Part shown: one piece after another, positions 1 through 50,042 of the stretch
Layout: every line of letters begins with the position of its first letter
How positions within the stretch are numbered: position 1 is the first letter of the stretch
From: Patescibacteria group bacterium
GTDB lineage: Bacteria > Patescibacteriota > Minisyncoccia > UBA6257 > 2-01-FULL-56-20
DNA length: 50,042 nucleotides
NCBI GenBank assembly: GCA_038058095.1
Contig: JBBUBW010000009.1
Coordinates: forward strand, 1 to 50,042
Direction of reading: 5' to 3'
Notes under the pieces: generated by a model
Database searches by the model: none
The model's input: only the letters and a program-made list of their open reading frames with translations
What the model was told of the DNA's origin: nothing
Position numbers and translations under genes: made by a program

Positions 1-21
1 CGCCCCGCGCTACCCTATCTG

Positions 22-93
22 TCCCCCTGGAAGGAATCGGACCTTCGTCTTAGGTTTCGGAAACCTACATTCTATCCATTAAACTACAGGGGG
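22..93 (-). tRNA. tRNA-Arg (anticodon CCG), hand-folded
   Basis: The reverse complement folds as a cloverleaf. Acceptor CCCCCTG/CAGGGGG, D-arm GTTT-AATGGATA-GAAT, anticodon arm TAGGT-TTCCGAA-ACCTA, 4-nt variable loop, T-arm GAAGG-TCCGATT-CCTTC, discriminator A. No CCA is encoded. Confidence 0.7.
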
Positions 94-114
94 CTAATTC
101 ACGATTACTCCCCG

Positions 115-1233
115 CTATCTTATTACAAAATAATAGATTTCGTAAACCACTCCCAAAAGAAAAACTAAAGCCACTAAATAAATCAAAAATTTCTTCAGCC
201 GCCTCGGCTTTAACACTCTCTCTGAAACTACCGCTAAGAAAAAATACTGGGAGGCCAAAAAAATCCCCCCCACCATACTTACGGCGACCAAGAAATTTTT
301 TAGTCCGGCGAAAACCAAAATCAACGGCAAAAAAATAACCGCTACTAAGCTCCAAAATTTTGTTTTTCCTAAATCCTTAATTAATAAATTTTCCACCTCC
401 CTGCCAATCGGTAAATATGAAGTCCATAAAGCAAACAACCCAAAAACTCCCAACACGCCAAGCTTCGCGCTCGACCAATTTCCCAAACCCGAAATCGTAT
501 CGGGCGTTATTGCGCTCGCCGAGTTAAAAATCGCCAGCACAAAAAATAGATACACGAGCGCCGCGGCGTATGTGGCAAAAACAAATTGCAATCCCCGTTT
601 TGCAAAATTCATCCCCATCGAGTGCTTTTTATAAGAATCATAAATCGGTTCAATCGCCGTCCATCCGGCTAAAGAAAAAAGAATCGCTCCAAAAGGCAAA
701 AATAAATTTCCGAAGTCAAAATCTTTAACCTGCGTCACGATCGGAGACGATAAGGCGCTTGCGAATATTAAACCCACAATTAAAACCATCAATATCCCGC
801 CCATAAGCTCTAACTTCACTATCCTCTTTAAACTAAAAATCAGCGGCAAAGAACTTGCCGCCCAAAAAATTAGAATCCCGATATTCTCCCCTAATCCAGG
901 AAATACAACTCCTAAAAATTTTCCCCCCAGAATAAGAAAAGCTACTAGCGCGAATATTAAACCCCCCAGAACCGAGACCAAAGCTAGTCCGAAACTAAAA
1001 TTCCCCAACTTTGCTTTTATTAATCCCAAAAGTCGCTTCTTTCCATCTTCCTTAAACAACACTCGCCAATAAAGCAAGTGGACCGTCGCCACTAACCCGC
1101 TAAAAATCAATAAATAAAACAAACTTATCACCCACCCTGATTCTCGAAAAACATAAGGCAAAACAAAAATCCCCGCCCCGATGGTAGTCGCTAAAATCAT
1201 CCCTAAATCCTTAAAAAAATTCTTAAAGCTCAT
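115..1233 (-). CDS. polytopic membrane protein, amino-acid permease-like
   Basis: 372-aa ORF that is hydrophobic throughout, with about 10-11 predicted helices. The N-terminal TTIGAGIFVLP segment resembles amino-acid/aromatic amino-acid permeases. Family assigned by eye only. Confidence 0.5.
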   Translation of the reverse strand: MSFKNFFKDLGMILATTIGAGIFVLPYVFRESGWVISLFYLLIFSGLVATVHLLYWRVLFKEDGKKRLLGLIKAKLGNFSFGLALVSVLGGLIFALVAFLILGGKFLGVVFPGLGENIGILIFWAASSLPLIFSLKRIVKLELMGGILMVLIVGLIFASALSSPIVTQVKDFDFGNLFLPFGAILFSLAGWTAIEPIYDSYKKHSMGMNFAKRGLQFVFATYAAALVYLFFVLAIFNSASAITPDTISGLGNWSSAKLGVLGVFGLFALWTSYLPIGREVENLLIKDLGKTKFWSLVAVIFLPLILVFAGLKNFLVAVSMVGGIFLASQYFFLAVVSERVLKPRRLKKFLIYLVALVFLLGVVYEIYYFVIR

Positions 1234-1487
1234 TCGTTGGCCTCGAAAACTAAATCGCCTTCCCTGACTTTTTTAGACACTTTAATCCCCACTTCTTGCC
1301 CCTTCTTCGCTTCCACTACTGGCTTATGGTCATACTGCATCGACTTTATTGTTTCTCCGAAATCCGTCGTCGCCCCCTTAAAAGAAACCTTAATGCCCGG
1401 CTTAACTGCTTTTTTGAACTTCACAATCGCCACTTCTATATTTGAGTAGAAGTGAGTTACTTCTCCGATAGGTTTTGGTTCCGCCAT
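1230..1487 (-). CDS. small beta-barrel protein resembling EF-Tu domain 2 (translation-factor-like)
   Basis: 85-aa ORF with a KKGQEVGIKV...EGD pattern like translation-factor domain II. Its stop overlaps the permease start (ATGA), which suggests translational coupling. Confidence 0.4.
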   Translation of the reverse strand: MAEPKPIGEVTHFYSNIEVAIVKFKKAVKPGIKVSFKGATTDFGETIKSMQYDHKPVVEAKKGQEVGIKVSKKVREGDLVFEANE

Positions 1488-1517
1488 AGTTATATATAAA
1501 AACCTAAGCGACCTTTA

Positions 1518-1576
1518 CCCCTGTACTAATTAAGGAACTTGTTTTTGAACCCTTAATTCCTTAATTAGTTCGGGGG
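1518..1576. repeat. CCCCGTAC-family hairpin H1
   Basis: Arms CCCCTGTACTAATTAAGGAA and TTCCTTAATTAGTTCGGGGG. The 9-bp direct repeat TTTACCCCT occurs at 1514-1522 and 1577-1585. Confidence 0.6.
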
Positions 1577-1601
1577 TTTACCCCTAAACTTTCATTTAAA
1601 G

Positions 1602-2222
1602 TTACGCCTCCTTTTCCTGCTCTTTTATTAAAGCTACCACTTTATCAAGCAACTTCGCCGGATCGCTCTCGAAAACTATCTTCCCTAAACCGCGGTGAGA
1701 CTCTTTCACTATTCCTTCAAGCATATCTGCCGCTCCTCCCGTGCCAGTCAAAACTCCTTGAACCTTATGGTCCTCAAAAGCGATAGTAAATTCATTTAAG
1801 GTTCCCATCCGCCCGCATACCGTAATTACCGCATCCGCCGCCCTTGTAAGAATCAAATTTCTCCCCGAATACTCAAAGCCGGTATAAATAATTAAATCAT
1901 GGTAATCAGTCGGCAGATGGTAGGTTTTTATATGAGCCGCTCTAGACGAAGCCGGAGAAAAACCGATTACAATCCCACCCGCCTGCTTAGCTCCTTTAGC
2001 TCCCCAATAAGGCAACCCCGTAGTCGCCCCTGTAACTAAAATCATATCCCGTTCGGCGATTAATCTTCCGAGCTCTTCGGCCTTCTCCTCACTATCCGGA
2101 GCGCAATGTCCCGTCTCGGCCGCCCCTGAAATGCAAATTTTATACTTAGGTTGGTAAATCGGAATGGTGTGATTTCTAAAACTTAAAATTTCCTTTTTTG
2201 GCTCTTTTTTTGATATTGGCAT
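1602..2222 (-). CDS. TIGR00725/LOG-like Rossmann-fold protein
   Basis: 206 aa. The segments ISGAAETG...VTGATTGLPYWGAKGAKQAGG...GFSP...GRMGTLNE are typical of the TIGR00725 / lysine-decarboxylase-like (LOG) family. Confidence 0.6.
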   Translation of the reverse strand: MPISKKEPKKEILSFRNHTIPIYQPKYKICISGAAETGHCAPDSEEKAEELGRLIAERDMILVTGATTGLPYWGAKGAKQAGGIVIGFSPASSRAAHIKTYHLPTDYHDLIIYTGFEYSGRNLILTRAADAVITVCGRMGTLNEFTIAFEDHKVQGVLTGTGGAADMLEGIVKESHRGLGKIVFESDPAKLLDKVVALIKEQEKEA

Positions 2223-2223
2223 A

Positions 2224-2354
2224 CCGGGTAGTAGAAATTCGACTAATTAATTTACGACTTTTTATATTTTACAAAACATTATCACTATATTCTTTTGCGG
2301 AGTAGTAAGATGTTAACTTATAACTTTCGGCACAGTCGAATTTTCACTACCCGG
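2224..2354. repeat. CCCCGTAC-family long inverted repeat H2
   Basis: Left arm CCGGGTAGTAGAAATTCGAC (2224-2243), right arm GTCGAATTTTCACTACCCGG (2335-2354). 18 of 20 positions are complementary, with a 91-nt spacer. The element abuts the start codon at 2222. Confidence 0.6.
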
Positions 2355-2371
2355 CATAATTTAATTATAAC

Positions 2372-3730
2372 CTACAAATCAAACTCCTGCCCATAACTCG
2401 GGATCTCAGTATGCACCGCAAGATCGTCCCGAATTATTTGAGCTAAAGCTTCACTCGCGCCTTCTTCGCCCTGAACCACAAAAACTTTTTCTAAAGCCAC
2501 TCGCGCCGGCCTAATCCACTCCACTAATTTTGGCTGATCGGCATGCGCTGAATAACCACTAATCAGTTTGATTTTGCACCGCACCGCCACCTCTTCTCCA
2601 AAAATCCTTACCTTTTTAGCTCCGTCTAAAAGCTGCCTCCCGAGCGATCCCTTCCCTTGGTAGCCGACAATCAAAAGCATACTATGGGGATCGGGAAGAT
2701 ATCTTTGCTCATGATGCAAAATCCTCCCGCCGTGGGACATCCCCGACCCAGCGATTACCACCTTCGGTGGTTGAACATCATTGATACTCTTAGATTCTTC
2801 GGTAGTGAGTGTAAAGTGAAGTCCGGGAAAATCCAGAATATCATCTCCTCCTTTAATCATCGCCGAAACCGCCGGATTAAATTGTTTGCGATATTTCTTA
2901 TAAATTTCGGTCAAATGAATAGCGAGAGGGCTATCAATATAAACCGGCACTTTCGGTATCCTTCCTCCCTCAACCAACTCATTTAATTCAAATAGAAGTT
3001 GCTGGGTCCTCTCCATTGCAAAAGCGGGAACCACCAGCGTCCCTCCGGACTTAACTGTTTCTTCAATCGCATCCTCAAGTTCCTCTCGTCTTTTATCTAC
3101 ATTCGCATGCACTCGATCTCCGTAAGTCGATTCGATAACGCAATAATTCGCCTCAGGAATTTCCTCGGTTGTTTTAATAATTGGCGCCGGATAATTCCCG
3201 AGATCGCCGGAAAAAACAATCGTCTTTCCTTCGGCAGTTATTTTTATAAAAGCCGATCCTAAAATATGCCCAGCATCAAAAAACTCCGCGCTCACCCCTT
3301 TAAGATCGAGAAGGGCGTGATAATCTACCCCTTCCCAAAGTTTCATCAGATGACTTATATCTTGTTCGTCATAAAGTAAAGGCGCCCTCTCACGATCCGC
3401 CTCTTTCGCTAATAAGTGCTCGGAATCAAGGAGCATTAATTCCGCGAAATCTCGAGTTGCGGCGGTTGAAAAAACCCGCCCCCTAAAACCCGCCTTAACC
3501 AGCTTCGGCAAAAGACCGATATGGTCCACGTGGGAATGGGTGATTAAAACAAAATCAACTTCTTGAGGGTTATAAGGAAAAGGTTCAAAATTTTTATGCT
3601 CTGCAAAATTACCTCCTTGGTGCAATCCGCAATCGACCATTATCTTCACGCGACTGTCTACCACTTGTGCCTCTAAAAAATAATTCACGCCCGTTACCGT
3701 CCCCGCCCCTCCATAAAAAGTTAGTTTCAT
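2372..3730 (-). CDS. MBL-fold beta-CASP RNA-processing hydrolase (RNase J/CPSF-like)
   Basis: 452 aa with the HSHVDH metallo-beta-lactamase motif and a C-terminal beta-CASP-like region (SGYSAHADQ). Confidence 0.7.
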   Translation of the reverse strand: MKLTFYGGAGTVTGVNYFLEAQVVDSRVKIMVDCGLHQGGNFAEHKNFEPFPYNPQEVDFVLITHSHVDHIGLLPKLVKAGFRGRVFSTAATRDFAELMLLDSEHLLAKEADRERAPLLYDEQDISHLMKLWEGVDYHALLDLKGVSAEFFDAGHILGSAFIKITAEGKTIVFSGDLGNYPAPIIKTTEEIPEANYCVIESTYGDRVHANVDKRREELEDAIEETVKSGGTLVVPAFAMERTQQLLFELNELVEGGRIPKVPVYIDSPLAIHLTEIYKKYRKQFNPAVSAMIKGGDDILDFPGLHFTLTTEESKSINDVQPPKVVIAGSGMSHGGRILHHEQRYLPDPHSMLLIVGYQGKGSLGRQLLDGAKKVRIFGEEVAVRCKIKLISGYSAHADQPKLVEWIRPARVALEKVFVVQGEEGASEALAQIIRDDLAVHTEIPSYGQEFDL

Positions 3731-3807
3731 AAATGTAAATCTATTCTATCACTTCCAAAGCAATCTTAAAACACATTCGAGAAATATCCTCAAAAAAACA
3801 GCCCCGG

Positions 3808-5019
3808 TTAATTTTGAAGTGCGCTCCGTGCTGTCTCGCCATCGCTCCACACCACCCTCTCTCCTCCGGCCATATGAATAAAGGGCTCGCTTCCTTTCCC
3901 GGTTATAACTACAACATCCCCCTCCTTCGCTAAATTTATCGCCTTCTTAATCGCTTCTCCCCTATCCAAAGTTTCAGAAACTTTTCCGTCATCTATTCCG
4001 GATTTTACATCCAATAAAATCTTCCGAGGATCCTCGTCATAAGGATCTTCATTAGTTAAAATTATCTCCGAGCAAAACTTTTGAGCGAGCGCCCCCATTT
4101 CCGCTCTCTTCCACTTATCGCGACCTCCGCCAGCCGAACCCAACACACAAATCAGTTTCCCTTTCGCTAAATTTTTTAGGTTCACATAAACCTTCTCTAA
4201 ACTCGCCGGCGTGTGCGCATAATCCACCACCACTGAAAAAGGATCTCTCTGAACAAACTCCATCCTTCCCGGCACTCCTGAAAATTTTAACCCTGCATCA
4301 CGAATCACTTCATTAGATACACGAAGGCTTTCTGCCACGGCCACTGCCGCCGCTAAATTTTCTTTATTAAAATCACTAGAAAATAAATAATGAATATTGT
4401 CAACAGAAGGAAAAATTTTCCTTAGGTCACTCTTTGAATAAAATTTTACTCGCTCCCCTTCATTTTTAAATTGGCTTTCAAAAAAATCCGCGCTCACATC
4501 ATCGCGATTAAAAAAAAGTTGGGCTTTTTGACTAAAAGCATATTTCAAAAAACTCAGCTTTGCCTCTCTATATTTTTCAAAAGATCCGTGAGACTCGATA
4601 TGCTCCGAAGCCAGATTAGTTAAAACCGCCATTCGCCAATTTACAAATCGATGCCTCGAAAAAACCACTCCCTCTGAAGTTACCTCGACTAGAGCATACC
4701 GACACCGAGCCTTAACGGCCCGCCTCAAAAATTTTTGGACAAACATCCTCCCTGGCATAGTATTGTTGGTTAAATTCTTTTCTTGACTATCGCCTACTCT
4801 AAAATAAAGAGAAGACAACACCGCCACTCTCTCTCCATTCGCTGTTAGAATATTATTCAAGACCTCAAGCATTGTTGTCTTCCCTTTTGTTCCGGTTACA
4901 CCGATTACGAAAATTTTTCGGCTCGGAAACAGATAAATCAACACTCCCAATAATGCCAATCCAAAATGATAACCCCGAACGATAAATTTAATTTTCCGTA
5001 AAAAATTCAAAAAAGCCAT
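3808..5019 (-). CDS. murE: Mur ligase family protein, MurE-like
   Basis: GVTGTKGKTT P-loop, an NTMPG motif (compare MurE TTPE) and TNEDPYDEDP (compare MurE DNPRxEDP). The ATG at 5019 is preferred over the TTG at 5091 because the palindromic repeat lies at 5057-5074. Confidence 0.6.
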   Translation of the reverse strand: MAFLNFLRKIKFIVRGYHFGLALLGVLIYLFPSRKIFVIGVTGTKGKTTMLEVLNNILTANGERVAVLSSLYFRVGDSQEKNLTNNTMPGRMFVQKFLRRAVKARCRYALVEVTSEGVVFSRHRFVNWRMAVLTNLASEHIESHGSFEKYREAKLSFLKYAFSQKAQLFFNRDDVSADFFESQFKNEGERVKFYSKSDLRKIFPSVDNIHYLFSSDFNKENLAAAVAVAESLRVSNEVIRDAGLKFSGVPGRMEFVQRDPFSVVVDYAHTPASLEKVYVNLKNLAKGKLICVLGSAGGGRDKWKRAEMGALAQKFCSEIILTNEDPYDEDPRKILLDVKSGIDDGKVSETLDRGEAIKKAINLAKEGDVVVITGKGSEPFIHMAGGERVVWSDGETARSALQN

Positions 5020-5056
5020 TAGTTGAATAATAATCGAAAAACAGCAATAAACAAAA

Positions 5057-5074
5057 ATGTTTAGCGCTAAACAT
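5057..5074. repeat. palindrome ATGTTTAGCGCTAAACAT, copy 1
   Basis: Perfect 18-bp palindrome, 22 bp with flanks. The 13 nt upstream (AATAAACAAAAAT...) are shared with copy 2. Confidence 0.9.
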
Positions 5075-5095
5075 TTATCCTCAACGAACAAGAAT

Positions 5096-5674
5096 TTACT
5101 TCGCCTTACCTGAAAGAATTTTTAAGGCCTCCTTAACTTTATCTTCTATTTTCAGTGAAGTATCTAATTTAGAAACGGCCAATCTGACTTGATCTCTTCT
5201 GTAGCCCAAACCCAAAAGAATATCCACTACCTCATTATTTGATTCCATTCCAATAACATCCGCGGAGTCTCCACTTACTCCAACGCGGCTCTTAAGTTCG
5301 AGGACTATTCTATCTGCTAATTTTTTACCAATGCCAACCGACTGTGCCAAAAGGTCAGCCCGCCCGGATCTTATAGCTGCCAAAATATCCTTTGGCCCGG
5401 AAGCATTCATAATCGCCATAGCTGATTTCGGACCAACCCCATTCACTAAATTCAAAAAGTCGAAAACCGAAAGCTCCTCCTGATCCAAAAAACCATAAAG
5501 ATCAACTTTATCTTCTTTTAAATAAAAATGAGTAAAAAGTCTTACTTGATCTCCTTCCTTTAATTGCGAAATTATCCGCTGAGGACAGGAGACCTTAAAT
5601 CCAATCCCGCCGACATCAACCACAACAAAACCCTGTTTTATAAATGAAATTTTACCGGCCAAACTATAAATCAT
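5096..5674 (-). CDS. ruvA: Holliday junction branch-migration complex subunit RuvA
   Basis: 192 aa. The N-terminus MIYSLAGKI...VVVDVGGIGFKV and the HhH region are typical of RuvA. Confidence 0.9.
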   Translation of the reverse strand: MIYSLAGKISFIKQGFVVVDVGGIGFKVSCPQRIISQLKEGDQVRLFTHFYLKEDKVDLYGFLDQEELSVFDFLNLVNGVGPKSAMAIMNASGPKDILAAIRSGRADLLAQSVGIGKKLADRIVLELKSRVGVSGDSADVIGMESNNEVVDILLGLGYRRDQVRLAVSKLDTSLKIEDKVKEALKILSGKAK

Positions 5675-5719
5675 TACCTAGAAATTATAAACCATTTTAC
5701 CTAATAGTAATAAACAAAA

Positions 5720-5737
5720 ATGTTTAGCGCTAAACAT
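5720..5737. repeat. palindrome ATGTTTAGCGCTAAACAT, copy 2
   Basis: Perfect copy in the ruvA/yraN divergent intergenic region. Confidence 0.9.
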
Positions 5738-5802
5738 TGGCTTTATAATCAGAAGCCAATAAGCCCGTAAAACCTACCTTTTATGAAATTCTAGTCAAAA
5801 TA

Positions 5803-5820
5803 ATGTTTCGCGCTAAACAC
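5803..5820. repeat. palindrome, degenerate copy 3 (ATGTTTCGCGCTAAACAC)
   Basis: Two mismatches to the consensus. It lies 83 bp from copy 2. Confidence 0.75.
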
Positions 5821-5883
5821 TCGAAAATTTGGCCAATTGAATAACATTGGAAAATAAGGGTTTTTCCCAAAATTGAGAAAAGA

Positions 5884-5901
5884 ATGTTTAGCGCTAAACA
5901 T
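5884..5901. repeat. palindrome ATGTTTAGCGCTAAACAT, copy 4
   Basis: Perfect copy (22-bp palindrome GAATGTTTAGCGCTAAACATTC). It lies 81 bp from copy 3 and 36 bp upstream of the yraN start. Confidence 0.9.
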
Positions 5902-5936
5902 TCCAAAGAACCTGTTTTAGATATAAAATCAATAAA

Positions 5937-6353
5937 ATGACTAAATCAGGAAAACATATAGAAACTGGAAAAATAGGAGAATCGATCGCAGAAAGTTTTT
6001 TAAAAAAACTTGGGTACGTTATTATCACTAGAAACTACAGAAAACCGTGGGGAGAAATAGATATCATCTCTTGGTCTCCAAATAAAACGCTTACCTTCAT
6101 AGAAGTTAAGGCAATAAAAACTAAACAGCAGAATCCGGCAATATTTGCCGAATTAACTCCAGAGGACAATCTAACCACATCCAAATTAAGGAAACTTCGA
6201 AAAATATGCGAAGGATTCGCTAATCAAAATCCAGACCTTATAAACGAGAAAAGGGGATGGCAAATAGATCTTGTCGCTATAAATTTTTCTGGCGAACCCA
6301 TATTGACAGAAAATGATAAAAATTACATAATAAGACATTACAAAAATATTTAG
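5937..6353 (+). CDS. yraN: YraN family (UPF0102) endonuclease-like protein
   Basis: 138 aa. The segment GKIGESIAESFLKKLGYVIITRNYR...GEIDII matches the YraN pattern. Confidence 0.75.
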   Translation: MTKSGKHIETGKIGESIAESFLKKLGYVIITRNYRKPWGEIDIISWSPNKTLTFIEVKAIKTKQQNPAIFAELTPEDNLTTSKLRKLRKICEGFANQNPDLINEKRGWQIDLVAINFSGEPILTENDKNYIIRHYKNI

Positions 6354-6428
6354 TTCCTCGACCCTTAAAGTTATTCTATAATTCTTTTATCTCTCTTTTA
6401 ATAAAATCTCATAAAAAAATTAAAACTT

Positions 6429-6974
6429 ATGTCTGGTCATAATAAGTGGTCGCAAATCAAACACCAAAAAGAAACTGCCGATCAAAAACGCGGCCAGCTT
6501 TTTTCGAAACTGCTCAATAGCGTTGCCCTCGCCGCGCGCATTAATCCCAATCCGAGTTCTAATCTTGAATTACAAACGGCTATCAAAAAAGCCAAAGACT
6601 CGAATGTCCCGCTCGAAAATATCGAAAGGGCCCTAAAAAAAGCAACAGAGAAAAGCGAAGACTTAGAAGAGTTGGTTATGGAGGCTTACGGCCACGGCGG
6701 AGTCGCCATCCTCATCGAAGCCATCACTGACAATAAAAACAGAACTGTCGCCGAAATAAAAAAAATCTTAAACGACGAAGGAGGCAAATGGGCCGAAGCT
6801 GGCAGCGTCCGTTGGACGTTTGAAGAGAACCGCGCAGGAAAAGGGGATAGGTGGAAAGCCAAATTCCCTCAAATTATTTCTGCGGACGATGTAGAAAAAT
6901 TAAATCACTTAGTTGGCGCCCTCGAAAATCACGCCGATATCCAAAAAGTTTATACCACCTCGAACGCGCAATGA
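6429..6974 (+). CDS. YebC/PmpR family DNA-binding regulator (short form)
   Basis: N-terminus MSGHNKWSQIKHQK...KRGQLFSKL is diagnostic of YebC. At 181 aa it is shorter than I recall for this family. Confidence 0.8.
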   Translation: MSGHNKWSQIKHQKETADQKRGQLFSKLLNSVALAARINPNPSSNLELQTAIKKAKDSNVPLENIERALKKATEKSEDLEELVMEAYGHGGVAILIEAITDNKNRTVAEIKKILNDEGGKWAEAGSVRWTFEENRAGKGDRWKAKFPQIISADDVEKLNHLVGALENHADIQKVYTTSNAQ

Positions 6975-6987
6975 AAATTTTAACTCT

Positions 6988-7455
6988 ATGATAATCCTCG
7001 GCATCGATCCCGGTTACAAGCGTATCGGCTACGGCATTATTGAAAATCACTCTAATCAATTTAAACTTATTAAAGCTGGTTTACTAAAAATTCCAGCAGG
7101 GGACTCTGCTAAAACCGCTTCTTCAGTCAGTCTGGAAATTAAAAATTTAATCGATAAATTTAAGCCCAATCTCCTTGCTCTGGAAAAACTTTATTTTTCG
7201 AAAAATCAAAAAACAGCCCTAAAAGTTGCGGAAATGAGAGGAGTCATCGCTCTCGCCGCCACCGAGAAAGGCCTCCCCATAAAAGAATTTACTCCGAACG
7301 AAATTAAGTCCGGCATCGCCGGTTACGGATTAGCCGACAAAAAAGCGGTTGCCAAAATGGTTCGCCTCACTCTTAATGAACCCTCTCTTCGTGTTTTAGA
7401 CGACGTAAGCGACGCCCTCGCCGCCGCCATAGTCGCCTCTTACCAAAAGTTTTAG
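6988..7455 (+). CDS. ruvC: crossover junction endodeoxyribonuclease RuvC
   Basis: MIILGIDPGYKRIGYG N-terminus and C-terminal DDVSDALAAA. The internal ATG at 6988 is preferred to the track start at 6913, which overlaps yebC. Confidence 0.9.
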   Translation: MIILGIDPGYKRIGYGIIENHSNQFKLIKAGLLKIPAGDSAKTASSVSLEIKNLIDKFKPNLLALEKLYFSKNQKTALKVAEMRGVIALAATEKGLPIKEFTPNEIKSGIAGYGLADKKAVAKMVRLTLNEPSLRVLDDVSDALAAAIVASYQKF

Positions 7456-7485
7456 CTTCGAATCTTTTGTTGATAAACTTGGGGG

Positions 7486-7513
7486 TTGACAAGAAATAAT
7501 ATTAAAATATACT
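7486..7513 (+). promoter_or_regulatory. candidate sigma70-type promoter (TTGACA-16 nt-TATACT)
   Basis: TTGACA at 7486-7491 and TATACT at 7508-7513. Seen directly in the sequence. Confidence 0.5.
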
Positions 7514-7562
7514 TCTGCTAAACCAAATATAAACTCCCAAAGGTCGGGGAAAATACCTGTCT

Positions 7563-7700
7563 ATGGTAAGCGAACTCAAAAAAATAAGCCTCTCAAACTG
7601 GAACGACGAAGATGAAGAGAATATTGAGCTCGATCTCAATGATGATTCAGAAGAAGAGGAGCTCCTTGGAGAAGAAGGGAGCCCGGAAGAAAGCATATAA
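7563..7700 (+). CDS. 45-aa highly acidic small protein (hypothetical)
   Basis: Translation MVSELKKISLSNWNDEDEENIELDLNDDSEEEELLGEEGSPEESI. It sits between the candidate promoter and a strong terminator. It is below the ORF-track length cutoff, and only its antisense frame is listed there. Confidence 0.35.
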   Translation: MVSELKKISLSNWNDEDEENIELDLNDDSEEEELLGEEGSPEESI

Positions 7701-7730
7701 ACCCTCTCTCGTTGTTGTTTAAGTAGGCTC

Positions 7731-7763
7731 AAAACAAGCCCCGCCTAGGCGGGGCTTGTTTTG
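7731..7763 (+). terminator. rho-independent terminator, potentially bidirectional
   Basis: Sequence AAAACAAGCCCCGCC-TA-GGCGGGGCTTGTTTT. It forms a 10-bp GC-rich stem flanked by an A-run and a T-run. Confidence 0.75.
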
Positions 7764-7794
7764 TAATCACACTTTGATTGATAATTATCTTACT

Positions 7795-10191
7795 ATGACT
7801 CTTTTCAAAAAAATTCTCCTTTTCCTCTTAGTCGGCATTCTTGGATTAATTATTCTAGGCATCCTGTCTTTTCTATACTTCTCAAAAGATTTACCGACTC
7901 CGGACCAAATCATAAATCGCCAAGTTTCTGAATCCACTAAAATTTACGACCGTACCGGCAAAGTTATCCTTTATGAAATCAGCGGGGGTCAAAAAAGAAC
8001 TTCTATCTCATTTGAAGAAATACCCCAGTCCCTCAAAGACGCGACCATCGCAATTGAAGACGAAAAATTTTATCAGGAGCCCGGATTCAGTATTCGAGGC
8101 ATACTCCGCGCTCTTTTGGTAAATCTTTCTAAGGGCAAAATTCTCCAGGGAGGATCAACCATCACTCAGCAACTAGCTCGAAACGCCTTCCTCTCTCCAG
8201 AGCAAACGATTGTTCGAAAAATTAAAGAGTTCCTTTTAGCCATCCAGCTTAATCGCCGCTATTCCAAAGATAAAATTTTAAATCTCTACCTCAACGAAAT
8301 CCCGTATGGGCCGACCATCTACGGCGTTGAGTCGGCCAGCCAAGCCTACTTTAATAAACACTCCAAAGACCTAGCCTTGGCTGAAAGCGCCATTTTGGCA
8401 GCCCTTCCTAAAGCTCCTAGCTACTACTACCCGTGGGGAGCTCATCAAAAAGAACTACTTAATAGAAGTCGCTTGGTATTAAAAAAAATGATGGAGCTGA
8501 AAAAAATTTCGCCGGAAGATTACAAAAAAGCAAACGTTGAAAAAGTTTCATTCGCTCCACAAGAAGAGCGGGGGATTAAAGCCCCTCATTTTGTAATCTC
8601 CATCCAAGACTACTTGGTCCAAAAATACGGAGAAGACTCGGTCCGCTTGGGAGGGCTAAAAGTTATCACTACTCTCGACTGGGAACTCCAGCAAGCCGCA
8701 GAAAAAGCCGTATTAGAAGGAGCAAAACGCAATGAGGAACTATACACTGGAAAAAACGCCGCCTTAATTGCCCAAGATCCGAAAACTGGCCAGATTTTAG
8801 CCATGGTCGGCTCCCGCGATTACTTCGACACCAAAAACGAAGGGAATTTTAACGTCGCCACCCAAGGCCTCCGCCAGCCAGGGTCCGCTCTTAAACCCTT
8901 TGTTTATCTGGCCGCTTTCGAAAAGGGTTACACTCCCGACACGATTCTTTTTGATGTCCCGACTGAGTTTGACTCGACCGGCGATCCGCAAAAAAGTTAC
9001 CATCCCGAAAATTTTGACGGAATATTCCGGGGGCCGGTCAGCCTTCGCCGAGCCCTAGCTCAGTCTATTAACATTCCCGCAGTCAAAACCCTTTACCTAG
9101 TTAGTATTCCTGATGTCCTTGAAGTTTTAAAAAACTTTGGCGTTACCACCCTAAACGATCCTCGTCGCTACGGCCTCTCTTTGGTCTTGGGAGGGGGTGA
9201 AGTCAAGCTTGTTGATATGGTAGGAGCCTATTCGGTTCTTTCTCAAAACGGGATCGAACACCCTCAAACTTCAATCTTGGAAATTAAAGATAATAAAGGA
9301 AATGTTTTAGAATCCTTTAAGGATTCCTCTCGAGAAGTTGTGAGCGCCCAATACCCTCGTCTTATTAACGACGTCCTCTCTGATGTTGACGCGAGATCCG
9401 CGCTCTATAGCAACAGCTTAAACCTAACTCTTGTCTCCGGTCATGATATCGCTCTAAAAACCGGAACTTCAAACGACTACCGCGACGCGTGGGTTTTTGG
9501 CTACACACCCGCTTTCGTCGCTGGTGTTTGGGCCGGCAATAACAATAACGCTCCCATGCAAAAAAAGGGGTCGAGCATCCTCGCCGCCCTCCCGATTTGG
9601 CATGCTTTTATGAGCGAAGCTTTAAAAAATAAACCGCCCGAAGCCTTCTCCCGCCCCGACCCGGTAATCGCTCAAAAACCCATCTTAGCCGGGAATTATT
9701 TAGTCGAAAACCAAATTCATTCCATCCTCTATTACGTCAACCGAAAAAATCCCACCGGCCCCTATCCATCAAATCCAGAATCTGATTCTCAATTCACTAA
9801 CTGGGAGTCAGGAGTTTTGAATTGGGCAAGAACCAACCTTCCTAATTTCTTAGACTTTAATAAACCAGGGAGTACACCTCCTCTTTTTTCTTCGGAGAAT
9901 TTCACTAATACAACCCGGCCCGAAATTACCGTTCAAAAGCCGGCCGTGGGAGAATTTGTGAAAAGCCCTCTCGTTATTCAGGCTGTAATTAAAAGCCCAG
10001 ACACCTTATTGGAAATTAATATTTCTTTAAACGGCGCAACTGTCCAAAAAATTACCCAAAATCTTTCTTCACCTTATTTTCTCAATCTCCAACTCAGCAA
10101 TTTGCAACTCGGAACCCAAAACTCGCTAGAAATCGAAGCTAGGAGTCAAAAGGGCGTATCTAGTAAGGCTGGCGTTATTTTTTACCAATAA
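7795..10191 (+). CDS. penicillin-binding protein 1A family (glycosyltransferase GT51 + transpeptidase)
   Basis: The motifs EDEKFY, GGSTITQQLARN and RKIKE indicate the GT51 domain, and SALKPF and KTGTS indicate the transpeptidase. The ATG at 7795 is preferred because the track start overlaps the terminator. Confidence 0.85.
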   Translation: MTLFKKILLFLLVGILGLIILGILSFLYFSKDLPTPDQIINRQVSESTKIYDRTGKVILYEISGGQKRTSISFEEIPQSLKDATIAIEDEKFYQEPGFSIRGILRALLVNLSKGKILQGGSTITQQLARNAFLSPEQTIVRKIKEFLLAIQLNRRYSKDKILNLYLNEIPYGPTIYGVESASQAYFNKHSKDLALAESAILAALPKAPSYYYPWGAHQKELLNRSRLVLKKMMELKKISPEDYKKANVEKVSFAPQEERGIKAPHFVISIQDYLVQKYGEDSVRLGGLKVITTLDWELQQAAEKAVLEGAKRNEELYTGKNAALIAQDPKTGQILAMVGSRDYFDTKNEGNFNVATQGLRQPGSALKPFVYLAAFEKGYTPDTILFDVPTEFDSTGDPQKSYHPENFDGIFRGPVSLRRALAQSINIPAVKTLYLVSIPDVLEVLKNFGVTTLNDPRRYGLSLVLGGGEVKLVDMVGAYSVLSQNGIEHPQTSILEIKDNKGNVLESFKDSSREVVSAQYPRLINDVLSDVDARSALYSNSLNLTLVSGHDIALKTGTSNDYRDAWVFGYTPAFVAGVWAGNNNNAPMQKKGSSILAALPIWHAFMSEALKNKPPEAFSRPDPVIAQKPILAGNYLVENQIHSILYYVNRKNPTGPYPSNPESDSQFTNWESGVLNWARTNLPNFLDFNKPGSTPPLFSSENFTNTTRPEITVQKPAVGEFVKSPLVIQAVIKSPDTLLEINISLNGATVQKITQNLSSPYFLNLQLSNLQLGTQNSLEIEARSQKGVSSKAGVIFYQ

Positions 10192-10196
10192 AGCCT

Positions 10197-10224
10197 CTCC
10201 GGCCTAAAAACCGGAGCTTCTTTT
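10197..10224 (+). terminator. possible rho-independent terminator after the PBP gene
   Basis: CTCCGG-8 nt-CCGGAG followed by CTTCTTTT. The stem is short. Confidence 0.4.
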
Positions 10225-10358
10225 AATGAGAGGCCGAAACCCCGCGCCGAAAGCCCTAGATAGACACCGTTTATTCACACTCAAAAAGATGGGTTTTTGG
10301 CGCTGGGGTAAAAAATCCGTACTAAAGATTCTATTTTCTACTTTCCAAAATTCTATTC

Positions 10359-11471
10359 TTAGGCTTTCAATATCGGCATTAGAATATAAAAATAAGATGC
10401 CTCGTTTTGAGACCTTAACAACGAGGGTTTGTTATCTGCCTCGTTCACTCCAAGAAAAACTTCTTCGGTTTTTAAAACCCTAAGCCCGTCGGCTAAATAT
10501 CGCCAATTAAAACCCACTTCGCCAAAATTTCTTTGAATCTTAGCTGGTAAAAGATATTTATTCTCCCCCACTTCTCGGCTGGCAGAATAAATTTCTAGAA
10601 CTCGCCCGTCAGAACCTTTGATTTTAACTTCACTGGTTTGACTACTGAAAACTCCGGCTAGCTTAAGCGCGTTTATTAATTCTTCTCTTGCCACCACCAC
10701 CTCGGCATCAAATTTTTGAGGGATAATCGCTGTGTAATCGGGGAAGTTGGCGTCGGTCAGCCTAGAAATAAGCTCCAACCGGTCGGTTTTAAATAAAGCC
10801 TGGTTTTGATCATAATAAATTCTCACTACGTCGTCATCCTTAAAAACCCGCATCAGTTCGTGACAAGTTTTAAGTGGCACTAAAAATCTAAACCCTTGAG
10901 AATATTTTGTCTTGAATTGTGTTGAAATAATCGTCTTCTCTGCCAACCGGAAACTATCCGTCCCTGCTATTTTTAAATTATCCAAGTTAAATTCAAAAAG
11001 AACGCTGTTCAGCTCCGACCGTAATTCGGAAAATTGAGTGGCAATAACCACCTGTCCCAACGCTTCCTTAAAAATCCCAGCCTCCAGCTCTAAAAAATCT
11101 TCTGTATTTTTTATTTTGGGGATAATAGGAAAATCTTCAACCGGCAACGTCTGAATAGCTGCTTCATAATTATCAGTCTTTACTTCCAGTTGGCTGCCCT
11201 TTTTCTCTAGGTTTAATCTCTCACTTTGTAGGTTGTTAATTAAATTTAGAAAGGTGCCTATTGGAACATTTATCTTTCCTTTCTCTATAACCTTCCCTGA
11301 AACAAAACAAGTAATCGCAATTTCTAAATTAGTCGCCGTAAGTTCCACCTTCCCATCGAGTGCTTCAAGTCGGGCATATTTCAAAACAGGAAGATTTAAA
11401 TTTTCCCCGCTAGCCCTCTCGACTGCGCTTAACGCCTCCTTTAAATTTCCTCTTATCACCACCACTTTCAT
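10359..11471 (-). CDS. dnaN: DNA polymerase III beta sliding clamp
   Basis: 370 aa. It sits downstream of dnaA and shows the typical three-domain clamp pattern (N-terminus MKVVVIRGNLKEAL). Confidence 0.9.
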   Translation of the reverse strand: MKVVVIRGNLKEALSAVERASGENLNLPVLKYARLEALDGKVELTATNLEIAITCFVSGKVIEKGKINVPIGTFLNLINNLQSERLNLEKKGSQLEVKTDNYEAAIQTLPVEDFPIIPKIKNTEDFLELEAGIFKEALGQVVIATQFSELRSELNSVLFEFNLDNLKIAGTDSFRLAEKTIISTQFKTKYSQGFRFLVPLKTCHELMRVFKDDDVVRIYYDQNQALFKTDRLELISRLTDANFPDYTAIIPQKFDAEVVVAREELINALKLAGVFSSQTSEVKIKGSDGRVLEIYSASREVGENKYLLPAKIQRNFGEVGFNWRYLADGLRVLKTEEVFLGVNEADNKPSLLRSQNEASYFYILMPILKA

Positions 11472-11602
11472 AATTACTAATTAATAAATTAATTTGTTAA
11501 TATTGTTAATGGGACAACTTTGGGGACAACTTTCCCAACCTCTTTTTAACCTTGTTTTTATTGTATTATTATCGCTCGCTAAAAATTATTTTCCCAAAGT
11601 CC

Positions 11603-11611
11603 TGTGGGTAA
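11603..11611. promoter_or_regulatory. DnaA-box-like 9-mer TGTGGGTAA (8/9 to TGTGGATAA)
   Basis: Single near-consensus box in the AT-rich dnaA-dnaN spacer. A tandem GGGACAACTTT x2 lies nearby at about 11511-11534. Confidence 0.3.
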
Positions 11612-11629
11612 GTTGGGGGAGCGAATTGC

Positions 11630-12991
11630 TTAACCTTTGTTGTGTAATGATTCCTTAATCATGATAATTTTTTGGTTAAACGGCGAATTCTTATTTACTT
11701 CCTGGTTTATTTTCTCATAAGAATGAATTACTGTCGTGTGGTCCCGTCCAAGCTTCTCCCCAATGTATGGGTAAGACATCCTCAGGATATCCCGAAGTAA
11801 ATACATTGCCACTTGTCGCGGTTCAACCGTTTCTTTTTTCCGCGACCTGCCGACTAAATCCGGAATTCCTACGTTATAAAAATCAGCCACCGCCTTTAGG
11901 ATTTGATCATCGCTAATTCTCCCAAGAAAATTTTGGGTGGACTTCTCGATAATTTCTTCCGCTGTCTTTTTATCGACTTCAATTCCCTTCCTTTCCTGGT
12001 AAAAAAGAATTTTATTTAAAACTCCCTCCAACTCACGGACGTTTCGTTTAATTGAATTCGCTATCAAATCAATTACTTGGATAGATAACTGTCTATTCGC
12101 CACCTGAAGGCGATTTTTGATTATAGCCACCCGCATTTCATATTCCGGGTATCCGATATCTGCCGTCAATCCGCCATCAAAGCGAGATCGCAACCTCTCT
12201 TCGAGGGTTGGTATTGACTGAGGGGGGCGGTCTGAAGAGATAATTATCTGCTTATTTCCCTCATATAGCGTGTTAAAAGTATGGAAAAATTCTTCTTCTG
12301 TTTTCTCTTTTCCTCCAATAAACTGGATATCGTCAATAATTAAAACATCGCAATCTCGGTACCTTTTTTTCATATCCTCCATCCGTTTATTGCGGATTCC
12401 CCAAACCACATCGCTCGTAAACTTTTCAGAAGACACATAGCGCGGACGGTATTTCCCCTTATATTGAATTTTAATCTCATTTCCTATGGCCTGGATTAAA
12501 TGGGTTTTCCCTAAACCCACACCTCCATAAATAAAGAAAGGATTATACTTAGTCCCAACTTCTTGGACTATCGCTAAGGCCGCCGCATGAGCCAGTTCGT
12601 TCGATGAGCCCACTATAAAAGAATCAAGAGTGTACCTTGGGTTAAGGTTGGTGTCGGGATCAACCCTAGCCAAATCCAAGCCCGCCTGATTATCTATTTT
12701 ATTAAAATCAACCTCTAAGTGCTTCTTCGCTAAAGTCTTTGGTTCCTGATTAGTAACTATGAATTCCAATTTTTTAGCGGAAACATCAAAATTTCTCAGA
12801 ACCCCCAAGATATTTTTTTGATAATTATTCTCAATCCACTCCTTCACAAAGTTATTTGGTAAAGCCACAAAAAAAACCCCCTCCTTCCTATCAATTAATT
12901 GACTGTTTTTGAGCCAAGTGGCAAAATTTGCCCTCGAAAGCTGGACTTCCATCTCACTCAAGGTTAATTGCCAAAGTTGATTCAAATCCAT
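11630..12991 (-). CDS. dnaA: chromosomal replication initiator DnaA
   Basis: Walker A GGVGLGKTHL, Walker B LIIDDIQF and a C-terminal DNA-binding domain (GRDHTTVIH). The ATG at 12991 is preferred to the TTG at 13033. Confidence 0.95.
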   Translation of the reverse strand: MDLNQLWQLTLSEMEVQLSRANFATWLKNSQLIDRKEGVFFVALPNNFVKEWIENNYQKNILGVLRNFDVSAKKLEFIVTNQEPKTLAKKHLEVDFNKIDNQAGLDLARVDPDTNLNPRYTLDSFIVGSSNELAHAAALAIVQEVGTKYNPFFIYGGVGLGKTHLIQAIGNEIKIQYKGKYRPRYVSSEKFTSDVVWGIRNKRMEDMKKRYRDCDVLIIDDIQFIGGKEKTEEEFFHTFNTLYEGNKQIIISSDRPPQSIPTLEERLRSRFDGGLTADIGYPEYEMRVAIIKNRLQVANRQLSIQVIDLIANSIKRNVRELEGVLNKILFYQERKGIEVDKKTAEEIIEKSTQNFLGRISDDQILKAVADFYNVGIPDLVGRSRKKETVEPRQVAMYLLRDILRMSYPYIGEKLGRDHTTVIHSYEKINQEVNKNSPFNQKIIMIKESLHNKG

Positions 12992-13176
12992 CAAGCTTAT
13001 TGTAGTCGCTATTTTTTCGAAGTCAAAGACCAACGTTTCGTTGAGTTGGGGAATACCTGTTGAAAACTATTTTTTAGGATTAATCCATTCGGTAATTTGC
13101 CAATCCGAGACTAATTGTAGTAGAATTCAAACTCAAGGTCACACACTAAAAAGAAAACAATTAAATCGCATTTATT

Positions 13177-13311
13177 ATGTCGCAGACTTACCAGCCAAAA
13201 AAAAGGAAAAGAGCCAAAACGCACGGTTTTAGGGCTAGACAAAGAAAGCCAGGAGGCCGGAAGGTACTAAGTCGGCGCCGAAACAAGGGACGAAAGAAAC
13301 TCGCCCTCTAA
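13177..13311 (+). CDS. rpmH: 50S ribosomal protein L34
   Basis: Hand translation [44 protein letters not shown] (44 aa). It is not in the ORF track because of its length. Confidence 0.9.
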
Positions 13312-13342
13312 ATTTTTCTTATCCCAACTCCATTTTGGTATG

Positions 13343-13471
13343 CCCCGTAGGAAATGGCGAGAAAATTCACAACATTTTTGAGCCAAGAGTCAAAAACTTC
13401 TAATGTATATAGCGGAATCCATTCTAAGGTCGGAATTAGCAATCACGAAAAATATTTTATTTCCTACGGGG
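13343..13471. repeat. CCCCGTAC-family long hairpin H3 (between rpmH and rnpA)
   Basis: Arms CCCCGTAGGAAAT (13343-13355) and ATTTCCTACGGGG (13459-13471) are perfectly complementary. The ends resemble those of the element at 31382-31511. Confidence 0.65.
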
Positions 13472-13472
13472 T

Positions 13473-13805
13473 ATGTTGTCTAAAAAATTTCGTCTTCCCG
13501 TAAAAGATTTTAGAAGCCAAAGGACTGCGTCCATTAAAACCCCGAGTCTCATCGTGCGGGTTTGTCCTAACCAGTTAAACCACAACCGATTCGCCGTGAT
13601 TATTAGCGCCAAGACCGAGCCTAAGTCTACTCGGCGGCACACAATCAAAAGAAAAATTATTTCTGTTATAGAAAAATGGCCAAACTTACGCCGAGACTTT
13701 CTCCTCTCCGTATTTCTTAGCACCAAAGATGTCTCTCTTGCCGATTTTAAAAAAACTATCCAAAAAGAACTAGAACAAATTATTCCAAAACTTTCCAATG
13801 TCTAA
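13473..13805 (+). CDS. rnpA: ribonuclease P protein component
   Basis: 110-aa basic protein in the conserved rpmH-rnpA-yidC order. It begins with a KKFRL motif. Confidence 0.85.
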   Translation: MLSKKFRLPVKDFRSQRTASIKTPSLIVRVCPNQLNHNRFAVIISAKTEPKSTRRHTIKRKIISVIEKWPNLRRDFLLSVFLSTKDVSLADFKKTIQKELEQIIPKLSNV

Positions 13806-14526
13806 TTTTTTTAACACCATTCTTTTTGAGCCCCTTTTTAACGCGCTGATTTTTCTTTATCAAACCATCGCCCTTAAAGATCTCGGGCTAGCCATTATTC
13901 TTCTCACCATTCTCATCCGCTTCATTCTCTATCCGGTTTTCCAAAAAAGCATCAAAGATCAGCGCGCCCTTCAAGAAATTCAGCCCAAACTCAAGAAGGT
14001 TCAAGAGGAACATAAAAAAGATCGAGTTAAGCAATCCGAGGCTATGATGGCTCTTTATAAAGAGCACAAACTAAATCCCTTTTCTCCATTTCTTACTCTC
14101 ATTATTCAACTCCCGGTTCTGATTACTCTCTATAAAGTTTTTAGAACCATTCTTATCCCAGATTTTTCTAAATATCTTTATAGTATTACCCCCATCCCCC
14201 AAGCCATCAATTATTCCTTTTTAGGCTTGATTAATTTAACCCAAAGTAATATCTTTATAGTTGTCTTAGCGGTTTTAGCCCAGTATTTTCAAGGAAAGCT
14301 AAGTCTTCCTAAGAAAACCAACACCGGGACCCTAAGCACTACCGAGAAGATGAGCCAAAAAATGGTTCTATTCGCCCCGGTTTTAACCGGCGTCGTTCTT
14401 CTCTCTCTGCCATCAGCCCTCGGGCTTTTTTGGACAATGTCATCGGTCTTTTCAATCTGGCAAGATTGGATCAGCCGCAAACATCAACATGGACAACTGG
14501 ACAACATTCGTAAAACAACTGATTGA
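13798..14526 (+). CDS. yidC: membrane protein insertase YidC (short form)
   Basis: 242 aa. The segments LAIILLTILIRFILYP...Q and LQEIQPKLKKVQEEHK...MMALYKEHKLNP are typical of YidC/Oxa1. Confidence 0.85.
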   Translation: MSNFFNTILFEPLFNALIFLYQTIALKDLGLAIILLTILIRFILYPVFQKSIKDQRALQEIQPKLKKVQEEHKKDRVKQSEAMMALYKEHKLNPFSPFLTLIIQLPVLITLYKVFRTILIPDFSKYLYSITPIPQAINYSFLGLINLTQSNIFIVVLAVLAQYFQGKLSLPKKTNTGTLSTTEKMSQKMVLFAPVLTGVVLLSLPSALGLFWTMSSVFSIWQDWISRKHQHGQLDNIRKTTD

Positions 14527-14929
14527 ATTGATGGGGTTCAAAGATTTTCGAGTCGACGCCGACTCAGGCGCCCAGCGGGGTGTGGTTTTTATTTACGACA
14601 ACCCCGACCTTATCAAAGAGAACTTGCCCGTTTTTGTGGAGGGAGTGAATCATTTTATCCAACTAATCGCTAGGAAAAATAATCAAGAGCCGGTTTTTTT
14701 CGATTTCAATAATTATCGCCAAGAAAGAGAGAATTTAATTACTGAGCTCGCCAGGGCGGCGGCCAAAAAAGTTATGGTCACAAGCGAAGATATTTCTCTC
14801 CCCGCCATGAATTCATACGAAAGGCGTCTCGTCCACCTAGCTCTCGCCATTCACCCAGAAGTGACTACCGAAAGTATGGGAATAAAACGTGAACGGCACG
14901 TGATAATTAAAAAAATAAAAGGGGACTAA
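14489..14929 (+). CDS. jag: Jag/KhpB-like R3H RNA-binding protein
   Basis: It sits after yidC. The C-terminal R3H-like segment is SYERRLVHLAL. Confidence 0.7.
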   Translation: MDNWTTFVKQLIELMGFKDFRVDADSGAQRGVVFIYDNPDLIKENLPVFVEGVNHFIQLIARKNNQEPVFFDFNNYRQERENLITELARAAAKKVMVTSEDISLPAMNSYERRLVHLALAIHPEVTTESMGIKRERHVIIKKIKGD

Positions 14930-14940
14930 CAACCCGCTTT

Positions 14941-16146
14941 TTAGTTGCTCTTAATAGGCGCAGAATAAAGCTTTCCGTCGAAACGGTTTATAAAGTAAAT
15001 TTTTTGCCCCACTCTTTTTAGGTTTGTAGCATCTATCTCATCTCCTACGAAAACCGGAATAATCTCACCGGTCGAGATTTTAATTTGGTGAATATTATCT
15101 TCGGTAAAAATTGCTTTTTTGTAATAATCGTCAGGCAAACTGTATCCCTTGAGCTGATTCTCGTCCACAGGGATAGCACAGTTCAAATATTCTTCTTTAA
15201 TAATTTGCGGGACGATGGTTTTTTTAGTTCCCGTCGCGACGGAGGTAGCGGTGACATTTCTAATTTCAAAGTAAAAAGCGCACTTAGAAGGGAGGGTCAC
15301 AAACGTGAATCGCCTCGCCAAAACTCCTTGGCGATTAATCAGTTTCAGTTGTCCGTCAGAAAGTTCAAGGGCCAAAGTTCCGCTCGCATTCCACATTATC
15401 TCAAGCCCTTTTTGGTTCTTAATAATCGGGGTTAAGGTTTTCTTTGAAAAATCAAAAACCCAAAGCGAGTTGGCAATTTGAGCGCTGGCCTTCTCGACTA
15501 GCCAAATTTCTTCCGGTCTTATCCACGTAAGATTTAAATCATTTGCGTGTAAAGAAGTAAATTCTTTCGGTTTGGCTGATTTCTGGGAAAGATCTAATGT
15601 CCCCAGTGTTAGCCCCTGAGCCGTTTTCGCTAGATAGGCAACTCGGTGATCCCCTGGCGCCCACGCCAAAGCTTGGATGTTTAAAGCAATCGGCATCCAA
15701 GTTTTACCGTCAATATCAAAAATGCTTGTTTGGGGATTTTCCGGATTACCAAATCTGGCGGCTACTATTTTGCCGTCAAACGAAAAAGATGCGTCTATTA
15801 AGCCATCAATCGCCGTTGAATTTATTGTTTTCGGCTCCTTTCCGCCCGCTTCGAAAATTTGTCCATCTGGTTGGACAAAAATAACTTTTTCTTGAGTATC
15901 AACAAAATAATCTTTTACCAAATTTGGCGCCACTTGGTTCGATTTTTGGATCAATCCTCCTAAAGAACCCTGTCCAGTACCCGCGGAAGGGGATTCTCCA
16001 CTGGTTCCATTTGGCAATGGACTCTGGTTATCGTCCGGGCTAACTGATTCTGGCGCAGTAGAGCTATTTTTTCTAAGTAAATAACCCCCAACCACCAACC
16101 CGGCTACTACTAGAACAATTATTACTAAAATTAAATATTTCTTCAT
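14941..16146 (-). CDS. membrane-anchored extracytoplasmic protein (hypothetical, beta-rich)
   Basis: 401 aa with an N-terminal TM anchor followed by a Ser/Pro/Gly linker. It is the last gene of the minus-strand T4SS-like operon. No family was recognised. Confidence 0.5.
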   Translation of the reverse strand: MKKYLILVIIVLVVAGLVVGGYLLRKNSSTAPESVSPDDNQSPLPNGTSGESPSAGTGQGSLGGLIQKSNQVAPNLVKDYFVDTQEKVIFVQPDGQIFEAGGKEPKTINSTAIDGLIDASFSFDGKIVAARFGNPENPQTSIFDIDGKTWMPIALNIQALAWAPGDHRVAYLAKTAQGLTLGTLDLSQKSAKPKEFTSLHANDLNLTWIRPEEIWLVEKASAQIANSLWVFDFSKKTLTPIIKNQKGLEIMWNASGTLALELSDGQLKLINRQGVLARRFTFVTLPSKCAFYFEIRNVTATSVATGTKKTIVPQIIKEEYLNCAIPVDENQLKGYSLPDDYYKKAIFTEDNIHQIKISTGEIIPVFVGDEIDATNLKRVGQKIYFINRFDGKLYSAPIKSN

Positions 16147-16149
16147 TTT

Positions 16150-17241
16150 TTATCTCAAGCAGAATTTAACACTCCCTCCTGATGGCGGAAGTTTACATGT
16201 AAGTTGAGTGCCATCACTAACCACTGGGCAAGAATTGGTGCTGGAGCAAGGCAAGCTACAAGAACCAGTCGAACACACATAAGGAGCGTCACACTTCTCG
16301 CTTTCTACAGGCGTGTTTTGACAACCACCTCCAAAAAACGGTAGGCATTGGCCGCCAGCTCCACAAGCGAGGTCGCCACCGCAGTCAGTCTGTGAGGTAC
16401 ACAAGCCTCCTCCCTCAGTCTTTGCGACACATTTTCCCGCAACACATCCCTGCGTGGTTGGGCTTGGGCAGTCTTCGCTAGTAAGACAAGTCCCACTTAC
16501 GACACAAATATTTCTTGGTTGAGAGCAAACAAGCCCGCTCCCACTTTGACATCCCCCATTTATGCAAGCAGCCCCAGCTGTACCGGTTTGTTTACATAAC
16601 CCATCCACGCAAGAGAGACTGTCGACGCTACCACAAGGAGTTGAGGCATCACATGTTTTTAAGATTTCCTTGCAAGATCCATCAATACATTTTTGAAACG
16701 ACAAATAAGGACAATCAGGAGTTGCTGTGCACCCTGCGGGTTTATAGCATCTATTATCGCTTGAGCATAAAAGACCAGTATTACATACGCTACCCCCTAA
16801 ACAGGGACTGTGTAATGTTCCCGGTACTTTAACTGTGATTTTGACGAGAGGTATTTTATCTAATGTTGGTAGCGACAAATTGGTTAATTTAGGATTTATA
16901 GTATTCAAAATTATAAAAGCGCCCGCTAAAAGCAAAAGTCCCAAGAGTGCCTGCTTGATCATATCTTTAGCGTCGCTTTGTCCCGAAGGATTATCAGCTG
17001 AAACCGTGTGTTTTATCGCCGCAAAAACAATAATCACAAAAGCCAAAAGCCCTCCCAGCATCAGCGCGAACTGGTAAAAATTACCTATAATATTAACCGG
17101 ATTTGGCTCCTCAACGGTCGCTGGGTTTGGTCCCGGAATACTAGGATTGATAGTGTAGGCCGCGGCCGGGTTTAAATAAAATCCAAAAAGTAATACCAAG
17201 CCAATCCCTAAATACAACCACTTCGTCTTTGAAATCTTCAT
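16150..17241 (-). CDS. VirB2/TrbC-like pilin module fused to a Cys-rich (32 Cys) C-terminal domain
   Basis: A signal-like N-terminus and two hydrophobic helices separated by a short polar loop (FALMLGGLLAFVIIVFAAI...ALLGLLLLAGAFIIL) match VirB2/TrbC pilins. The last ~215 aa contain 32 Cys in repeated DC-x6-7-C-x3-4-C units. Confidence 0.45.
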   Translation of the reverse strand: MKISKTKWLYLGIGLVLLFGFYLNPAAAYTINPSIPGPNPATVEEPNPVNIIGNFYQFALMLGGLLAFVIIVFAAIKHTVSADNPSGQSDAKDMIKQALLGLLLLAGAFIILNTINPKLTNLSLPTLDKIPLVKITVKVPGTLHSPCLGGSVCNTGLLCSSDNRCYKPAGCTATPDCPYLSFQKCIDGSCKEILKTCDASTPCGSVDSLSCVDGLCKQTGTAGAACINGGCQSGSGLVCSQPRNICVVSGTCLTSEDCPSPTTQGCVAGKCVAKTEGGGLCTSQTDCGGDLACGAGGQCLPFFGGGCQNTPVESEKCDAPYVCSTGSCSLPCSSTNSCPVVSDGTQLTCKLPPSGGSVKFCLR

Positions 17242-17248
17242 ATCTTTT

Positions 17249-17944
17249 TTAAAATCTTAGAGTTATATTTTTCGACGCCATTTCAAAAATATTTCTAGGG
17301 TTTTTTACATTTAAAGATATACTAATAGTCGTTCCTTGCACGGGTATTTGCCGGAAAGTCACATTCAGCACCTTCGGGTCCCCCGAGGCCTCCGGACTTT
17401 GGTCGTTTATTTTCCACTCAAAACCAAGATTATCAGGATTTTTCGTGTTAAAAAAATAAGGCAGTGCTTCAAACCAAACTCTGGAGTCCCGAAGCTTTCC
17501 TCCAGGGAAAGGGACGGGAATCACCACCTCGGGCTTCACTGAAAGAATCTCCACGCTTTTAATCAATGTTTGTCCCAAATAGTCGTTTACCGTGATTCGT
17601 GCTACCTGTCTGCCAACCCCGCTCGCTCGAAAAGTTATCTCCTGGAGTCCGGCGCCTCCTTTAAAAAAGTCGTCGTTTACATACCAATAAATATCATTTT
17701 TTGAAAGATTCACTATTCTTCCGCGGTCAATCATTTCAAAAGACACCGTTATTGAGGATTTATCCGTCGGCAATATTTTACCGGAGAATTCAGCCGGAGC
17801 ATAAGAGCGAGCCTTCCATGTAAACATAAATTCCGGCTCCGTCGCTTGAGCACGCACATTTATTAGCCCATAAAACAAACTGCCGGCTAAAAAAATTATT
17901 GCCAGAGCGGTTCTAAAAAATTGTTTAAAAAGCACCGCTTTCAT
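17249..17944 (-). CDS. secreted hypothetical protein
   Basis: 231 aa with a signal-peptide-like N-terminus ending ...VRAQA. It lies in the operon. Confidence 0.5.
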   Translation of the reverse strand: MKAVLFKQFFRTALAIIFLAGSLFYGLINVRAQATEPEFMFTWKARSYAPAEFSGKILPTDKSSITVSFEMIDRGRIVNLSKNDIYWYVNDDFFKGGAGLQEITFRASGVGRQVARITVNDYLGQTLIKSVEILSVKPEVVIPVPFPGGKLRDSRVWFEALPYFFNTKNPDNLGFEWKINDQSPEASGDPKVLNVTFRQIPVQGTTISISLNVKNPRNIFEMASKNITLRF

Positions 17945-18094
17945 TTCTCCCGTTAATTATACCATTTTTGTTTTTTACTCCCAACAAACTCCGTAGGTCC
18001 GGTTTTGAACACCCACTCCCCAGGAGGAGTTTTTCAATTCATTTTCATTTTGACGCGCGCTTTTAGCTTTACATTTTACGTTCTTACGCCCCCC

Positions 18095-18751
18095 CTAGGC
18101 CGCTTGTTTGTACTGTTTTGCTTTTTCTTCATCCGATTCCGGCGACATAATATCTATTACTTCCGCAATCGATTCTTTTTTAACCCCGAGTTCCTCTTCT
18201 GTGACCTTATCTTTGGCTTTTCTCTCCTCTGTTTCCTGGGTTTGCCCCTCACCCCCTTCTCCTTCGAAAGCCGGGGAAACCGCGCCTCCAGGACGGCCTT
18301 CGCGAGTGCGCACCGGTAATGGCCCCCCTCCTTCTCCCTCGACACCCGACGGCATCGCTTGGCCCGCCTTTATTTGACCCCCCGCCTCCTTACCACCTAC
18401 TTTACCCTTCACTCCACCCTTTGCCGACGCCATCTTCTGCGCCGCGGTGGTTAATTTTGTTGGATGTCGGTCGAGGTAAACCGTCACTCCAAACCCAATA
18501 GTTTTAAGGGGCAAACCGCCAAGCCATGGGATAAGTTCTAATATCCACATCGCTACATACCAAGTCTGCCTAACTCCTCTAAACCAATAGTAAATTGCTA
18601 TTACACTGGCAAAAGTATCTAAAATCCAAAAATCGTCAAGAGCGAAAAAAAGCAGGACTAATTCGATTGCGTCAAAAAATAAGCAGATACCTCCAATAAG
18701 TATTACCTCTACATCAGAAATTTTCGGTTGTGGCTTCTCTTCCTCGTTCAT
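18095..18751 (-). CDS. membrane protein with a Gly/Glu/Lys-rich tail (hypothetical)
   Basis: 218 aa. The N-terminal half has about 3 hydrophobic segments and the C-terminal half is low complexity. Confidence 0.45.
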   Translation of the reverse strand: MNEEEKPQPKISDVEVILIGGICLFFDAIELVLLFFALDDFWILDTFASVIAIYYWFRGVRQTWYVAMWILELIPWLGGLPLKTIGFGVTVYLDRHPTKLTTAAQKMASAKGGVKGKVGGKEAGGQIKAGQAMPSGVEGEGGGPLPVRTREGRPGGAVSPAFEGEGGEGQTQETEERKAKDKVTEEELGVKKESIAEVIDIMSPESDEEKAKQYKQAA

Positions 18752-18859
18752 GATAGTTAGCTACAGAATACAGATGGCACCAGCCTAATATTCTAGAGAT
18801 TCTGCTATCTATTTTACATTCGTATATCCGTACTTTTTCCGTATTCCGTAGCCATATTT

Positions 18860-20572
18860 CTACGTTTTCTGCTCTAATAACTGTTGCGGGTTGGTGGTTA
18901 TAACCTGGTCTTCAAAATACGAAGCAATAATTTGAATTGCTACATGTTTTCGTCCGGCAAAAAACAATCCTGTCCCCACCTCTGCCGAAAGAAGCATATT
19001 TTTCTCCGCCTCGGTTAATCCGAAAGCTTTAGCCACCACATCAATTGTTGCTGGGGCCTGCTTCAAAAGCAATTGAATCGAAGAATTAGTAATAATCGGC
19101 CGTCCATAAGGAGATCGTAGAAAGTCCTCTACGTCTTGGGTAATCGTCGAAACTCCCAAAAAGTACTTTCTCGCCCGCTTTACCAGCCCAAATAAAAACG
19201 TGGCGCTGTCTTCATACTTCATCATCCACCACGCCTCATCAATAATTAAAAGTCTTTTCTTAAGTTGGGCCCGCGTGAGATTCCAAATAAAATTCAAAAT
19301 AATATACATCGCAATCGGCCGCAATTCTTCCTCCAAGTCTCTAATCGAGAAAGCGATGAGACGATTGCCAATGTCGATATTAGTCGCTTGGTTCACGAAC
19401 CCGGCGAAACTGCCTTTTGTGTATTTATACAAACGCTCTGCCATTCCCTTGCCTCCCTCCAAATTGCGTAATATCGTTTCAAGATCTTCTAGCAGCGGCG
19501 GGGAAGCTCCGGAAAAGTCTTCTCCAGGTACAATTTCGCGAGAGGCGTAAGTTTCGGTAATTGCTCGGTCGAGTAAAGCGTCCTCTTCCGCTGAAAGCTT
19601 GCCTAGCATCAATTTTAAAAGACCAGCCAAATTAACAATATGGGACCTAAGTACGTCCGACGGAGTTTCTCCCTCGGGCACAACCGGCACATCAAAAGGA
19701 TTAATATGTTCGTGCGAAGAAAGGGAGATATTGAAAAAACTTCCTCCAAACGCCTCGGTCATTTTCTGATATTCGTTTTCAGGGTCGATAATTAAAATAT
19801 CGACTCCAAGCATCAAATATCTGATAATCTCAAGCTTGGTAGCGTATGATTTTCCCGAACCGGATTTAGCGAAAACCACTTGGTTGGCATTTTCCAAAGA
19901 GAATCGGTCGAAAATAATCAAATTATTATTATGACGGTTGATGCCGTACATAATGCCTTGATTTGAGTTCAAGTCCTCCGATACAAACGGGAAAAACGAA
20001 GAAACCGGTCCCGAATTCATTGGTATTGTAACGTCAATTTTATCTTGCGCGAGCGGCAAAACCGAAAGCAGTCCCTCTAGTTGCTGGAAGAGGGCCGGTT
20101 TCATATAGATTAATTTCGCCTCCAAAATTGACTGGATCTTGCTTTCTAGTTTTGAAAGTTCTTCAAGATTGTCGCCGTAAATTGCGAGATAAACGCCAAC
20201 GCTAAAAAGTTTTTCTTGAGCTTGCTGTAGAGAATCGCGCAGACTCTCTACGTCTTGAAGCGCCGTCTCAAGTAGCGGATCTCTTACCAGCCCTTTATCT
20301 TGCTGGTCGCTGATTTGCGACTCTATTTGAGCTGATTTTTTGCGAAGGTTCTTAAGAGCCATCCCTGTGTCGATCGGATTAATAAAAGTGGAAACATCAA
20401 AAATATTCGGCAGGTTTATGAGCGGTTCGAACCACCCCGTCGAAAGATATCTGGGGTAAGAAAAGAAAAAAAACGTTTTCACATGCTTATCGCCAATCTT
20501 AAGGTAGTTCGAGCTTACCTGAACTCCGGCCGGCGCGATAATTTTTTTTGTGTCTTTAAAATCTTCCGCCAT
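18860..20572 (-). CDS. virB4: VirB4/TrbE-family T4SS ATPase (C-terminal ATPase part)
   Basis: Walker A AKSGSGKSY and Walker B LLIIDEAWWMM. Length and motif order match Gram-positive-type VirB4/TcpF/PrgJ ATPases. Confidence 0.8.
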   Translation of the reverse strand: MAEDFKDTKKIIAPAGVQVSSNYLKIGDKHVKTFFFFSYPRYLSTGWFEPLINLPNIFDVSTFINPIDTGMALKNLRKKSAQIESQISDQQDKGLVRDPLLETALQDVESLRDSLQQAQEKLFSVGVYLAIYGDNLEELSKLESKIQSILEAKLIYMKPALFQQLEGLLSVLPLAQDKIDVTIPMNSGPVSSFFPFVSEDLNSNQGIMYGINRHNNNLIIFDRFSLENANQVVFAKSGSGKSYATKLEIIRYLMLGVDILIIDPENEYQKMTEAFGGSFFNISLSSHEHINPFDVPVVPEGETPSDVLRSHIVNLAGLLKLMLGKLSAEEDALLDRAITETYASREIVPGEDFSGASPPLLEDLETILRNLEGGKGMAERLYKYTKGSFAGFVNQATNIDIGNRLIAFSIRDLEEELRPIAMYIILNFIWNLTRAQLKKRLLIIDEAWWMMKYEDSATFLFGLVKRARKYFLGVSTITQDVEDFLRSPYGRPIITNSSIQLLLKQAPATIDVVAKAFGLTEAEKNMLLSAEVGTGLFFAGRKHVAIQIIASYFEDQVITTNPQQLLEQKT

Positions 20573-21286
20573 TTATTTTTTTTCTTCGCTAGTTTTAGTC
20601 TCCATGCGCTCTGAGGGGATAGCCGACATCTCCTTTTCCACCGTTTCCGGGTTATAAAAATTATAAAAAAGTTCAATGAGCGCTTGGTTGTCTAGTGGCA
20701 CCGCCTCAATGCCGAATGTAGCCAGTCCCTCAACCACTTGGGCTGTTCTCTGGGTGATTTGGTTTAAGTTCTCCTGGAATTCCAAATCAGCCGCCTTCTC
20801 TTCTTTCTTTTCTTTTTCCTCTTTTCCCCCTTTGTTTAAAAAAGGAAATAGCTTAGAAATTCCGGAAATAGTGTCCCTGGTTGGGAGCTTACTCGAAGAA
20901 AAAGGAATTATCACCAAAAAAGTTTTCTCCATAATCGCATTGTCTTTCACAAACCCCCTCACGTATTGAATATATTCAGAGATTTGGCTCTGGATCAAGG
21001 CTGACGGCTCCCGCTCCCTTCGAAGTTCGAGGCCAGCTAAATATTTCTCAATGTTAATTTTTCTGGAATGGATCATAATCTGAATCGGGAAATCTAAACC
21101 ATTTAAAAAGTTCTTGTAGCCATTAGAAATAATATCTAGTTCCGTTTCGGCCATTAACGCCGTATTGATGCCCGAAACCATCACCACCTGCCTTAAGGCG
21201 CCGCTTTTCAAAATCGCCACCCCTTCTTTAATTTCTTCGATATCAACTAAATCCTGAGTATTTGCTAGTTGTTTATTGAGGGCCAT
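20573..21286 (-). CDS. VirB4 N-terminal-domain-like protein (split VirB4)
   Basis: 237 aa. Its stop abuts the ATG of the ATPase ORF. The pattern ...IEEIKEGVAILKSGALRQVVMVSGIN... resembles the N-terminal domain of VirB4. Combined, 237+570 aa is about the VirB4 size I recall (~800 aa). Confidence 0.45.
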   Translation of the reverse strand: MALNKQLANTQDLVDIEEIKEGVAILKSGALRQVVMVSGINTALMAETELDIISNGYKNFLNGLDFPIQIMIHSRKINIEKYLAGLELRREREPSALIQSQISEYIQYVRGFVKDNAIMEKTFLVIIPFSSSKLPTRDTISGISKLFPFLNKGGKEEKEKKEEKAADLEFQENLNQITQRTAQVVEGLATFGIEAVPLDNQALIELFYNFYNPETVEKEMSAIPSERMETKTSEEKK

Positions 21287-21296
21287 ATTAATGAAA

Positions 21297-21326
21297 TTTT
21301 AGGTGTTAGGTTGTGGGTTTTAGAAC
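21297..21326. repeat. AGGT-rich block E1 (TTTTAGGTGTTAGGTTGTGGGTTTTAGAAC)
   Basis: Inverted with respect to E2. About 24 of 29 positions match the reverse complement of 21773-21803. Confidence 0.7.
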
Positions 21327-21363
21327 TCTATTAAGTAAATTATACGCTAAAAAATAATTTTTC

Positions 21364-21732
21364 TTAAGTTCTTTCTCTCAACTTCAGCTCTAGCTTAGAT
21401 ATAAGAACATTTAGCATTTTTTGAACCTCCAATAGCAAGTTCTCGGTCTCTGTATAATTTAAATTCGAGTAAAGTCTTCTTGCAATAATAATCTGAGTTT
21501 CTAATTCTGACGCCGATCCTTCTGATACGCGGAGAAAGTGTAGGTATTCAGGCAAACCCTTCCTACGTGAACCTTCTGCTATATTTGACGGGATAGACAC
21601 TGCCGCTCTGCGCATTTGCGAGACCAATCCATATTGTTCGTCCTTCGGAAAACTAATAGTTAATTTATATACTTGTTCTACTAAAGTAATTGCCTTTTGC
21701 CAAACAATTAGTTCTTTATAAGACTTTAGCAT
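21364..21732 (-). CDS. four-helix-bundle protein (23S rRNA intervening-sequence protein family, TIGR02436-like)
   Basis: 122 aa. The segment YKELIVWQKA...L...MRRAAVSIPSNIAEG...SELETQ is the canonical family pattern. Confidence 0.85.
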   Translation of the reverse strand: MLKSYKELIVWQKAITLVEQVYKLTISFPKDEQYGLVSQMRRAAVSIPSNIAEGSRRKGLPEYLHFLRVSEGSASELETQIIIARRLYSNLNYTETENLLLEVQKMLNVLISKLELKLRERT

Positions 21733-21772
21733 TTTTTCTACAACCTGCCACCCAGTATTAACCCAACTTTTT

Positions 21773-21807
21773 TATCTATAACCTACAACCCATCACCTAA
21801 AACCTAA
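21773..21807. repeat. ACCT-rich block E2 (TATCTATAACCTACAACCCATCACCTAAAACCTAA)
   Basis: Near-identical to the block at 29453-29486. It is the inverted partner of E1. Confidence 0.7.
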
Positions 21808-22316
21808 TAACGATAATCCACCCTCCTGGCCGCCTGCCTCTCTCCTGTAATTTTCTCAAAAACCTGATAACGCTCTTTGATTTTTTGCGAAAAATCTTGA
21901 GCGTTAATTAGACCTTGCTTAGTGCCAGTCTGAAGTTTCTGCCACGTATTTTTTAAGGACGCGCCCGCGATAATGCTTTCGAGCGAAAATCCAGGTTTCG
22001 CAAGCTTCATAATTTCCTCACTTTTCGTTACTTGAGGGTTCTCCGGCTGCCAAACAAAAGTTTGGGGTTGCCAATAAAATTTCATGCCCGATAAAAGAAT
22101 TTTCGAAAGCGGCCGGCCGTTAATTTTTATAAATGCCATCGAGAGACCGAGTCCCCCGACAAAAAGCATAATAATCAACCATAACCAAAAAACTATAATG
22201 AAAAAAAGAGCAAAACCAACCGCCGCCACAGCGCCAAGGTAAAAAAACTGCTTAAGTGAGAGGGGGCCGATAATCTTATCCTCCGTCTCTATAAACTGAG
22301 GAACTTGGAATTGCAT
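21804..22316 (-). CDS. PrgI family (VirB3-like) T4SS membrane protein
   Basis: 170 aa. The N-terminus MQFQVPQFIETEDKIIGPLSLKQFFYLG followed by two TM helices matches the PrgI-family pattern. Confidence 0.6.
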   Translation of the reverse strand: MQFQVPQFIETEDKIIGPLSLKQFFYLGAVAAVGFALFFIIVFWLWLIIMLFVGGLGLSMAFIKINGRPLSKILLSGMKFYWQPQTFVWQPENPQVTKSEEIMKLAKPGFSLESIIAGASLKNTWQKLQTGTKQGLINAQDFSQKIKERYQVFEKITGERQAARRVDYRY

Positions 22317-22373
22317 GTTAAAAAATTAAATATAAAACATCAAAAATTAAAATGACAGATTAAATATCAAAAA

Positions 22374-22745
22374 TCACTTCCGCCCCTTCAAGGTTAGTAT
22401 ACTCGAAGCAATAATTTTTGATATCTCAATAATTTCTTCTAGTAGTTGGTCTAATGCCGCCTTGTCGCCCTTTCCAGTATCTCTCAGCAACGTTAACCAA
22501 ACCTTAGATTCATTCGCGGATTTTAAAGAATAATTAAAAAAATTAGTAAAATCCCTCCGCGAGCTTGCTGAAGATGCCTCTATGTAATTAGCCAAAACAC
22601 TGGTACCGCTTCGTAGGAGTTGCTTCCCCATAACTTCGCAAATAGAATCCTTAGGCAACTTATCAATAAATTTAACCAAATCTAAAGCCCAAGAGTAAAG
22701 GCGTTTCTTGAAATCATTTTTAAATTTTGAGTTGTCATTTTTCAC
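22374..22745 (-). CDS. four-helix-bundle protein (23S IVS protein family)
   Basis: 123 aa with ...GKQLLRSGTSVLANYIEA...F...SLKSANESKVWL. The GTG start overlaps the upstream stop (GTGA). Confidence 0.8.
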   Translation of the reverse strand: MKNDNSKFKNDFKKRLYSWALDLVKFIDKLPKDSICEVMGKQLLRSGTSVLANYIEASSASSRRDFTNFFNYSLKSANESKVWLTLLRDTGKGDKAALDQLLEEIIEISKIIASSILTLKGRK

Positions 22746-24457
22746 TTTGATTTTTCATCTTTTATTTTAGTTAGTGAACTCAAATCAATCATTTCTTCGC
22801 TTGGCGGCAAATTTGTTTTTTGGGGTTCAGGTGGAATCTCTTTCTCTCTAATATCAAAGGTTTTTTGTGGAGGCATGTTTGGAGTAATTTGAGGGAACGG
22901 TTGGGTGGTTATTTTAGGTTGGGGAATTGTTTCCGAAACGGGTCTCGGTTGGGGCGAACGGGGAATTGGCGGAGTAGGAGGGATAAAAGATATTTCTTTT
23001 GATGAGGTTTCTGGTTTTTTTGAAAAAATAGAGCGGAGCCAGCTGGAATGCTTTTCCTCCGGCTTTGAAAACATCGAATTAAGATTCGCTGGCCTGCCCT
23101 CTGGAGGCATCAAGTCGGTGCCATAATTTACTGTCGCTATTTTTTGCGGTCCTTGATTTTTTTGAGGCGCAGGCATTTGAGGGAAAACTGGTGCTGTGGG
23201 CGTTTGCACCCTTACTGGACTCGGCATTGGCATCTCTGGTCTTACAACTGGGGAGGGGGGTGGAAATGACGGCGCTTTAGGTACTGAAGCGCCGGGCGGG
23301 TTCTCGAGGGGTGTCTGAAAAGTATTGTAATGAACCACCCTCGGAGGTTTTATTACATCTGTTTTAGCTAAAGTTTCCGGCAATTGTTTTCCTCCTCCAA
23401 ATTCAACTCTTACTGCGAGCCGGCCCTCGTTTTTAGAAGTAGGGGAGCTAAATTGCGAAGACGGCGGTTCTAAATGAAATGATGACATTGGTCTAATCGG
23501 TTCCTGATCTGATTCTTGATGGATAATCACCGGCCCAGTTCCATAGTCTAAAGAACCAGCCGGCTTTTCTTGCATTGGGGGCCTAGGAGCTTGGAATGGG
23601 GGAGTCGTAGACAGTTTCGGTGTAAGGGAACTTGGAAACGGCGGGGCGGTCGCAGTTTTAGTAGTTTCTTTTTTCTTCAAAACATCCACTAACTCCGCTC
23701 CTGAATGCTCGAGCTTTTTAATCTCCTCTACAATTCCCATCGGGCTCTCGCCGGTATCTTTAAAGGTATTAACTGGTGGCCTTATCTCGGTTGTGGCTGG
23801 TCGGGCTGGCGCGCTAGGCGAAGACGGTCTAAAAATCGGCGCCGGTTTCGGCGGTTCCATTTCTCTAACTGCCATTCGGTTCGATCCCAAATCTCCTAGC
23901 CCTTGCCCACTAAGTTCTTCCATCATTTTAGGTCTCGGTATCCCTCCGGCTTGAGGCGGTTGCGGCGCTGCGGACGGTTTCCATTGAGGCGTGGCCGGTT
24001 TCTCGGCTACAGTTTTTTTCTGCGCCAAATCAGCATCCTCCGCAATCATCACCGGCCGAGGCGGCATCGGCTTTGATGATTCAGGACTTAATATTCTTGG
24101 CTTATCCGAAGCTCCTATAATTGGTCTATAATTCTTTTCAAGCTCTTCTTTCAAAGGGCCAAAGACTTTACTGTCAATTTCATCAGCTAATGATTTCGAG
24201 AGTTTATGGTTATTCAAAACTAAAGCCTCGTCAATTTCTCTCGCCAAATCTTCAAGATGGATAAACCCAAATATAATCAAAGCCACTAGTTGCTGTATTA
24301 TTAATATCTTTTCTTCGTCGACAAGGTGGTGATTTTGGCAGATCTTTACCACTGCCTGATAAGATTGCTTGTTACTCAAAAGATCTCGAAGTTTCGCCGG
24401 TAGCGAATCAAATCTTTTCTTTAATTCATTTTCAGTTATTAGTTCTAATTGAATCAT
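22742..24457 (-). CDS. proline-rich low-complexity protein with a ~120-aa structured N-terminus (hypothetical)
   Basis: 571 aa. After about residue 120 the sequence is dominated by P/S/T/A/Q. Confidence 0.5.
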   Translation of the reverse strand: MIQLELITENELKKRFDSLPAKLRDLLSNKQSYQAVVKICQNHHLVDEEKILIIQQLVALIIFGFIHLEDLAREIDEALVLNNHKLSKSLADEIDSKVFGPLKEELEKNYRPIIGASDKPRILSPESSKPMPPRPVMIAEDADLAQKKTVAEKPATPQWKPSAAPQPPQAGGIPRPKMMEELSGQGLGDLGSNRMAVREMEPPKPAPIFRPSSPSAPARPATTEIRPPVNTFKDTGESPMGIVEEIKKLEHSGAELVDVLKKKETTKTATAPPFPSSLTPKLSTTPPFQAPRPPMQEKPAGSLDYGTGPVIIHQESDQEPIRPMSSFHLEPPSSQFSSPTSKNEGRLAVRVEFGGGKQLPETLAKTDVIKPPRVVHYNTFQTPLENPPGASVPKAPSFPPPSPVVRPEMPMPSPVRVQTPTAPVFPQMPAPQKNQGPQKIATVNYGTDLMPPEGRPANLNSMFSKPEEKHSSWLRSIFSKKPETSSKEISFIPPTPPIPRSPQPRPVSETIPQPKITTQPFPQITPNMPPQKTFDIREKEIPPEPQKTNLPPSEEMIDLSSLTKIKDEKSK

Positions 24458-24466
24458 TTTTTAAAA

Positions 24467-26056
24467 TTAGCTTTCTAGTTCTTTCCAAATCGTGGGTATC
24501 ACCACGCAACTAGTACAATCACGTATCGGTTTCTTAGTGCTCCTCTCTACGTGATGGCAATTTTGGCATTCCCAATCTCTAACTTTATTACCTTTAAACA
24601 ACCCCGAACCTTCTTTCATTCCTTTATACGCCGCGCCGCCAAAAGTAACTTTCGCGCTATCTTTGCCGAATTGAGTTAAATCATTAAAAGTTTCATTAGG
24701 CAATATCTTTACCGATGCCCGATACGCCACTCTTTGCACCGGTGCGGTAAACTTTCTCCCAAACCTCCCAAGCGCTGCTCTTATCCCCGGCGCTGGGGGC
24801 CCCATTGTTGGAGGCGCCGGGGGTTTAGTCAAAAACCTAGCTATCCCCCCCCCAGTTTTCGCCCCCGCCCACTTCCTAGCACCCTTAGAAAAACCCTTCA
24901 TCGCTCCCATCCCCGCCTTTGCCCCAACAATACTTAACTGATTCGCCACATAAAGTCCTCCCATCGTAATCCCCACAATAATAATCATATTCATAAAACC
25001 CTGGATGGGTGCCGAAAGAGGGCTCCCTAGGAAACTAGAGATTCCGGCGAAAATGTTGTTTTTACCCGGACTGGAAAAGGCGGTCAAATCCATAGTCCCA
25101 CCTTGCCCCAAACTCATTTCTCTGCTGGTTAAAATCGCTAAATAAAGGAAGAAAACCACCAGTGGCGCGAAGAAGACCTGTTTCAAAAATTGGCTCCACC
25201 ATTTTGACCAATTAGAACTAAGTCCTGGGAAAATCCACAAAAGCCAGGCAAACGGCATAACAATCAAAAGGATGCCCAGAGCCACATACCGGTAGAGGAG
25301 CATAAATATAAACACCGCTAAAGTAATTACTATAGCCGCGAGCGAAAAAACCACAAAAGCCAAAGAAGCAATCGGTAGAAGTAACTTCCCTAGCCCTTCT
25401 CCGTTCGCCGCCGCAATTCCCGATAGCTTTTCCGTATCCTCGACGGTTAAACTATTCAGCCCATTTTCAAGCATAATTCCCTTTTGCGGGTTAAACGCCC
25501 CGGCTAGTCCGGAAGCGAAAGCGTTGAATTGCGAACCGCTTTCCGTCGGGTTCACTTGTCTTAAGAAGTAAAGCGTAAATTGGTCTGCGAAATTAATAAT
25601 TGCTCCCGCGAAAACCAAACTGAAATTTACCAAAAGCGCCGCCACCACCAGTTTCCAGAGAATCTGCTTAATGCCGTATCCCGACCAGCGCAAAATTGTG
25701 GCGATGGCGATTACTATTATCGCCGCCGTAAACCCTAAATTGGCGATTGAAAGCGCCACCGGAAATCCAAAATGAACCGGCGGCGAGTTTACTATCTGGG
25801 TGTTGATATTTAAGACTACCTCAATTAGCCACGCCTCAACCCCCACTACTAGTCCCATCACGCTGCTGACAATATAGGAAATTCCGAAAACAAGCTTCCC
25901 GACTACCGTATAAGCTAAATCGCTAAACCAACTGGATTGGGCGTGAGTTACCTGCGGCACAAGCAAAAGCGCCAAAACTAAAACTCCAAAAATCACTCGC
26001 CATTTCGTAGGAATTTTAATCAATCGGTCAATAATTTTTTCCTTCAAAAATTTCAT
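24467..26056 (-). CDS. polytopic membrane protein, VirB6/TrbL-like by context, with a C-terminal CxxC...CxxC tail
   Basis: 529 aa with about 8 hydrophobic segments. The tail reads CQNCHHVERSTKKPIRDCTSC. The assignment rests on topology and neighbourhood only. Confidence 0.4.
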   Translation of the reverse strand: MKFLKEKIIDRLIKIPTKWRVIFGVLVLALLLVPQVTHAQSSWFSDLAYTVVGKLVFGISYIVSSVMGLVVGVEAWLIEVVLNINTQIVNSPPVHFGFPVALSIANLGFTAAIIVIAIATILRWSGYGIKQILWKLVVAALLVNFSLVFAGAIINFADQFTLYFLRQVNPTESGSQFNAFASGLAGAFNPQKGIMLENGLNSLTVEDTEKLSGIAAANGEGLGKLLLPIASLAFVVFSLAAIVITLAVFIFMLLYRYVALGILLIVMPFAWLLWIFPGLSSNWSKWWSQFLKQVFFAPLVVFFLYLAILTSREMSLGQGGTMDLTAFSSPGKNNIFAGISSFLGSPLSAPIQGFMNMIIIVGITMGGLYVANQLSIVGAKAGMGAMKGFSKGARKWAGAKTGGGIARFLTKPPAPPTMGPPAPGIRAALGRFGRKFTAPVQRVAYRASVKILPNETFNDLTQFGKDSAKVTFGGAAYKGMKEGSGLFKGNKVRDWECQNCHHVERSTKKPIRDCTSCVVIPTIWKELES

Positions 26057-26081
26057 TTCTCGAATAGGGCTTTAACTAAAT

Positions 26082-28559
26082 TTACCAAGGGCCATCACAC
26101 TTATTTTGCGGGTAACTTCTCAAAGGATTCCAGGGGATAGGATTCCCCCTACTATTGTAAATACTTTCATAATTGCCAAACGTCTTATCCAGCTCTCCAT
26201 TTCGAGTTCTAGCTGTGTCTATATTTAAAGTCAGCATCGTTAAATCAAAATCACTATCCAGATCTCGGGTCAGCTCGGCAAGTACCAAAGTATCAGTCGC
26301 CATGCTAACTTTCACTGCTAAATCAGCCAGCTTATCAAGAGAAGAACTCGCGTCGGCTCTTTCTTTAATTGAAGCAACATAACCGGCTTGGACGTTCGCC
26401 ATCGCCGTGTTTACAGCCAATAATTTGTCAGTCGTGAAGTTCGTATTTAGAGGATCAAAGTAAGAATGGCAAGAATTTAATACGTCAGAAATCACGCTAA
26501 TAGTTGCCGTCGCATTGTTTATATAATAATTATCGAATGTTATTAGCTGTCTATATAGAGTTTGGTATGACGAAATTGATATCAGTAACGTGCTACTGCT
26601 TAAAGCCGTGGTTGCGTACATCGCCGCAACGTCTTTAGCGCTTTTTACACAGTCCGAGTATTCAGTCGAAGAAGTGGCGTACATCGCACAAGTTTCTTTA
26701 ACGTAGTCGGCAGATGGAGGTTTCGTGGTAGTCGCTATAAAGCCCGGTTCTTCTCCTTCAGAATTCGTCGCTTTCTGGAAAACCTTCTGAATCAGCGAGT
26801 CAATAAAGGCTGTCGCTATTGTTATCATATCATTGGCATTTACTAGCCAGTCATCATGAAGCCCCGTGGCCTTAGCCAAAGTTTCACCCACTATCTTTCC
26901 TGGCGTGGTATCCTCCCATCCATCCTGAGGGCAGGTTTTGAAAGTATGGTCAGATTTTACTGGGCCTATATAGTCCATGCCGGCTTGTTTCGCGTAAGCT
27001 TTAGCATCAGCTACTAAATCAGGGCTGGTTCTAATATCCTCAAGGGAATAAGCATCTTCTAGATTTAATGGCGGATTCGTTGGGTTTTTACACACTCTCG
27101 TCGCTAAGAATCCTGCCGCATTCGCCACCCTTTGCCCTTGCGCCGCTTGCGCCCCTTGCGCTTTAGTGAGCGCGATATCGCTAAGCGTGATCATTACTCC
27201 GAAAGGATTATTTTGAGGGGTAATCACTTGAAAATAATCCTGCCACCCGCCCTTATCGAAACTCTTATAAAATTCTTTAACATTCTCCACCGCTTCAGTA
27301 AGAGTGCAGGTTGTCCGTTCGGTCATATCGGCTAATCTCGGGTTGGATGGACGCTTAAATGCCAGCGTAATAAATGGCTGAATTGAAGCGCAGACTTGAG
27401 GCAGGTGTTTATAAATCTCCGCGCCTATGGCGGCATCGAATGTCGATCTCGCTGTCCCGATTAAGTCTTGTGCAAATCTCGGTTGTCCTTTCCCCTTTAC
27501 CCAATTTTGCGTTGCATTAACTATTTGATTTATTAATTTTTTCTTCAACTTTTCTTTTATCACGCCTTGCACCCACTCCCAAATCTTTCTGGCTAAGTTA
27601 ACTGGATCTATGACAATATCTCCAAAGCCAAAAATACCGTAAGCTGTTTTTGGTAAGAATAAATCCTTTACCAAAGAAAACGGCCCCGAAATTTTATTAG
27701 CGCTTGATAACTTCCCGAGTGAGTTAGCTTTATTTAATTCGTTCCCAAAATTTCGTATCGCATCATTATAATCTTGCTCTTGCAGTTGAAGAACCAAGCT
27801 TGATTTCAGTGGGTCGTTCTCTTCCTGGCTAAGCTCCAAAGCTTGTTTTTGATAGAGAGTTAACTTGAGCAAACTTTTATGAAAGTTTGCGAGCGCCTCT
27901 GGCACTTCAAGGGCTTTGATTTTTAAAAAAGTTTGTTCTAGAACTAACGCTACCGAACTAATCGAAGTCGGAGTGGGATCGCTAGCTAAGACATCGGACA
28001 CCCCCGAGCGGACATAGTTCTCATCCAAAATAGAATTTAATTTATCAGTATAGTTTTTAATATCTTCCGGTCCATAATTTTTTAGTACATCGATGTCTTC
28101 GCTTTTTGCAATAAGTTCTGCTCTAGTGGCGTTTACTTGATTAGCAATTTCTTGAGTATTAGCAACACCCGCAGTATAACCTTCCGCATTTTTTGACACT
28201 TCATTCACTTGGGCGTTTATATCCGCTGAATTTTGGGGATCTAGTTGTATCATCCCCTCCGCTAGCTTCTGCCCAACATTTTCAGTTAAATTCGAAGGAT
28301 CGCTAACCGGCGGCAATAAATCGCCGTCAGTGTTCGCTTGAGCTAGCGAATTGGAAGATTCACTCCCCGGCACCGATTCCACGTAAGCCTGCCCGCCGAA
28401 TGCCGACTGATTTTGTCCCAAAGTACCGTTCCCTTCGCTCACCTCCATCTCCGACGGAGATAATTTTGAGCCGCCTGAATTTGATAAAAAGAAAGCCGCC
28501 GAGCTTGCGATAAATGCCACTGCCAAAAATCCCGTGATCAGCCGCTTAGGATCAACCAT
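26082..28559 (-). CDS. large extracytoplasmic protein (hypothetical), first gene of the operon
   Basis: 825 aa with an N-terminal anchor (ITGFLAVAFIASSAAFFL). No family was recognised. Confidence 0.5.
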   Translation of the reverse strand: MVDPKRLITGFLAVAFIASSAAFFLSNSGGSKLSPSEMEVSEGNGTLGQNQSAFGGQAYVESVPGSESSNSLAQANTDGDLLPPVSDPSNLTENVGQKLAEGMIQLDPQNSADINAQVNEVSKNAEGYTAGVANTQEIANQVNATRAELIAKSEDIDVLKNYGPEDIKNYTDKLNSILDENYVRSGVSDVLASDPTPTSISSVALVLEQTFLKIKALEVPEALANFHKSLLKLTLYQKQALELSQEENDPLKSSLVLQLQEQDYNDAIRNFGNELNKANSLGKLSSANKISGPFSLVKDLFLPKTAYGIFGFGDIVIDPVNLARKIWEWVQGVIKEKLKKKLINQIVNATQNWVKGKGQPRFAQDLIGTARSTFDAAIGAEIYKHLPQVCASIQPFITLAFKRPSNPRLADMTERTTCTLTEAVENVKEFYKSFDKGGWQDYFQVITPQNNPFGVMITLSDIALTKAQGAQAAQGQRVANAAGFLATRVCKNPTNPPLNLEDAYSLEDIRTSPDLVADAKAYAKQAGMDYIGPVKSDHTFKTCPQDGWEDTTPGKIVGETLAKATGLHDDWLVNANDMITIATAFIDSLIQKVFQKATNSEGEEPGFIATTTKPPSADYVKETCAMYATSSTEYSDCVKSAKDVAAMYATTALSSSTLLISISSYQTLYRQLITFDNYYINNATATISVISDVLNSCHSYFDPLNTNFTTDKLLAVNTAMANVQAGYVASIKERADASSSLDKLADLAVKVSMATDTLVLAELTRDLDSDFDLTMLTLNIDTARTRNGELDKTFGNYESIYNSRGNPIPWNPLRSYPQNKCDGPW

Positions 28560-28595
28560 TTACTATTATTATAGTCTCAAAAACCAATAAAGAAA

Positions 28596-28672
28596 TCCCC
28601 AGCCCTAGAACTAATTGTGAAATATCTGCAACTCCTGAAATTACAGCCACCTCCTAGGGTGAAGTAGTAGGG
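28596..28672. repeat. degenerate CCCCGTAC-family element X
   Basis: ACTAATTGTGAAATATCTGC (28610-28629) is identical to 34459-34478, and similarity continues for about 23 more nt. The right arm is only partly complementary. Confidence 0.6.
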
Positions 28673-28674
28673 GT

Positions 28675-29448
28675 TCACTCCAAGACCGTAGCCAATCTCA
28701 CAATTTCGTCTATTGATAAATTTTGCGGCCGGTCGCTCGGTTTCACTCCTTCTTTCTCTAAAACCTCTAAAATCTTTTCCCGAGTCCATCCATTTTCACC
28801 TTTGGCCACTAAATTATTCAAAATCGTTTTTCTTGGCTGTTGAAACAATATTCGGACCATTCTATAGTATTTTTTTTCATCAACCTCAAACCTACCACCT
28901 AAAACCTGCAACCTAATTACTGCCGAATCCACTTCCGGTGGGGGCGAAAAAAGTTTCGCCTGAAGATAGTCGACAATTTTTGGTTCCGCCCAAAACTGAA
29001 CCGATGCCGCAAGCCGGTTCATCTTCGGCGGCTCGGCCGTTATTCTAATCGCCACCTCTTTTTGGATCGTTAAAACACAAATTTCTGGTTTATTCTCAAG
29101 CTCACTAATTACTCGCAATAAATGTCCTGTTATATAGTAGGGGATATTGCCTACAATTTTATAAGTTTTTAACTTTTCTCTTTTAGTTTTTAGCTTTTCT
29201 AGGGCATCACCTTCAACAATTTCAACATTTTTATCTTCTCCAAATTTATTTCTTAATAATTCCACAAAATCTTTATCTCTCTCAATCGCAATTATTTTTA
29301 ACCCTTCTGCCTTTAGTTTTTCTGTCAGCTCTCCGTGCCCCGCGCCAATTTCAATCACCGTATCTCCCGGTTCCAAATTCAACGCTTCCGCAATTTTTAG
29401 AAGTGTCGTTCTATCTTTCAAAAAATGTTGCCCCAGTTTTCTTCTCAT
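28675..29448 (-). CDS. rsmA: 16S rRNA (adenine1518/1519-N6)-dimethyltransferase RsmA/KsgA
   Basis: MRRKLGQHFL N-terminus, EIGAGHG SAM motif and NIPYYIT. Confidence 0.9.
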   Translation of the reverse strand: MRRKLGQHFLKDRTTLLKIAEALNLEPGDTVIEIGAGHGELTEKLKAEGLKIIAIERDKDFVELLRNKFGEDKNVEIVEGDALEKLKTKREKLKTYKIVGNIPYYITGHLLRVISELENKPEICVLTIQKEVAIRITAEPPKMNRLAASVQFWAEPKIVDYLQAKLFSPPPEVDSAVIRLQVLGGRFEVDEKKYYRMVRILFQQPRKTILNNLVAKGENGWTREKILEVLEKEGVKPSDRPQNLSIDEIVRLATVLE

Positions 29449-29452
29449 CTTT

Positions 29453-29486
29453 ATCTATAACCTACAACCTAACACCTAGAACCTAG
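29453..29486. repeat. ACCT-rich block E4 (TATCTATAACCTACAACCTAACACCTAGAACCTAG)
   Basis: It lies 4 nt upstream of the rsmA start on the coding strand and overlaps the helicase stop. Confidence 0.7.
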
Positions 29487-31357
29487 TCCAAAGTAATATA
29501 CCTCTCCTCGTCCTCCAATCCCATCCCTCCCGAAAACCTCATTAACTCCTGCGGAATTTCCGACAAAAATCTCGACGGCAAATCATAAAAAGATAAAAAC
29601 AATCTAGTTTTAGCTCTAGTCATCGCCACATACAAAAGCCTCCGCTCTTCCTCGAGTTCGTCCGTATTCCCCATCGCTCTGTGGTGCGGCAAAAGTCCCT
29701 CGGTCGCTCCCGCCACGAAAATATTTTCAAACTCCAACCCCTTCGCCAGATGCATTGTCATTAATTTCACCGAGAGGTTTTTATTTTCCTCCACATTATC
29801 CATTGCTTGGAGCAAACTCATTCTTTCCAAAAACTCATCCACTTTTTCAAAAGCCGAAGCAAAAGATAAAAGTTCCATAATATTTTCTCTCCGCTCTTCC
29901 GGGTTGGTAAAGTTTTTATCGAGGTATTCAAAATAATTCGCCACCTTCAAAAATCCTTCGATTATTTTGGTCGGCGTCCAATCGTTTTTTCCGGCCAATT
30001 CCTTCTCGAACCTTATAAAACCTGCCTTCCGGAGCAACTTCTCCAATCTTTCCCGGCTGATTTCGTCCGCCGGATTCGAAATATACCGCAACGCCGAAAC
30101 CACATCTTTTATTTCTCTTCTTTCGTAGAATTTTAATCCCCCGAAAATTTGGTAGGGAATTTCGTGCTCGATCAGCGCTTGCTCAATGGCTCGCGACTGC
30201 GCATTCGTCCGGTACAAAATTGCGATTTGTGAATCTCCAACTTCCGATTCTTCTTGTTTTTCGTTTTGTATTTTACACTTTTCACTTTTCGCTTTGAGCT
30301 TTCTAATCTCGCTCGCAATCCAATTCGCTTCTTCAATTTCATCTTGCGCTTCTTTCAAAACTATCTGCTCGCCTTCCGAATTATTTGTCCAAAGCGCGTC
30401 TTCTTTTAGCCCCGCCGGTTTTTTTAGATTATTTTTTATTAGCTCTGAAGCCGCCGCGATAATTTTTTGCGTTGAGCGGTAATTCTCCCCCAAAAAAATC
30501 AGCCGGCTCCCGGCCCAATCTCGTTCGAAGTTTAAAAATATTTCCAAGTTTGATCCGCGCCAGCTGTAAATAGTTTGATTATGATCTCCCACCACGCTCA
30601 AGTTTTTTTCTCGGTCCGCCAAAAGTTTCACCATTTCATACTGAACATCGTTGATGTCTTGATACTCGTCCACCAAAAAATGGGAAAATCTATTTTGATA
30701 TCTCGCGAGCACCTCCGGTTTTGTTTTAAAAATCAAAACCACTTTCTGAATCAAGTCGTCAAAATCAAAAGCGTTGTTTTGCATTAGTTTTTTTTCATAC
30801 TCCGCAAAACTCTGGCTCACCATCCAATCTTCTCTCCTCTCTATTTTCGCGGGTTTAGCCATTCCGTTTTTTATCGCCGAAATCTTAGAGGAGAGATCCG
30901 CCGGCTTCAGATCCTTTTCATTTGATTCCTTTATGATTTTTTTAATTAATTTAAAAGAGTCGTTGTCGTCGAAAATAGCAAAGTTCGGTTCTCGTCCCAA
31001 GAAATGCCCCGCCTCTCTTAAAATTCTCGCGCCCAAAGAATGAAACGTTCCGATGTAGGGTGAATTGTGTTTTAAGTTTCCTCCGGTTTGTAAGTTTGTC
31101 AGCTTGCCTACCCTCTCCAGCATTTCTTGAGCCGCTTTATTTGTAAAAGTTAAAGCGCAAATTTTACTGGGATGAACCCCCTCTTTGATTAAATAAGCTA
31201 TCCGCGTTGTTAAAGTTTTTGTTTTTCCAGTTCCTGCCCCCGCCACAATCAAAAGCGGTTCATTTGTAGCAAAAGCCGCCTCCTTTTGGGCTGGATTTAG
31301 TTCGGTTTTTGGCCATTCCGGCTTATCTATTTGTTTTTTAGCGCTTGGAATTCCCAT
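29483..31357 (-). CDS. UvrD/PcrA/Rep-family SF1 DNA helicase
   Basis: 624 aa with the motifs AGAGTGKT, TFHS, DEYQD, VGDHNQTIYSWRG, YRS and LYVAMTRAK. Confidence 0.85.
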   Translation of the reverse strand: MGIPSAKKQIDKPEWPKTELNPAQKEAAFATNEPLLIVAGAGTGKTKTLTTRIAYLIKEGVHPSKICALTFTNKAAQEMLERVGKLTNLQTGGNLKHNSPYIGTFHSLGARILREAGHFLGREPNFAIFDDNDSFKLIKKIIKESNEKDLKPADLSSKISAIKNGMAKPAKIERREDWMVSQSFAEYEKKLMQNNAFDFDDLIQKVVLIFKTKPEVLARYQNRFSHFLVDEYQDINDVQYEMVKLLADREKNLSVVGDHNQTIYSWRGSNLEIFLNFERDWAGSRLIFLGENYRSTQKIIAAASELIKNNLKKPAGLKEDALWTNNSEGEQIVLKEAQDEIEEANWIASEIRKLKAKSEKCKIQNEKQEESEVGDSQIAILYRTNAQSRAIEQALIEHEIPYQIFGGLKFYERREIKDVVSALRYISNPADEISRERLEKLLRKAGFIRFEKELAGKNDWTPTKIIEGFLKVANYFEYLDKNFTNPEERRENIMELLSFASAFEKVDEFLERMSLLQAMDNVEENKNLSVKLMTMHLAKGLEFENIFVAGATEGLLPHHRAMGNTDELEEERRLLYVAMTRAKTRLFLSFYDLPSRFLSEIPQELMRFSGGMGLEDEERYITLD

Positions 31358-31381
31358 TTGCTTACTGTTGCGTACATCCTG

Positions 31382-31511
31382 CCCCGTAGGGAACAGTGAA
31401 AATATAACCCTGCGATATTTTCACCTACTATATACGTCTATAACAGGGAAAGTTTTAGGTATTATCGCACATACCTAAAAATACACGAAAATACCCTTAT
31501 TCCCTATGGGG
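31382..31511. repeat. CCCCGTAC-family long hairpin H4
   Basis: Arms CCCCGTAGGGAA and TTCCCTATGGGG, with one G-U pair. The 3' end CACGAAAATA...TTATTCCCTATGGGGTAT parallels H3. Confidence 0.6.
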
Positions 31512-31535
31512 TATATAGGCCTAAGTCCATACTCG

Positions 31536-31631
31536 CCCCGTTAGATTCTGAGTAATTTAACTGTTGGCAAAATATAGCAGGAAACTAATATAAAACAACA
31601 GCTTCATTTTTTAAATAAGAATCTATTGGGG
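31536..31631. repeat. CCCCGTAC-family hairpin H4b
   Basis: Arms CCCCGTTAGATTCT and AGAATCTATTGGGG, plus an inner CTGTTG/CAACAG helix. Confidence 0.5.
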
Positions 31632-31741
31632 TTTACTAGCTTCTATCTTTCAAAAACATTCCTCCGTCGTATTAATAATAAGTTATTCCCCAAGATTTCC
31701 CCATTACTAATTTTAAAATGATATAAAATACGTAAGCTTCT

Positions 31742-32320
31742 ATGGATCTCCAACCTCTTCAAACCAACAAATATAGCGGGAAAACAAAGGCTTATTCCCT
31801 AAAAACCTACCATTCCTTAGTCAATTGGATAACTTCCGGGCTAACCCTTAGGGAATGGTATCTGCACGCCCAAACCTACGGCACCACCTCCTTCGTAACC
31901 AACCGACTTATTTTCAGTTGTATTCTCGGTTTGCTAGTACCTCTAGTTCTTATCGGCTCCATAAACGGGCGCCTAGAAGATAATCTCATTTATCTTCACA
32001 ATTTAGGCCGAGTGGGCATTATCCCCAACCGACAAATTGGAACCACTAACCTTCCTCCTATTTTCGCAGCCATCGCTGAATGCGAATCCGGCGGCTCTCA
32101 ATATGATTCTTATGGTCAAGTGGTAAGAGGGCGAGTAAATCATCACGATGTTGGCCTTTACCAAATTAACGAAGTCATCCACCAAAACGCCATCGCCCAA
32201 ACCGGAGTTGATATCTATAACGAAGAAGGGAATGCCCAGTTCGCTCGCTATCTTTATGAAGCCGAAGGGCTTTACCCTTGGCGATCTTCCCAATATTGCT
32301 GGTCTCGATATTTAAATTAA
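31742..32320 (+). CDS. lytic transglycosylase-like protein (Rpf/SLT-type catalytic motif)
   Basis: 192 aa. The AECESGG...DVGLYQIN motif resembles transglycosylase-like/SLT domains. There is one internal hydrophobic segment. Confidence 0.55.
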   Translation: MDLQPLQTNKYSGKTKAYSLKTYHSLVNWITSGLTLREWYLHAQTYGTTSFVTNRLIFSCILGLLVPLVLIGSINGRLEDNLIYLHNLGRVGIIPNRQIGTTNLPPIFAAIAECESGGSQYDSYGQVVRGRVNHHDVGLYQINEVIHQNAIAQTGVDIYNEEGNAQFARYLYEAEGLYPWRSSQYCWSRYLN

Positions 32321-32332
32321 AAAGCGAAAGAA

Positions 32333-32397
32333 CCCCGTACTAAAATTCGACTTTTTCAGAGCTGGCAGTTTACGCTGTCGAAGTTTTAGTATCGGGG
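32333..32397. repeat. CCCCGTAC-family hairpin H5 (between convergent genes)
   Basis: Arms CCCCGTACTAAAATTCGAC and GTCGAAGTTTTAGTATCGGGG. It could also act as a bidirectional terminator. Confidence 0.6.
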
Positions 32398-33924
32398 CTA
32401 AACTTCCTCTCTTAGCCGGTAGCTGAAAGCTTCCGCTAAATGATTTTCCGAAACTCCTTCTTTTTCTTCCAAGTCCGCAATCGTGCGCGCCACTTTTAAT
32501 AATCGGTAATATCCTCGAGGAGAAAGCCGGGCTTTATCGAAAGTTTTCAAAAAATTCTCTGCCGCCGGCTCAAGCTGTATTAATTCTTCCGTTTGCTTTG
32601 CGCTCATCTCGGCATTGGTTTTGATTTTCAAATGGCCGAATCTTTTTTCTTGAACTTTTCGGACTGCCTGAATTCTTTTCTTTATTTCCAGACTGGTCGG
32701 TTTTAGATTTTTATTTTCTCTAAGCTCCGCGATTTTAACTCTCGGCACTTTTATTTGTAGATCAATCCGGTCAAGTAACGGCCCCGAAATTTTCTTTTGG
32801 TATCTCAACACTTCGTAAGCCGTGCACCGACATTCTTTTTCGTCATCGCCGTAAAAACCGCACGGGCAAGGGTTCATCGCCGCCACGAGCGAAAACTTCG
32901 CGGGGAAAATTAGCGTGCCCTTCGCGCGAGCGACGTGTACCACTCCCGATTCAAGCGGCTGTCTCAAAGATTCCAAAATATTTTTCTGGAACTCCGGCAC
33001 TTCGTCCAAAAAAAGTATTCCTCGATGAGCCAAACTAATTTCCCCCGGCTTAGGGTAACTGCCTCCGCCTACAACCGCGATAAGCGACGCCGTCTGGTGT
33101 GGCGTCCTGAAAGGCCTAATAGACATCAGCCCTCCCGGGTTAAGCCCCGCCGAGCTGTAAATTTTAGTTACCTCGATTGCTTCTTGAAGCGATAAGTCCG
33201 GCAAAATACCCACCATCGCTTGCGATAGCAAACTTTTTCCCACTCCCGGCGGACCGATCATCAGTAGGTTATGCCCGCCAGCCGCCGCGATTATCATCGC
33301 GCGCTTGGCATTTTCCTGTCCTTTAATTTCCGAAAAATCCGGCACCTCACTTGCCGGGGTTTTCATTGGATTAAAAACCGCCGGGCTAATTTCTTTTCTC
33401 TCTTCCAAAAAATCAATCGCTTCCTGTAGATTTTCTAGCGGAATCACTTTCAAATCTTTAACCACTGCCGCCTCGTTCGCATTCTCTTTTGGAAGCAGAA
33501 CATACTGAAAATTTTTATCTTTAGCCAACTGGGCAATATTGAGCGCTCCCGAAATCGGCCGTAGTCTTCCATCCAAAGCCAACTCTCCTAAAAGAATTTT
33601 ATCGCTTGCATCAAATTGTTTTATCTGCCCCGTCGAAAGCAAATATCCAAGCGCGATTGCCAAGTCGTACTGCGACCCGGCTTTTTTAACATCGGCGGGC
33701 GCCAAGTTAATAGTGATTTTCCTGTTTTCACGGTTCGGCGGTTTCACTCCCGCGTTTTTAAGCGCTGAGTTTACCCGCTCCTTAGCTTCGTTCAAAGCCT
33801 TATCCGCCAGCCCTACTATATTAAACGCATGAAGGCCGACGTTTAAGTCAACCTCCACTTCAATTAACTGCGCGTTGATCCCTTCCAGTTCCGCTGAGTA
33901 AACTTTTGATAAGTTCTTAATCAT
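32398..33924 (-). CDS. comM: YifB/ComM family Mg-chelatase-like AAA+ ATPase
   Basis: Lon-like N-terminus, Walker A GPPGVGKS, and LFLDE. The ATG at 33924 (MIKNL...) is preferred. Confidence 0.85.
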   Translation of the reverse strand: MIKNLSKVYSAELEGINAQLIEVEVDLNVGLHAFNIVGLADKALNEAKERVNSALKNAGVKPPNRENRKITINLAPADVKKAGSQYDLAIALGYLLSTGQIKQFDASDKILLGELALDGRLRPISGALNIAQLAKDKNFQYVLLPKENANEAAVVKDLKVIPLENLQEAIDFLEERKEISPAVFNPMKTPASEVPDFSEIKGQENAKRAMIIAAAGGHNLLMIGPPGVGKSLLSQAMVGILPDLSLQEAIEVTKIYSSAGLNPGGLMSIRPFRTPHQTASLIAVVGGGSYPKPGEISLAHRGILFLDEVPEFQKNILESLRQPLESGVVHVARAKGTLIFPAKFSLVAAMNPCPCGFYGDDEKECRCTAYEVLRYQKKISGPLLDRIDLQIKVPRVKIAELRENKNLKPTSLEIKKRIQAVRKVQEKRFGHLKIKTNAEMSAKQTEELIQLEPAAENFLKTFDKARLSPRGYYRLLKVARTIADLEEKEGVSENHLAEAFSYRLREEV

Positions 33925-33957
33925 TCTACAACCTAACACCTACAACCTTTAACCTAA
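33925..33957. repeat. ACCT-rich block E5 (TCTACAACCTAACACCTACAACCTTTAACCTAA)
   Basis: It abuts the comM start and overlaps the last codons of the upstream gene. Confidence 0.65.
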
Positions 33958-34281
33958 TTTCTTACACTTCGCGCACAATTCCGACTCCGGCACAATCTCT
34001 AAAACCTCTTTCGAAATTTCTCCTCCGCATTTCACGCATTTACCGTAGGTGCCGTTTTGTATCCTCAAGAGCGCTCCCTCAATCTCTTCCCTCCTCGTTC
34101 TAAACGCGTGGCTTATGCCCAGTTGGTTGCCCATCTCCTCCGCCTCGTCCGATTCTTCATCTCCGCCGTCAATATCACCTCCCATATCCACCAGCTTCTC
34201 ATGCTCCTCAATCTCCTTATCGAGCTTCGCCTTTTCCGCCTCCAGTATTTCTTTATATTTTTTAATCTCGTCTTTAGTCAT
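33949..34281 (-). CDS. DksA/TraR-family C4 zinc-finger protein
   Basis: 110 aa with an acidic coiled-coil N-terminus and CVKCGGEI...CAKC. Confidence 0.75.
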   Translation of the reverse strand: MTKDEIKKYKEILEAEKAKLDKEIEEHEKLVDMGGDIDGGDEESDEAEEMGNQLGISHAFRTRREEIEGALLRIQNGTYGKCVKCGGEISKEVLEIVPESELCAKCKKLG

Positions 34282-34451
34282 TTTATTTTAGTTTCAATGT
34301 CTCGTCGGCTTGCCGAGAGGTTACAAAGCAGGAAGCTAAAATAACCCTGAGCAAGTCCACGAGCCGAAGGGTTTCCTTCGGCCATATCCCGCCCACCTGT
34401 GGTGGAGTTTTTGATTTCCCTCAATCTTATCACATCAATTTAAAAAGCCAA

Positions 34452-34539
34452 CCCCGGTACTAATTGTGAAATATCTGCGATTCTTGAAGTCGTAGCCATC
34501 TTTTTAAAACAAAACATCTTTTCACAATTAGTTCCGGGG
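34452..34539. repeat. CCCCGTAC-family hairpin H6
   Basis: Arms CCCCGGTACTAATTGTGAAA (34452-34471) and TTTCACAATTAGTTCCGGGG (34520-34539). 19 of 20 positions are complementary. Confidence 0.7.
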
Positions 34540-34622
34540 CTAACCCAGCACTCCAACTTCGGTTAATCCACAAAGGCGCATATTTTAATTTCAATCTTCT
34601 CTGAGGCCGCTAAAACCAGGTA

Positions 34623-34651
34623 TTGACATATAACTCTTTATTTGGTAAAAT
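34623..34651 (+). promoter_or_regulatory. sigma70-type promoter TTGACA-17 nt-TAAAAT (target gene 1)
   Basis: Hexamers at 34623-34628 and 34646-34651. The same hexamers and spacing recur at 35732-35760. Confidence 0.6.
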
Positions 34652-34692
34652 ACAAACGTTCTTTGATAATAAAATATTCTAGGTTCTAACTT

Positions 34693-34743
34693 ATGAAACG
34701 AGTATTTAGTGGGTTTTTAGAGTCCATTAAATACTCGTTTCAT
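34693..34743 (+). promoter_or_regulatory. 5' leader hairpin of target gene 1
   Basis: ATGAAACGAGTATTTA...TAAATACTCGTTTCAT forms a perfect 16-bp stem. A homologous stem lies in the leader of target 2. Confidence 0.55.
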
Positions 34744-34804
34744 GAAGAGCGAGCTGCGTCGCGCCAGTTGCGCGATATATTTCAAATACCACAGGAGGTA
34801 TGCG

Positions 34805-35575
34805 ATGGAACCCATCGTGAGCCGTACCCTGTCAGTGCACAACGAGCACGAATTTCTTTTAAAGCTCGAAGCCGCAGGTCTCAACCAAGCACTTTCCCAG
34901 AGAGTCGTTGACTCAAAGGAGAATGATCTCGGCAAGAAAATAGTGAGACTCATCGAGAACGGCGGTTTCGAACCGACGACGAGCCAAAAACGCGCCCGCG
35001 AGATCATGGGGCGCAACATGTTCGGCGTCGAAGAAGCAATCCGGCATTTCGGCGTGAATCCCACGAGGCAACAGGCCGCCGCTCTTTCGGAAATCCCATT
35101 TTCCGAGGCAACCCTCGAGCAGTGCAAGAACACGCACGTTCTCGTTGCGGTCTTCCCCCTCTCGATCCTCGAGATTCGCGGTAAGGTTCCCAGTGACCAG
35201 CATCTGTTTTATGTTCAAGACTGGTACAACAAGGAATCCTTCGCCAAAGACAAAGGGGAACTGGAGTGGCAGCTCATTTGCAAAACTCCCGTCGACAACT
35301 CGACGTCGAGGACGTGGGACGAGCAACAGGCTTTGCTCTCCGACAAAGATCAGACGCCCAAAGCTCGTGTGATGGTCTACGCGATCATCTGCCATTTCCT
35401 CTCGACAGGCGAACGGCTGTTCGAGAAAATCTACGTTCGCTGTTCGGATGTGGATTCGGACGGCCGCCGGGTCCTCGTCGGTCGCTTCGCTTCCGACGGC
35501 TTGCTCGTCAACGACCTCTGGGACGGCCACCGCTACGACAACATCGGCCTCGCCTCTGCCCGGAAGTCCGAGTAG
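34805..35575 (+). CDS. DGR target protein 1 (VR-bearing, no signal peptide)
   Basis: AGGAGG lies 7 nt before the ATG at 34805. The C-terminus ...VDSDGRRVLVGRFASDGLLVNDLWDGHRYDNIGLASARKSE is encoded by VR1. Confidence 0.85.
   Translation: MEPIVSRTLSVHNEHEFLLKLEAAGLNQALSQRVVDSKENDLGKKIVRLIENGGFEPTTSQKRAREIMGRNMFGVEEAIRHFGVNPTRQQAAALSEIPFSEATLEQCKNTHVLVAVFPLSILEIRGKVPSDQHLFYVQDWYNKESFAKDKGELEWQLICKTPVDNSTSRTWDEQQALLSDKDQTPKARVMVYAIICHFLSTGERLFEKIYVRCSDVDSDGRRVLVGRFASDGLLVNDLWDGHRYDNIGLASARKSE
35448..35568 (+). repeat. DGR variable repeat VR1
   Basis: 121 bp that aligns without gaps to the TR. There are 20 mismatches and 15 fall at TR adenines. The 3' 75 bp differ only at adenines. Confidence 0.9.
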
Positions 35576-35587
35576 AACCTTGAAACT

Positions 35588-35604
35588 GGAGGATTTGATC
35601 CTCC
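35588..35604 (+). other. hairpin downstream of VR1 (GGAGGAT-TTG-ATCCTCC)
   Basis: It starts 20 nt after the end of VR/TR homology. The same sequence occurs after VR2. It is absent after the TR. Confidence 0.6.
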
Positions 35605-35614
35605 TCATTACCTT

Positions 35615-35655
35615 GAGCCTCCGCGCGATTTTTTCGCCGGAGGCTCATCTTATTT
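35615..35655 (+). terminator. rho-independent terminator of target gene 1
   Basis: GAGCCTCCG...CGGAGGCTC stem followed by ATCTTATTTTATT. Confidence 0.6.
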
Positions 35656-35731
35656 TATTAACTCGTCAGTAAGAAACTAAAAAGAATATCAGCTAACTTA
35701 GTTATTCCCCTTTTTACAACGAGCCCTAGCA

Positions 35732-35760
35732 TTGACACAGAGCCCATTATTCTGTAAAAT
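35732..35760 (+). promoter_or_regulatory. sigma70-type promoter TTGACA-17 nt-TAAAAT (target gene 2)
   Basis: Hexamers at 35732-35737 and 35755-35760. Confidence 0.6.
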
Positions 35761-35805
35761 ATTTCTGCTCTTTAATAATCAAATATTCGAGATTCTGTCT
35801 ATGGC

Positions 35806-35862
35806 ATGAGGCGAGTGTTTAAAATGTTATAACTCATATAGTTTTTTAAGCACTCGCCTCAT
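35806..35862 (+). promoter_or_regulatory. 5' leader hairpin of target gene 2
   Basis: ATGAGGCGAGTG...CACTCGCCTCAT forms a 12-bp stem. Confidence 0.5.
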
Positions 35863-35922
35863 AAAAAGCGAGTCTGAACCGGACAGATATCCGATAAATT
35901 TCAAATCAGAAGGAGGCACACG

Positions 35923-36735
35923 ATGCCACAAAGCATCGCACACCCCAAACCGACTGCCGTGCTTGACGGGACGGCAAAGTTTTTCCGCGTGATGGCGAAC
36001 GCCGGTGTTCCCTTTTCGGCGTTTACTCCACCAATGCAGAGCGTAGCGAAAAGAGCCAACCTCGCGGAGTTCCTCAAGCTCGGTTGTCCCAAAGTCGACG
36101 GCAATGGCGTTATCAACACAACGCCATCGGAACACGACCTTGCGCGCCTCATTTTAGCCAGCGATTTCATCACGCCGGAAGAAGTGGCGCAAACTCGCGG
36201 ACTCACCTATGCGGATGAGCAACTCGAAGCGTTGCAAACAAGCCTGCCGCCACTCGAAGTGATCACTTGGTGTCGCGGGAACGGTTACTTACTGCTTCCC
36301 AATCCACCCGAGGCAATGTCGCTTCTCGGAGTCCGAGATCTCAACCGAGCCCTCTTTTCTTCAAAGGAAGGCGGGTGGTATGCTGACCAAGCTTTCGCGG
36401 CGAAGGAAACGACTGAGGCCGCAACTTGGCTTATGATCCGCAAGGGCATCGTGCCGAACTCCACGGATAAGAAATGGAAGGAACAAATTCCACTCATCTC
36501 TGACGTTGAACGGGTACCGAATGCCGCCGAGTTCTCCTGGGCGCTCACGATCTACAAAGAAGTCCGGGGCGTCTACCTTATGGGTGGAATCTACGCCCGC
36601 ACTTCAAGTGTGGATTCGGACGGCCTCCGGGTCCGCGTCGGCCACTTCGATTCCGACGGCTTGGACGTCCACAGCTACTGGGACGACCATCGCTATGACG
36701 GCTTCGGTCTCGCCTCCGCTCGGAAGTCCGAGTAG
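35923..36735 (+). CDS. DGR target protein 2 (paralog of target 1)
   Basis: AGGAGG lies before the ATG. The C-terminus ...VDSDGLRVRVGHFDSDGLDVHSYWDDHRYDGFGLASARKSE is encoded by VR2. Confidence 0.85.
   Translation: MPQSIAHPKPTAVLDGTAKFFRVMANAGVPFSAFTPPMQSVAKRANLAEFLKLGCPKVDGNGVINTTPSEHDLARLILASDFITPEEVAQTRGLTYADEQLEALQTSLPPLEVITWCRGNGYLLLPNPPEAMSLLGVRDLNRALFSSKEGGWYADQAFAAKETTEAATWLMIRKGIVPNSTDKKWKEQIPLISDVERVPNAAEFSWALTIYKEVRGVYLMGGIYARTSSVDSDGLRVRVGHFDSDGLDVHSYWDDHRYDGFGLASARKSE
36609..36728 (+). repeat. DGR variable repeat VR2 (more diverged)
   Basis: 23 mismatches to the TR, 14 at TR adenines and 9 elsewhere. Three non-A changes and one adenine-site change fall in the 3' IMH-like segment. 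Confidence 0.8.
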
Positions 36736-36748
36736 AACCTTGAAACCT

Positions 36749-36765
36749 GGAGGATTTGATCCTCC
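36749..36765 (+). other. hairpin downstream of VR2 (GGAGGAT-TTG-ATCCTCC)
   Basis: Identical to the hairpin after VR1. Confidence 0.6.
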
Positions 36766-36775
36766 TCATTACCTT

Positions 36776-36826
36776 GAGCCTCCGGCGCGAATTTTTTTCG
36801 CACACGCCGGGGGCTCTTTCTTTTTA
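36776..36826 (+). terminator. rho-independent terminator of target gene 2
   Basis: GAGCCTCCGGCG...CGCCGGGGGCTC stem followed by TTTCTTTTTAT. Confidence 0.65.
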
Positions 36827-37133
36827 TAAACCTTGTGATATGCTTTTTTTATCTTGCTAATGCAGGCGCGGTTACGGCTTCGCCTCGCGAGATATCTCAC
36901 CTTTGCCTGCCCGCCGAAGTTATCGGCGCAGGCGGGAGATGTCGCCAGAGCGCCACCGTTTACGGATTGCGGCAGAGCGCGATGAAGGATAGAGATGGAC
37001 TTCTTGCTCGCTTCTAGTGGAGATGTCCCGCCAAATCGGGACTGCTCTCGAATAAAATTCAGGAACGAAAGGCAATAGGCTCCTTTTGAGCGGTAACCCT
37101 TAAGTTTCGGTGCCATGGGCGGTAGCGGGCAAT

Positions 37134-37254
37134 ATGTGGATTCGGACGGCAACCATGTCTACGTTGGCAACTTCGATTCTGACGGCTTGAACGTCAACAA
37201 CAACTGGGACGACAACCGCAACGACAACATCGGCCTCGCCTCTGCCCGGAAGTC
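37134..37254 (+). repeat. DGR template repeat (TR)
   Basis: 121 bp with 31 adenines and 9 AAC codons in the VR reading frame (...NHVYVGNFDSDGLNVNNNWDDNRNDNIGLASARKS). No plausible ORF leads into it; a stop lies at 37094-37096 in frame. Confidence 0.9.
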
Positions 37255-37260
37255 ACCCCT

Positions 37261-37650
37261 CTATTCGTTTTTGAATGCCCCGCCAAGCGGGGCATTCTCT
37301 CGTCGGTCTTTCGAGGATTTTATCCAGCCACCCAACATCCGGCCGATCTCATCCACCGGTTCTTCGAGTGAAACGTATTTCTTGTTGTCGATTACCCTGA
37401 CCTCTTTCATTAACCGGAGAAATACTCGCAAAAAGTTTAGCTTGAGACTGACTTTTTCAAGGATCGGCACTTTCTCTGATTTGTAAGTTTGACTCGCAAG
37501 GAGGATGCCTTCAAGGATGTCGAGAATAATATTCTCGCATCGTTGCCAGATGCTGTGGCGATCCTGTTTAGTAATACCATCCCGATAACCATAAAAAGTT
37601 TTATATAAATCATAGGTTTTTTTGAAGATCGGGATATCGAAGTCGTCCAT
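37261..37650 (-). CDS. avd: DGR accessory variability determinant (Avd), four-helix bundle
   Basis: 129 aa. Basic helices and the C-terminal EIGRMLGGWIK compare with phage BPP-1 Avd EVGRILGSWIA (recalled). It lies directly between the TR and the RT. Confidence 0.8.
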   Translation of the reverse strand: MDDFDIPIFKKTYDLYKTFYGYRDGITKQDRHSIWQRCENIILDILEGILLASQTYKSEKVPILEKVSLKLNFLRVFLRLMKEVRVIDNKKYVSLEEPVDEIGRMLGGWIKSSKDRRENAPLGGAFKNE

Positions 37651-37668
37651 TTGTTTTATTATTTATTA

Positions 37669-38568
37669 ATGAAAATTTATAATAATTTATTTGAACAGAT
37701 TACCTCTTTGGAGAATCTTTTTTCTGCGTGGGACGCTTTCAAGTCCGACAAACGGAAAAAACCGGACGTAATGCGGTTTGAATGGCAACTTGAGGAAAAT
37801 ATTTTCAGGTTGCACCGGGAACTCAAAAGTGCCACGTACAGGCATGGCCCGTACTCCGGTTTTTATGTAACCGATCCCAAACAACGCCATATCCATAAAG
37901 CTTTGGTGCGAGATCGGGTTTTGCATCACGCGGTTTTTTCGGTGATCAACCCCATTTTTGAGGAGATGTTTATCCCAACGTCGTTTTCGTGCCGAGTGGG
38001 GTATGGCACTCATCGCGGCGTTGAAGCCCTTGCTGGCATGATGCGCCAAGTGAGTAAAAACAACACGCGGACGTGCCACGTATTGAAGTGCGATGTGAGA
38101 AAGTTTTTTGACAGCGTGGACCACCGGATACTCCTCGGTATTCTTACGAAACGTATTAAAGATGAAAAAGTGATGTGGCTCCTGCGATCTATTGTTGAAA
38201 GCTATTCGAGTGAAATAGGGAGTGGAAAAGGGATTCCGATAGGGAATTTGACCTCCCAGCTTTTTGCCAATATCTACATGAATGAGTTCGATAGGTATAT
38301 GAAACATATGGTGAAGGCAAAACACTATCTGCGATACACCGATGACTTTGCGATTGTTTCTGAAAACCGAACTTATTTAGAGGAACTACTGCCTAAGATC
38401 AAAGAATTTCTTTCAAACAACCTGGCAATCAATCTACACCCCAATAAAATCATACTTTCGACCTTCTGTCAAGGCGTAGATTTTCTTGGTTACGTTTCTT
38501 TTCCTCAATACCGACTCCTCCGTACAAAAACAAGGTGGAGAATTTTTTCGAGACTGCGAAAAAACTAA
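37669..38568 (+). CDS. DGR-type reverse transcriptase (C-terminus apparently interrupted)
   Basis: RT motifs LKCDVRKFFDSVDH, GIPIGNLTSQLFANIYMNEFD (DGR-specific [ILV]GxxxSQ) and YLRYTDDFAIV. The ORF ends at a TAA right after an A AAA AAC run. Confidence 0.9.
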   Translation: MKIYNNLFEQITSLENLFSAWDAFKSDKRKKPDVMRFEWQLEENIFRLHRELKSATYRHGPYSGFYVTDPKQRHIHKALVRDRVLHHAVFSVINPIFEEMFIPTSFSCRVGYGTHRGVEALAGMMRQVSKNNTRTCHVLKCDVRKFFDSVDHRILLGILTKRIKDEKVMWLLRSIVESYSSEIGSGKGIPIGNLTSQLFANIYMNEFDRYMKHMVKAKHYLRYTDDFAIVSENRTYLEELLPKIKEFLSNNLAINLHPNKIILSTFCQGVDFLGYVSFPQYRLLRTKTRWRIFSRLRKN

Positions 38569-38570
38569 AA

Positions 38571-38699
38571 AGTTACCGCGGTGAATTGATTTCAAGAACT
38601 TCTCTCGAGTAATCCCTGCAGTCCTATCTCGGCGTTCTTTCTCACGGCAATACTTTCAAATTACGCGAGAGTATTCTTAATGAATTCTGGTTTAGTTGA
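38571..38699 (+). pseudogene. out-of-frame remnant of the RT C-terminus
   Basis: The -1 frame reads SYRGELISRTSLE*SLQSYLGVLSHGNTFKLRESILNEFWFS*. As far as I recall, it resembles the conserved C-terminal tail of DGR RTs. Confidence 0.5.
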
Positions 38700-38753
38700 G
38701 GTTCGGTTCGTTTTAATGTAGTAAGTTATCAGTCGTAAGTTATTAGTTAAAAG

Positions 38754-40481
38754 TTACTTCAACACCCTCACCGTTTTAAGATTCCACTTATAACTCTCCT
38801 TAAACCTATCCGCCGGGTCAGTTACTAGTTTTCCTTGAATTCCCTTTAAATCATTCTCCGCCACCAACACGTAATTAGGCGAGTAAAGGAAAATCGCCGG
38901 ATAGTCTTGAGTAATCAATCCCTGAAGTTGCGCTAAGGTGCTTTCGCGATCTTGCTGCGTTGGATTTTGCCCTAGTTTATCAAGCAACGCGTCCACCGCC
39001 TTATTGCTATAAAGCGACAAATTCAATCCCGGAAAAAATCTTTCCGTTGAGCGCCAGAATGGAGTTAAATCCAAATCATCTCCCAAGAAATTTCCATAAA
39101 GCAACATTTCATAATCCCGGTTTTTAATAATATTATCGAGCGCGTCGCCTTCCGGCACTTTAGATATGTTTACCTTAAAACCAATTCCTTCCCACGTCGC
39201 CTTAAGTTTGTCGGCTGTCGCCGTCAAAAACGGAATCTCGGGCACCGTCAAATTTATTTCTAAATTAACTTTTGTTTTGTTGATAGTTTTCTGCCTCACT
39301 CCCGGAAGCGAGTTATCGGTTCCCGAACCATCGCTTAAATTCCATCCCGACGCCTCAAGAACCCGAATCGCCTCGTCTTTATCTTGAGCTACTAAACTAT
39401 CACTTCCTACGCCCTGAACTACCGGTCCACTCACGACTTGTCCATCTCCTCCCAAAACTTCTTTAACCAGCGCTTCTCGCGGAGTCGAAAGGCTCATCGC
39501 TTTTCTTACCGCGATATCTTTAAGAATCGTATTCTTCGATTGGTTTATAAAAACGGCGTAATAGTTTGGAGAAGGGAATGACAATTTCTCGAAAGGCCGT
39601 TTTATTTTCTCCACCTCTTGCGGATCCAGCCCGCCAGCTCCGCCAATCATTCCGCGGTTAAAAGCGGCCACTAAGTTTTCTTTATCCTGATAAAATTTAA
39701 AACTTATATTTTCTATTAAAGCCGCTTCGCCTGGATAATCCGGATTGATTTCCAGTTCGTAGCGAGTGATAAATCCTCGCCGGTCTTTATCGTAATTTTT
39801 GAAGCGGTAGAAACCGCTTCCCACTGGGCTTAAATTGTAGTCCGAAAGGCGCCAATTGATTGGCGGAACATCGTTAAAAATATGTTTTGGCAACAAGTAA
39901 AGATTTTTTATCTCGTGCTCTAAAGCCGACGTCCACTCCGTACTGAAATTCAGACTTTCTCCTTGGGCTTTAGCCCTCTGAATTTCTAGTATCGGGGCCG
40001 TCCCGGGTGCTCTTAACTGAACCTCCAATTCGCTCATTCGCTCCGCTCCCACGCCTCTCCATTTCGAGATAAGAGGGGATTGAGCACTTTCGTCTTGGAT
40101 TTTTTGGATAGTGAAAACCACGTCGTCGCTTGTAAGCGGCTTCCCGTCCGTCCAAACCAAACCTTCCTTAAGGCGCACTTTCCAGAAAAGCCCGCTTTTA
40201 TCCAATTCAATTTGGCTGGCTAAGTCCTCTAGTTTCGCGAAAACCAATCGCACCAAAGATTTATCGACATCACTCGCAGCCGAAACGGGATTTACGGCAG
40301 ACGGCTGGCCGATGAACCCTTCTATATATTCTCCGCCTCGAGTCGGCATCGCTTTAGTCGCGCCCCTAACTACCACAATTATTAAAACCAAGCCGGAGAC
40401 GATTACCAGCGCTGCTGCCGCCAAAAATATTTTTCGTTCCTTATCGGAAAATGCGAGAAAAATTTTCTTTAGTTTATCCAC
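38754..40481 (-). CDS. ABC transporter substrate-binding protein, family 5 (peptide/nickel type), membrane-anchored
   Basis: 575 aa with an N-terminal TM anchor. Length and sequence pattern (WTDGKPLTSDDVVFT..., INPDYPG...) resemble SBP_bac_5 proteins. Confidence 0.65.
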   Translation of the reverse strand: MDKLKKIFLAFSDKERKIFLAAAALVIVSGLVLIIVVVRGATKAMPTRGGEYIEGFIGQPSAVNPVSAASDVDKSLVRLVFAKLEDLASQIELDKSGLFWKVRLKEGLVWTDGKPLTSDDVVFTIQKIQDESAQSPLISKWRGVGAERMSELEVQLRAPGTAPILEIQRAKAQGESLNFSTEWTSALEHEIKNLYLLPKHIFNDVPPINWRLSDYNLSPVGSGFYRFKNYDKDRRGFITRYELEINPDYPGEAALIENISFKFYQDKENLVAAFNRGMIGGAGGLDPQEVEKIKRPFEKLSFPSPNYYAVFINQSKNTILKDIAVRKAMSLSTPREALVKEVLGGDGQVVSGPVVQGVGSDSLVAQDKDEAIRVLEASGWNLSDGSGTDNSLPGVRQKTINKTKVNLEINLTVPEIPFLTATADKLKATWEGIGFKVNISKVPEGDALDNIIKNRDYEMLLYGNFLGDDLDLTPFWRSTERFFPGLNLSLYSNKAVDALLDKLGQNPTQQDRESTLAQLQGLITQDYPAIFLYSPNYVLVAENDLKGIQGKLVTDPADRFKESYKWNLKTVRVLK

Positions 40482-40516
40482 GTTTCAAATTCGTCAAAGC
40501 TAGCGCTCTTAGTTTA

Positions 40517-40729
40517 TTAACTTAAAAAATTATAAATCGCCAAAGCCACAAAAACCACCGCCAAAACAATCGTTCCCCTGAAAATCATTTTTTCCATTCC
40601 CCTCCGTGTTTGGTAAAATCCCATTCCCTCTCCACCAAAAATTCCCGAAAGTCCCGCTGACCTCTCTTGAAGTAGAATTAAAACCACTAGCGCCGCTGCC
40701 ACCACAATTTGAGCGATAAGTAGAATCAT
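40517..40729 (-). CDS. secG: preprotein translocase subunit SecG
   Basis: 70 aa with two TM helices. The loop LLQERSAGLSGIFGG is typical of SecG. Confidence 0.8.
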   Translation of the reverse strand: MILLIAQIVVAAALVVLILLQERSAGLSGIFGGEGMGFYQTRRGMEKMIFRGTIVLAVVFVALAIYNFLS

Positions 40730-41082
40730 GATTTTTTAAATATTAAATGAATGAAGAAATTCACAAACCCGATAATCACCGCCGCGTAAAGCAGCGTCAG
40801 AACCCCATCAATACTAAGGTTTTTTGAAAAACTGTCAAGAATATAGAGTAAAAGCATATTAACCACAATCAGCCCTAGCCCTAAAGTGAAAATAATGACC
40901 GGCCCCAAAATTAATTTTAGAACCGGCTTCAAAATAAAATTAAGCAAAGCGAAAATCGCTGCGAGTACCAAAGTTTGGCCGAACCCGCCCAAAATCTGAA
41001 ATTTCGGGAAAAAATAAGCTATTCCCGTAAAAGCCGCCGCATTTAGGAGGATAATAACCGCCGTTTTTAGTATCCACTTCAC
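40726..41082 (-). CDS. phage holin family IV (DUF360/YvlD-like) membrane protein
   Basis: 118 aa with four TM segments. The segment LNFILKPVLKLILGPVIIFTLGL is characteristic of the family. Confidence 0.65.
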   Translation of the reverse strand: MKWILKTAVIILLNAAAFTGIAYFFPKFQILGGFGQTLVLAAIFALLNFILKPVLKLILGPVIIFTLGLGLIVVNMLLLYILDSFSKNLSIDGVLTLLYAAVIIGFVNFFIHLIFKKS

Positions 41083-41112
41083 TCTTCTATTATAACCCTA
41101 GTTTCCAAAAAC

Positions 41113-42642
41113 TTAAATTATTTCATGAAGTAAGCTTCTCCCCGTCATCTCTGCCGGTTTTTGGATTTTCATCAGTTCAAGAATTGTGGGTGCCACATCG
41201 CAAAGCACTCCAATCGTTTCCGAATCCAAACTTTGCCAGTTCACAAATTTTTTATTTCTAAGTTCGGAAACCACCAAATAAAGCGGGACCGGATTGGGAT
41301 CGTGCTGTGTTTCCGGCGCGCCGGTAAATGGATTAACCATCTGCTCAATATTTCCGTGATCCGAGGTGATAATCAACATCGTATCCGTCGCCAGTACAGT
41401 TTTTATCACTCTCCCGATTTGAGCATCAATCGCTTTAACCGTTTCGAGCGCCGCCTGGTAATCGCCGGTGTGGGCAATCGTGTCCGGATTGGCGTAGTTA
41501 ACTAAAATAAAATCAAAAGCTCGGTTTTCCAATGCTTCGACAACTCGGTCCGTAATCGCCGCCGCCATCATCTCCGGGTGTTCTTCTGGGTGAGGTGTCT
41601 TAACCGAAGGCACAAAAACTCGGTATTCATTTTTAAAAGGTGTCTCTATGTAGCCGTTGAAAAAATAAGTCACGTGGGCGTATTTGTAACTTTCCGCTAA
41701 TCGCAATTGAGTTTTACCCGCGTCACTTATCGCTTTACCCAAAGGAATTTCAATCTTCTCTGGCGGAAAAGCCACCGGTACCGTAAACGCGTCTTCGTAT
41801 TGTGTCATTGTGGAAACGTACAAATTTTGGAATTTTTTAGTCGGGAACTTGTCGAAATCTTTAATAATAAAAGATTCCGCTATCTGCCGGATGCTGTCTT
41901 CTCTGAAGTTGAAAAAAATCACTCCATCGCCGTCTTTAATGAATCCATTTTCTCGAAAAACTATCGGTGGCACAAATTCTTCGTTTAAATTTTTCTGGTA
42001 AGTTTCTTGGATGATCGGCGTCGCGTCTGAAACCAAAGGCGCCCCCGGCCCGGTCATAGTTTCGTATGCCCTCTCCGTCAGTTTCCAGTTCTTTTCTCTA
42101 TCCATTCCGTAATACCGGCCCATCAGCGTTACTAATTTGTCGTGCGGTATTTTTTCGAGCACCTTCTCTAACCTGAAAGGGGTGCCATCTTTTCCGTCGG
42201 AGAAAAGATGCATCTTCACTTCGATATTTTCTTTCTTCCCCATCTCCACTAACGCCAGAAGATGTTCGAGGCAGGCATGAACCGTTCCCTCGGTTAAAAG
42301 CCCAATCAAATTTACCGCTCCACTATTGGTTCGCGCATGCGTAAAGGCGTCTTTCAAAGCTTTATTCTCAAAAAAACTCCCGTCTTTTATTGATAATGTA
42401 ATTCTCGGAAAATATTGGTAAATAACTTTTCCTGCTCCAAGCGTAAGGTGGCCCACTTCGCTATTACCCACCTCTCCCCACGGTAACCCAACGCTAATTC
42501 CCGAGGCCTGCAGGCTCGTTACCGGGAAATTCTCTTCCATCCACTTGAAGCTCTCTGGCTGGACCGCATGGACTGGATTTGTCTCATTTTTTTGGCCCAA
42601 TCCCCAGCCGTCCAAAATTATAAGCAACATTGTCCGTCGCAT
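41113..42642 (-). CDS. gpmI: 2,3-bisphosphoglycerate-independent phosphoglycerate mutase
   Basis: 509 aa with LIILDGWG, GNSEVGHLTLGAG and TSDHGN. Confidence 0.9.
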   Translation of the reverse strand: MRRTMLLIILDGWGLGQKNETNPVHAVQPESFKWMEENFPVTSLQASGISVGLPWGEVGNSEVGHLTLGAGKVIYQYFPRITLSIKDGSFFENKALKDAFTHARTNSGAVNLIGLLTEGTVHACLEHLLALVEMGKKENIEVKMHLFSDGKDGTPFRLEKVLEKIPHDKLVTLMGRYYGMDREKNWKLTERAYETMTGPGAPLVSDATPIIQETYQKNLNEEFVPPIVFRENGFIKDGDGVIFFNFREDSIRQIAESFIIKDFDKFPTKKFQNLYVSTMTQYEDAFTVPVAFPPEKIEIPLGKAISDAGKTQLRLAESYKYAHVTYFFNGYIETPFKNEYRVFVPSVKTPHPEEHPEMMAAAITDRVVEALENRAFDFILVNYANPDTIAHTGDYQAALETVKAIDAQIGRVIKTVLATDTMLIITSDHGNIEQMVNPFTGAPETQHDPNPVPLYLVVSELRNKKFVNWQSLDSETIGVLCDVAPTILELMKIQKPAEMTGRSLLHEII

Positions 42643-42940
42643 CGCTCTATTATAAAAGATTTCTTTAATCTTGACTAACCGGACAAAAAGACCTAAACTT
42701 TAAAAGTTACTAATTGTCGCCTTTTTAATCTTTTGGAACCTTGGAAAAGATTTTGCTAGAGAATTTAACCTATAACACTTCGTTTTCGATTAATTAAATC
42801 CTTTTTCGAGGACTAGTTTCGTTCAAAGAATAATTAAGGTGGCTAGTAACTAAAAAGTCACAATTTTTTATTCCTAAAAAATTCAAACCTATTTTTGTGA
42901 ATTAAAATCACAATGAAGAATTTAGGAAAACAACAAATCA

Positions 42941-44467
42941 ATGTTTACAGGAACATCAGCTCTCGCAGTGGGTGGGTTAATTTTGGGTGGGATTATTGGC
43001 TATTTAGTTCGCCAATTATTCACGTCTCGGGCCGCAAGCTCAATTGAGCAAAAAACTAAGCTCAAACTCGAAGACGCCGAAGAGCGCGCCAAACGAATTA
43101 TTTTGGAATCGGAGAATAAAGCCGCTGATCTTTTGGCGGATACTAGGAAGGAGAGTCGAGAGCAGAAAATCAAACTTGACAGCCTCGAAGAAAGAATTCT
43201 TAAACGCGAGGAAATTTTAGATCGGAAACTTGTAGTTTTATCTTCAGATGAAACCTCTCTCAAATCTAAAACTGAAGAATTAAAGAAAAAAGAAGTAGAC
43301 ATCGCTGGTCTTAGAAATGAAATAGAAACCCGGCTCGAAAAAGTGAGTGGTTTGAGCCGCGGAGAAGCGCTTCAAAAGCTCTTTGCTGAAATCAAGGAAG
43401 CTCAAAGCCAAGAACTCGCTAACCTCCTCCAAAAACTGGATAAAGAGCGGCGCGACGCGGTTGAAAAGAAAACTGCGGAGATTATCACCACTTGCCTCGA
43501 GCGCTACGCACGATCGCAAGTGGCCGAAATTACCACCACCACCTTTCCTTTAGCCGACGAAGAGTTAAAAGGGAAAATCATCGGGCGGGAAGGTAGGAAC
43601 ATTCGAGCACTTGAGCGCGCCACCGGCGTTGAGTTTATTATCGACGAAACTCCCGATAGCGTTGTTATCTCTTCTTTCGATCCGCTCCGCCGTGAAATCG
43701 CCCGCCTCGCTCTCGAGAAACTGATTAAAGACGGTCGCATTCAACCCGCTAAAATTGAAGAAAAAGTTGAAGAAGCCAAACAAGAACTTAACAAACGGAT
43801 TATGGAAGTCGGGGAAGCCGCCGTTATGGAAGTCGGCATTTACGATTTACCCAAAGAAATTATTCAGCTTCTCGGCCGCTTAAATTTCAGAACCAGCTAT
43901 GGCCAAAATGTTTTAATGCATTCGGTTGAGATGGCGCACTTAGCCGGGATGATGGCCTCCGAGCTCGGCTTAAATGTTGAGGTTGCTAAAAGGGGTGCTC
44001 TTTTACACGATATTGGAAAAGCCATCGATCACGAAGTAGAAGGCACTCATATAGAGCTGGGTCGCAAGATTTTGAAGAAATATAATATTCCCGAGGCAGT
44101 CATCGAGGCCATGCAGTCTCATCACGAAGATTATCCTTACGCCATTCCTGAGGCCTATATTGTCACCGCCGTTGACGTCCTTTCTGGTGCCCGCCCTGGA
44201 GCGAGGCGGGATTCGCTCGAGCACTATCTTAAACGCCTCGCTGATTTAGAAAAAATAGCCACCGAATTTCAAGGTGTAAAAAGCGCCTACGCCATTTCAG
44301 CCGGGCGAGAACTTAGGATTTTCGTAACACCCGAAAAAATAGACGACTTCAAAGCCCTAGAGCTAGCCCGAGAAATTGCCAACCGTATCCAATCTGAGTT
44401 AAAATATCCCGGTGAGATCAAAGTCGTTGTGGTAAGAGAAATGCGTGCTGTCGAGTATGCCAAGTAA
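42941..44467 (+). CDS. rny: ribonuclease Y
   Basis: 508 aa with an N-terminal TM, a coiled coil, a KH domain (GKIIGREGRNIRALE) and an HD domain (LLHDIGKA). Confidence 0.9.
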   Translation: MFTGTSALAVGGLILGGIIGYLVRQLFTSRAASSIEQKTKLKLEDAEERAKRIILESENKAADLLADTRKESREQKIKLDSLEERILKREEILDRKLVVLSSDETSLKSKTEELKKKEVDIAGLRNEIETRLEKVSGLSRGEALQKLFAEIKEAQSQELANLLQKLDKERRDAVEKKTAEIITTCLERYARSQVAEITTTTFPLADEELKGKIIGREGRNIRALERATGVEFIIDETPDSVVISSFDPLRREIARLALEKLIKDGRIQPAKIEEKVEEAKQELNKRIMEVGEAAVMEVGIYDLPKEIIQLLGRLNFRTSYGQNVLMHSVEMAHLAGMMASELGLNVEVAKRGALLHDIGKAIDHEVEGTHIELGRKILKKYNIPEAVIEAMQSHHEDYPYAIPEAYIVTAVDVLSGARPGARRDSLEHYLKRLADLEKIATEFQGVKSAYAISAGRELRIFVTPEKIDDFKALELAREIANRIQSELKYPGEIKVVVVREMRAVEYAK

Positions 44468-44468
44468 G

Positions 44469-44558
44469 ATAGGTGACAGGTTGAAGGTTTTAGGTTTTAG
44501 AGAGGTTACCTTCTCCCGAGTTACTAGCACCTAACACCTAAAAACTATAACCTAATCC
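44469..44558. repeat. paired AGGT-rich / ACCT-rich blocks E6
   Basis: ATAGGTGACAGGTTGAAGGTTTTAGGTTTTAGAGAGGTTA ... CACCTAACACCTAAAAACTATAACCTAATCC. Both orientations are present with no gene between them. Confidence 0.6.
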
Positions 44559-44560
44559 AT

Positions 44561-45982
44561 ATGTTGCTTAAACTCTCAAAATTTTGCCTTTATGCCGCCG
44601 TTTTCAGCGTGATAATTGTGGTCACTAACACCTTTTTCCCATTTATCGGTGTTAAGTACTATTTCTTTAGGACTGCAGTCAGTCTCTCTCTTTTATTCTT
44701 CTTCTTATGGTGGGCTTTTGAGGCGGCCAAAGGTGAAGTTCTCGAACGCTTCCGTAAAATTGCGCGGAACCCGCTTTTTATCGCGGTTTCTGTCTTCGTC
44801 TTTTTTTATCTCTTAGCCTCTCTTTTTGCTTACGATTCTCACTCGGCTTTTTGGTCTAATTTTGAAAGAGGAGAGGGAGGATTCCAGATGATCCACTATT
44901 ATCTTTTCTTCCTGCTTTTAAGTCTTATTATTCGCGACAAAAAAGATTGGAAGAGAATTTTTCAACTCTCGATTATTGCCGGGGTCTTAATGATTCTCTA
45001 TGGAGCCCTTGCCCAACTTGGGATTGTAAATGGGCTTATTAGCCCCTACCAAGGAGGGGCGCCTTCTGGTTTTTGGAACCGTTTTACTGAAGCTCGTTTC
45101 CAAGGGTCGCTTGGCAATCCTGCCTATGTGGCGCCCTATCTTATATTCACGATATTTTATACTGCCTATCTTTGGTTTGTGTCTCAAATCAAGAAGCGGT
45201 GGGTCAAACACCTCTCCTATGGTTCTTTATTTTTTTTCCTTCTCTTTTTCTTCTATGTCAGCAAAACCCGGGGAGCTTTAGTGGGTTTAGGTATTGCTAC
45301 TCTGGTTTTTCTAATCTATCTTTTAATATCCTCCCAAAAAGAAACCAAAAAATGGGCCATCTTTGGACTTTCCCTCTCCGCCTTTTTCATAGTTTTAGTC
45401 GCCGTGGTGTCTTTTTATCTTTCTCCGCTTTGCGCAAAATCAAATTGCTCATCTTTCGCGAAAAATTTATCATCAAACCGGCTTCTTACTTTAAGTCTCG
45501 GCAATGAATCTTTCCAAACCCGTCTCTGGACGTGGGGTTCTGCCTGGCAGGGTTTCAAAGAGCGTCCTCTTCTTGGTTGGGGACCGGAAAATTTCAGCAG
45601 TGTTTTTGATAAACATTTTGATCCTCGCCACTACATTGCCGGAACTAACTCGGAAACTTGGTTCGACCGGGCCCACAGCGTTGTCTTTGATTACCTCGCC
45701 GAAACCGGCCTTCTCGGATTCCTAAGTTACCTTGCGATTTTCGTTGTTTTCTATTGGCAATTGTTTAAAAAAATAAAACTTCCTAAACCCGAAAACACAG
45801 AAACTCATCTAGCTGGTTCTTCCCTAAAACCTCTCCTTACCGGCCTTATTATTGTTCTTCCTATTGGATATTTCATTCAAGGATTAGCCCTTTTTGACGT
45901 CCTCCCCATTTACTTGAACCTCTTCCTCTTTCTAGCATTCAGCGTTTACCAATTAAATAAACACTATGAACCAACTCTATAA
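44561..45982 (+). CDS. O-antigen ligase/polymerase (Wzy_C)-like membrane protein
   Basis: 473 aa and polytopic, with an SKTRGALVGL motif and a large loop. Confidence 0.6.
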   Translation: MLLKLSKFCLYAAVFSVIIVVTNTFFPFIGVKYYFFRTAVSLSLLFFFLWWAFEAAKGEVLERFRKIARNPLFIAVSVFVFFYLLASLFAYDSHSAFWSNFERGEGGFQMIHYYLFFLLLSLIIRDKKDWKRIFQLSIIAGVLMILYGALAQLGIVNGLISPYQGGAPSGFWNRFTEARFQGSLGNPAYVAPYLIFTIFYTAYLWFVSQIKKRWVKHLSYGSLFFFLLFFFYVSKTRGALVGLGIATLVFLIYLLISSQKETKKWAIFGLSLSAFFIVLVAVVSFYLSPLCAKSNCSSFAKNLSSNRLLTLSLGNESFQTRLWTWGSAWQGFKERPLLGWGPENFSSVFDKHFDPRHYIAGTNSETWFDRAHSVVFDYLAETGLLGFLSYLAIFVVFYWQLFKKIKLPKPENTETHLAGSSLKPLLTGLIIVLPIGYFIQGLALFDVLPIYLNLFLFLAFSVYQLNKHYEPTL

Positions 45983-46595
45983 AAAAATTATTGCCATCGC
46001 GGCTAGCGGTCTCTTAGTTTTTTCCGTCTATTTTGGTTCTTTTTTGCCGTTAAGGAAATCTCAAGCTTTTATTAATACCATGCGTAACTTAAACAACTCG
46101 CCATCTTTAGATGAATTTAAAAAAGCAATTTCGGTTCCACTTGACCTGCCTTCTCCAATCGGGCAGGAAGAATTAGTCCGGCAAGCTGCGAGCGTGGTTA
46201 TGAATGTTATTAATCAGCCCAACGCTAATTCCTCAGTTGTTGACGATCTTTTAAGCTATGTTAGCCGTTATTACGAACCCATTATTAGTAATGGTACCGG
46301 TATGAGCTTTGGCCAAAATCTTTATATTCTCGGGTCAATGAACGAAATTGCTTTTGTAAAAACCAATCAACCTAAATATCTCGAAGCCGCTAAAAAATAC
46401 TACCTGAAAAGTTTTGAGCTTGGTCCAAAGCGTCCCCAGCCGCTCTTCGGTCTGTTTGATATTTATCGGATGGAAGGCAATGTCGAACAAGTTAAAGCCA
46501 TTGCCGGCCAGATTCTTTCTCAGTGGCCGAATGAAGACCGAACCCGCAAAGCTCTCTCCGAGTTTTTGGACCGAGGGTTGACTAAAAAGAAATAG
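45966..46595 (+). CDS. membrane-anchored hypothetical protein (helical-repeat-like)
   Basis: 209 aa with an N-terminal TM segment. No family was recognised. Confidence 0.45.
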   Translation: MNQLYKKIIAIAASGLLVFSVYFGSFLPLRKSQAFINTMRNLNNSPSLDEFKKAISVPLDLPSPIGQEELVRQAASVVMNVINQPNANSSVVDDLLSYVSRYYEPIISNGTGMSFGQNLYILGSMNEIAFVKTNQPKYLEAAKKYYLKSFELGPKRPQPLFGLFDIYRMEGNVEQVKAIAGQILSQWPNEDRTRKALSEFLDRGLTKKK

Positions 46596-46612
46596 AATGA
46601 TAGAAAGTTACT

Positions 46613-47623
46613 ATGCCCAAAGCGCTTATCACAGGTGTCACCGGCCAAGACGGTTCTTATTTAACCGAATTTCTTCTTTCTAAAGGATATGAAGTGCACG
46701 GCATTATTCGCCGTGCCTCAACTCTTAATACCTCTCGCATTGATCATATCTACCAAGACCCCCACGAAAAAAACTATCGTTTAGCCCTTCATTTTGGCGA
46801 TTTGTCTGACGCGAACACGATCCGTAAGTTAATCTATAAAGTTCAACCCGAAGAAATTTACAATCTCGGCGCCCAATCGCATGTTCGGGTCAGTTTCGAT
46901 ATTCCCGAATATACCGCCAATATCGCGGGGTTAGGCACTTTAAGATTGCTCGAAGCCATTAAAGATTACGAGGAGGACACTAACCACAAAGTTAAATTCT
47001 ACCAAGCCTCTTCCTCGGAAATGTTTGGCGCCACTCCTCCTCCTCAAAGTGAAGCCACTCCCTTCTATCCTCGCAGTCCTTATGCCTGTGCCAAAGTTTT
47101 CGCCTATCACACGACTAGAAATTATCGCGAGGCCCATAATCTTTTCGCCGTAAACGGCATTCTTTTTAATCATGAGTCGGAACGGCGTGGAGAAACTTTC
47201 GTCACCAAAAAAATCACTCGGGGGATTGCTAGGATTTTAACCGGGATAGATAAAAAGCTGTATCTTGGCAATCTAAATGCTAAACGCGACTGGGGCTACG
47301 CTCCGGAATATGTCGAAGCTATGTGGAAAATGCTGCAGCAACCTACTCCCGAAGACTACGTTATTGGCACCGGCGAAAGCCATAGCGTCAAAGAATTTGT
47401 TGAAACCGCGTTTGAGCTCGCCGGTCTTAACTGGAGGGACTATATTGAAATCGACCCCAAATATTATCGCCCCACCGAAGTTGAAAGTTTAGTTGCCGAT
47501 ACTAAAAAAGCCAAGGAAAAACTTGGCTGGGAAGCTAAAACTAAATTTAAAGACTTAATCGCGAGAATGCTCAAACACGACTTAGAAAGCCACGGCCTAA
47601 AAGAAAAAGCTAGTCAAATTTGA
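46613..47623 (+). CDS. gmd: GDP-mannose 4,6-dehydratase
   Basis: [19 protein letters not shown]...[10 protein letters not shown] and SSEMFG...SPYACAK. Confidence 0.9.
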
Positions 47624-47631
47624 TCTAAACA

Positions 47632-48087
47632 GTGGAAAAAAATCCCAAAAAAATTGAGGCGAAGTTATATCGCAAAATTTTGGAAGTAATACCTATTCCG
47701 TGTGTTGATGTTGTTATCGTCAGTGGGGGAAAATTTTTACTTACAAAAAGGAAAAACAACCCAGCCAAAGGTAAATGGTTTATCCCCGGGGGAAGGGTTT
47801 TTAAAGGAGAAACCCTACATCGGGCTGTTCTTAGAAAAGTCAAAGAAGAAACTGGTCTTAAGAATTTTAGAATTGGCAAACTTCTTGCTGTTAAAGATTT
47901 TTTTTCAACCAAGAGCGCTTTCGGTCCCTCTACGCATACTATCGATTCCATTTTTATAGTTCATGCTTCTTCCGAGCAAAAACTCAAGGCCGATAGCCAA
48001 AGTTCAGATATGATGTGGTTTTCTAGGGTCGACAAAAAATGGCTAAAATTCGTAAAAGAAATTTTATACCTAGCCAGCTTCGAATAA
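47632..48087 (+). CDS. NUDIX hydrolase (GDP-mannose mannosyl hydrolase-like by context)
   Basis: NUDIX box GGRVFKGETLHRAVLRKVKEETGL. It lies between gmd and fcl. Confidence 0.65.
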   Translation: MEKNPKKIEAKLYRKILEVIPIPCVDVVIVSGGKFLLTKRKNNPAKGKWFIPGGRVFKGETLHRAVLRKVKEETGLKNFRIGKLLAVKDFFSTKSAFGPSTHTIDSIFIVHASSEQKLKADSQSSDMMWFSRVDKKWLKFVKEILYLASFE

Positions 48088-48091
48088 TGTC

Positions 48092-49036
48092 ATGAATTTA
48101 AAAAAGAAAAAAATTTTAGTGACTGGAGGCGCTGGATTTTTAGGCCAGCATGTTGTTCGCCGTCTTTTAGAAAAAGGGATTAAGGAGCAAAACATTCTTG
48201 TCCCTCGAATAGAAAATTACGACCTCAGGCTTATAGAAAATTGCGAAAAAGTTGTTAAAGGACAAAATTTAGTTATTCACCTTGCTGGACTGACTGGTGG
48301 CATAGAATACCATAAACAAAACCCAGCCACGATATTTTACGACAACCTCATGATGGGCATACAACTCATGGAGGCCGCCCGCAAGGCCGAAGTAGAAAAA
48401 TTTATTACAATCGGCAGCGCTACAGAATATCCCGAAAATGCTCCGCTCCCTTTTAGAGAGAGCGATCTTTGGCGCGGGTTCCCGGAACCCATCCACGCCC
48501 CCTACACCGTAGCTAAAAAAATGCTCTTAGTTCAGGCGCAGGCTTATCGGAAACAATATGATTTCAATGCGATTCATCTTTTAATGACCAACATGTATGG
48601 TCCCGGCGAAAAATTAGATAGTAGCTTTGTTATACCAAGTTTAATTAGAAGAATCTGGCAAGCCGAAAAAGAAAACCAAAACTTTATAGAAATTTGGGGT
48701 ACCGGGAAGCCCACTCGAGATTTTCTTTATGTTGGAGACGCGGCGGAAGGAATTATAAAGGCCGCCGAGAGTTATAATAAACCCGAACCAGTTAATATCG
48801 GATCCGGTTGGGAAATTTCTATCAAAGAACTGACTGGGATTATAGTTCGTTTAATGAATTTTAAAGGAGAAGTTAGGTTTGACGAAACAAAGCCCGATGG
48901 CCAAATGCGGCGAATGATGGATACCACTCGAGCCGAACAAGAATTCGACTTTAAAGCCTCCACCGACTTCGAGGTTGGACTTAAGAAAGCGATAGGCTGG
49001 TACATCCCTAAGATAGAAAAACTTTTTCAAAAATAG
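48092..49036 (+). CDS. fcl: GDP-L-fucose synthase (NAD-dependent epimerase/reductase), copy 1
   Basis: [15 protein letters not shown], and length and context typical of Fcl/WcaG. Confidence 0.8.
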
Positions 49037-49038
49037 AG

Positions 49039-49986
49039 ATGGACTTAAAAGACAAAAAAATTCTAATCACTGGCGGCGGAGGATTTCTTGGGTCGCATGT
49101 TATCCAGAAATTATTAGAGAAAGGAGTTCCTCAAGAAAATATTTTTGTTCCCCGCCAATCCGAATACGACCTAAGAAAGCTCGAAGACTGTAAAAAGGCG
49201 GTTAGTAATCAGCAAATAGTTATTCATCTCGCCGCGAAAGTAGGAGGCATAGGATTCAACCAAGAAAAGCCAGGAGAGCTTTTTTACGACAATATGGTCA
49301 TGGGAGCTCAAATGATTGAGGCCGCCTATCGCGCCGGCGTCCAAAAGTTTGTAGCTTTAGGAACAGTCTGCGCTTATCCCAAATTCACCTCCACACCCTT
49401 TAAAGAAGAAAACCTTTGGAATGACTATCCCGAAGAGACCAATGCTCATTATGGTTTGGCAAAAAAAGCTTTATTGATCCAAGCCCAAGCGTATCGTTCC
49501 CAGTATGGTTTTAATGTCATCTTTCTTCTTCCCGTGAACCTCTACGGTTCCGGCGATAGCTTTGACCCCACTCGCTCACACGTTATTCCCGCACTTATCA
49601 AAAAAGTTGCTGATGCCATCAAAAATAAGGAAGACTATATTAATGTCTGGGGCACCGGCCAAGCCACTCGTGAATTTTTATATGCTCCCGATGCTGCCGA
49701 AGGCATAGTGTTAGCTACCGAAAAATATGACAAGTCTGACCCAGTCAACTTAGGTTCCGGCCAAGAAATTTCAATTAAGAATCTCATTGCTCTTATTTGT
49801 CGTTTAATGGGTTTCAAGGGAGAGATTCGTTGGGATATCTCAAAACCAGATGGTCAACCTCGCCGGATGTTAGATACTAGTCGAGCCGAACAAGAATTTG
49901 ACTTCAAAGCCAAAACTAGCTTCGTAGAAGGTCTTAAAAAAACTATAAAATGGTATCTACAGAACCAAGAAGAATCCTCTGGTTAA
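49039..49986 (+). CDS. fcl: GDP-L-fucose synthase paralog, copy 2
   Basis: Collinear with copy 1. For example, [17 protein letters not shown] compares with [17 protein letters not shown]. Confidence 0.75.
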
Positions 49987-50042
49987 ATAGTCCCTTCAAG
50001 AAACTAGCGCAACGAGCAAAATAGAGATACATTTGTTGCTAT

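Follow-up and report, generated by a model that had tools for sequence, protein, structure and literature searches.

A conserved chromosomal T4SS cluster in a Paceibacteria genome and its probable role in epibiotic host interaction

The Patescibacteria, ultra-small bacteria that make up a large share of bacterial diversity, possess a T4SS, one of few machines with a known essential part in their epibiotic life. In Southlakia epibionticum, the T4SS encoded by SEML1_0006-0019 is essential for epibiotic growth by Tn-seq and has no recognisable relaxase or coupling protein (Wang 2023, PMC10633639). A survey of 2,474 virB4 genes describes a clade related to MPF_FATA in which TrsD, PrgI, VirB6 and VirB2-like pilins occur and relaxases are few, together with an association with KsgA and with dnaA/dnaN/ksgA/rnpA/rpmH neighbours in Paceibacteria (Quinonero-Coronel 2025, PMC12102498). 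A review ranks the Patescibacteria system among T4SSs (PMC12857230), and tubular structures have been seen at a parasite-host interface (bioRxiv 10.64898/2026.06.21.733656).

We analysed a window of 50,042 nucleotides, the whole stretch under study, from a 0.76-Mb Paceibacteria (Patescibacteria/CPR) MAG that is 96% complete. An earlier note had reported a T4SS-like operon of 12 minus-strand ORFs at positions 14941-28559, and all of them were recovered there, each intact. The locus is very probably the Patescibacteria chromosomal T4SS, in the Paceibacteria arrangement beside the origin, serving epibiotic host interaction (contact and macromolecule transfer) and not plasmid or ICE conjugation. 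It is a correct rediscovery of the chromosomal relaxase-free T4SS described in 2023-2025 (PMC10633639, PMC12102498) and was already known. The features of the locus, in the order of transcription of the cluster, are listed below.

31742..32320, plus strand: SLT_3 lysozyme-like gene (PF18896, 27.0 bits against a cut-off of 27)
29483-31357, minus strand: uvrD/pcrA (UvrD-helicase, 3e-81), co-directional and upstream
28675-29448, minus strand: ksgA (RrnaAD, 1.9e-51), co-directional and upstream of g01
26082..28559, minus strand: g01, first gene of the cluster, 825 aa, one N-terminal hydrophobic segment
24467..26056, minus strand: g02, polytopic membrane protein, putatively VirB6/TrbL-like, with a CxxC...CxxC tail (hydrophobicity and orthologue matches)
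22742..24457, minus strand: g03, 571 aa, proline-rich tail
22374..22745, minus strand: g04, 23S_rRNA_IVP four-helix-bundle cassette (PF05635, 4.6e-19)
21804..22316, minus strand: g05, PrgI/VirB3-like small membrane protein (PF12666 PrgI)
21364..21732, minus strand: g06, second 23S_rRNA_IVP four-helix-bundle cassette (PF05635, 1.6e-35)
20573..21286, minus strand: g07, TrsD-like, VirB4 N-terminal part as its own ORF (NCBIfam TrsD)
18860..20572, minus strand: g08, VirB4 ATPase, the signature motor (NCBIfam conju_CD1110; Pfam P-loop_TraG, AAA_10, DUF87)
18095..18751, minus strand: g09, small membrane protein
17249..17944, minus strand: g10, exported 231-aa tandem Ig-like protein (profile match to structures)
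16150..17241, minus strand: g11, VirB2-like T4SS pilin with a Cys-rich domain (PF18895)
14941..16146, minus strand: g12, N-terminally anchored TolB-like beta-propeller (profile match to TolB structures)
10359..14929: origin-region flank of dnaN, dnaA, an ORF at 13473-13805, yidC and jag (Pfam matches for dnaN, dnaA, yidC and jag)

Most genes of the cluster abut, as had been claimed: g01/g02/g03/g04, g07/g08 and g10/g11/g12 are spaced by -4 to 25 nt, and the remaining gaps measure 57 to 150 nt. Promoter and terminator scans of the cluster gave signals no better than chance, so that transcription of the 12 genes as a single operon is proposed from spacing and synteny only. Ten conserved genes constitute the machine, and two of the twelve are inserted cassettes. 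The T4SS genes, virB4 among them, are all present in single copy in the genome. The labels "secreted" and "anchored" given earlier to several products have N-terminal hydrophobic segments as their sole basis, and these segments are indeed seen.

The composition of the machine agrees with that of the published Patescibacteria T4SS in the MPF_FATA-type VirB4, the separate TrsD-like protein, PrgI/VirB3, the putative VirB6-like protein and the VirB2-like pilin, as well as in the lack of a relaxase of the four families scanned, the unlinked coupling-protein homologues and the position beside dnaA, dnaN, ksgA, yidC and jag. It differs in several points: a single pilin fused to a Cys-rich domain is found here, whereas arrays of 2-11 short pilins are described for Saccharimonadia and Microgenomatia; no peptidase/lysozyme gene directly follows virB4; and two IVP cassettes are inserted. 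The locus adds no new principle; it bears out, for one further Paceibacteria genome, what has been published. The practical gain is a cleaner Paceibacteria parts list, with ten conserved genes set apart from the two cassettes, and added fold assignments for g10 (tandem Ig-like) and g12 (TolB-like propeller).

Profile searches back the VirB4, VirB4 N-domain, PrgI/VirB3 and pilin assignments that had been made from the sequence alone, the separate VirB4 N-part being TrsD-like. The VirB4 ATPase matches the CD1110 family above the curated cut-off (1.9e-113, 380.2 bits; cut-off 325) and P-loop_TraG at 3e-27, and its Walker A (AKSGSGKS, read from the sequence) and Walker B (LLIIDE) motifs are both present. 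Its relatives show 57-86% identity in 80 species genomes, the best ones all being Patescibacteria MAGs, and it is predicted to be related to the MPF_FATA class. The preceding ORF, g07, matches TrsD at 1.3e-7, under the curated cut-off, and VirB4_plasma at positions 98-215 (1.8e-5). It has a counterpart in 78 of 80 related loci, and in six relatives (L010, L013, L025, L026, L027, L029) it is fused in frame with VirB4 in ORFs of 768-794 aa, the split point between g07 and g08 corresponding to a poorly conserved linker of the fused ORFs. The PrgI/VirB3-like protein g05, with one strong hydrophobic segment, scores 39.1 bits (cut-off 27) and is found in 75/80 loci. For g02, the polytopic profile fits the VirB6-like assignment, with eleven overlapping hydrophobic windows representing about 7-8 distinct segments and the Cys tail read from the sequence. 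The protein itself has no family match in the profile search, and the VirB6 call comes only from its positional orthologues, two of the 31 scanned matching TrbL_4 (best 9e-7) and two of 31 TrbL (best 6e-6); g02 was found in 49/80 loci.

The two four-helix-bundle genes had been counted among the operon's own members. Both belong to the 23S_rRNA_IVP four-helix-bundle family and are mobile accessory cassettes. The closest relatives lack them, which identifies them as inserts and not machine parts. The first cassette, g04, is flanked by inverted repeats at 22322-22380 and 22710-22768 (59 nt, 73% complementary) and has no counterpart among 80 related loci. The second, g06, lies between inverted repeats at 21297-21324 and 21775-21802 (28 nt, 86% complementary). 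Only four related loci hold a counterpart of g06, at differing positions, and two more copies of its type occur in the genome (contigs C28 and C43).

Pilin g11 scores 28.6 bits against PF18895 T4SS_pilin (cut-off 26.6). When the genome was scanned its score was 32.9 bits, and no other pilin there is confident. As described earlier, it is a VirB2-like pilin with a Cys-rich domain: the pilin module spans residues about 49-115, and the fused domain of about 230 aa holds all 32 Cys. In orthologues the tails are hypervariable, from 0 to 360 aa, and mostly Cys-rich with even Cys counts of 4-16; one of them reads like a putative peptidase M23 domain. A single pilin with so large a hypervariable external tail, accompanied by Ig-like and propeller surface proteins in an operon without a coupling protein, is what would be expected if VirB4 drove only the assembly of a Cys-rich pilin fibre for attachment of the cell to its host and no substrate were translocated. 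Possible T4SS pili at the host interface (bioRxiv 10.64898/2026.06.21.733656) fit the same explanation. We consider it quite improbable, given that type IV pili already serve adhesion in Patescibacteria (PMC12857230, citing Xie 2022), that some orthologous pilins are tail-less, and that translocation is suggested by the conserved, putatively VirB6-like channel protein.

The closest Gram-positive systems are conjugative. The locus shares with MPF_FATA T4SSs (CTn2 CD1110, pGO1 TrsD/TrsE, pCF10 Prg) a CD1110-family VirB4, PrgI, a separate N-part that resembles TrsD as it does in pGO1, a polytopic protein that is putatively VirB6/PrgH-like, and a single-membrane envelope lacking a VirB7/9/10 outer-membrane core. 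Unlike them, it has no relaxase of the families scanned, adjacent coupling protein, recognisable VirB1-type hydrolase, VirB8-like protein or PrgB-type adhesin, it does have a VirB2-like pilin, which the Gram-positive systems lack, and its place is fixed in the core of the chromosome, whereas theirs reside on plasmids or ICEs. A relaxase or coupling protein among the unassigned ORFs, the finding that would have counted against the earlier interpretation, was sought by Pfam/NCBIfam profile searches of the 12 ORFs, which detected no relaxase or VirD4 domain. In the genome (96% complete), no relaxase of PF03432, PF08751, PF01076 or PF02486 was found, these four Pfam families being the scope of the scan, with the MOBC, MOBH and MOBM classes outside it. 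The cluster yielded neither a VirB8-like nor a VirB1-like component.

The flanks bear on the same question. The core, origin-proximal context that had been proposed is borne out by the Pfam-identified dnaN, dnaA, yidC, jag and ksgA and by synteny: in other Paceibacteria species, every locus whose fetched DNA extends far enough shows the order uvrD-ksgA-[ten genes]-jag/yidC-dnaA-dnaN again, with uvrD-ksgA-g01 found in many loci and jag/yidC-dnaA-dnaN kept beside g12 in relatives. Housekeeping genes extend across the whole window, and the scanned large ORFs of the window contain no integrase or other mobile-element domain except a retroelement reverse transcriptase; nucleotide composition of the region is uninformative on mobile origin. 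Gene order and housekeeping flanks are shared with species whose VirB4 identity is as low as 57%, which indicates that selection has kept the cluster through long vertical inheritance; it is a core machine in fixed order, not a mobile element. The membership of VirB4 in the CD1110 conjugal ATPase family and the conjugation-type parts TrsD, PrgI and TrbL could instead indicate a conjugative element, or the decaying remnant of a Firmicutes-type ICE, situated near the origin by chance. The missing relaxase (four Pfam families scanned) and integrase, the cluster without a coupling protein, the intactness of every ORF and the order and flanks conserved to 57% identity bring this explanation close to refutation, and we regard it as extremely improbable. 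The earlier proposal of a non-conjugative pilus, adhesion or delivery apparatus is accordingly supported by the lack of a relaxase of the four families, the housekeeping context and the conserved order, and it agrees with what has been published on the Patescibacteria T4SS (PMC12102498, PMC10633639, PMC12857230), adhesion, export and import being inseparable from sequence alone.

The absence of a VirD4/TraG-type coupling ATPase from the operon, as noted earlier, extends to the window, but three VirD4-like ATPases are encoded elsewhere in the genome, on contigs C4, C50 and C25, with housekeeping or competence genes as neighbours. One of them, soluble and bearing a zinc finger, adjoins trmD and comEC, an order that recurs, always within the same taxonomic family, in 9 of 20 related loci. 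With three such ATPases in the genome, DNA handling may also occur. Bordetella Ptl, Brucella VirB, Helicobacter ComB and Sulfolobales Ced are likewise VirB4-driven and non-conjugative, and in some the locus lacks a VirD4 partner; they are diderm or archaeal systems with other accessory parts, and the likeness here is limited to VirB4. By analogy with ComB and Ced, the machine could take up DNA or RNA, whether from the host or from the medium, and so supply the cell with nucleotides or genes, using the unlinked VirD4-like ATPases together with ComEC. Besides these three ATPases and the zinc-finger gene near comEC, the idea draws on a weak NCBIfam similarity of VirB4 to CedB and CedD, on the comF, recG and radA genes that accompany ABY1-class T4SS loci (PMC12102498), and on the lack of nucleotide synthesis in Patescibacteria, one representative of which feeds on host RNA (bioRxiv 10.64898/2026.06.21.733656). 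We nevertheless judge it unlikely. The CedB and CedD scores fall far below their cut-offs, and the linkage of the coupling-protein gene to comEC is confined to one family, with trmD in between. In Southlakia, deletion of comEC kills competence and not viability, while the T4SS is essential (PMC10633639, as summarised in PMC12857230), which implies that T4SS essentiality does not act through ComEC-dependent transformation; the Southlakia t4cp homologue is also non-essential (PMC12102498). The favoured reading is that the machine would be a contact-dependent conduit exporting proteins or drawing in host material.

The lytic transglycosylase noted earlier at 31742 corresponds to the SLT_3 gene, which is not a conserved partner: it is sporadic, occurring in 5 of the 31 genomes searched (its own included), and has no tblastn counterpart in 80 loci. 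Its product is a possible VirB1-type helper.

In the proposed mechanism, VirB4 and TrsD would be joined by PrgI to a VirB6-like channel spanning the single membrane, and VirB4 would power assembly of a pilin-based tube or fibre together with macromolecule passage. The products of g01, g10 (tandem Ig) and g12 (TolB-like propeller), with the Cys-rich pilin tail, would form the wall-spanning, host-contacting part. The proteins g01, g03, g09, g10 and g12, which are five of the ten conserved ones, carry no assigned role and have no counterpart among the named components of the Wang 2023 and Quinonero-Coronel 2025 systems in the accessible portions of those reports. We tentatively suggest, as a possibility that is still rather doubtful, that these five and the hypervariable Cys-rich pilin tails constitute a Paceibacteria-specific outer module replacing VirB8, VirB1 and adhesin functions, in which the pilin tail would be the host-recognition determinant setting host range.

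The profile of g12, found in 54 loci, matches TolB structures (7mx5, E 2e-10), and the protein has a strong N-terminal hydrophobic segment and an invariant Cys pair, C289 and C323. For g10, present in 66 loci and starting with a hydrophobic N-terminal segment, profile comparison points to Ig-like domains, those of phage T4 Hoc (5vf3, E 1.4e-4) and of a cell-surface protein (7biz, E 1.6e-3). The remaining three, g01 (a very large family), g03 and g09, are conserved, unnamed by current libraries, and sensible targets for structural and genetic work. The conserved domain of g09, about 105 aa long and without a Pfam match, carries an E.IP...LP..T motif and some three hydrophobic stretches, and the tail behind it is variable and rich in Gly and Glu. 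Iterated HMM searching detected g09 in 58 loci; in the VirB4-oriented ones, its ORF begins directly after VirB4. Protein g03, with no N-terminal signal-like segment, consists of an N-terminal domain of about 108 aa, conserved and apparently helical, that matches nothing in Pfam or PDB, and a variable proline-rich tail (15.9% Pro). Its N-domain occurs in 52 loci, between the VirB6-like gene and PrgI wherever tblastn places it. Similarly, g01 sits between ksgA and the VirB6-like gene wherever placed by tblastn, and its HMM detects it in 42/80 loci. It has no Pfam, NCBIfam or PDB sequence match, and the AF2 model of its conserved core (residues about 325-625; pLDDT 70.7) gave no Foldseek PDB match at E<=0.001. 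This core defines a large family without annotation, its profile recovering 6,716 cluster representatives at E<=1e-3 and 4,389 at E<=1e-30. No D, E or H is conserved at >=80%; conservation falls on three Cys, a TPG and W, F, G and N residues. PKD domains are present in some g01 orthologues.

The locus is real and of a kind already known. Its twelve ORFs (g01 to g12 in transcription order) occupy the minus strand at 14941-28559 with the lengths given in the earlier note, which had read them correctly as a non-conjugative T4SS-like operon. That observation and its interpretation agree with published conclusions, and the reading counts as already published because it coincides with two studies and a review. 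Wang et al. 2023 (PMC10633639) describe an essential T4SS of Southlakia epibionticum, SEML1_0006-0019, as having Gram-positive-type subunits and pilins that are essential, with neither a relaxase nor a coupling protein recognisable. The survey of 2,474 virB4 genes by Quinonero-Coronel et al. 2025 (PMC12102498) reports for Patescibacteria an MPF_FATA-related clade with TrsD, PrgI, VirB6 and VirB2-like pilins, in which relaxases are rare and the coupling ATPases (T4CPs) unlinked, and for Paceibacteria systems the neighbours dnaA, dnaN, ksgA, rnpA and rpmH. A 2025 review counts the Patescibacteria system as a new T4SS type (PMC12857230).

Profile searches with Pfam and NCBIfam gave names to the following components, in keeping with the initial VirB4, PrgI/VirB3-like and VirB2-like calls.

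Recognised T4SS components of the cluster
18860-20572, minus strand: g08, VirB4 ATPase (NCBIfam conju_CD1110, 1.9e-113, 380.2 bits, cut-off 325)
20573-21286, minus strand: g07, TrsD-like N-terminal part of VirB4 (TrsD, 1.3e-7; VirB4 model positions 98-215)
g05, minus strand: PrgI (39.1 bits against 27)
16150-17241, minus strand: g11, pilin (T4SS_pilin module, 28.6 bits against 26.6)

The VirB4 protein also matches P-loop_TraG, AAA_10 and DUF87 of Pfam, and carries a Walker A motif read as AKSGSGKS and a Walker B motif LLIIDE. Its separation from the TrsD-like ORF, which had been taken for a VirB4 N-domain, is natural: both form one fused ORF of 768-794 aa in six relatives, and the break point falls within a poorly conserved linker. 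The pilin (32.9 bits in the genome-wide scan) is the sole confident one of the genome and contains 32 cysteines, as expected from the Cys-rich domain noticed earlier. Among its orthologues (loci L001-L077) the N-terminal pilin module is conserved, and the C-terminal tails span 0-360 aa and are mostly Cys-rich, with mostly even counts of 4-16 cysteines, and dissimilar to one another. The tail of one orthologue (L029:12140-12952) putatively resembles a peptidase M23 domain on reading.

The VirB6 assignment of g02 is indirect, because its polytopic membrane profile stands but the protein itself matches no family, and only its positional orthologues do: TrbL_4 is matched by two of the 31 scanned (9e-7 at best) and TrbL likewise by two (6e-6 at best). 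At its C-terminus (24467-24600) g02 has a CxxC-x15-CxxC motif behind a Gly/Ala/Pro-rich basic linker; orthologues of many relatives measure 650-1,000 aa and have long extensions at this end.

Neither a relaxase nor a VirD4 domain was found in the 12 cluster proteins, in agreement with the note, and the Relaxase, TrwC, Mob_Pre and Rep_trans families have no match anywhere in the genome. Conjugation is nearly excluded. A genome scan for VirD4 detected three homologues, all outside the window.

VirD4-like genes on other contigs of the genome
C4:24155-26026: 623 aa, with TrwB_AAD_bind, TraG-D_C and a C-terminal zinc finger; no N-terminal hydrophobic stretch noticed on reading the sequence
C50:15803-18184: 793 aa, with one N-terminal hydrophobic segment
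C25: third copy, partial

One to four VirD4-like genes per genome occur in 30 of 31 genomes searched, our own included, in agreement with PMC12102498, where 5,713 unlinked T4CP homologues are counted. The copy on C4 adjoins trmD and comEC in the order T4CP-trmD-comEC (C4:22106-26026). Of 20 related loci, 9 share this arrangement (including L083-L085, L090, L092, L095, L096 and L098), all within the same taxonomic family, a hint that the role of this paralogue may lie in DNA uptake and not in the T4SS. That the machine itself imports nucleic acid is a sub-reading that we consider unlikely.

The lytic transglycosylase proposed at 31742 does match SLT_3, with a score exactly on the Pfam threshold, but was rejected as a conserved VirB1 partner, being present in 5 of 31 genomes searched and in none of 80 loci around VirB4 of relatives.

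The genome, of which the window is contig C9, comprises 758,531 bases in 50 contigs (96% complete). The nearest relatives of its VirB4 all come from Patescibacteria MAGs, under labels such as Paceibacterota, Parcubacteria, Harrisonbacteria and Kaiserbacteria. Outside the cluster the window has a housekeeping character, with ruvA, ruvC, yebC, a class A PBP, dnaN, dnaA, yidC, jag, ksgA, uvrD, a ComM-like ATPase, RNase Y, sugar-nucleotide enzymes and a retroelement reverse transcriptase; no integrase was seen among the domain-scanned ORFs. The window proteins were compared by tblastn with the 80 loci, all from other species (VirB4 identity 57-86%). Wherever the fetched DNA extends far enough, the order uvrD-ksgA-g01-g02-g03-g05-g07-g08-g09-g10-g11-g12-jag/yidC-dnaA-dnaN recurs, in accord with the core, origin-proximal setting claimed from the sequence. 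The counts below were raised by profile searches, and many loci are truncated.

Presence of cluster genes among 80 loci of other species
g01: 42
g02: 49
g03 N-domain: 52
g05 (PrgI): 75
g07 (TrsD): 78
g09: 58
g10: 66
g12: 54

By these counts ten genes make up a conserved core, the twelve less g04 and g06. Gaps are 25 nt (g01/g02), 9 nt (g02/g03), 7 nt (g10/g11) and 3 nt (g11/g12), g03 and g04 overlap by 4 nt, and g07 and g08 have no gap; those flanking g04, g06 and g09 measure 57-150 nt. We infer a single operon from spacing and synteny, because a promoter and terminator consensus scan gave counts equal to the shuffled expectation and no operon boundaries. A diversity-generating retroelement (34623-38699, RVT_1 at 37651-38568) lies ~6 kb from the cluster, and a Phage_holin_4_2 membrane protein (7.9e-19) is found amid housekeeping genes at 40726-41082.

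The two supposed four-helix-bundle genes, g04 and g06, do encode such proteins (23S_rRNA_IVP family), but are inserted cassettes rather than parts of the machine, because they are sporadic or absent in relatives, both are bracketed by inverted repeats, and g06 has extra copies. By tblastn, g04 has no counterpart in the 80 loci and g06 has four, at differing positions; both are absent from the closest relatives. The repeats are 59 nt at 73% for g04 (22322-22768) and 28 nt at 86% for g06 (21297-21802), and the further g06 copies lie at C28:6252-6479 and C43:32679-32930. The two genes look like small mobile cassettes inserting between T4SS genes.

This work establishes which parts the system has, that they are conserved and that they are fixed in the chromosome. 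In the machine as we picture it, VirB4 together with TrsD would dock via PrgI onto the VirB6-like channel and power pilin assembly and macromolecule passage, and g01, g10, g12 and the pilin tail would form the external host-facing part. The profile of g12 matches TolB beta-propellers (2e-10) and that of g10 matches T4 Hoc in its Ig-like domains (1.4e-4). A pure adhesion apparatus, a sub-reading to which such an exterior would also be suited, seems to us quite improbable.

The remaining interest lies in the variable Cys-rich pilin tails and the unnamed conserved partners. Against Pfam and PDB profiles g01 (26082-28559), g03 and g09 gave no credible match (values of 0.023 for DUF4141 and 0.037 for TraL do not suffice), and no family was found for the g03 N-domain (~108 aa, helical-looking by alignment alone, followed by a Pro-rich tail) or for g09, a small membrane domain with the conserved motif E.IP...LP..T. 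A word-indexed search with the single g01 protein returned only g01 itself, and one with an alignment returned 14 matches, all unnamed or hypothetical. Structure prediction of the g01 core yielded an AF2 model (pLDDT 70.7) but no fold match. The family conserves three Cys, a TPG motif and residues that are aromatic, Gly or Asn. Across 196 members no acidic residue or histidine reaches 80% conservation, which makes it unlikely that g01 is a VirB1-type hydrolase. The core profile retrieved 6,716 cluster representatives among 1.84 billion proteins, a family of ~6,700 clusters at 50% identity that carries no Pfam model or name. A phylum-wide scan, whose first-look filter may miss distant members, covered 100 evenly drawn genomes and detected the core in 6 of them in addition to our own, mostly in ORFs of ~280 aa. 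Some family members end with PKD domains, and other classes of Patescibacteria have distant members of ~280 aa.

Follow-up and report, generated by a model that had tools for sequence, protein, structure and literature searches.

Heptamer-armed cassettes as probable carriers of two rRNA intervening-sequence-family genes within the secretion operon of a very small groundwater bacterium

An ultra-small bacterium from groundwater (Patescibacteria group; assembly GCA_038058095.1, contig JBBUBW010000009.1, positions 1 to 50,042, the whole analysed stretch being referred to as the window) carries, within a secretion operon, a pair of small genes that belong to the rRNA intervening-sequence (IVS) protein family. 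The two genes, 4HB1 and 4HB2, are positioned between the 571-aa upstream gene (up571), a PrgI-like gene and VirB4N (Table 1). An earlier note, made from the sequence, had described them as TIGR02436-like genes interrupting the operon, and profile searches bore this out: 4HB1 and 4HB2 reach 122 and 69 bits with PF05635 (E-values, 1.6 × 10−35 and 4.6 × 10−19; curated cut-off, 33.8) and 117 and 83 bits with TIGR02436 (E-values, 3.6 × 10−34 and 1.9 × 10−23; curated cut-off, 24). The closest solved structure to 4HB1 is 2GSC (XCC0516; E-value, 1.2 × 10−25), an entry with five chains, and the R..S...N..E motif is retained in both proteins. 4HB2 is a member of a divergent clade (100% support) that is confined to the same operon in relatives. 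The dN/dS ratios of the 4HB proteins, 0.08–0.10 (about 0.09; 0.088 for 4HB1 against its orthologue in the relative G004), indicate strong purifying selection. No Rfam family matched positions 20900–23100 at E ≤ 1. The genome has an rnc gene; a check for an IVS in its own 23S rRNA gene found no 23S gene in the assembly.

Table 1. Features of the two cassettes, their host genes and related repeats; positions are those of the window.
Feature	Position	Strand	Description
VirB4 N-terminal part, host gene	20573..21286	-	downstream of cassette 1
Cassette 1 transfer unit	21276..21834	-	559-nt tract, 1-3 differences in related population; five independent assemblies
Cassette 1 3' arm	21291..21324	-	TCTAAAACCCACAACCTAACACCTAAAATTTCAT (coding strand)
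Promoter-like site	21339..21367	-	TTAAGA-17-TATAAT, 10/12; between 4HB1 stop and 3' arm, facing VirB4N
4HB1	21364..21732	-	122 aa, PF05635/TIGR02436 (profile search)
Cassette 1 spacer	21733..21774	-	second partial array GGCAGGTTGTAGAAAAA, immediately 5' of 4HB1 ATG
Cassette 1 5' arm	21775..21808	-	heptamer array ATTAGGT TTTAGGT GATGGGT TGTAGGT TATAGA
PrgI/VirB3-like host gene	21804..22316	-	between cassettes; kept in 90/101 relatives
Cassette 2 as indel	22317..22748	-	432 nt, replaced by 58 nt in related population
Cassette 2 3' arm	22322..22380	-	T-rich; from 4HB2 stop to shortly before PrgI-like start
4HB2	22374..22745	-	123 aa, PF05635/TIGR02436 (profile search)
Cassette 2 5' arm	22710..22768	-	AT-rich; outer part is native 3' end of 571-aa gene
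Solo TAGGT-type heptamer array	29455..29486	-	5' of ksgA; GGTTGTAGGTTATAGATAAA common to cassette 1 5' arm
Solo TAGGT-type array	33926..33956	-	flanked by two minus-strand genes
Gene-less TAGGT/ACCTA hairpin	44485..44541	+	flanked by two plus-strand genes

The inverted flanks of about 29 bp that had been noticed around the first gene were confirmed as a repeat of 28 nt with 86% complementarity (21297–21324/21775–21802), which extends to 34 positions (21291–21324/21775–21808) comprising 27 Watson–Crick pairs, 3 G·U, 1 A·C and 3 others. Joined by a short loop, the arms fold at −32.2 kcal/mol (z = −6.5; 0 of 200 shuffles equal), and in the predicted fold of the whole 529-nt cassette they pair in both the MFE and the centroid structures, as the note had suggested for the RNA. 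The TAG stop codon of the PrgI-like gene is the first unit of the 5' arm. The partial array GGCAGGTTGTAGAAAAA of the spacer is missing in the G004 orthologue, while the block TTTTTAGCGTATAATTTA at the promoter-like site is kept there; since the count of the promoter scan is at chance level, this site is a lead only.

The flank of the second gene had been put at 11 bp, which proved wrong: cassette 2 has a 59-nt inverted repeat (22322–22380/22710–22768; 73% AT-rich), although its stem has little thermodynamic stability (−17 kcal/mol, z = −1.8). The inner part of its 5' arm takes in the start codon of 4HB2, a GTG that shares bases with the upstream stop codon (GTGA), and the outer part is native coding sequence that is found in the empty allele too. 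In the related population that carries this empty allele, the upstream gene encodes 592 aa, 21 residues more than the 571 aa here. The filled/empty junction shows no duplication of a target site, the alleles differing by a 432/58-nt replacement and not by a clean insertion. Among the 651 genes of the genome, cassettes 1 and 2 come 5th and 9th by flank-to-flank repeat score, with the two further strong 4HB genes in 6th and 18th place.

The arms of both cassettes are tandem arrays of degenerate 7-nt units, a feature that the earlier note had missed. The genome-wide census of 4HB genes and flanks that it had proposed revealed that a gene plus arms is the standard build of the 4HB family. In this genome (G000) and its relatives, 34 of the 39 4HB genes have a flank inverted-repeat score of at least 27, against 1.5% of 647 control genes (Mann–Whitney p = 2 × 10−22; the compared genomes being related, such tests are not fully independent). 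The build was replicated in 53 of 68 metagenome loci, which brings the count to 87 of 107 family members overall, and identity is 0.69 at lag 7 and about 0.28 at other lags. Every cassette has its own heptamer, and the sequences differ between cassettes, yet complementarity is maintained. An association with AGGT/ACCT blocks, as had been supposed, holds for cassette 1 and fails for all other 4HB genes, which have different heptamers; most AGGT/ACCT arrays are gene-less.

On crude ORF maps, both neighbours run in the same direction as the cassette in 29 of 34 cases, and 2 cassettes are antisense. The 5' array usually provides the stop codon of the upstream gene: the stop lies inside the array in 44 of 72 cassettes, and in 28 of those 44 it is TAG. 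One protein clade together with one heptamer (TAGCCAN) was found in three different contexts, one of which hosts different cassette types and holds one cassette in inverted orientation; such covariation of clade and heptamer is equally explained by co-inheritance. The order of units in TAG-type arms is mostly irrelevant. In a mirror-order test, which has low power at 3–5 units per arm, 8 of 30 cassettes beat unit-shuffled arms, and these were mostly of the 4HB2 type, whose arms are position-specific inverted repeats covering the start codon.

In total, 86 period-7 arrays were found in the genome (89 by the length cut applied to other periods), against 11–32 per period for periods 5, 6 and 8–11. 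Most of the 86 have no gene, and the array families are those represented in the four cassettes' arms. Array size peaks at 4–5 units and falls sharply above 5, and the orientation of solo arrays relative to genes is mixed, with no clear rule on the crude gene map. Across 34 genomes, array density correlates with the number of 4HB genes (Spearman 0.56, p = 6 × 10−4; other periods, rho 0.02). The association is not absolute, because G055 has genuine arrays and no 4HB match in a 90%-complete assembly; G021 has nine 4HB genes and few arrays in the 40 kb sampled. The arrays of G008, which has no 4HB gene, were discarded as GC-rich low complexity. PF13366 (GxxExxY) was considered as a partner of orphan heptamer families and rejected, its sole copy in this genome (C4:33962–34375) being without heptamer arms.

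Comparison with orthologous operons agreed with the view that the cassettes interrupt a conserved operon: most of the 30 operons are without them, so that the cassettes are dispensable, and some sites hold gene-less hairpins. At least five occupancy changes are seen among these operons. The 4HB2-type cassette, present in only 6 of the 30, occupies site A in G003 and site B in G000; gene-less hairpins of its arm family occupy sites in G044, G015 and G057, and the one at site A of G044 retains the start of a 4HB2-type ORF. Gain, loss and replacement of cassettes are all seen among the relatives. What looked like a 155-nt insert at site B in L235 turned out to be a scaffold gap of Ns.

The suggestion that the cassettes are mobile gained support from a co-occurring related population, in which the genes flanking cassette 1 are 10–14% divergent and the cassette 1 tract is near-identical. 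In five assemblies, the mismatches against this sister population amount to 74/513 in PrgI, 1–3/517 in cassette 1 and 69/714 in VirB4N, and the tract ends 31 and 11 nt beyond the intergenic region. The same population lacks cassette 2, though its neighbouring genes are about 90% identical. Cassette 1 was recently exchanged as a whole between these diverged populations, which occur together. Ordinary homologous recombination could account for the exchange if each population had a cassette at the site beforehand; the one argument for element-specific exchange is that the endpoints are tight. Near-identical cassettes in another genomic context were not found for any of the genome's four proteins, exact matches being the same loci, and the metagenome scan yielded only relatives at most 63% identical. 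The C43 cassette in the SRR3269xxxx samples comes from the same strain and is uninformative.

On balance, these results favour the view that both genes are cargo of small mobile DNA cassettes, the mRNA-operon counterparts of rRNA IVSs, a reading that we hold to be somewhat better than even. Such a cassette would consist of one PF05635 gene between two inverted arrays of 3–5 degenerate 7-nt units each, would settle co-oriented in short intergenic gaps of an operon, and would differ from the ORF-bearing rRNA intervening sequences in host site, an mRNA operon, and not in kind. We infer that DNA is where the arms chiefly work, whether as element ends (protein-binding arrays) or as short homologies through which recombination into existing arrays can occur. 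The 4HB protein, likely a ring-shaped oligomer related to Avd, would bind its own heptamer array and be needed for the persistence or spread of the element. Once transcribed as part of the polycistronic RNA, the two arms of cassette 1 would pair into a stem of about 28 bp, and its cleavage by RNase III is plausible by analogy with IVSs; we regard this cleavage as a consequence of the structure rather than a selected function. We know of no enzyme for cassette movement and of no catalytic activity of the 4HB fold.

More tentatively, PF05635 proteins may be the trans-acting partner of bacterial heptanucleotide arrays in general, although we consider this broader idea doubtful. A ring-shaped oligomer (2GSC being a pentamer) would read 4–5 tandem heptamers, with its own unit in each clade. 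In a system like REP/RAYT, gene plus arms would then be autonomous, whereas solo arrays and hairpins that have no gene would be the non-autonomous copies; rRNA genes, with their IVSs, would count as one of many landing sites. The peak of array size at 4–5 units, the correlation between arrays and 4HB genes and the covariation of clade and heptamer are consistent with such reading of heptamers by 4HB proteins.

The arms might instead, in line with the note's idea of modules that segment the operon transcript, have been selected as an RNase III-cleaved stem that frees the 4HB mRNA and uncouples the flanking secretion genes. This is unlikely in our estimation, even though cassette 1 has a strong 28-bp stem, the genome has rnc, the 4HB2-type arms are position-specific over the start codon, and both arms lie on one transcript because the cassettes are co-oriented with the operon; moreover, RNase III cleaves IVSs that carry this protein family at such a stem (PMC4990558). 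A selected RNA stem should favour G·U, but the sense-strand mismatches in 87 cassettes comprise 114 G·U against 132 A·C, and therefore give no sign of pairing being kept for RNA. The near-indifference of TAG-type arms to unit order, the weak stem of cassette 2 and the operation of the operon without cassettes in close relatives also argue against it, as does the predominance of solo arrays in the arm families, which consequently form no stem.

Its clade being confined to the operon, with all six members there, 4HB2 at least may have been domesticated and no longer be a free element; it would then be a vertically inherited and translationally coupled accessory of the T4SS-like system with ordinary intergenic flanks. 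The overlap of its GTG start with the upstream stop, its purifying selection and the native coding sequence in its outer 5' arm, shared by the empty allele, would fit such a history. This is nevertheless quite improbable given that 4HB2 is found in so few of the operons, that one genome has it at site A and the others at site B, that a population whose adjoining genes are about 90% identical lacks it, and that gene-less hairpins of the same arm family stand at sites in three relatives. The last possibility, accidental low-complexity similarity or ordinary terminators beside unrelated small genes, may draw on the AT-rich arms of cassette 2, which barely beat shuffles, and on promoter and terminator scans of the region at chance level, but is scarcely tenable, being refuted by the distribution of the control genes and opposed by the frequency of arms in the family, the sharp lag-7 signal, the complementarity kept between differing arm sequences and the lack of a terminator-like site at the arms. 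The terminator scan found no intrinsic terminator on the minus strand at the arms of either cassette; with arms on both sides, and with neither a U tract nor a single attC-like site, integron cassettes and intrinsic terminators were both rejected.

To our knowledge, the S23p/IVS family and the bacterial heptamer repeats have each been without a function for about 30 years. If the cassette reading is correct, they would be two parts of one element, which lives in ordinary operons, with rRNA genes as only one landing site, and whose recent movement is seen in a natural aquifer community; proposals that IVSs are selfish elements thereby become testable. Annotation is affected as well, since the arrays provide stop codons, shorten adjacent genes, lie within ORFs and can pass for operon components, as in earlier reports of the family at cas loci.

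Several known systems resemble the cassettes in part. The gene for the DGR accessory protein Avd that had been placed 15 kb away was confirmed (37261–37650, minus strand; PF22296; E-value, 2.8 × 10−16). Avd shares the four-helix-bundle fold and a distant sequence match with 4HB1, which scores 20.7 bits with the bAvd profile against a cut-off of 40 (4HB2 gives no match), but the two genes studied here do not adjoin an RT, TR or VR. A 23S_rRNA_IVP gene wedged between cmr3 and cmr2 of a cas operon (PMC3936711) is likewise a family member between two genes of an unrelated operon; it was called CRISPR-associated in that paper, which describes no flanking repeats or mobility. The heptanucleotide families of bacteria, i.e., the cyanobacterial STRR, GGGAATC of Xanthomonas, GGGGATT of Nostoc and TAACTGA of Beggiatoaceae (PMC4692102, PMC4679880, PMC2700814), also form intergenic arrays of 2–6 heptamers with frequent convergent inverted pairs, a lineage-specific unit and no known function. 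The S23p/four-helix-bundle family is not mentioned in PMC4679880 or PMC4692102, whereas the arrays described here track the number of 4HB genes and build the arms of cassettes.

In REP/REPIN and RAYT systems, as here, a single-copy gene lies between inverted short repeats, the repeat is also dispersed across the genome as gene-less intergenic hairpins, and each gene variant is paired with its own repeat variant. The 4HB protein, however, has no HUH/Y1 transposase motifs or known catalysis, matching only PF05635 and bAvd, and its repeats are tandem 7-nt arrays instead of a single palindrome.

The closest likeness is to the 23S rRNA IVSs carrying an S23p ORF in Coxiella burnetii, Leptospira, Xanthomonas and Brucella (PMC4990558), and insertions in CPR rRNA genes carry the PF05635 family as well (PMC11270868). 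The IVS geometry that had been proposed for the first gene is upheld by the same protein family, a size of about 430–520 nt, a terminal inverted-repeat stem of about 28 bp enclosing the ORF, tandem heptamers 5' of the start codon (PMC4990558) and a patchy distribution, read as horizontal spread. The ORF-enclosing terminal stem is present in cassette 1 and weak in cassette 2. In contrast to IVSs, the cassettes lie between protein genes of an operon and not in an rRNA helix, both of their arms are heptamer arrays, and gene-less copies are dispersed in the genome. Their ORFs are intact and under purifying selection, unlike that of Coxiella, which is in decay and probably not translated.

The source genome (G000; 758 kb, 50 contigs, 43% G+C; the window is its contig C9) is that of a groundwater CPR/Patescibacteria bacterium. 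Every gene of window 14941-31357 is carried by the minus strand, and ORF-based gene maps place two four-helix-bundle (4HB) genes in the same operon as VirB4. A profile search revealed that both exceed the curated PF05635 and TIGR02436 cut-offs, and XCC0516 of Xanthomonas campestris (2GSC, five chains; E-value, 1.2e-25) is the closest solved structure. The DGR Avd reported earlier on the same window is a true Avd (PF22296). The split of VirB4 into two ORFs recurs in nearly all of the 30 relatives; thus, it is a lineage trait and no pseudogene.

Positions of the operon genes, cassette features and heptamer arrays in the window
Feature	Position	Strand	Remark
571-aa protein, function not assigned	22742-24457	-	first in transcription order
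4HB2	22374-22745	-	second; PF05635 and TIGR02436 match
PrgI/VirB3-like protein	21804-22316	-	third
4HB1	21364-21732	-	fourth; PF05635 and TIGR02436 match
VirB4 N-terminal ORF (VirB4N), 237 aa	20573-21286	-	fifth
VirB4 C-terminal ORF (VirB4C), 570 aa	18860-20572	-	last; abuts VirB4N
Split VirB4, both ORFs	18860-21286
Inverted flanks of cassette 1	21297-21324 / 21775-21802		28 nt, 86% complementary
Promoter-like TTAAGA-17-TATAAT	21339-21367	-	cassette 1, between ORF and 3' arm
Tract near-identical in sister population	21276-21834		559 nt
Region of cassette 2 replaced in sister population	22317-22748		432 nt, replaced by 58 nt
ksgA	28675-29448	-
TAGGT-type array inside ksgA	28882-28916		five units
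Solo TAGGT array	29455-29486
Solo TAGGT array	33926-33956
DGR Avd	37261-37650
Gene-less hairpin	44485-44541

Each 4HB gene and its inverted flanks (arms) form a cassette. The flanks noted earlier around 4HB1 were recovered; with wobble pairs counted, they pair over 34 positions, fold alone at -32.2 kcal/mol (z -6.5), and remain paired when the full cassette is folded (MFE and centroid structures alike). Cassette 2, credited with only a weak 11-bp flank, had been under-described: its inverted repeat is 59 nt long and 73% AT-rich, and the stem is thermodynamically weak (z -1.8). Both arms in both cassettes are made up of 7-nt tandem units, e.g. TTAGGTT TTAGGTG ATGGGTT GTAGGTT ATAGA, and the first unit of the cassette 1 5' arm supplies the TAG stop of the PrgI-like gene. 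The other two 4HB genes of the genome, on contigs C28 and C43, have arms (GTGTCAG/GTATCAA and GTTAGAC/GTTGGAC) quite unlike those of the other cassettes. When 651 G000 genes were scored identically for flank repeats, the four strong 4HB genes took ranks 5, 6, 9 and 18.

This architecture is the standard build of the 4HB family. In the census of G000 and 100 relatives, genomes that are related to one another, 34 of 39 4HB genes reach a flank-repeat score of at least 27, as do 53 of 68 at independent metagenome loci and just 1.5% of 647 control genes (Mann-Whitney p 2e-22). The lag-7 identity of the arms is 0.69 in the genomes (other lags, about 0.28) and 0.63 at the metagenome loci. The 5'-side arm is mostly TAGNNNN (TAG 77 versus CTA 13 in relatives; 93 versus 22 in metagenomes) and, as a unit length of 7 is not divisible by 3, it offers a stop codon in every frame, entering from either strand. 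For 44 of 72 cassettes, the 5' array contains the stop codon of the upstream gene (TAG in 28 of the 44). Since 29 of 34 cassettes run in the direction of both neighbouring genes (two are antisense), 4HB expression probably depends on the host operon.

A sister population from the same aquifer (wells H41 and H43; five assemblies, two pipelines) was located by exact-protein look-up. Its upstream gene is 76% identical to that of G000, and PrgI, VirB4N and VirB4C differ at 74/513, 69/714 and about 10% of positions, whereas the intergenic region holding cassette 1 differs at only 1-3/517. The near-identical tract ends 31 nt and 11 nt beyond this region; at a background divergence of about 11%, a tract of this length with one difference has a chance of about 1e-28, and coincidence is therefore not credible. 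The few SNPs vary from assembly to assembly, which argues against a simple chimeric assembly. Thus, cassette 1 appears to have been recently transferred between the two lineages, and the earlier suggestion of mobility is supported by this near-identity within diverged flanks. The exchange could also reflect ordinary recombination between populations that both already had a cassette. Cassette 2 is absent from the sister population, the upstream gene of which is 21 residues longer (592 versus 571 aa); as the filled/empty comparison revealed, that gene's own coding sequence makes up the outer half of the "5' arm" of cassette 2. An apparent 155-nt insertion between the upstream and PrgI-like genes at one sister locus (ENA ERZ1292625, contig Hain_H41_01um_R1_1041, ~2400-2500) was a scaffolding artefact with an N run and a duplicated PrgI start.

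The core of the promoter-like site in cassette 1 is kept in relative G004, and the promoter scan was at chance level. A TATAAT box also precedes VirB4N in empty-site relatives, so cassette 1 may have landed upstream of the VirB4N promoter or brought that promoter along; the site may restore VirB4N transcription.

Cassettes come and go among relatives. Of 101 relatives, 90 have kept the PrgI-like gene; most of the 30 orthologous operons fetched for comparison lack a cassette gene. The PrgI-VirB4N gap (site A) is occupied by a gene in 4/30 and the gap between the upstream gene and PrgI (site B) in five, G000 not counted; two congeners have no gene at either site, and occupancy on the host tree requires at least five changes. 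In relative G003, a 4HB2-type cassette occupies site A, and site B has just a solo TAGGT array (one without an inverted partner), the reverse of G000. At several "empty" sites there is a heptamer hairpin with no gene; that at site A of G044 looks like an internal deletion derivative, as it retains AAATCAAAGTGCAAAATGACAAT, the arm plus first codons of a 4HB2-type ORF. In the 4HB protein tree, members of a clade have the same type of heptamer. The clade with TAGCCAN units occurs in three contexts unrelated to one another, the gap between RNase J and TrpRS is filled by unrelated cassettes in G000 and G036, and a glycosyltransferase-pilin gap by at least three cassette types over six genomes, one of them inverted. 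The divergent 4HB2 clade has six members, all of them in this operon.

The cassette arms are members of genome-wide heptamer families. TRF, at arbitrary thresholds, detected 86 period-7 arrays in G000 at ≥ 2.9 copies and 89 at ≥ 20 nt, versus 11-32 for each of periods 5, 6 and 8-11 at the same length cut. Most are gene-less, including some short-loop hairpins and many solo arrays. The families comprise TAGGT (24 arrays), TAGAC/TGGAC (13), TAGAA (7), and TCAAG/TCAGG, TGAAT and A-rich GATTTTT (4 each); the arms of the four G000 cassettes represent four of these six. The solo array ahead of ksgA (29455-29486) and the cassette 1 5' arm have 20 nt in common (GGTTGTAGGTTATAGATAAA). In 34 genomes, array density measured outside the neighbourhood of 4HB genes increases with 4HB gene number (Spearman 0.56, p 6e-4; other periods, rho 0.02); the link is not absolute, as G055 has genuine arrays yet no 4HB hits.

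Some arrays lie within or between other genes. The one inside ksgA (residues IRLQVLGGRFEV) does not lengthen the protein, and two units with a potential in-frame TAG read CAG and GAG. Two GTTAGAT/CGTCTAA-type hairpins in a class I aminoacyl-tRNA synthetase-like frame (C43:36532-37030, minus strand) are apparently translated through. A TAGGT/ACCTA hairpin occupies each successive gap of the rnhB-rpmF-nusB-rnc string (C18:4700-6308), the last gene of which encodes RNase III. In several relatives, PF05635 matches sit in long stop-free frames (G079:C17:4119-4436, 715 aa; G079:C2:3246-3560, 430 aa), as if read through inside a larger gene. PF13366 (GxxExxY/PDDEXK_3) matches within 770-1030-aa frames of at least 10 related genomes (e.g. 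G094:C10:12172-12513, G063:C4:40789-41133, G052:C7:17271-17612) suggest in-frame insertion of this small nuclease-like module into one large host gene.

Pairing kept for the sense transcript predicts more G.U than A.C mismatches; no such excess was found in the arms (46 versus 55 in relatives, 68 versus 77 in metagenomes). Shuffling the unit order of one arm rarely reduced the best pairing of TAG-type arms; for 4HB2-type arms it did. Because of these results and the many solo arrays, the arms are read as a repeated DNA motif present in two inverted copies, with a putative role as ends of the element, arrays for binding or substrates of recombination; a stem in RNA follows from this structure. 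By analogy with rRNA intervening sequences (IVSs), RNase III would probably cleave that stem; its gene is present in the genome. The copy number of period-7 arrays is bimodal (G000 and 50 sampled regions), with a doublet background, a second peak at 4-5 units, a sharp fall above 5 and almost none above 5.5; this peak and fall would not be expected of a slippage-driven microsatellite.

Heptamer arrays, often in convergent pairs, are known from Xanthomonas, Nostoc, Beggiatoaceae and Geobacter (PMC4679880 and PMC4692102 among the sources), and these two papers make no mention of PF05635. A family member wedged in cas operons has been reported, with repeats not mentioned (PMC3936711), and no description of a gene-plus-heptamer-arm cassette in operons was found in the literature searched. 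New to this analysis are the near-identity of cassette 1 between diverged flanks, a filled/empty allele for cassette 2, a swap of cassette sites between members of one genus, the hairpin that looks like a deletion derivative, the wobble test, an upper limit to array size, and stop codons provided by the arms. Previous work has linked the family to rRNA IVSs (PMC4990558) and to 16S/23S insertions in CPR (PMC11270868). The Coxiella S23p ORF is decaying (PMC4990558), whereas a dN/dS of 0.08-0.10 (pairs with unsaturated dS) indicates that the 4HB proteins described here are functional.

Follow-up and report, generated by a model that had tools for sequence, protein, structure and literature searches.

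A chromosomal diversity-generating retroelement of a Patescibacteria lineage with two paralogous target genes and a probably crippled reverse transcriptase

The prototype diversity-generating retroelement (DGR), that of Bordetella phage BPP-1, has the order mtd-avd-TR-brt, with a reverse transcriptase (RT) carrying the motif IGxLTSQ, the protein Avd and a template repeat (TR) of roughly 120-134 nt. Its variable region (VR) is formed by the last codons of the target gene; the template is rich in AAC and shares a GC-rich 3' end with the VR, an inverted repeat follows the VR, and a stem-loop lies shortly after the TR. All of these features, including a related RT, are also seen at 34623-38699 of the window, by which is meant the whole 50,042-nt stretch of Patescibacteria DNA analyzed here, but in a different arrangement: avd is inverted and lies between TR and RT, and there is no room after the TR for the 140-nt spacer RNA of BPP-1, antisense avd being found there, while a structured domain of about 280 nt precedes the TR instead. 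The segment just upstream of the TR, which in BPP-1 pairs with the downstream spacer, pairs here within that 5' domain (helix 5). The window element is furthermore chromosomal, with a truncated RT and two targets that have no sequence similarity to Mtd. In host group, groundwater source and gene order it resembles the DGRs of CPR/Patescibacteria ("clade 2" of Roux et al. 2021), and nothing points to a place outside that group; the TR-(avd)-RT order matches the published layout of Patescibacteria DGRs and is architecture B3 of Wu et al. 2018 (PMC5758913), in which B3 DGRs are listed with unclassified "UVR" variable regions. In multicellular bacteria, DGRs of clade 5 diversify putative cytoplasmic sensors (Doré et al. 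2024, PMC10907252); they too have several targets per element and a lectin-like diversified C-terminus predicted to be intracellular. Their targets, however, are large and multidomain (STAND NTPase, MoxR-associated) and lie in conflict-system neighborhoods, whereas the window family consists of free-standing proteins, 200-280 aa long, that lack both an effector domain and conserved neighbors; the RT clade differs as well.

The region is read here, with a probability of about 0.85 and from sequence, as a chromosomal DGR of a Patescibacteria-specific lineage, arranged TR-(avd)-RT with two paralogous targets upstream, whose own copy is likely to be inactive or crippled. It is a real DGR, of a type already catalogued in ultra-small groundwater bacteria. 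The original prediction, made from the letters alone, had called a DGR rightly on RT clade, signature motif, Avd, adenine bias and the position of the VR at the 3' end of two paralogues; it erred in calling the element "complete", since the C-terminal 44 residues conserved in the clade are missing from the RT ORF and lie out of frame with a stop codon inside. New here are the structured RNA of about 280 nt, the leader hairpin before each target gene and the target family, which has about 3,600 clusters and no Pfam model. No prior description of the 5' RNA domain, the leader hairpin or the RT tract variation was found in the literature covered, which did not include Paul et al. 2017, reportedly a study of CPR/Patescibacteria DGRs.

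The RT ORF (37669-38568, + strand, 299 aa; RVT_1 3.6e-23) contains both motifs originally read in it, IGNLTSQ and YTDD, the former agreeing with the DGR RT signature [I/V/L]GxxxSQ (PMC7826257). Its best match among solved structures is 8ub7 (328-aa chain, E 7e-49), with group II intron RTs at 2e-20, and its identity with Brt of BPP-1 is 34% (E 1e-58), IGNLTSQLFAN aligning to IGSLTSQLFAN. The 129-aa Avd proposed at 37261-37650 (- strand) was borne out and is intact: it matches NCBIfam NF033474 DivGenRetAVD (80.4 bits, cutoff 80), Pfam bAvd (2.8e-16) and BPP-1 Bbp7 (BLASTP, E 2e-5), and NCBI names the product "diversity-generating retroelement protein Avd". It stands head to head with the RT gene, 18 nt from the RT start codon. 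Almost every related locus that has both genes shows this head-to-head placing and has the TR next to where avd ends, on the strand of the RT gene; the sole exception is found in one of them, L018, in a second avd-RT pair that is far more divergent. The source records of homologues name them Patescibacteria, Parcubacteria and similar.

The TR was confirmed at 37134-37254 (+ strand). Of its 121 nt, 31 are A, and nine AAC codons are in frame; in relatives it is invariably found next to the 3' end of avd, on the strand that carries the RT gene. As had been noted, the 3' ends of both target genes align to it without gaps, giving three copies of about 121 nt. VR1 (35448-35568, +) differs from the TR at 20 sites, 15 of them TR adenines (binomial P 5e-6), and VR2 (36608-36728, +, its start moved from 36609) at 24, again 15 at adenines (P 1.5e-4). 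The adenine bias is present in the computed alignment, and the claim that the differences fall mainly at TR adenines holds for the majority of them, but the remaining mismatches are not negligible. In the 3' 74 nt of VR1 all eight mismatches are at A. Four non-adenine mismatches are common to both VRs (TR 37156, 37160, 37165 and 37180); point changes in the TR, instead of long disuse, are a possible cause of these. VR2, probably an older or imported copy, has five further transitions, each of which is silent or occupies the third position of a codon recoded at its adenines; three of the five lie in the GC-rich 3' end. In related loci, where about 48 TR/VR pairs were compared, 79% of the mismatches fall on an A, a figure that takes in some few mispaired cases and 4 nt of flank. 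The extra non-adenine drift of the window VRs is consistent with a copy that has gone without recent rewriting. Target 2 differs from its sister allele by 6.6% outside the VR, so that recombination, besides time since the last homing, adds to the VR2 mismatches.

From the sequences compared, the lineage itself is active: both VRs have been rewritten among sister strains, while the TR is 100% identical in three of these (L001, L085 and L086). The VR2 copies of L085 and L086 differ from the TR at adenines only (21 of 21 mismatches). VR1 differs between the window and L086 at 15 sites. Fourteen of these are TR-A, and the fifteenth has the base that the TR has today; over the other 643 nt of the target 1 gene the two are 100% identical. 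L086 has a 343-aa RT and an intact Avd.

Two changes end the RT of the window about 44 codons too soon. A run that is A7 in sister strains has lost 1 nt (A6 at 38559-38564 here), and there is a nonsense change, GAACAA>GAGTAA, in which substitutions at 38609-38610 create a TAA at 38610-38612. The ORF ends AAC TAA within the shortened A-run; a five-way alignment places the lesions and the out-of-frame 3' remnant at 38559-38699 (+ strand), the missing segment itself being present out of frame, with a stop codon, at 38567-38699. The remnant frame translates as ...KLKSYRGELISRTSLE, stop, SLQSYLGVLSHGNTFKLRESILNEFWFS, stop, ending at 38699. The two lesions are independent and are reproduced in four contigs; the 299-aa form is found on 4 contigs and a 343-aa form is read on 5, and three sister assemblies retain the 343-aa RT. 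Among 39 related RTs, 38 run some 40-65 aa past the end of the window RT, via a conserved ..SLQSYLGVLSHxNT..L...LKNQFWFW, and the one exception has its own early stop. The 299-aa protein keeps all palm and finger motifs (the alignment covers Brt residues 4-276 of 328), and what it has lost is part of the thumb. Because a frameshift and a nonsense change have removed these 44 conserved residues, the window copy is most likely inactive or crippled at present, with its VRs frozen.

One could suppose instead that it is fully functional, either because the 299-aa RT suffices or because a -1 slip on A_AAA_AAC, or switching of the A-run length, restores the long form often enough. A classical slippery heptamer does lie directly before the RT stop (A AAA AAC TAA), variation in run length (A6/A7) among sister strains is typical of slipped-strand switching, and in the window nothing is broken in avd, in the TR or in any RNA part; in relatives, moreover, a (GA)n tract in the RT gene is seen in both in-frame and out-of-frame states, so that on/off switching of the RT may be a habit of the clade. 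After a -1 shift, however, the remnant frame meets the TAA at 38610-38612 ahead of the SLQSYLGVLSH motif, and frameshifting by itself therefore cannot restore the protein; the retention of the C-terminal segment in frame in 38 of 39 relatives argues that it is needed, and the non-adenine drift of the window VRs is absent from the VR2 of sister strains. Full function is thus improbable, and a disabled copy within an active lineage is the preferred reading.

The TR is abutted at its 5' end by a structured RNA domain of nine helices (36851-37133, + strand; putative bounds). RNAalifold on 26 loci gives 61 pairs, 44 of them with compensatory changes; 97.4% of cells are paired, against 40-50% with the partners slid, and none of 500 shuffles reaches the observed values. 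The domain occurs once per DGR locus by nhmmer, and once in the window, and in the 39 full-scoring matches with a mapped TR it ends -7 to +2 nt from the TR start. Helix 5 pairs 37004-37015 with 37121-37132, the last 12 nt before the TR, and a lineage-specific inserted hairpin is found at 36905-36935; the domain has no Rfam match. Its position suggests a role in reverse transcription. It is very improbable that this block is an independent small RNA, or a protein gene of the opposite strand, lying outside the DGR RNA: minus-strand ORFs do overlap it (127 aa, 36769-37152, in the window; 160-aa gene calls in L085 and L086), but in 41 loci no reading frame is open across it (of about 82 codons, the longest stop-free stretch has a median of 49-56), the compensated pairs are accompanied by many G.U pairs on the + strand, and both the end within 7 nt of the TR and the use of the adjoining 12 nt by helix 5 tie it to the template.

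The DGR RNA would thus include the domain, and a putative extended -10-like box, TGATATGCT (36836-36844, + strand), lies before it; this aligns with TGCTATAAT / TGCTATACT in relatives, where it stands 6-8 nt before the conserved ATCTTGCTAATG that starts the domain. The box has no -35 hexamer and was not reported by a promoter consensus scan. On the other side, 19 nt after the TR, is a stem-loop, GAATGCCCCG-CCAAG-CGGGGCATTC (37273-37297, + strand), antisense to the last 12 avd codons; all seven modeled pairs show compensatory changes (39 loci), and a T-rich tail follows 3' on the + strand. It matches, in position and size, the "Avd-binding stem-loops just downstream of TR" that were described in 207 of 278 DGRs of the Avd type (bioRxiv 10.1101/2023.10.23.563531), and it may bind Avd and serve in termination. 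For intact lineages we infer the following working: a non-coding RNA of about 450 nt would begin at about 36851, downstream of the extended -10 box, and comprise the nine-helix 5' domain, the 121-nt TR, a short linker and the stem-loop; an RT-Avd complex would copy the TR into cDNA, with misincorporation opposite adenines; and the cDNA would replace the VR -- the last 40 or so codons -- of either target gene, guided by the GC-rich 3' end that VR and TR share and by the hairpin that follows each VR. The outcome would be the recoding of about 12 positions on a small soluble protein.

Target gene 1 (34805-35575, + strand) encodes a 256-aa protein of the T1 type of this Patescibacteria DGR-target family, and NCBI record MEK7180859.1 is the same product; a start at 34742 is less likely than the ATG at 34805, which is preceded by AGGAGG. 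Target gene 2 (35923-36735, + strand) encodes a 270-aa T2-type paralogue, 35-37% identical to the first, and the order T1 then T2 recurs in five related loci (L007, L029, L033, L041 and L047). More than 1,100 homologues of target 1 at about 70% identity include none with a Pfam domain, and its variation is limited to VR positions. Searched by sequence, neither the targets nor any of 148 family members had a match in Pfam, NCBIfam or PDB. Both ORFs end ...W..R.D..GLASARKSE, much as originally read, and a likeness to CLec-fold variable regions had been noted for this C-terminus. In favor of such a fold, the VR lies at the extreme C-terminus, as in the FGE-sulfatase/C-type-lectin-fold variable domains of the Mtd and TvpA class, and the ...G(L/V)(A/S)SARK strand of the family resembles their ...GFRxAR; the targets, however, have no profile, sequence or significant structural match to that class. 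The hhalign probability against Mtd is 0.2%. An AlphaFold2 model of target 2 (mean pLDDT 91.0, pTM 0.80) has the predicted order strand-helix-helix-four strands, a further likeness to that class; Foldseek found no significant match to it (best E 0.19; TM-scores 0.13-0.29, normalized to the whole 270-aa query), and the weak list consists mostly of FGE-like lectin-fold enzymes, being enriched in FGE, EgtB, SenA and OvsA. The CLec fold is a plausible candidate for this C-terminus.

The description of the targets as "cytoplasmic-looking", with no signal peptide or TM segment, was fair: neither has a signal-like N-terminus, and the maximum Kyte-Doolittle 19-residue means are 1.30 and 0.74. It is not new, having been reported for the clade as an open question. 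CPR/Patescibacteria DGR targets share the lack of TM segments, signal peptides and recognizable domains and a VR of unknown fold class; Roux et al. 2021 (PMC8144416) found clade-2 targets typically without TM or other domains and, on the question of their being genuinely non-membrane, wrote that this "remains to be established", and cytoplasmic targets have been proposed in other clades too (PMC10907252). One possibility, a rather doubtful one, is that the proteins reach the cell surface or a host cell by a signal-less route and serve attachment of the episymbiont, the role first suggested for CPR DGRs. Localization was judged here solely by hydropathy scan, and signal prediction is poorly calibrated for Patescibacteria. 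Elsewhere, most cellular DGR targets are membrane-anchored binders (PMC8144416), and a role of CPR/DPANN DGRs in host-cell interaction was proposed in a CPR survey, as cited by Doré et al. (PMC10907252). Against export stand the want of a hydrophobic stretch or signal-like N-terminus in either paralogue, the dispensability of the N-terminal 60 residues (many family members begin at the core of about 200 aa), and the absence of conserved secretion genes next to the family, none of five tested window flanking genes recurring beside it in 79 loci. A location inside the cell is itself a prediction.

Each target gene is surrounded by similar signals. Target 1 is preceded by a promoter-like site (34623-34651, + strand; TTGACA-17-TAAAAT, with TG before the -10 hexamer) and target 2 by another (35732-35760, + strand; TTGACA-17-TAAAAT), each with 11 of 12 consensus matches and a putative function; similar hexamers are seen by eye upstream of homologous genes in related loci. 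VR1 is followed by the hairpin GGAGGAT-TTG-ATCCTCC (35588-35604, + strand), part of a direct repeat (D2) common to target 2, and by a GC-rich stem, GAGCCTCCG...CGGAGGCTC, with a T-rich tail (35615-35646, + strand), the post-VR1 elements together spanning 35588-35646. After VR2, the second D2 copy, 98% identical to the first, holds a hairpin (36749-36765) and a terminator-like stem (36749-36815 in all, + strand). A CTTGA-flanked hairpin and terminator-like stem follow nearly every homologous target gene (79 loci; stem changes by eye). The post-VR1 hairpin has the position of the BPP-1 inverted repeat downstream of the IMH (PMC5758913), and by that analogy may act in homing. In the 5' UTRs lie leader hairpin 1 (ATGAAACGAGTATTTAGTGG ... 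CCATTAAATACTCGTTTCAT; 34693-34743, + strand, inverted repeat I3) and leader hairpin 2 (35806-35862, + strand, inverted repeat I1). They have no Rfam match; with 23 leaders aligned, RNAalifold predicts 21 pairs, of which 12 show compensatory changes, conserved G.U pairs included. A covariance model (R1) gives + strand scores of 64.3 bits (hairpin 1) and 63.2 bits (hairpin 2), with 44.1 and 49.2 bits respectively on the - strand, and these two sites are its only matches in the 50-kb window.

The original prediction of a diversity-generating retroelement (DGR) at this locus was right, and the observations behind it are real: the reverse transcriptase (RT) motif, Avd and the adenine bias between template and variable regions. 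The sole direct-repeat family returned by a repeat finder has three members, at 35428, 36588 and 37114, and in a MAFFT alignment the template and the two variable regions (VR1 and VR2) are collinear and gapless over ~121 nt. The template (TR) lies at 37134-37254; it has 31 A among its 121 bases (26%) and, read in the VR frame, contains the nine AAC codons counted previously. VR1 (35448-35568) shows 20 mismatches to it, 15 of them at TR adenines (binomial P 5e-6), while VR2 (36608-36728) shows 24, again with 15 at TR adenines (binomial P 1.5e-4); the predicted adenine bias thus holds in a computed alignment. The two VRs form the final ~40 codons of ORFs with a ...GLASARKSE terminus, and a GC-rich 3' end, GGCCTCGCCTCTGCCCGGAAGTC, a candidate IMH-like element, is common to the TR and VR1. 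A hairpin, GGAGGAT-TTG-ATCCTCC, is found downstream of both VR1 and VR2, with none after the TR. This short hairpin is CTTGA-flanked and is followed, at each VR, by a terminator-like stem; these elements occupy the place of the inverted repeat of Bordetella phage BPP-1, the prototype DGR, which promotes homing there (PMC5758913).

The RT, an RVT_1 protein, is encoded at 37669-38568. Among solved structures it matches 8ub7 best (E 7e-49), a 328-aa chain of the same length as Brt, the BPP-1 RT, with group II intron RTs at 2e-20; compared directly with Brt from the BPP-1 genome record, it shows 34% identity across 287 residues (E 1e-58). Its IGNLTSQLFAN aligns with IGSLTSQLFAN of Brt and its YTDD with YMDD; [I/V/L]GxxxSQ, standing in place of QGxxxSP, is the signature motif of DGR RTs (PMC7826257). 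By this motif and its best matches, the RT can be assigned to the DGR lineage. The 129-aa product of avd, on the minus strand at 37261-37650, passes the NCBI curated DGR-Avd model NF033474 (80.4 bits, cutoff 80) and matches Pfam bAvd PF22296 (E 2.8e-16). The two genes are divergent, with start codons only 18 nt apart (37651-37668), so that the promoter of each must sit within the other gene, or else the RT is expressed from a TR transcript that continues across avd in antisense.

For comparison, 79 loci encoding a target homologue were taken from species-representative genomes, and RT, Avd, targets and TR were located in each. The window itself comes from Hainich groundwater (its contig has NCBI locus tags AAB738_008xx), and homologues of both targets belong almost entirely to metagenome-assembled genomes of Patescibacteria; assignment to a Patescibacteria host is supported by how the contig and its relatives are named in their records. 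RT and Avd of this type are head to head wherever both are present (~40 loci), mostly 0-20 nt apart and at most ~105 nt in the most divergent, and in every such locus with a located TR it lies a few tens of nt past the avd stop, on the RT strand. Across about 40 related loci the TR-avd-RT module may face the same way as the target gene or the opposite way. The layout is architecture B3, TR-(avd)-RT, of Wu et al. 2018 (PMC5758913), with TR and RT on one strand and avd between them on the other. Wu et al. left the variable regions of CPR DGRs in unclassified "UVR" classes of unknown fold, and Roux et al. 2021 (PMC8144416) placed most Patescibacteria DGRs in their clade 2. The locus probably belongs to this known clade, has a layout already in print, and as a DGR adds little, since clade, gene order and targets without export signals have all been described and NCBI had already named the Avd; what it adds is its RNA architecture, a series of intact and broken strains, and a model of a very widespread unannotated target family. 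A second avd-RT pair is present in one related locus (L018:1791-3093), collinear, upstream of the same target gene and with 27-34% identity to the window proteins. In ~35 of the 79 loci the target is present with no RT nearby.

The system had been described as complete, which is not borne out: through an A6-for-A7 deletion and a nonsense change, the window RT has lost its conserved C-terminus. Of 39 related loci, 38 have an RT frame that runs ~40-65 residues (mostly ~48) past the window stop, through a strongly conserved segment, ..LEQSLQSYLGVLSHANTY.L...LKNQFWFW. The window retains this segment at 38567-38699, but interrupted and in another frame, and its RT ends 44 codons short of the sister-strain end. 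In a five-way alignment the first lesion is a run of A6 at 38559-38564, found both in the window and in an independent H43 contig; the run is A7 in three further assemblies of this organism, two of them from H41 samples and one from an unrelated run. The second lesion is GAGTAA in the window type in place of GAACAA elsewhere, which puts a stop in the remnant frame. The 299-aa form is found on four contigs and the 343-aa form was read on five. Since there are two lesions, each in more than one assembly, an assembly error is excluded as the cause, and so is a simple programmed frameshift; a programmed -1 frameshift fails as a full rescue of the RT because the second lesion is a stop codon. The missing part is the end of the thumb (Brt residues past 276 of 328 are unmatched). 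The window thus has no full-length, potentially active RT, and we infer that the truncated enzyme is inactive or crippled.

Two sister-strain loci, L085 and L086, share ~98% identity with the window across 5 kb, with no difference in the TR or in the RNA domain upstream of it. All 21 mismatches between their VR2 and the TR fall at adenines. Between the window and L086, target 1 has no differences in the 643 nt outside the VR, while VR1 differs at 15 sites, 14 of them at TR adenines; at the fifteenth (37160), L086 carries the present TR base. Judged from these sequences, the DGR lineage appears to be active: adenine-specific change in the VR is seen between assemblies of the sister strains, while four assemblies of the window strain share the same VR1 but for one change at an adenine site. 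Four non-adenine mismatches, at TR positions 37156, 37160, 37165 and 37180, are common to VR1 and VR2 of the window, and it is here that the TR itself is unusual, with CAT, TAC, GTT and TCT where related TRs have a consensus of CGN, AAC, GTC and TCC. The simplest reading is that the window VR segments with the four shared mismatches were written before those TR changes and the VR2 of the sisters after them; on the same simplest reading, no VR rewriting would have taken place in the window strain since the TR changed at the four shared sites.

L086 encodes a 343-aa RT plus an intact Avd. L085 (an H41_R3 contig, avd at 7519-7908) combines a full-length RT with an avd altered by a W35-to-stop change and by R103W. 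With the RT truncation of the window, three states of the DGR thus coexist in one aquifer, and these near-identical strains -- intact RT, broken RT, avd nonsense -- form a natural series in which to ask whether VR diversity tracks RT integrity. Not all of the variation is of DGR type. Outside the VR, the window and sister alleles of target 2 diverge by 6.6%, while no window/sister difference is seen in target 1 or its leader, nor in the TR or the 5' RNA domain, and the other flanking segments show 1.4% or less. Divergence beyond the VR implies that recombination or allele replacement is involved besides DGR rewriting, and suggests replacement of the target-2 allele by recombination on top of such rewriting. 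Against L085, divergence amounts to 6.6-22% over target 2 plus the adjoining 3' flank (window 35923-36850), in strains otherwise 99-100% identical. A run of 10 N lies within VR1 of the assembly with the intact DGR (L086:2875-2884); population heterogeneity in a hypervariable stretch tends to produce such a run as a typical assembler outcome.

Between the target-2 terminator and the TR lies a block of ~280 nt (36851-37133) that is kept in every DGR locus of the same type. RNAalifold, applied to 26 loci, gives it nine helices with 61 pairs, 44 of them with compensatory changes. In an independent count, 97.4% of alignment cells were paired, as against 40-50% when the partners were slid by 1-3 columns, and none of 500 shuffles reached the observed values. 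By nhmmer the domain occurs once per DGR locus and once in the window, and in the 39 matches that exceed 120 bits and have a mapped TR, its end falls between -7 and +2 nt of the TR start. An extended -10-like box precedes it; the window sequence of this box is TGATATGCT, that of relatives TGCTATAAT. A protein encoded there on the minus strand was ruled out, as no reading frame is kept open over the domain. Rfam held no family for this domain, the leader hairpin or the post-TR hairpin, either at the gathering threshold or at E up to 1. Partial copies of the domain (50-125 nt) are found just downstream of "orphan" targets with no RT or Avd within 6 kb, at L025:6868-6992, L027:6911-7031, L045:6884-6933, L057:4910-5005 and L081:5529-5592; they look like remnants of decayed cassettes. 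The window also carries a ~31-nt GC-rich hairpin insertion, GCCTGCCCGCCGAAGTTATCGGCGCAGGCGG, inside the domain at 36905-36935, common to L009 only among the aligned loci, and L079 has a different insertion further along.

The arrangement differs from that of BPP-1, in which a segment just upstream of the TR pairs with the downstream spacer to form a duplex that stops reverse transcription (bioRxiv 10.1101/2023.10.23.563531). Here the upstream flank of the TR pairs inside the 5' domain instead: helix 5 joins 37004-37015 to 37121-37132, the 12 nt immediately 5' of the TR. No stop duplex of the BPP-1 type, between the upstream and downstream flanks of the TR, was found by RNAalifold across 39 loci, and on that ground it is proposed, as a matter of inference, that this Patescibacteria lineage may supply the spacer functions from the 5' side. 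A pairing noticed by eye between GGACTTC at 36997-37003 and GAAGTC at the TR 3' end was dropped, as it shows no co-variation in relatives. The conserved domain provides a second, differently arranged RNA scaffold to set beside the Bordetella ribonucleoprotein. On the other side of the TR, 19 nt after its end, a 10-bp stem-loop is found at 37273-37297, with compensatory changes at all 7 modelled pairs. It matches the class of predicted "Avd-binding stem-loop just downstream of TR" reported in 207 of 278 Avd-type DGRs, CPR included (bioRxiv 10.1101/2023.10.23.563531). As it is antisense to the final 12 avd codons and a T-rich stretch follows, it may also terminate the TR transcript, which is predicted to begin near 36851 and to finish near 37305.

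The target genes have an RNA element of their own. Each is preceded by a promoter-like site agreeing at 11 of 12 consensus positions, and between this and the ribosome-binding site lies a leader hairpin of ~55 nt with conserved arms, AUGAGACGAGY...RCUCGUCUCAU; compensatory changes affect 12 of its 21 pairs, and there are some conserved G.U pairs. Across the 79 loci a covariance model finds ~60 such sites before target genes, some of these genes lacking a nearby RT; in the 50-kb window it matches the two target leaders and nothing else. The plus strand outscores the minus strand by 7-31 bits in 60 of 61 sites. The element is most likely a cis-regulatory RNA. The sole Rfam match at gathering threshold in the 50-kb window is a tRNA gene at 22-93 on the minus strand.

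A further feature is seen in the RT genes of relatives. In 14 of the ~40 (L003, L033, L042, L046, L056, L065, L066, L068, L075, L077, L079, L080, L082 and L083), a (GA)n tract with n from 4 to 21 lies at the same place, around nt 550 of the gene and 10-15 codons before the GIPIGNLTSQ motif (e.g. L077:7990-8030). The two halves of the RT are in different frames in most of these loci, and the gene is continuous in L056, L068 and L075. The tract is absent from the window, where the equivalent stretch, ~38206-38232, reads SSEIGSGKG. From its sequence it looks like a slipped-strand on/off switch on the DGR mutator, or a site of programmed slippage. Among the ten top-ranked of 1,888 papers matched on this subject there was no DGR paper, and an earlier description is possible.

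A single tentative reading, put at a probability of about 0.35, would bring these elements together: a TR RNA permuted relative to that of BPP-1, a regulatory layer in the leaders of the target mRNAs, a repeat-tract switch in the RT, and a window strain that is "off" or dead. Helix 5 of the 5' domain would supply the duplex that clamps the 5' boundary of the TR, and the domain would presumably also provide RT-Avd binding and priming, as the downstream spacer does in BPP-1. The system may comprise two more layers, namely the structured leader on every target mRNA and the repeat tracts -- (GA)n in the RT genes of relatives, the A-run in that of the window -- which would switch the mutator on and off. 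The window would then represent a natural "off" or dead state beside active sister strains from the same aquifer.

For target 1 the likeliest start is ATG 34805, which is preceded by AGGAGG, and NCBI calls the same 256-aa product; target 2 (35923-36735) has 270 aa, and the two proteins are 35-37% identical. With clusters at 50% identity, a profile search recovers 3,600 representatives under an E-value cutoff of 0.001, of which 944 remain when the cutoff is tightened to 1e-30. Almost all members have 200-290 aa, with a ~200-aa core and a variable N-terminal ~60 residues; the body is well conserved in alignments, and variation is concentrated in the VR codons matching TR adenines. Neither target nor any of 148 family members matches Pfam at E up to 1 (FGE-sulfatase, DUF1566 and Mtd-like profiles included), the targets have no match by NCBIfam or by single-sequence or profile search of PDB sequences, and hhalign of the target against Mtd, the BPP-1 target, gives a probability of 0.2%. 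A first AlphaFold2 model, of target 1 with 41 close homologues, was discarded (pLDDT 40.7). That of target 2, built on a 148-sequence alignment mixing both subfamilies, has pLDDT 91 and pTM 0.80. Its N-terminal half is helical; the C-terminal half consists of a strand (169-173), two helices (185-191 and 201-215) and four strands (224-230, 236-243, 246-251 and 261-263), the VR spanning these last four. In the model this order of elements agrees with a C-type-lectin-like (CLec) fold, as had been proposed from the VR peptide, while sequence and profile searches gave no match and Foldseek with the whole model found nothing significant in the PDB or BFVD (best PDB E 0.19). The weak Foldseek list is dominated by FGE, pFGE, EgtB, SenA and OvsA, at probabilities of 0.1-0.5. 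A CLec fold is a likely candidate for the VR domain. A very large unannotated family of small soluble proteins (~3,600 clusters) now has a confident model, which bears on what CPR DGRs diversify.

The targets had also been called cytoplasmic-looking. A hydropathy scan of the two window proteins, a crude test, found no hydrophobic segment or signal-like N-terminus (maxima of 1.30 and 0.74 over 19 residues), and to that extent the description stands. As a feature it had already been published: Roux et al. 2021 (PMC8144416) state that clade-2 targets are typically without TM or other recognisable domains and that their genuine non-membrane status "remains to be established", so that lack of export signals is a known, still open property of the clade and not a new one. 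The simplest reading of the sequences is that the target is a soluble binding protein acting inside the cell; its main rival is export by an unrecognised, non-classical route. None of the five window flanking genes tested was found beside the target family elsewhere. The region of the targets and TR (35001-37000) has 51-56% G+C, as against ~42% in the rest of the window, RT and avd included; this could reflect either a horizontal origin or composition constraints of the family.

Follow-up and report, generated by a model that had tools for sequence, protein, structure and literature searches.

The interval studied here holds the targets and the template of an ordinary chromosomal DGR in a groundwater Patescibacteria bacterium, and the unusual mismatches seen in both target genes are probably the imprints of earlier template versions and not the mark of a target slipping out of reach. 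The mismatch pattern is thus best taken as a layered record of writing events, and we think it likely that decay of one target is not needed to explain it. By descent the element is a DGR. In the strain that provided the window (the whole 50,042-nt stretch of DNA analysed) it is probably disabled.

Organisation of the element

The DGR comprises a single TR, an RT, an avd in antisense orientation and two target genes that each end in a VR. Target gene 1 (34805..35575, + strand) encodes 256 aa from the ATG at 34805 in the ORF list, within a longer ORF that begins at 34742. It belongs to a family of ~925 Patescibacteria homologues, shows no Pfam domain and is identical in sister strains outside the VR. 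Its AlphaFold model has a pLDDT of 88; a Foldseek search of the PDB gave no match at E <= 0.001, and the weak matches were mostly to EgtB and FGE; TvpA and TaqVP, two variable proteins of DGRs, also appeared, at E = 2.4-2.6. Target gene 2 (35923..36735, + strand, 270 aa), defined from the ORF list and homologue comparison, is a distant paralogue with ~30% identity. VR1 (35448..35568) and VR2 (36608..36728), both on the + strand, were placed by ungapped alignment to the TR, and both end 7 nt before the stop codon of their target ORF. The TR itself (37134..37254, + strand) comprises 121 nt with nine AAC codons and 31 adenines, all 31 at codon positions 1 or 2. It is followed by avd (37261..37650, - strand; PF22296 bAvd, E = 2.8e-16) and by a truncated RT ORF (37669..38568, + strand, 299 aa; RVT_1, PF00078, E = 3.7e-23), which contains the motifs IGNLTSQ and YTDD and finds bRT (8ub7, E = 2e-49) as its best PDB match. 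The Avd and RT domains, the adenine-biased TR/VR mismatches and the hairpins 3' of both VRs all support identification as a DGR. Apart from TR, VR1 and VR2, no further TR/VR copies were found in the window.

Downstream of VR1, sequence and relatives reveal a small hairpin, GGAGGAT-TTG-ATCCTCC (type A; 35588..35604, + strand), followed by a terminator hairpin (35615-35646). The hairpin 3' of VR2 (36749..36765, + strand) equals that of VR1, with one extra C in the spacer, and is followed by a terminator at 36776-36816. Compensatory changes preserve the stem in relatives (types A and B). Hairpins 3' of the VR are among the known target elements of DGRs (PMC3240598), and judged from sequence the GC-rich VR 3' end and the downstream hairpin qualify as candidate target recognition elements. 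Spacer length is flexible in BPP-1 (PMC3240598). Nineteen nt after the TR, an 11-bp stem-loop, GAATGCCCCGC-CAA-GCGGGGCATTC (37273..37297, + strand), occupies what may be, by analogy, the position of the Avd-binding stem-loop (bioRxiv 10.1101/2023.10.23.563531). Directly 5' of the TR lies a conserved structured non-coding RNA region (36812..37135, + strand; alignment A1) with 66 pairs, 28 of them showing compensatory changes; none of 500 shuffles was as good, and the RNA is present in 43 of 106 compared sequences. An Rfam search of the DGR region, also at a permissive threshold, gave no match. A promoter and terminator scan returned sites no more numerous than in shuffled sequence.

Relation to known DGRs

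The element resembles the DGR of Bordetella phage BPP-1 (mtd-VR, avd, TR, brt) in adenine-specific TR-to-VR transfer, in the VR at the 3' end of the target ORF, in the presence of Avd, in an RT whose best solved relative is bRT, in the hairpin downstream of the VR and in the stem-loop just 3' of the TR. Unlike BPP-1, it is chromosomal, resides in Patescibacteria, serves two targets, carries a conserved ~280-nt structured RNA 5' of the TR and has a truncated RT in the window strain. Its TR and VR stay identical up to where homology ends, whereas BPP-1 has a separate, mismatched 21-bp IMH/IMH* pair, and its hairpin stands ~20 nt downstream of the VR with a loop of 3-5 nt, as compared to the GRNA tetraloop 4 nt after the VR in BPP-1. 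In host group, aquatic/groundwater biome and cell-encoded location it resembles the cellular DGRs of Patescibacteria (CPR) described as 'DGR clade 2' by Roux et al. 2021 (PMC8144416), a clade for which signs of recent activity are reported to be below average (PMC8144416).

RT homologues with 50-87% identity number in the thousands and come from Patescibacteria (CPR) genomes. The closest outgroup of the window element, a relative lineage from Rifle and other groundwater (L095-L104), has an RT 83-87% and an Avd 96% identical. It shares the overall layout, including one T1-type and one T2-type target, as well as the flank hairpins and the upstream RNA, and its TR carries the window VR2 states. 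It differs from the window in having an intact RT, in a type B hairpin at T2 (type A in the window) and in between-sample variation of both targets that falls almost wholly on adenines. Scanning for the TR/VR pattern gave no match among viral contigs and only L011 among species-representative genomes, where the window's own genome was not among the matches. An RT-based scan of metagenome contigs retrieved only relatives with RT 48-67% identical, which are useful for the upstream RNA and, being too distant, unfit to polarise TR states.

Mismatches between TR and VRs

Mismatches were counted in ungapped TR-VR alignments and classified per base as adenine or non-adenine. VR1 differs from the TR at 20 positions, 15 of them TR adenines. 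The five others (positions 23, 27, 32, 35 and 47) all lie within the first 47 bp, and positions 48-121, the 74 nt from GACGGCTTG onward, differ from the TR at adenines only. VR2 has 24 mismatches over 121 nt, 15 adenine and nine non-adenine (positions 23, 27, 32, 47, 83, 89, 101, 110 and 113); leaving out the arbitrary first base gives 23 mismatches with 14 at adenines, which is also the BLAST figure. The adenine bias is far above chance in both repeats (Fisher one-sided, P = 4e-7 for VR1 and 2e-5 for VR2).

A sequence-only reading had earlier counted these mismatches by hand, and its totals (20, 15 and 5 for VR1; 23, 14 and 9 for VR2) were reproduced. Its 5' clustering of the non-adenine mismatches in VR1 also stands, with the limit moved from 45 to 47 bp by the mismatch at position 47; likewise, the adenine-only 3' part is real and measures 74 nt, not 75. 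The alignment bears out that VR1 matches the TR perfectly over its last 26 nt and that VR2 has four mismatches in this IMH-like segment, three of them non-adenine (96 A>T, 101 C>T, 110 T>C, 113 C>T). The four non-adenine differences common to VR1 and VR2 are exactly as that reading gave them (TR CAT/CGG, TAC/C.C, GTT/GTC, TCT/TCC).

Template states in relatives

For these shared differences the sequence-only reading had proposed that the TR had mutated, which the relatives support. At codons 9, 10 and 15 the present TR has TAC, GTT and TCT, and the closer outgroup TRs have AAC, GTC and TCC (L095-L104, L008, L011 and L012, the last with TCT at codon 15). The comparison supports three of the four shared differences (TAC, GTT, TCT) as TR-side changes. 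The suggestion that such drift is confined to the 5' end did not hold, as five VR2-specific 3' mismatches also resemble TR-side changes: at these five codons the TR of the closest relative reads AAT, AAT, GGT, TCC and GCT, the states of VR2. Altogether, the closest outgroup TR departs from the present TR at eight of the nine sites of non-adenine mismatch in VR2, and at seven of these it has the base found in VR2; the overlap has a hypergeometric P of 1.6e-7 overall and 6e-5 among third codon positions. Set against the relatives' TRs, window VR2 has no private non-adenine change. From end to end VR2 probably bears the imprint of a TR version that is older or foreign.

Codon 7 is harder to accommodate. 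The present TR and the closest outgroup TR agree on CAT here, and CGG is found in every old-type VR and also in the L011 and L030 TRs; this requires either parallel change or recombination. TR-side changes (about 10) far exceed private VR-side changes (1), an excess better explained by en-bloc exchange than by clock-like drift, which does not by itself fix the direction of exchange. The same effect as in the window is seen in L104, whose TR has three private non-adenine changes absent from its VR.

VR2 and the target-2 cassette

Two sister strains (L092, L105) come from Hainich well H41 in the same aquifer. Their TR is identical to that of the window and their RT is intact (343 aa). Comparison with them delimits a target-2 cassette (35857..36770, + strand) made up of promoter region, gene, VR2 and flank, which is ~7% diverged from the sister-strain allele with sharp edges, both flanks being 100% identical. 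Within it, most 100-nt windows are 88-93% identical to L092 and L105, with 74% for VR2. The window strain and the sister strains carry different alleles of the cassette. Among target 2 homologues no donor of the window-type cassette was found; the closest allele, and the sole one above 80%, is that of the sister strain (88%). In L092 and L105 all 20 of 20 VR2 mismatches fall at adenines, from codon 2 to codon 32, the full length including the 5' end.

The sequence-only reading had taken VR2 for a target drifting out of reach, collecting random substitutions, also in its IMH-like 3' end, while an active element goes on rewriting VR1. Nine non-adenine mismatches in VR2, three of them in the last 26 nt, next to a clean 3' part of VR1 are what this would predict, and in the RT-intact sister strains VR1 is polymorphic and VR2 is identical in both contigs. 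Yet random decay would hardly reproduce the TR differences of the closest relative and leave no private change. The last 25 nt of VR2 are the sequence common to the TR and VRs of a working relative lineage, the hairpin and terminator beside it are intact, the hairpin being identical to that of VR1, and the one-base spacer difference occurs also beside actively varied VRs in the L095-L104 lineage. Moreover, the sister strains, which share the TR and have an intact RT, show a fully rewritten VR2, and in the window strain the RT is broken. We therefore regard decay as very unlikely. The identical flanks also prompted us to consider recent intragenomic copying from VR1 to VR2, which is excluded by the many adenine-site differences and by the extra C of the VR2 flank, found in relatives too.

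VR1 and a probable partial replacement

In contrast to VR2, VR1 is composite: its 5' 47 nt carry an older TR imprint, and its 3' 74 nt copy the present TR with changes at adenines only. The 5' relic is retained in all three alleles, and the VR1 of the sister strains keeps the old CGG, GTC, GGT and TCC. The proposal that cDNA replacement stops before the 5' end fits such a relic in three different alleles. For the 5' junction of cDNA integration at least 8 bp of identity suffices and internal sites can be used (PMC3240598); in BPP-1, 5' junctions form by short homology, so that partial tracts are allowed (PMC3240598). Non-adenine TR changes are copied faithfully into the target (PMC12875486). 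We infer that the VR1 pattern arose from a partial retrohoming tract anchored at the 3' end; the data support a more recent rewriting of VR1 than of VR2 in the window genome.

One set of observations is not covered by this. The VR1 allele of the window and L105 differs from that of L092 at three sites in the 5' part (the first two positions of codon 9 and the second of codon 14), which sit beside retained old non-adenine states, and a single contiguous tract from the present TR cannot yield these differences. L092, unlike the window/L105 allele, matches the present TR at codon 9 (TAC) and codon 14 (GAT), and between these sites it has the old CGG, GTC, GGT and TCC. Integration of cDNA in this DGR class might be patchy (mosaic or short-patch) instead of one contiguous tract, an idea that we hold to be quite improbable; if true, relic non-adenine mismatches could last indefinitely within an actively varied repeat. 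Among target 1 homologues no near-identical further VR1 variants were found.

Partial tracts could be dispensed with altogether if the TR had passed from a version T0 to T1 with new 3' states and then to T2 with new 5' states, each VR being a full-length copy of whichever version was then in place, or if VR1 used a second TR elsewhere in the genome. This would explain how the 5' adenine-site differences in VR1 (including codon 9 position 1, an A in relatives' TRs) go together with common old non-adenine states, and full-length replacement does occur, as sister-strain VR2 shows. It demands, however, that five 3' TR changes all preceded five or six 5' ones, 1 in 252 under random order, or else two separate en-bloc events, and that codon 11 went from GGC to GGT and back to GGC. 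As to a second TR, no second TR, RT or Avd was found within the 50-kb window. We consider these variants unlikely and prefer the partial, 3'-anchored tract.

Lesions in the RT

Two lesions set the RT of the window apart from that of the sister strains: a run of six A (A6) instead of seven (A7), which shifts the frame (38559..38564, + strand), and TAA in place of CAA (Gln) (38610..38612, + strand). A remnant of the RT 3' end extends to 38699. The window RT lacks the last 44 residues (299 aa), and all homologues have 341-350 aa. A6 and TAA occur together in the window, L001/L004 and L002; A7 and CAA in L092, L093, L094 and L105. The RT-broken population is that of Hainich well H43. Loss of 44 thumb residues suggests that the truncated RT would be inactive. 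Neither target is probably live in the window strain because the RT is truncated by the loss of an A and by TAA, and the 'one live target' of the sequence-only reading is doubtful for this genome, both lesions being absent from sister strains.

The lesions could be assembly errors or be bypassed, for instance by a -1 ribosomal slip on A_AAA_AAC, and the element fully active in the window strain. The frameshift does sit in a homopolymer, and the heptamer A AAA AAC has the classic slippery form, at which a -1 slip would restore the frame. But identical A6 and TAA recur in three assemblies (window, ERZ1292626 and Logan ERR3858116), and the VRs are invariant across RT-broken assemblies: VR1 and VR2 are identical in the contigs that cover them (L004; L005 for VR2), despite five SNPs elsewhere in 20 kb. 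An intact, active RT in this strain therefore appears extremely unlikely. Rescue by -1 frameshifting is rejected, since in the restored frame the TAA 17 codons downstream still removes the conserved SLQSYLGVLSHGNTFKL end. Between the RT-intact strains L092 and L105 there are 15 differences in 4.2 kb, and VR1 holds 14 of them.

Discussion

The history that we propose has three steps. First, the TR would have changed at about ten positions along its whole length, relative to the version from which VR2 and the 5' 47 nt of VR1 were written. Later, the 3' 74 nt of VR1 would have been rewritten from the present TR in a 3'-anchored tract with its 5' junction in the GACGGCTTG block. The VR2 of the window, finally, would never have been rewritten from the present TR, most likely because the cassette is another allele that homologous recombination brought in from a lineage whose TR was of the older type. 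The direction of cassette exchange between strains is itself deduced. In addition to the cassette import, the C-terminal 44 residues have since been lost from the RT of the window strain.

Non-adenine TR/VR mismatches are commonly put down to noise or taken for the sign of a dying target. Comparison with relatives suggests that those in the window are dated imprints of earlier template versions, and therefore retrohoming events can be ordered in time. They may also reveal a 3'-anchored tract in a natural population and recombination of a target cassette between strains. The known mechanism is unchanged, and the findings are of use to DGR specialists and for activity annotation. A single aquifer with nearly identical strains, some with an intact and others with a freshly broken RT, offers a natural control for the effect of a DGR on its targets.

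Layout of the DGR cassette and mismatch pattern

The interval 35448-37254 sits within a complete diversity-generating retroelement (DGR) cassette, on a contig of a Patescibacteria MAG from Hainich groundwater. Target gene 1 (34805-35575) ends in the variable repeat VR1 (35448-35568) and target gene 2 (35923-36735) in VR2 (36608-36728); the template repeat (TR, 37134-37254) comes after a non-coding stretch 3' of target gene 2. The avd gene (37261-37650; PF22296, E = 2.8e-16) lies on the opposite strand, and the reverse transcriptase (RT) gene begins at 37669 (RVT_1, E = 3.7e-23). Among solved structures, the best relative for the RT is Bordetella phage bRT (8ub7, E = 2e-49). The 50-kb window contains only three copies of the repeat and neither a second RT nor a second Avd. 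Near-perfect inverted repeats 60-80 nt upstream of each target start (34693-34743, ATGAAACGAGTATTTAGTGG...; 35806-35862, ATGAGGCGAGTGTTTAAAATGTTATA...) are 82% alike over 51 nt and may represent a shared operator or 5'-UTR hairpin of both targets. The sole Rfam gathering-level match in the window is a tRNA gene (22-93, minus strand).

Ungapped alignment of the TR with both VRs, classifying each position by TR adenines, reproduced the mismatch counts of the sequence-only reading. VR1 carries 20 mismatches, 15 at the 31 TR adenines and five elsewhere (positions 23, 27, 32, 35 and 47 of the repeat); positions 48-121 differ from the TR at adenines only, and the last 26 nt are identical to it. VR2 carries nine non-adenine and 14 adenine mismatches (15 if the arbitrary first base is counted), with four mismatches in its last 26 nt. 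Four non-adenine differences are common to both VRs, as that reading had stated. The adenine bias is highly significant (P = 4e-7 for VR1, P = 2e-5 for VR2). All TR adenines occupy codon positions 1 or 2, and the five VR2-specific non-adenine differences are without exception synonymous third-position transitions.

VR2 as a probable copy of another TR version

We compared the TR with those of the closest relative lineage (L095-L104, from Rifle and other groundwater; RT 83-87%, Avd 96% identical), of L008-L010 (RT 75-78%), L011 and L012, and of more distant elements. Present TR and relatives' TRs read TAC versus AAC at repeat codon 9 (TAC in distant L030 only), GTT versus GTC at codon 10 and TCT versus TCC at codon 15 (TCT in L012). 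If the earlier template had AAC, codon 9 of VR1 (CTC) and VR2 (CGC) reflects ordinary adenine substitutions. Codon 7 is an exception, as the closest relative's TR shares CAT with the present TR; CGG is found in the TRs of L011 and L030. At codons 27, 29, 33, 36 and 37 the closest relative's TR has AAT, AAT, GGT, TCC and GCT, exactly the VR2-specific states. Eight of the nine non-adenine mismatch positions of VR2 coincide with differences between this TR and the present one, seven with the same base (P = 1.6e-7 for the overlap overall, 6e-5 among third codon positions). Private non-adenine changes amount to one in VR1 (GGT, codon 11) and none in VR2. Since its states match the relative's TR and none is private, VR2 is best read as a clean copy of another TR version, which would depart from the present TR at some ten positions distributed across the whole repeat. 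The proposed TR drift at the 5' end is thus backed by the relatives' TRs as to drift, but not as to its 5' restriction, the changes spanning the whole TR.

L104 gives another natural example of TR change that has yet to reach a target: its TR (~1159-1279, reverse-complemented locus) carries three non-adenine changes private to it, at codons 13, 16 and 26, without counterpart in its VR; L104-type TR states are present in some VRs of the L095-L104 lineage. The L011 RT (4460-5495, minus strand; Microflora Danica MAG) matches in two frames meeting near residue 180, the sign of a frameshift in the gene or of an error in sequencing; even so, the L011 TR and VR differ at adenines only, save one 3' position.

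Reach of the element and origin of the target-2 allele

VR2 had been regarded as a retiring target drifting out of reach, a view that found no support. Sister-strain contigs L092 and L105, from Hainich well H41, carry exactly the TR of the window. Compared with this TR, their VR2 has 20 mismatches, all at adenines, from codon 2 to codon 32, and it has the present-TR states CAT, TAC, GTT, TCT, GGC, TCT and GCC. Being adenine-only over its whole length, it demonstrates that the VR2 position is fully reachable and that full-length replacement including the 5' end occurs. In the window, the hairpin and terminator of VR2 are intact, and its last 25 nt equal the sequence common to TR and VRs of the L095-L104 lineage; the final 23 nt hold three mismatches to the present TR, which might lower efficiency. 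One additional C in the VR2 spacer recurs in that lineage beside VRs of one target type, T1, which vary between samples. Among elements, 4 to 34 bp separate the VR from the hairpin, and a 3-bp insertion was tolerated in BPP-1 (PMC3240598). We see no sign that VR2 is beyond reach of the element.

What separates the window from L092/L105 is concentrated in 35857-36770, a block comprising upstream region, gene body, VR2 and flank. Most 100-nt windows of the block are 88-93% identical, VR2 only 74%; both sides are identical, and target 1 shows no difference outside VR1. The two target-2 alleles are about equally distant from the L095-L104 lineage. Type A is the hairpin that closes the window allele (GGAGGAT-TTG-ATCCTCC), as it does VR1; the sister allele closes with type B (GAGGGC-TTGA-CCCTC), as do L011 and T2, the other target type of the L095-L104 lineage. 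The block 35857-36770 bears the mark of homologous recombination with a ~7% diverged lineage, a divergence resembling the ~8% by which the inferred VR2 template departs from the present TR. Exchange may have run in either direction; import of the cassette into the window strain would best explain why VR2 lacks private changes. Upstream of the DGR, identity to L092 is 90% (31632-32319) and 97% (32314-33924) in a backbone otherwise ~99-100% identical; these blocks look like further signs of mosaic recombination in the population.

The split of VR1

In VR1, no old state occurs beyond position 47 and no new state before position 83. The simplest account of this clean split would be a 3'-anchored tract whose 5' junction fell within the GACGGCTTG block. 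For the 5' junction in BPP-1, 8 bp or more of identity suffices and internal sites are usable (PMC3240598); template changes at non-adenines pass faithfully to the target (PMC12875486). Three TR versions in succession, copied at full length only, could produce the same split, but this requires every 3' change to precede every 5' change. With a 3'-anchored tract, the proposal that replacement ends short of the 5' end agrees with VR1; it is not general, as the sister VR2 was replaced full-length. VR1 of L092/L105 retains the old 5' states (CGG, GTC, GGT, TCC), and its 3' part departs from the TR at adenines only. A comparison of L092 with L105 gives 15 differing sites over 4.2 kb, of which VR1 holds 14; a run of Ns interrupts the L092 assembly within VR1. 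Where the RT is intact, it is thus VR1 that is polymorphic. At three sites in the 5' part the two VR1 alleles disagree, yet the old non-adenine states in between persist, which a single continuous tract from the present TR would not yield.

Broken RT in the window strain

The window RT ORF ends after 299 codons. Among the 120 matches listed, RT homologues have 337-408 aa, save the window's own 299-aa protein and two ~330-aa fragments. Two lesions set the ORF apart from the ancestral frame: an A7 run is short of one A (38559-38564), and CAA is changed to TAA at 38610. Both lesions co-occur in three assemblies of the strain (the window, ERZ1292626 and Logan ERR3858116); A7 and CAA, encoding a 343-aa RT, are found in four contigs otherwise ~99.9% identical (L092 and L105 from well H41, L093 and L094). 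The 44 absent residues align past bRT residue 287, in the thumb, which in the bRT-Avd-RNA structure touches the template:primer duplex and the 'Thumb Ring' RNA (bioRxiv 10.1101/2023.10.23.563531). Because these contacts involve the thumb, loss of RT function in the window strain is likely. Slippage by -1 on the heptamer A AAA AAC would bring the RT back into frame, but the downstream TAA would truncate the RT even then. VR1 and VR2 in L004 and VR2 in L005, further contigs of this strain, equal those of the window despite 5 SNPs elsewhere in 20 kb. VR1 can be called live for the lineage, being polymorphic where the RT is intact, but probably not for the window genome with its broken RT.

Non-coding RNA of the element

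Directly 5' of the TR, a ~280-nt non-coding region (36812-37135, plus strand) is conserved across DGRs whose RTs are only 53-87% identical. Its fold has about ten helices, the outer one closing at the TR edge, with compensatory changes in 28 of 66 pairs and 95% of cells paired; none of 500 shuffles and no slid control came close. The region has no Rfam match. A sequence-only HMM found it in 43 of the 106 sequences searched, in every case on the RT strand, with the RT following a few hundred nt downstream. This may be an RNA domain that binds RT/Avd and is confined to this DGR class. A GC-rich hairpin of 31-32 nt (GCCTGCCCGCCGAAGTTATCGGCGCAGGCGGG, 36905-36936), inserted in a loop of this RNA, is private to the window, none of the nine other elements in the alignment having it. 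At 37273-37297 (plus strand), 19 nt past the TR and inside the 3' end of antisense avd, lies a stem of 11 bp with a CAA loop, at the position where the Avd-binding stem-loop of most DGRs is placed (bioRxiv 10.1101/2023.10.23.563531).

Among the Patescibacteria DGRs, for which as a group see PMC8144416, the window element is an ordinary member. Its main worth is that its history can be read thanks to close relatives.

Follow-up and report, generated by a model that had tools for sequence, protein, structure and literature searches.

The question raised by this locus is whether the reverse transcriptase (RT) of a diversity-generating retroelement (DGR), whose reading frame closes at a TAA directly behind an in-phase A AAA AAC heptamer and closes again in the -1 frame, is still made in full length or has decayed. 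The window, by which is meant the whole 50,042-nt stretch of DNA analysed, comes from a Patescibacteria assembly of 0.76 Mb in 50 contigs (96% complete), and the DGR RT that it encodes is very probably a recently formed pseudogene, produced by ordinary gene decay and not by recoding, with two lesions on the lineage of this strain. The positions given in the original prediction proved exact on re-reading: the RT frame ends at TAA 38566-38568 after CGA AAA AAC, the heptamer at 38559-38565 is in X XXY YYZ phase, and the -1 frame meets a TAA at 38610-38612 before the tail runs on to the TGA at 38697-38699. The RT gene is thus laid out as follows.

37669..38568, + strand: truncated DGR RT reading frame, 299 aa, consisting of 298 native residues and one N, then TAA
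38559..38565, + strand: six A followed by C (A AAA AAC), where one nucleotide is deleted in comparison with the A7 of the uninterrupted allele
38565..38609, + strand: next 15 RT codons, now in the -1 frame (LKSYRGELISRTSLE), equal to residues 300-314 of the uninterrupted allele
38610..38612, + strand: nonsense TAA replacing the nearly invariant Q315 (CAA)
38613..38699, + strand: last 28 RT codons (SLQSYLGVLSHGNTFKLRESILNEFWFS) with the invariant SYLG..SH thumb motif, and the original TGA (38697-38699)

The RT frame is listed from a TTG at 37651, and the ATG at 37669 agrees with the N-termini of the homologs (MKIYNNLFEQ...). CGA AAA AAC TAA occupies 38557-38568, the stop codon abutting the heptamer, and translation in the -1 frame gives (A K K) L K S Y R G E L I S R T S L E up to the second TAA. 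The tail was discarded as a separate ORF, because its frame lacks a start codon (ATG, GTG or TTG) and the ORF list has no entry of 30 aa or more in this part.

The assignment of the gene to a DGR relies on the motifs and fold of the RT, the adenine bias between template repeat (TR) and variable regions (VRs) and an adjoining gene for the accessory variability determinant (Avd), all of which are present. The truncated RT matches Pfam RVT_1 (E 3.6e-23) and contains the motifs IGNLTSQ and YTDD; DGR RTs carry (I/L/V)GxxxSQ where group II intron RTs have QGxxxSP, together with a YxDD catalytic box. Against NCBIfam, which has no DGR-specific model, the group II intron, Drt and retron models all remained below cut-off. 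The other parts of the cassette are these.

37261..37650, - strand: accessory gene avd, coding for 129 aa, oriented divergently to the RT gene and uninterrupted (PF22296 bAvd, 60.4 bits at a cut-off of 40)
37136..37254, + strand: TR core, 119 nt with 30 adenines
35450..35568, + strand: VR1, at the 3' end of target gene 1 (34742-35575), with 15 adenine and 5 non-adenine mismatches (n=20)
36610..36728, + strand: VR2, at the 3' end of target gene 2 (35923-36735), with 14 adenine and 9 non-adenine mismatches (n=23)

The two target genes are paralogous, and their proteins have no match in Pfam or NCBIfam.

That the sequence behind the two stops looks like the conserved end of DGR RTs had been put forward in the original prediction, and this likeness is borne out by an alignment of 64 sequences in which S319, Y320, G322 and H326 are invariant, and Q315, S316, Q318, L321, V323, L324, S325, A327, N338 and W341 are conserved in at least 90%, all of them located 3' of the lesions. 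The lost part holds the C-terminal columns with the highest conservation in the RT alignment, and the same SYLGLLSHGNTHKLREKIL motif is found at the C-terminal end of the paralogous RT that a second DGR of this genome encodes. The three RT pieces of the window align without gaps, at first with 15 and then with 63 homologs, and the aligned homologs continue through both lesion sites without interruption. Among the best 120 of 7587 homologs, lengths range from 328 to 407 aa and are almost all 341-350 aa, the sole 299-aa entry being the representative of the window's own cluster. The homologs, then, do not end at the position equivalent to 38568, and the downstream frame does resemble RT tails, contrary to what had been named as speaking against decay. 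The sources of the closest RT homologs name them Minisyncoccia, Paceibacterota, Parcubacteria or Patescibacteria.

The structural meaning of the loss was approached with an AlphaFold model of the uninterrupted allele, built on the 64-sequence alignment (pLDDT 86.4, pTM 0.81). Its best fold match in Foldseek is the RT of the Bordetella phage BPP-1 DGR, bRT (8ub7_A, TM 0.86/0.89 over 342 columns), which is also the best solved relative by sequence (phmmer E 2e-49). The modelled C-terminal helices 286-304, 310-324 and 330-340 form the thumb; the frameshift cuts the first of them and the nonsense codon lies within the second, and the truncation removes most of this three-helix thumb. In bRT, the thumb contacts and holds the template:primer duplex, is encircled by a 'Thumb Ring' of the DGR RNA and moves between resting and active states (bioRxiv 10.1101/2023.10.23.563531), and the thumb of DGR RTs can be aligned with that of group II intron RTs (PMC5758913). 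Because the product lacks most of the thumb and the SYLG..SH motif, and in view of the role of this region in bRT, the truncated RT is predicted to be inactive, a loss of activity that we infer from fold and conservation.

The origin of both interruptions can be read from a sister allele. A 343-aa protein (P0121) in the 90%-identity cluster of the window's RT equals the window pieces except at K299, where the window has N and then a stop, and at Q315, where the window has a stop; residues 1-298 are 100% identical to the truncated RT. This uninterrupted protein is encoded on contigs L001 (Hain_H41_01um_R1) and L007 (Hain_H41_01um_R3) and on the Logan contigs L002 (SRR32696680) and L003 (ERR3858121). 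Over 7476 nt, L002 is 99.93% identical to window positions 37225-44699, with only five differences (four mismatches and one 1-nt gap) at 37341, in the A-run, at 38609, at 38610 and at 39937, three of which fall in the RT tail. The first lesion is seen as CGA AAA AAC TAA AAA GT (A6) in the window, compared with CGA AAA AAA CTA AAA AGT (A7) in the uninterrupted allele; GCGAAAAAACTAAAAAG is found in the window, L004, L005 and L006, and GCGAAAAAAACTAAAAAG in L001, L002 and L003. At the second lesion, GAA CAA in the uninterrupted allele stands against GAG TAA in the window. An outgroup whose RT is 87% identical (L032) has CGA AGA AAG CTC and GAG CAA, and since it reads both sites in frame, the in-frame state is ancestral. 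To judge from these alleles, the A7 tract is specific to the window's species, and the nonsense change was probably a single C-to-T transition, with a synonymous GAG-to-GAA change on the other lineage. A change of GAACAA to GAGTAA as one tandem double mutation was considered, but the GAG CAA of L032 makes two single transitions on different lineages at least as likely.

This comparison bears directly on programmed recoding, in which -1 frameshifting at A AAA AAC together with read-through of the TAA at 38610-38612 would supply a low level of full-length RT. The phase of the heptamer, the stop immediately after it and the authentic RT tail encoded in the downstream frames are all what such a mechanism would need. 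Nevertheless, the heptamer and its stop arise by a 1-nt deletion in the A7 of the sister allele, and the phase is not an independent signal, because it follows from the removal of one A from CGA AAA AAA CTA AAA. The aligned homologs all do without frameshift and read-through, and the frameshift is not conserved. No downstream stimulatory RNA structure was found, the 95 nt 3' of the heptamer folding no better than shuffles (-15.4 versus -14.0 +/- 2.8 kcal/mol, z -0.49). The -1 frame does not stay open to a functional C-terminus, and a slip gains only 15 codons before the second stop, which is moreover the commonest stop, TAA terminating 18 of the 33 window frames of at least 200 codons; with two independent steps of low efficiency, the product of their yields would be negligible. 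Recoding at this locus has, on these grounds, a probability close to nil. The same count of 18 out of 33 long frames in the window ending in TAA disposed of an alternative genetic code with TAA reassignment.

The possibility that the true genome has A7 and CAA, and that the lesions are homopolymer or consensus errors of sequencing or assembly, draws on the position of the first lesion in a homopolymer and on the low coverage of several of the supporting metagenome contigs (cov 2-6 in their record names). The window, L006 (a Logan assembly, ERR3858116) and L005 (Hain_H43_01um_R3; 23 kb long, 3 differences from the window in 12.9 kb) all carry the two lesions together, however; L004 (Hain_H43_02um_R3) shows A6 but stops short of the TAA site, and a further contig of 57.9 kb encodes the same 299-aa product. 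The A6 run is therefore present in at least five separately assembled contigs (the window, the 57.9-kb contig, L004, L005 and L006), from different samples and two pipelines, and the same pipelines give A7 and CAA for the H41 samples. The TAA, for its part, is due to a substitution, which a homopolymer error would not explain, and all contigs covering both sites have it together with A6. The recurrence of the doubly broken haplotype in independent H43 assemblies makes an artefact a highly improbable explanation. The two other accounts offered at the outset, frameshift with read-through and assembly error, thus found no support, the first being neither conserved nor accompanied by structure and ending in the commonest stop, and the second conflicting with a haplotype that recurs. 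In L005, a T-to-G difference at window position 37934 changes V89 to G in the HHAVF motif of the broken RT; with a coverage of 4, it may be an error or further decay.

The contig names place this population in the Hainich groundwater wells, H43 sampling the upper aquifer and H41 the main aquifer (data set described in PMC8672522). In the shared near-identical segment of 7475 nt, six mutational events can be distinguished:

Avd R104W
Avd W35*
the A deletion in the RT gene
the substitution at 38609 in the RT gene
the adjacent substitution at 38610 in the RT gene
one change in the SBP gene

All of these but the SBP change lie in the avd-RT cassette, which spans 1439 nt (five of six, binomial P 0.0013), from which it follows that the cassette gathers changes faster than its housekeeping neighbours; this clustering fits relaxed or reversed selection on the cassette. 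At Avd codon 104 (window 37341), R is found in the window, L032 and L036 (IGRMLGGW), and W in all four H41-type contigs. R104W is accordingly a derived change of the RT-intact H41 lineage, since L032 and L036 have R, and the window's R104 was for the same reason discarded as a third lesion. The other Avd change, W35* (TGG to TAG, 37547 C to T; window 37546-37548, minus strand), occurs in L003:322-426 and L007:10804-10908 and is a second and independent knockout of the same DGR that segregates among RT-intact strains, avd and RT being both uninterrupted in L001 and L002.

A polymorphic A-run, a second lesion close by and mutations clustered in the cassette could also be expected of a phase-variable switch, that is, a contingency locus at the A7 tract with A6 as the off and A7 as the on state, in which the TAA would be a later neutral hit locking the gene off. 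The A7/A6 length difference does separate near-identical strains, and a nearby second lesion is what an off gene would collect once constraint is lost. Against this, the A-run is not conserved, L032 reading CGA AGA AAG CTC and L036 having A6 in another register, and intermediates with only A6 or only TAA are absent among the eight contigs and the JGI metagenomes; an exact-pattern scan of the JGI metagenome contigs (A6/A7, GAR YAA) gave no match, the Hainich data being held at ENA and not at JGI. With the TAA present, moreover, slippage cannot reverse the off state. Where a contingency locus would combine a polymorphic tract with its retention in relatives and the absence of any other lesion, only the A7/A6 polymorphism is found here, and there is very little chance that the locus is such a switch.

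Ordinary decay of the RT gene, the reading preferred here, would have begun with the loss of one A from the species-specific A7 (CGA AAA AAA CTA to CGA AAA AAC TAA), probably through replication slippage, which shifts the frame after K298 and brings in a stop one codon later. A C-to-T transition, presumably the later of the two lesions, turned the nearly invariant Q315 from CAA to TAA, leaving a 299-residue product that ends within helix 1 of the three-helix thumb, without SYLG..SH. The full-length, uninterrupted RT on which a working DGR depends is missing from the window, with a frameshift after K298, a TAA at Q315 and 299 aa instead of 341-350 aa. The suggestion that the RT C-terminus is decaying and the DGR becoming inactive is in this way supported by the uninterrupted homologs, by the near-identical sister allele and by the loss of most of the thumb. 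By itself the cassette would no longer be able to rewrite VR1 or VR2; an RT supplied in trans by the second DGR of the genome may be considered a formal possibility. For annotation, the DGR of this genome is best labelled as an element with a pseudogenised RT and left out of counts of active DGRs, and the apparent "slippery site" should not be taken as a recoding signal.

The second DGR is apparently complete and lies at G000:C29:2414-4986 (L012), inserted between rpsJ and rplC in the ribosomal protein cluster, with the following parts on contig C29.

2414-3082: target gene
2969-3081: VR
3460-3572: TR
3612-3914: avd, antisense
3991-4986: RT

Its RT is uninterrupted and 53% identical to that of the window, and its TR and VR differ at 15 adenine and 2 non-adenine positions. 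The same genome has three weak bAvd-like four-helix-bundle matches below the Pfam cut-off (G000:C28:6279-6590, C43:32700-33008 and C9:21400-21711), one of which falls within the T4SS-like operon of the window.

The VRs preserve a record of earlier activity. In the H41 strains, VR2 (L001:4937-5055, L007:9863-9981) has 20 mismatches to the present TR, every one at a TR adenine (hypergeometric P ~1e-15) and some of them in the 5' GTGGATTCGGAC stretch. Because all 20 mismatches are at adenines, the RT-intact lineage must have copied the present TR into a target. Target 2 of these strains encodes 275 aa and is ~10% divergent along its whole length from the 270-aa gene of the window; between the two cluster members among the RT-intact strains no VR2 variants were found, their VRs being identical. 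VR1 is identical in the window, L005 and L008, which share the broken haplotype, and VR2 is identical in the window and L005. The VR1 of L007, the Avd knockout, is 1 nt different from that of the broken haplotype, and the VR1 of L001, in which avd and RT are uninterrupted, departs from the window's at 14 sites with a TR adenine and at one with a T. Inside VR1 of L001, a run of 10 N (L001:3876-3885) may be a scaffolding gap caused by heterogeneity of the VR reads. The non-adenine mismatches between TR and VRs had been cited as fitting the decay of the element. For VR1 this argument does not stand, because most of these mismatches are shared with RT-intact strains, and they therefore reflect older versions of the template and predate the RT lesions; for VR2 it keeps its force, in view of the contrast between 20 of 20 adenine mismatches in the H41 strains and 14 adenine plus 9 non-adenine mismatches in the window. 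Judged by these mismatches, the targets of the window carry older TR imprints.

The relationship between the H41 and H43 strains is itself heterogeneous. Upstream (5') of the DGR they are ~1% different, and up to 10% in one stretch, and the comparison of L001 and L007 with the window over 26734-44699 gives a mosaic of identities, with 99.1% at 26.7-31.4 kb, ~90% at 31.6-32.3 kb, 97.5% at 32.3-33.9 kb, ~90% in target 2 and 99.93% from TR to 44.7 kb. This pattern suggests a recent recombination of the segment comprising TR, avd, RT and the downstream region between strains. The loss of RT in H43 and the W35* stop of Avd in part of H41 could further be taken to mean that the DGR has been switched off repeatedly and independently, by selection and not by neutral decay, a reading that we regard as rather doubtful and offer tentatively; if it were true, selection would stop hypermutation once a suitable target variant had become fixed. 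Near-identical strains with both genes intact, with avd knocked out or with RT knocked out offer a natural comparison, and the Hainich reads could address the freezing of VRs after breakage of the machinery as well as selection for DGR loss.

A search of 81 genomes, 80 of them relatives and one the window's own, found RTs of the window's DGR type in 34, and most of these RTs cover the tail without stops. Internal stops are found in G006:C7:21135-22103, G060:C6:17039-18001, G013:C80:1927-2763 and G079:C2:20807-21529, and a split RT in G042:C103:436-1487; with four interrupted and one split gene among the relatives, decay of the DGR RT is not rare in this family. The closest relatives (L032:388-3125, L033, L035; L036:483-1879) keep the layout of target, TR, antisense avd and RT. 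The flanks of the DGR differ, with PfkB downstream in L032, a sigma-70 gene in L036 and an SBP_bac_5 gene in the window. Because the genomic neighbourhoods of relatives differ, either the cassette moves or its flanks have been rearranged.

When set beside known systems, the locus resembles classical -1 frameshift sites, such as the A AAA AAG of dnaX and those of IS element transposases, in having an A-rich, in-phase slippery heptamer that adjoins the 0-frame stop. It departs from them in its lack of a downstream stimulator and of conservation, in a -1 frame that closes after 15 codons, and in the existence of an in-frame ancestor allele. The agreement with the DGR of Bordetella phage BPP-1 (bRT, Avd, TR and the VR of mtd) extends to an RT fold with NTE, fingers, palm and thumb (bRT structures 8ub7 to 8ubf), an accessory protein of the bAvd family, a TR of ~120 nt and VRs at the 3' ends of targets with adenine-biased differences. 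Unlike the phage-borne BPP-1 element, that of the window is cellular, in Patescibacteria, with avd in antisense orientation between TR and RT, two target genes with no match in Pfam or NCBIfam, and an RT truncated inside the thumb. There is also a correspondence with the Patescibacteria/CPR-restricted DGR clade, clade 2 of Roux et al. 2021 (PMC8144416), with which the locus shares its Patescibacteria homologs and a small groundwater host genome (0.76 Mb); its relatives are mostly uninterrupted, in contrast to the pseudogene RT of the window. The locus is, in summary, a pseudogene copy of an element of known kind, and the clade to which it belongs has been described as rich in DGRs (PMC8144416).
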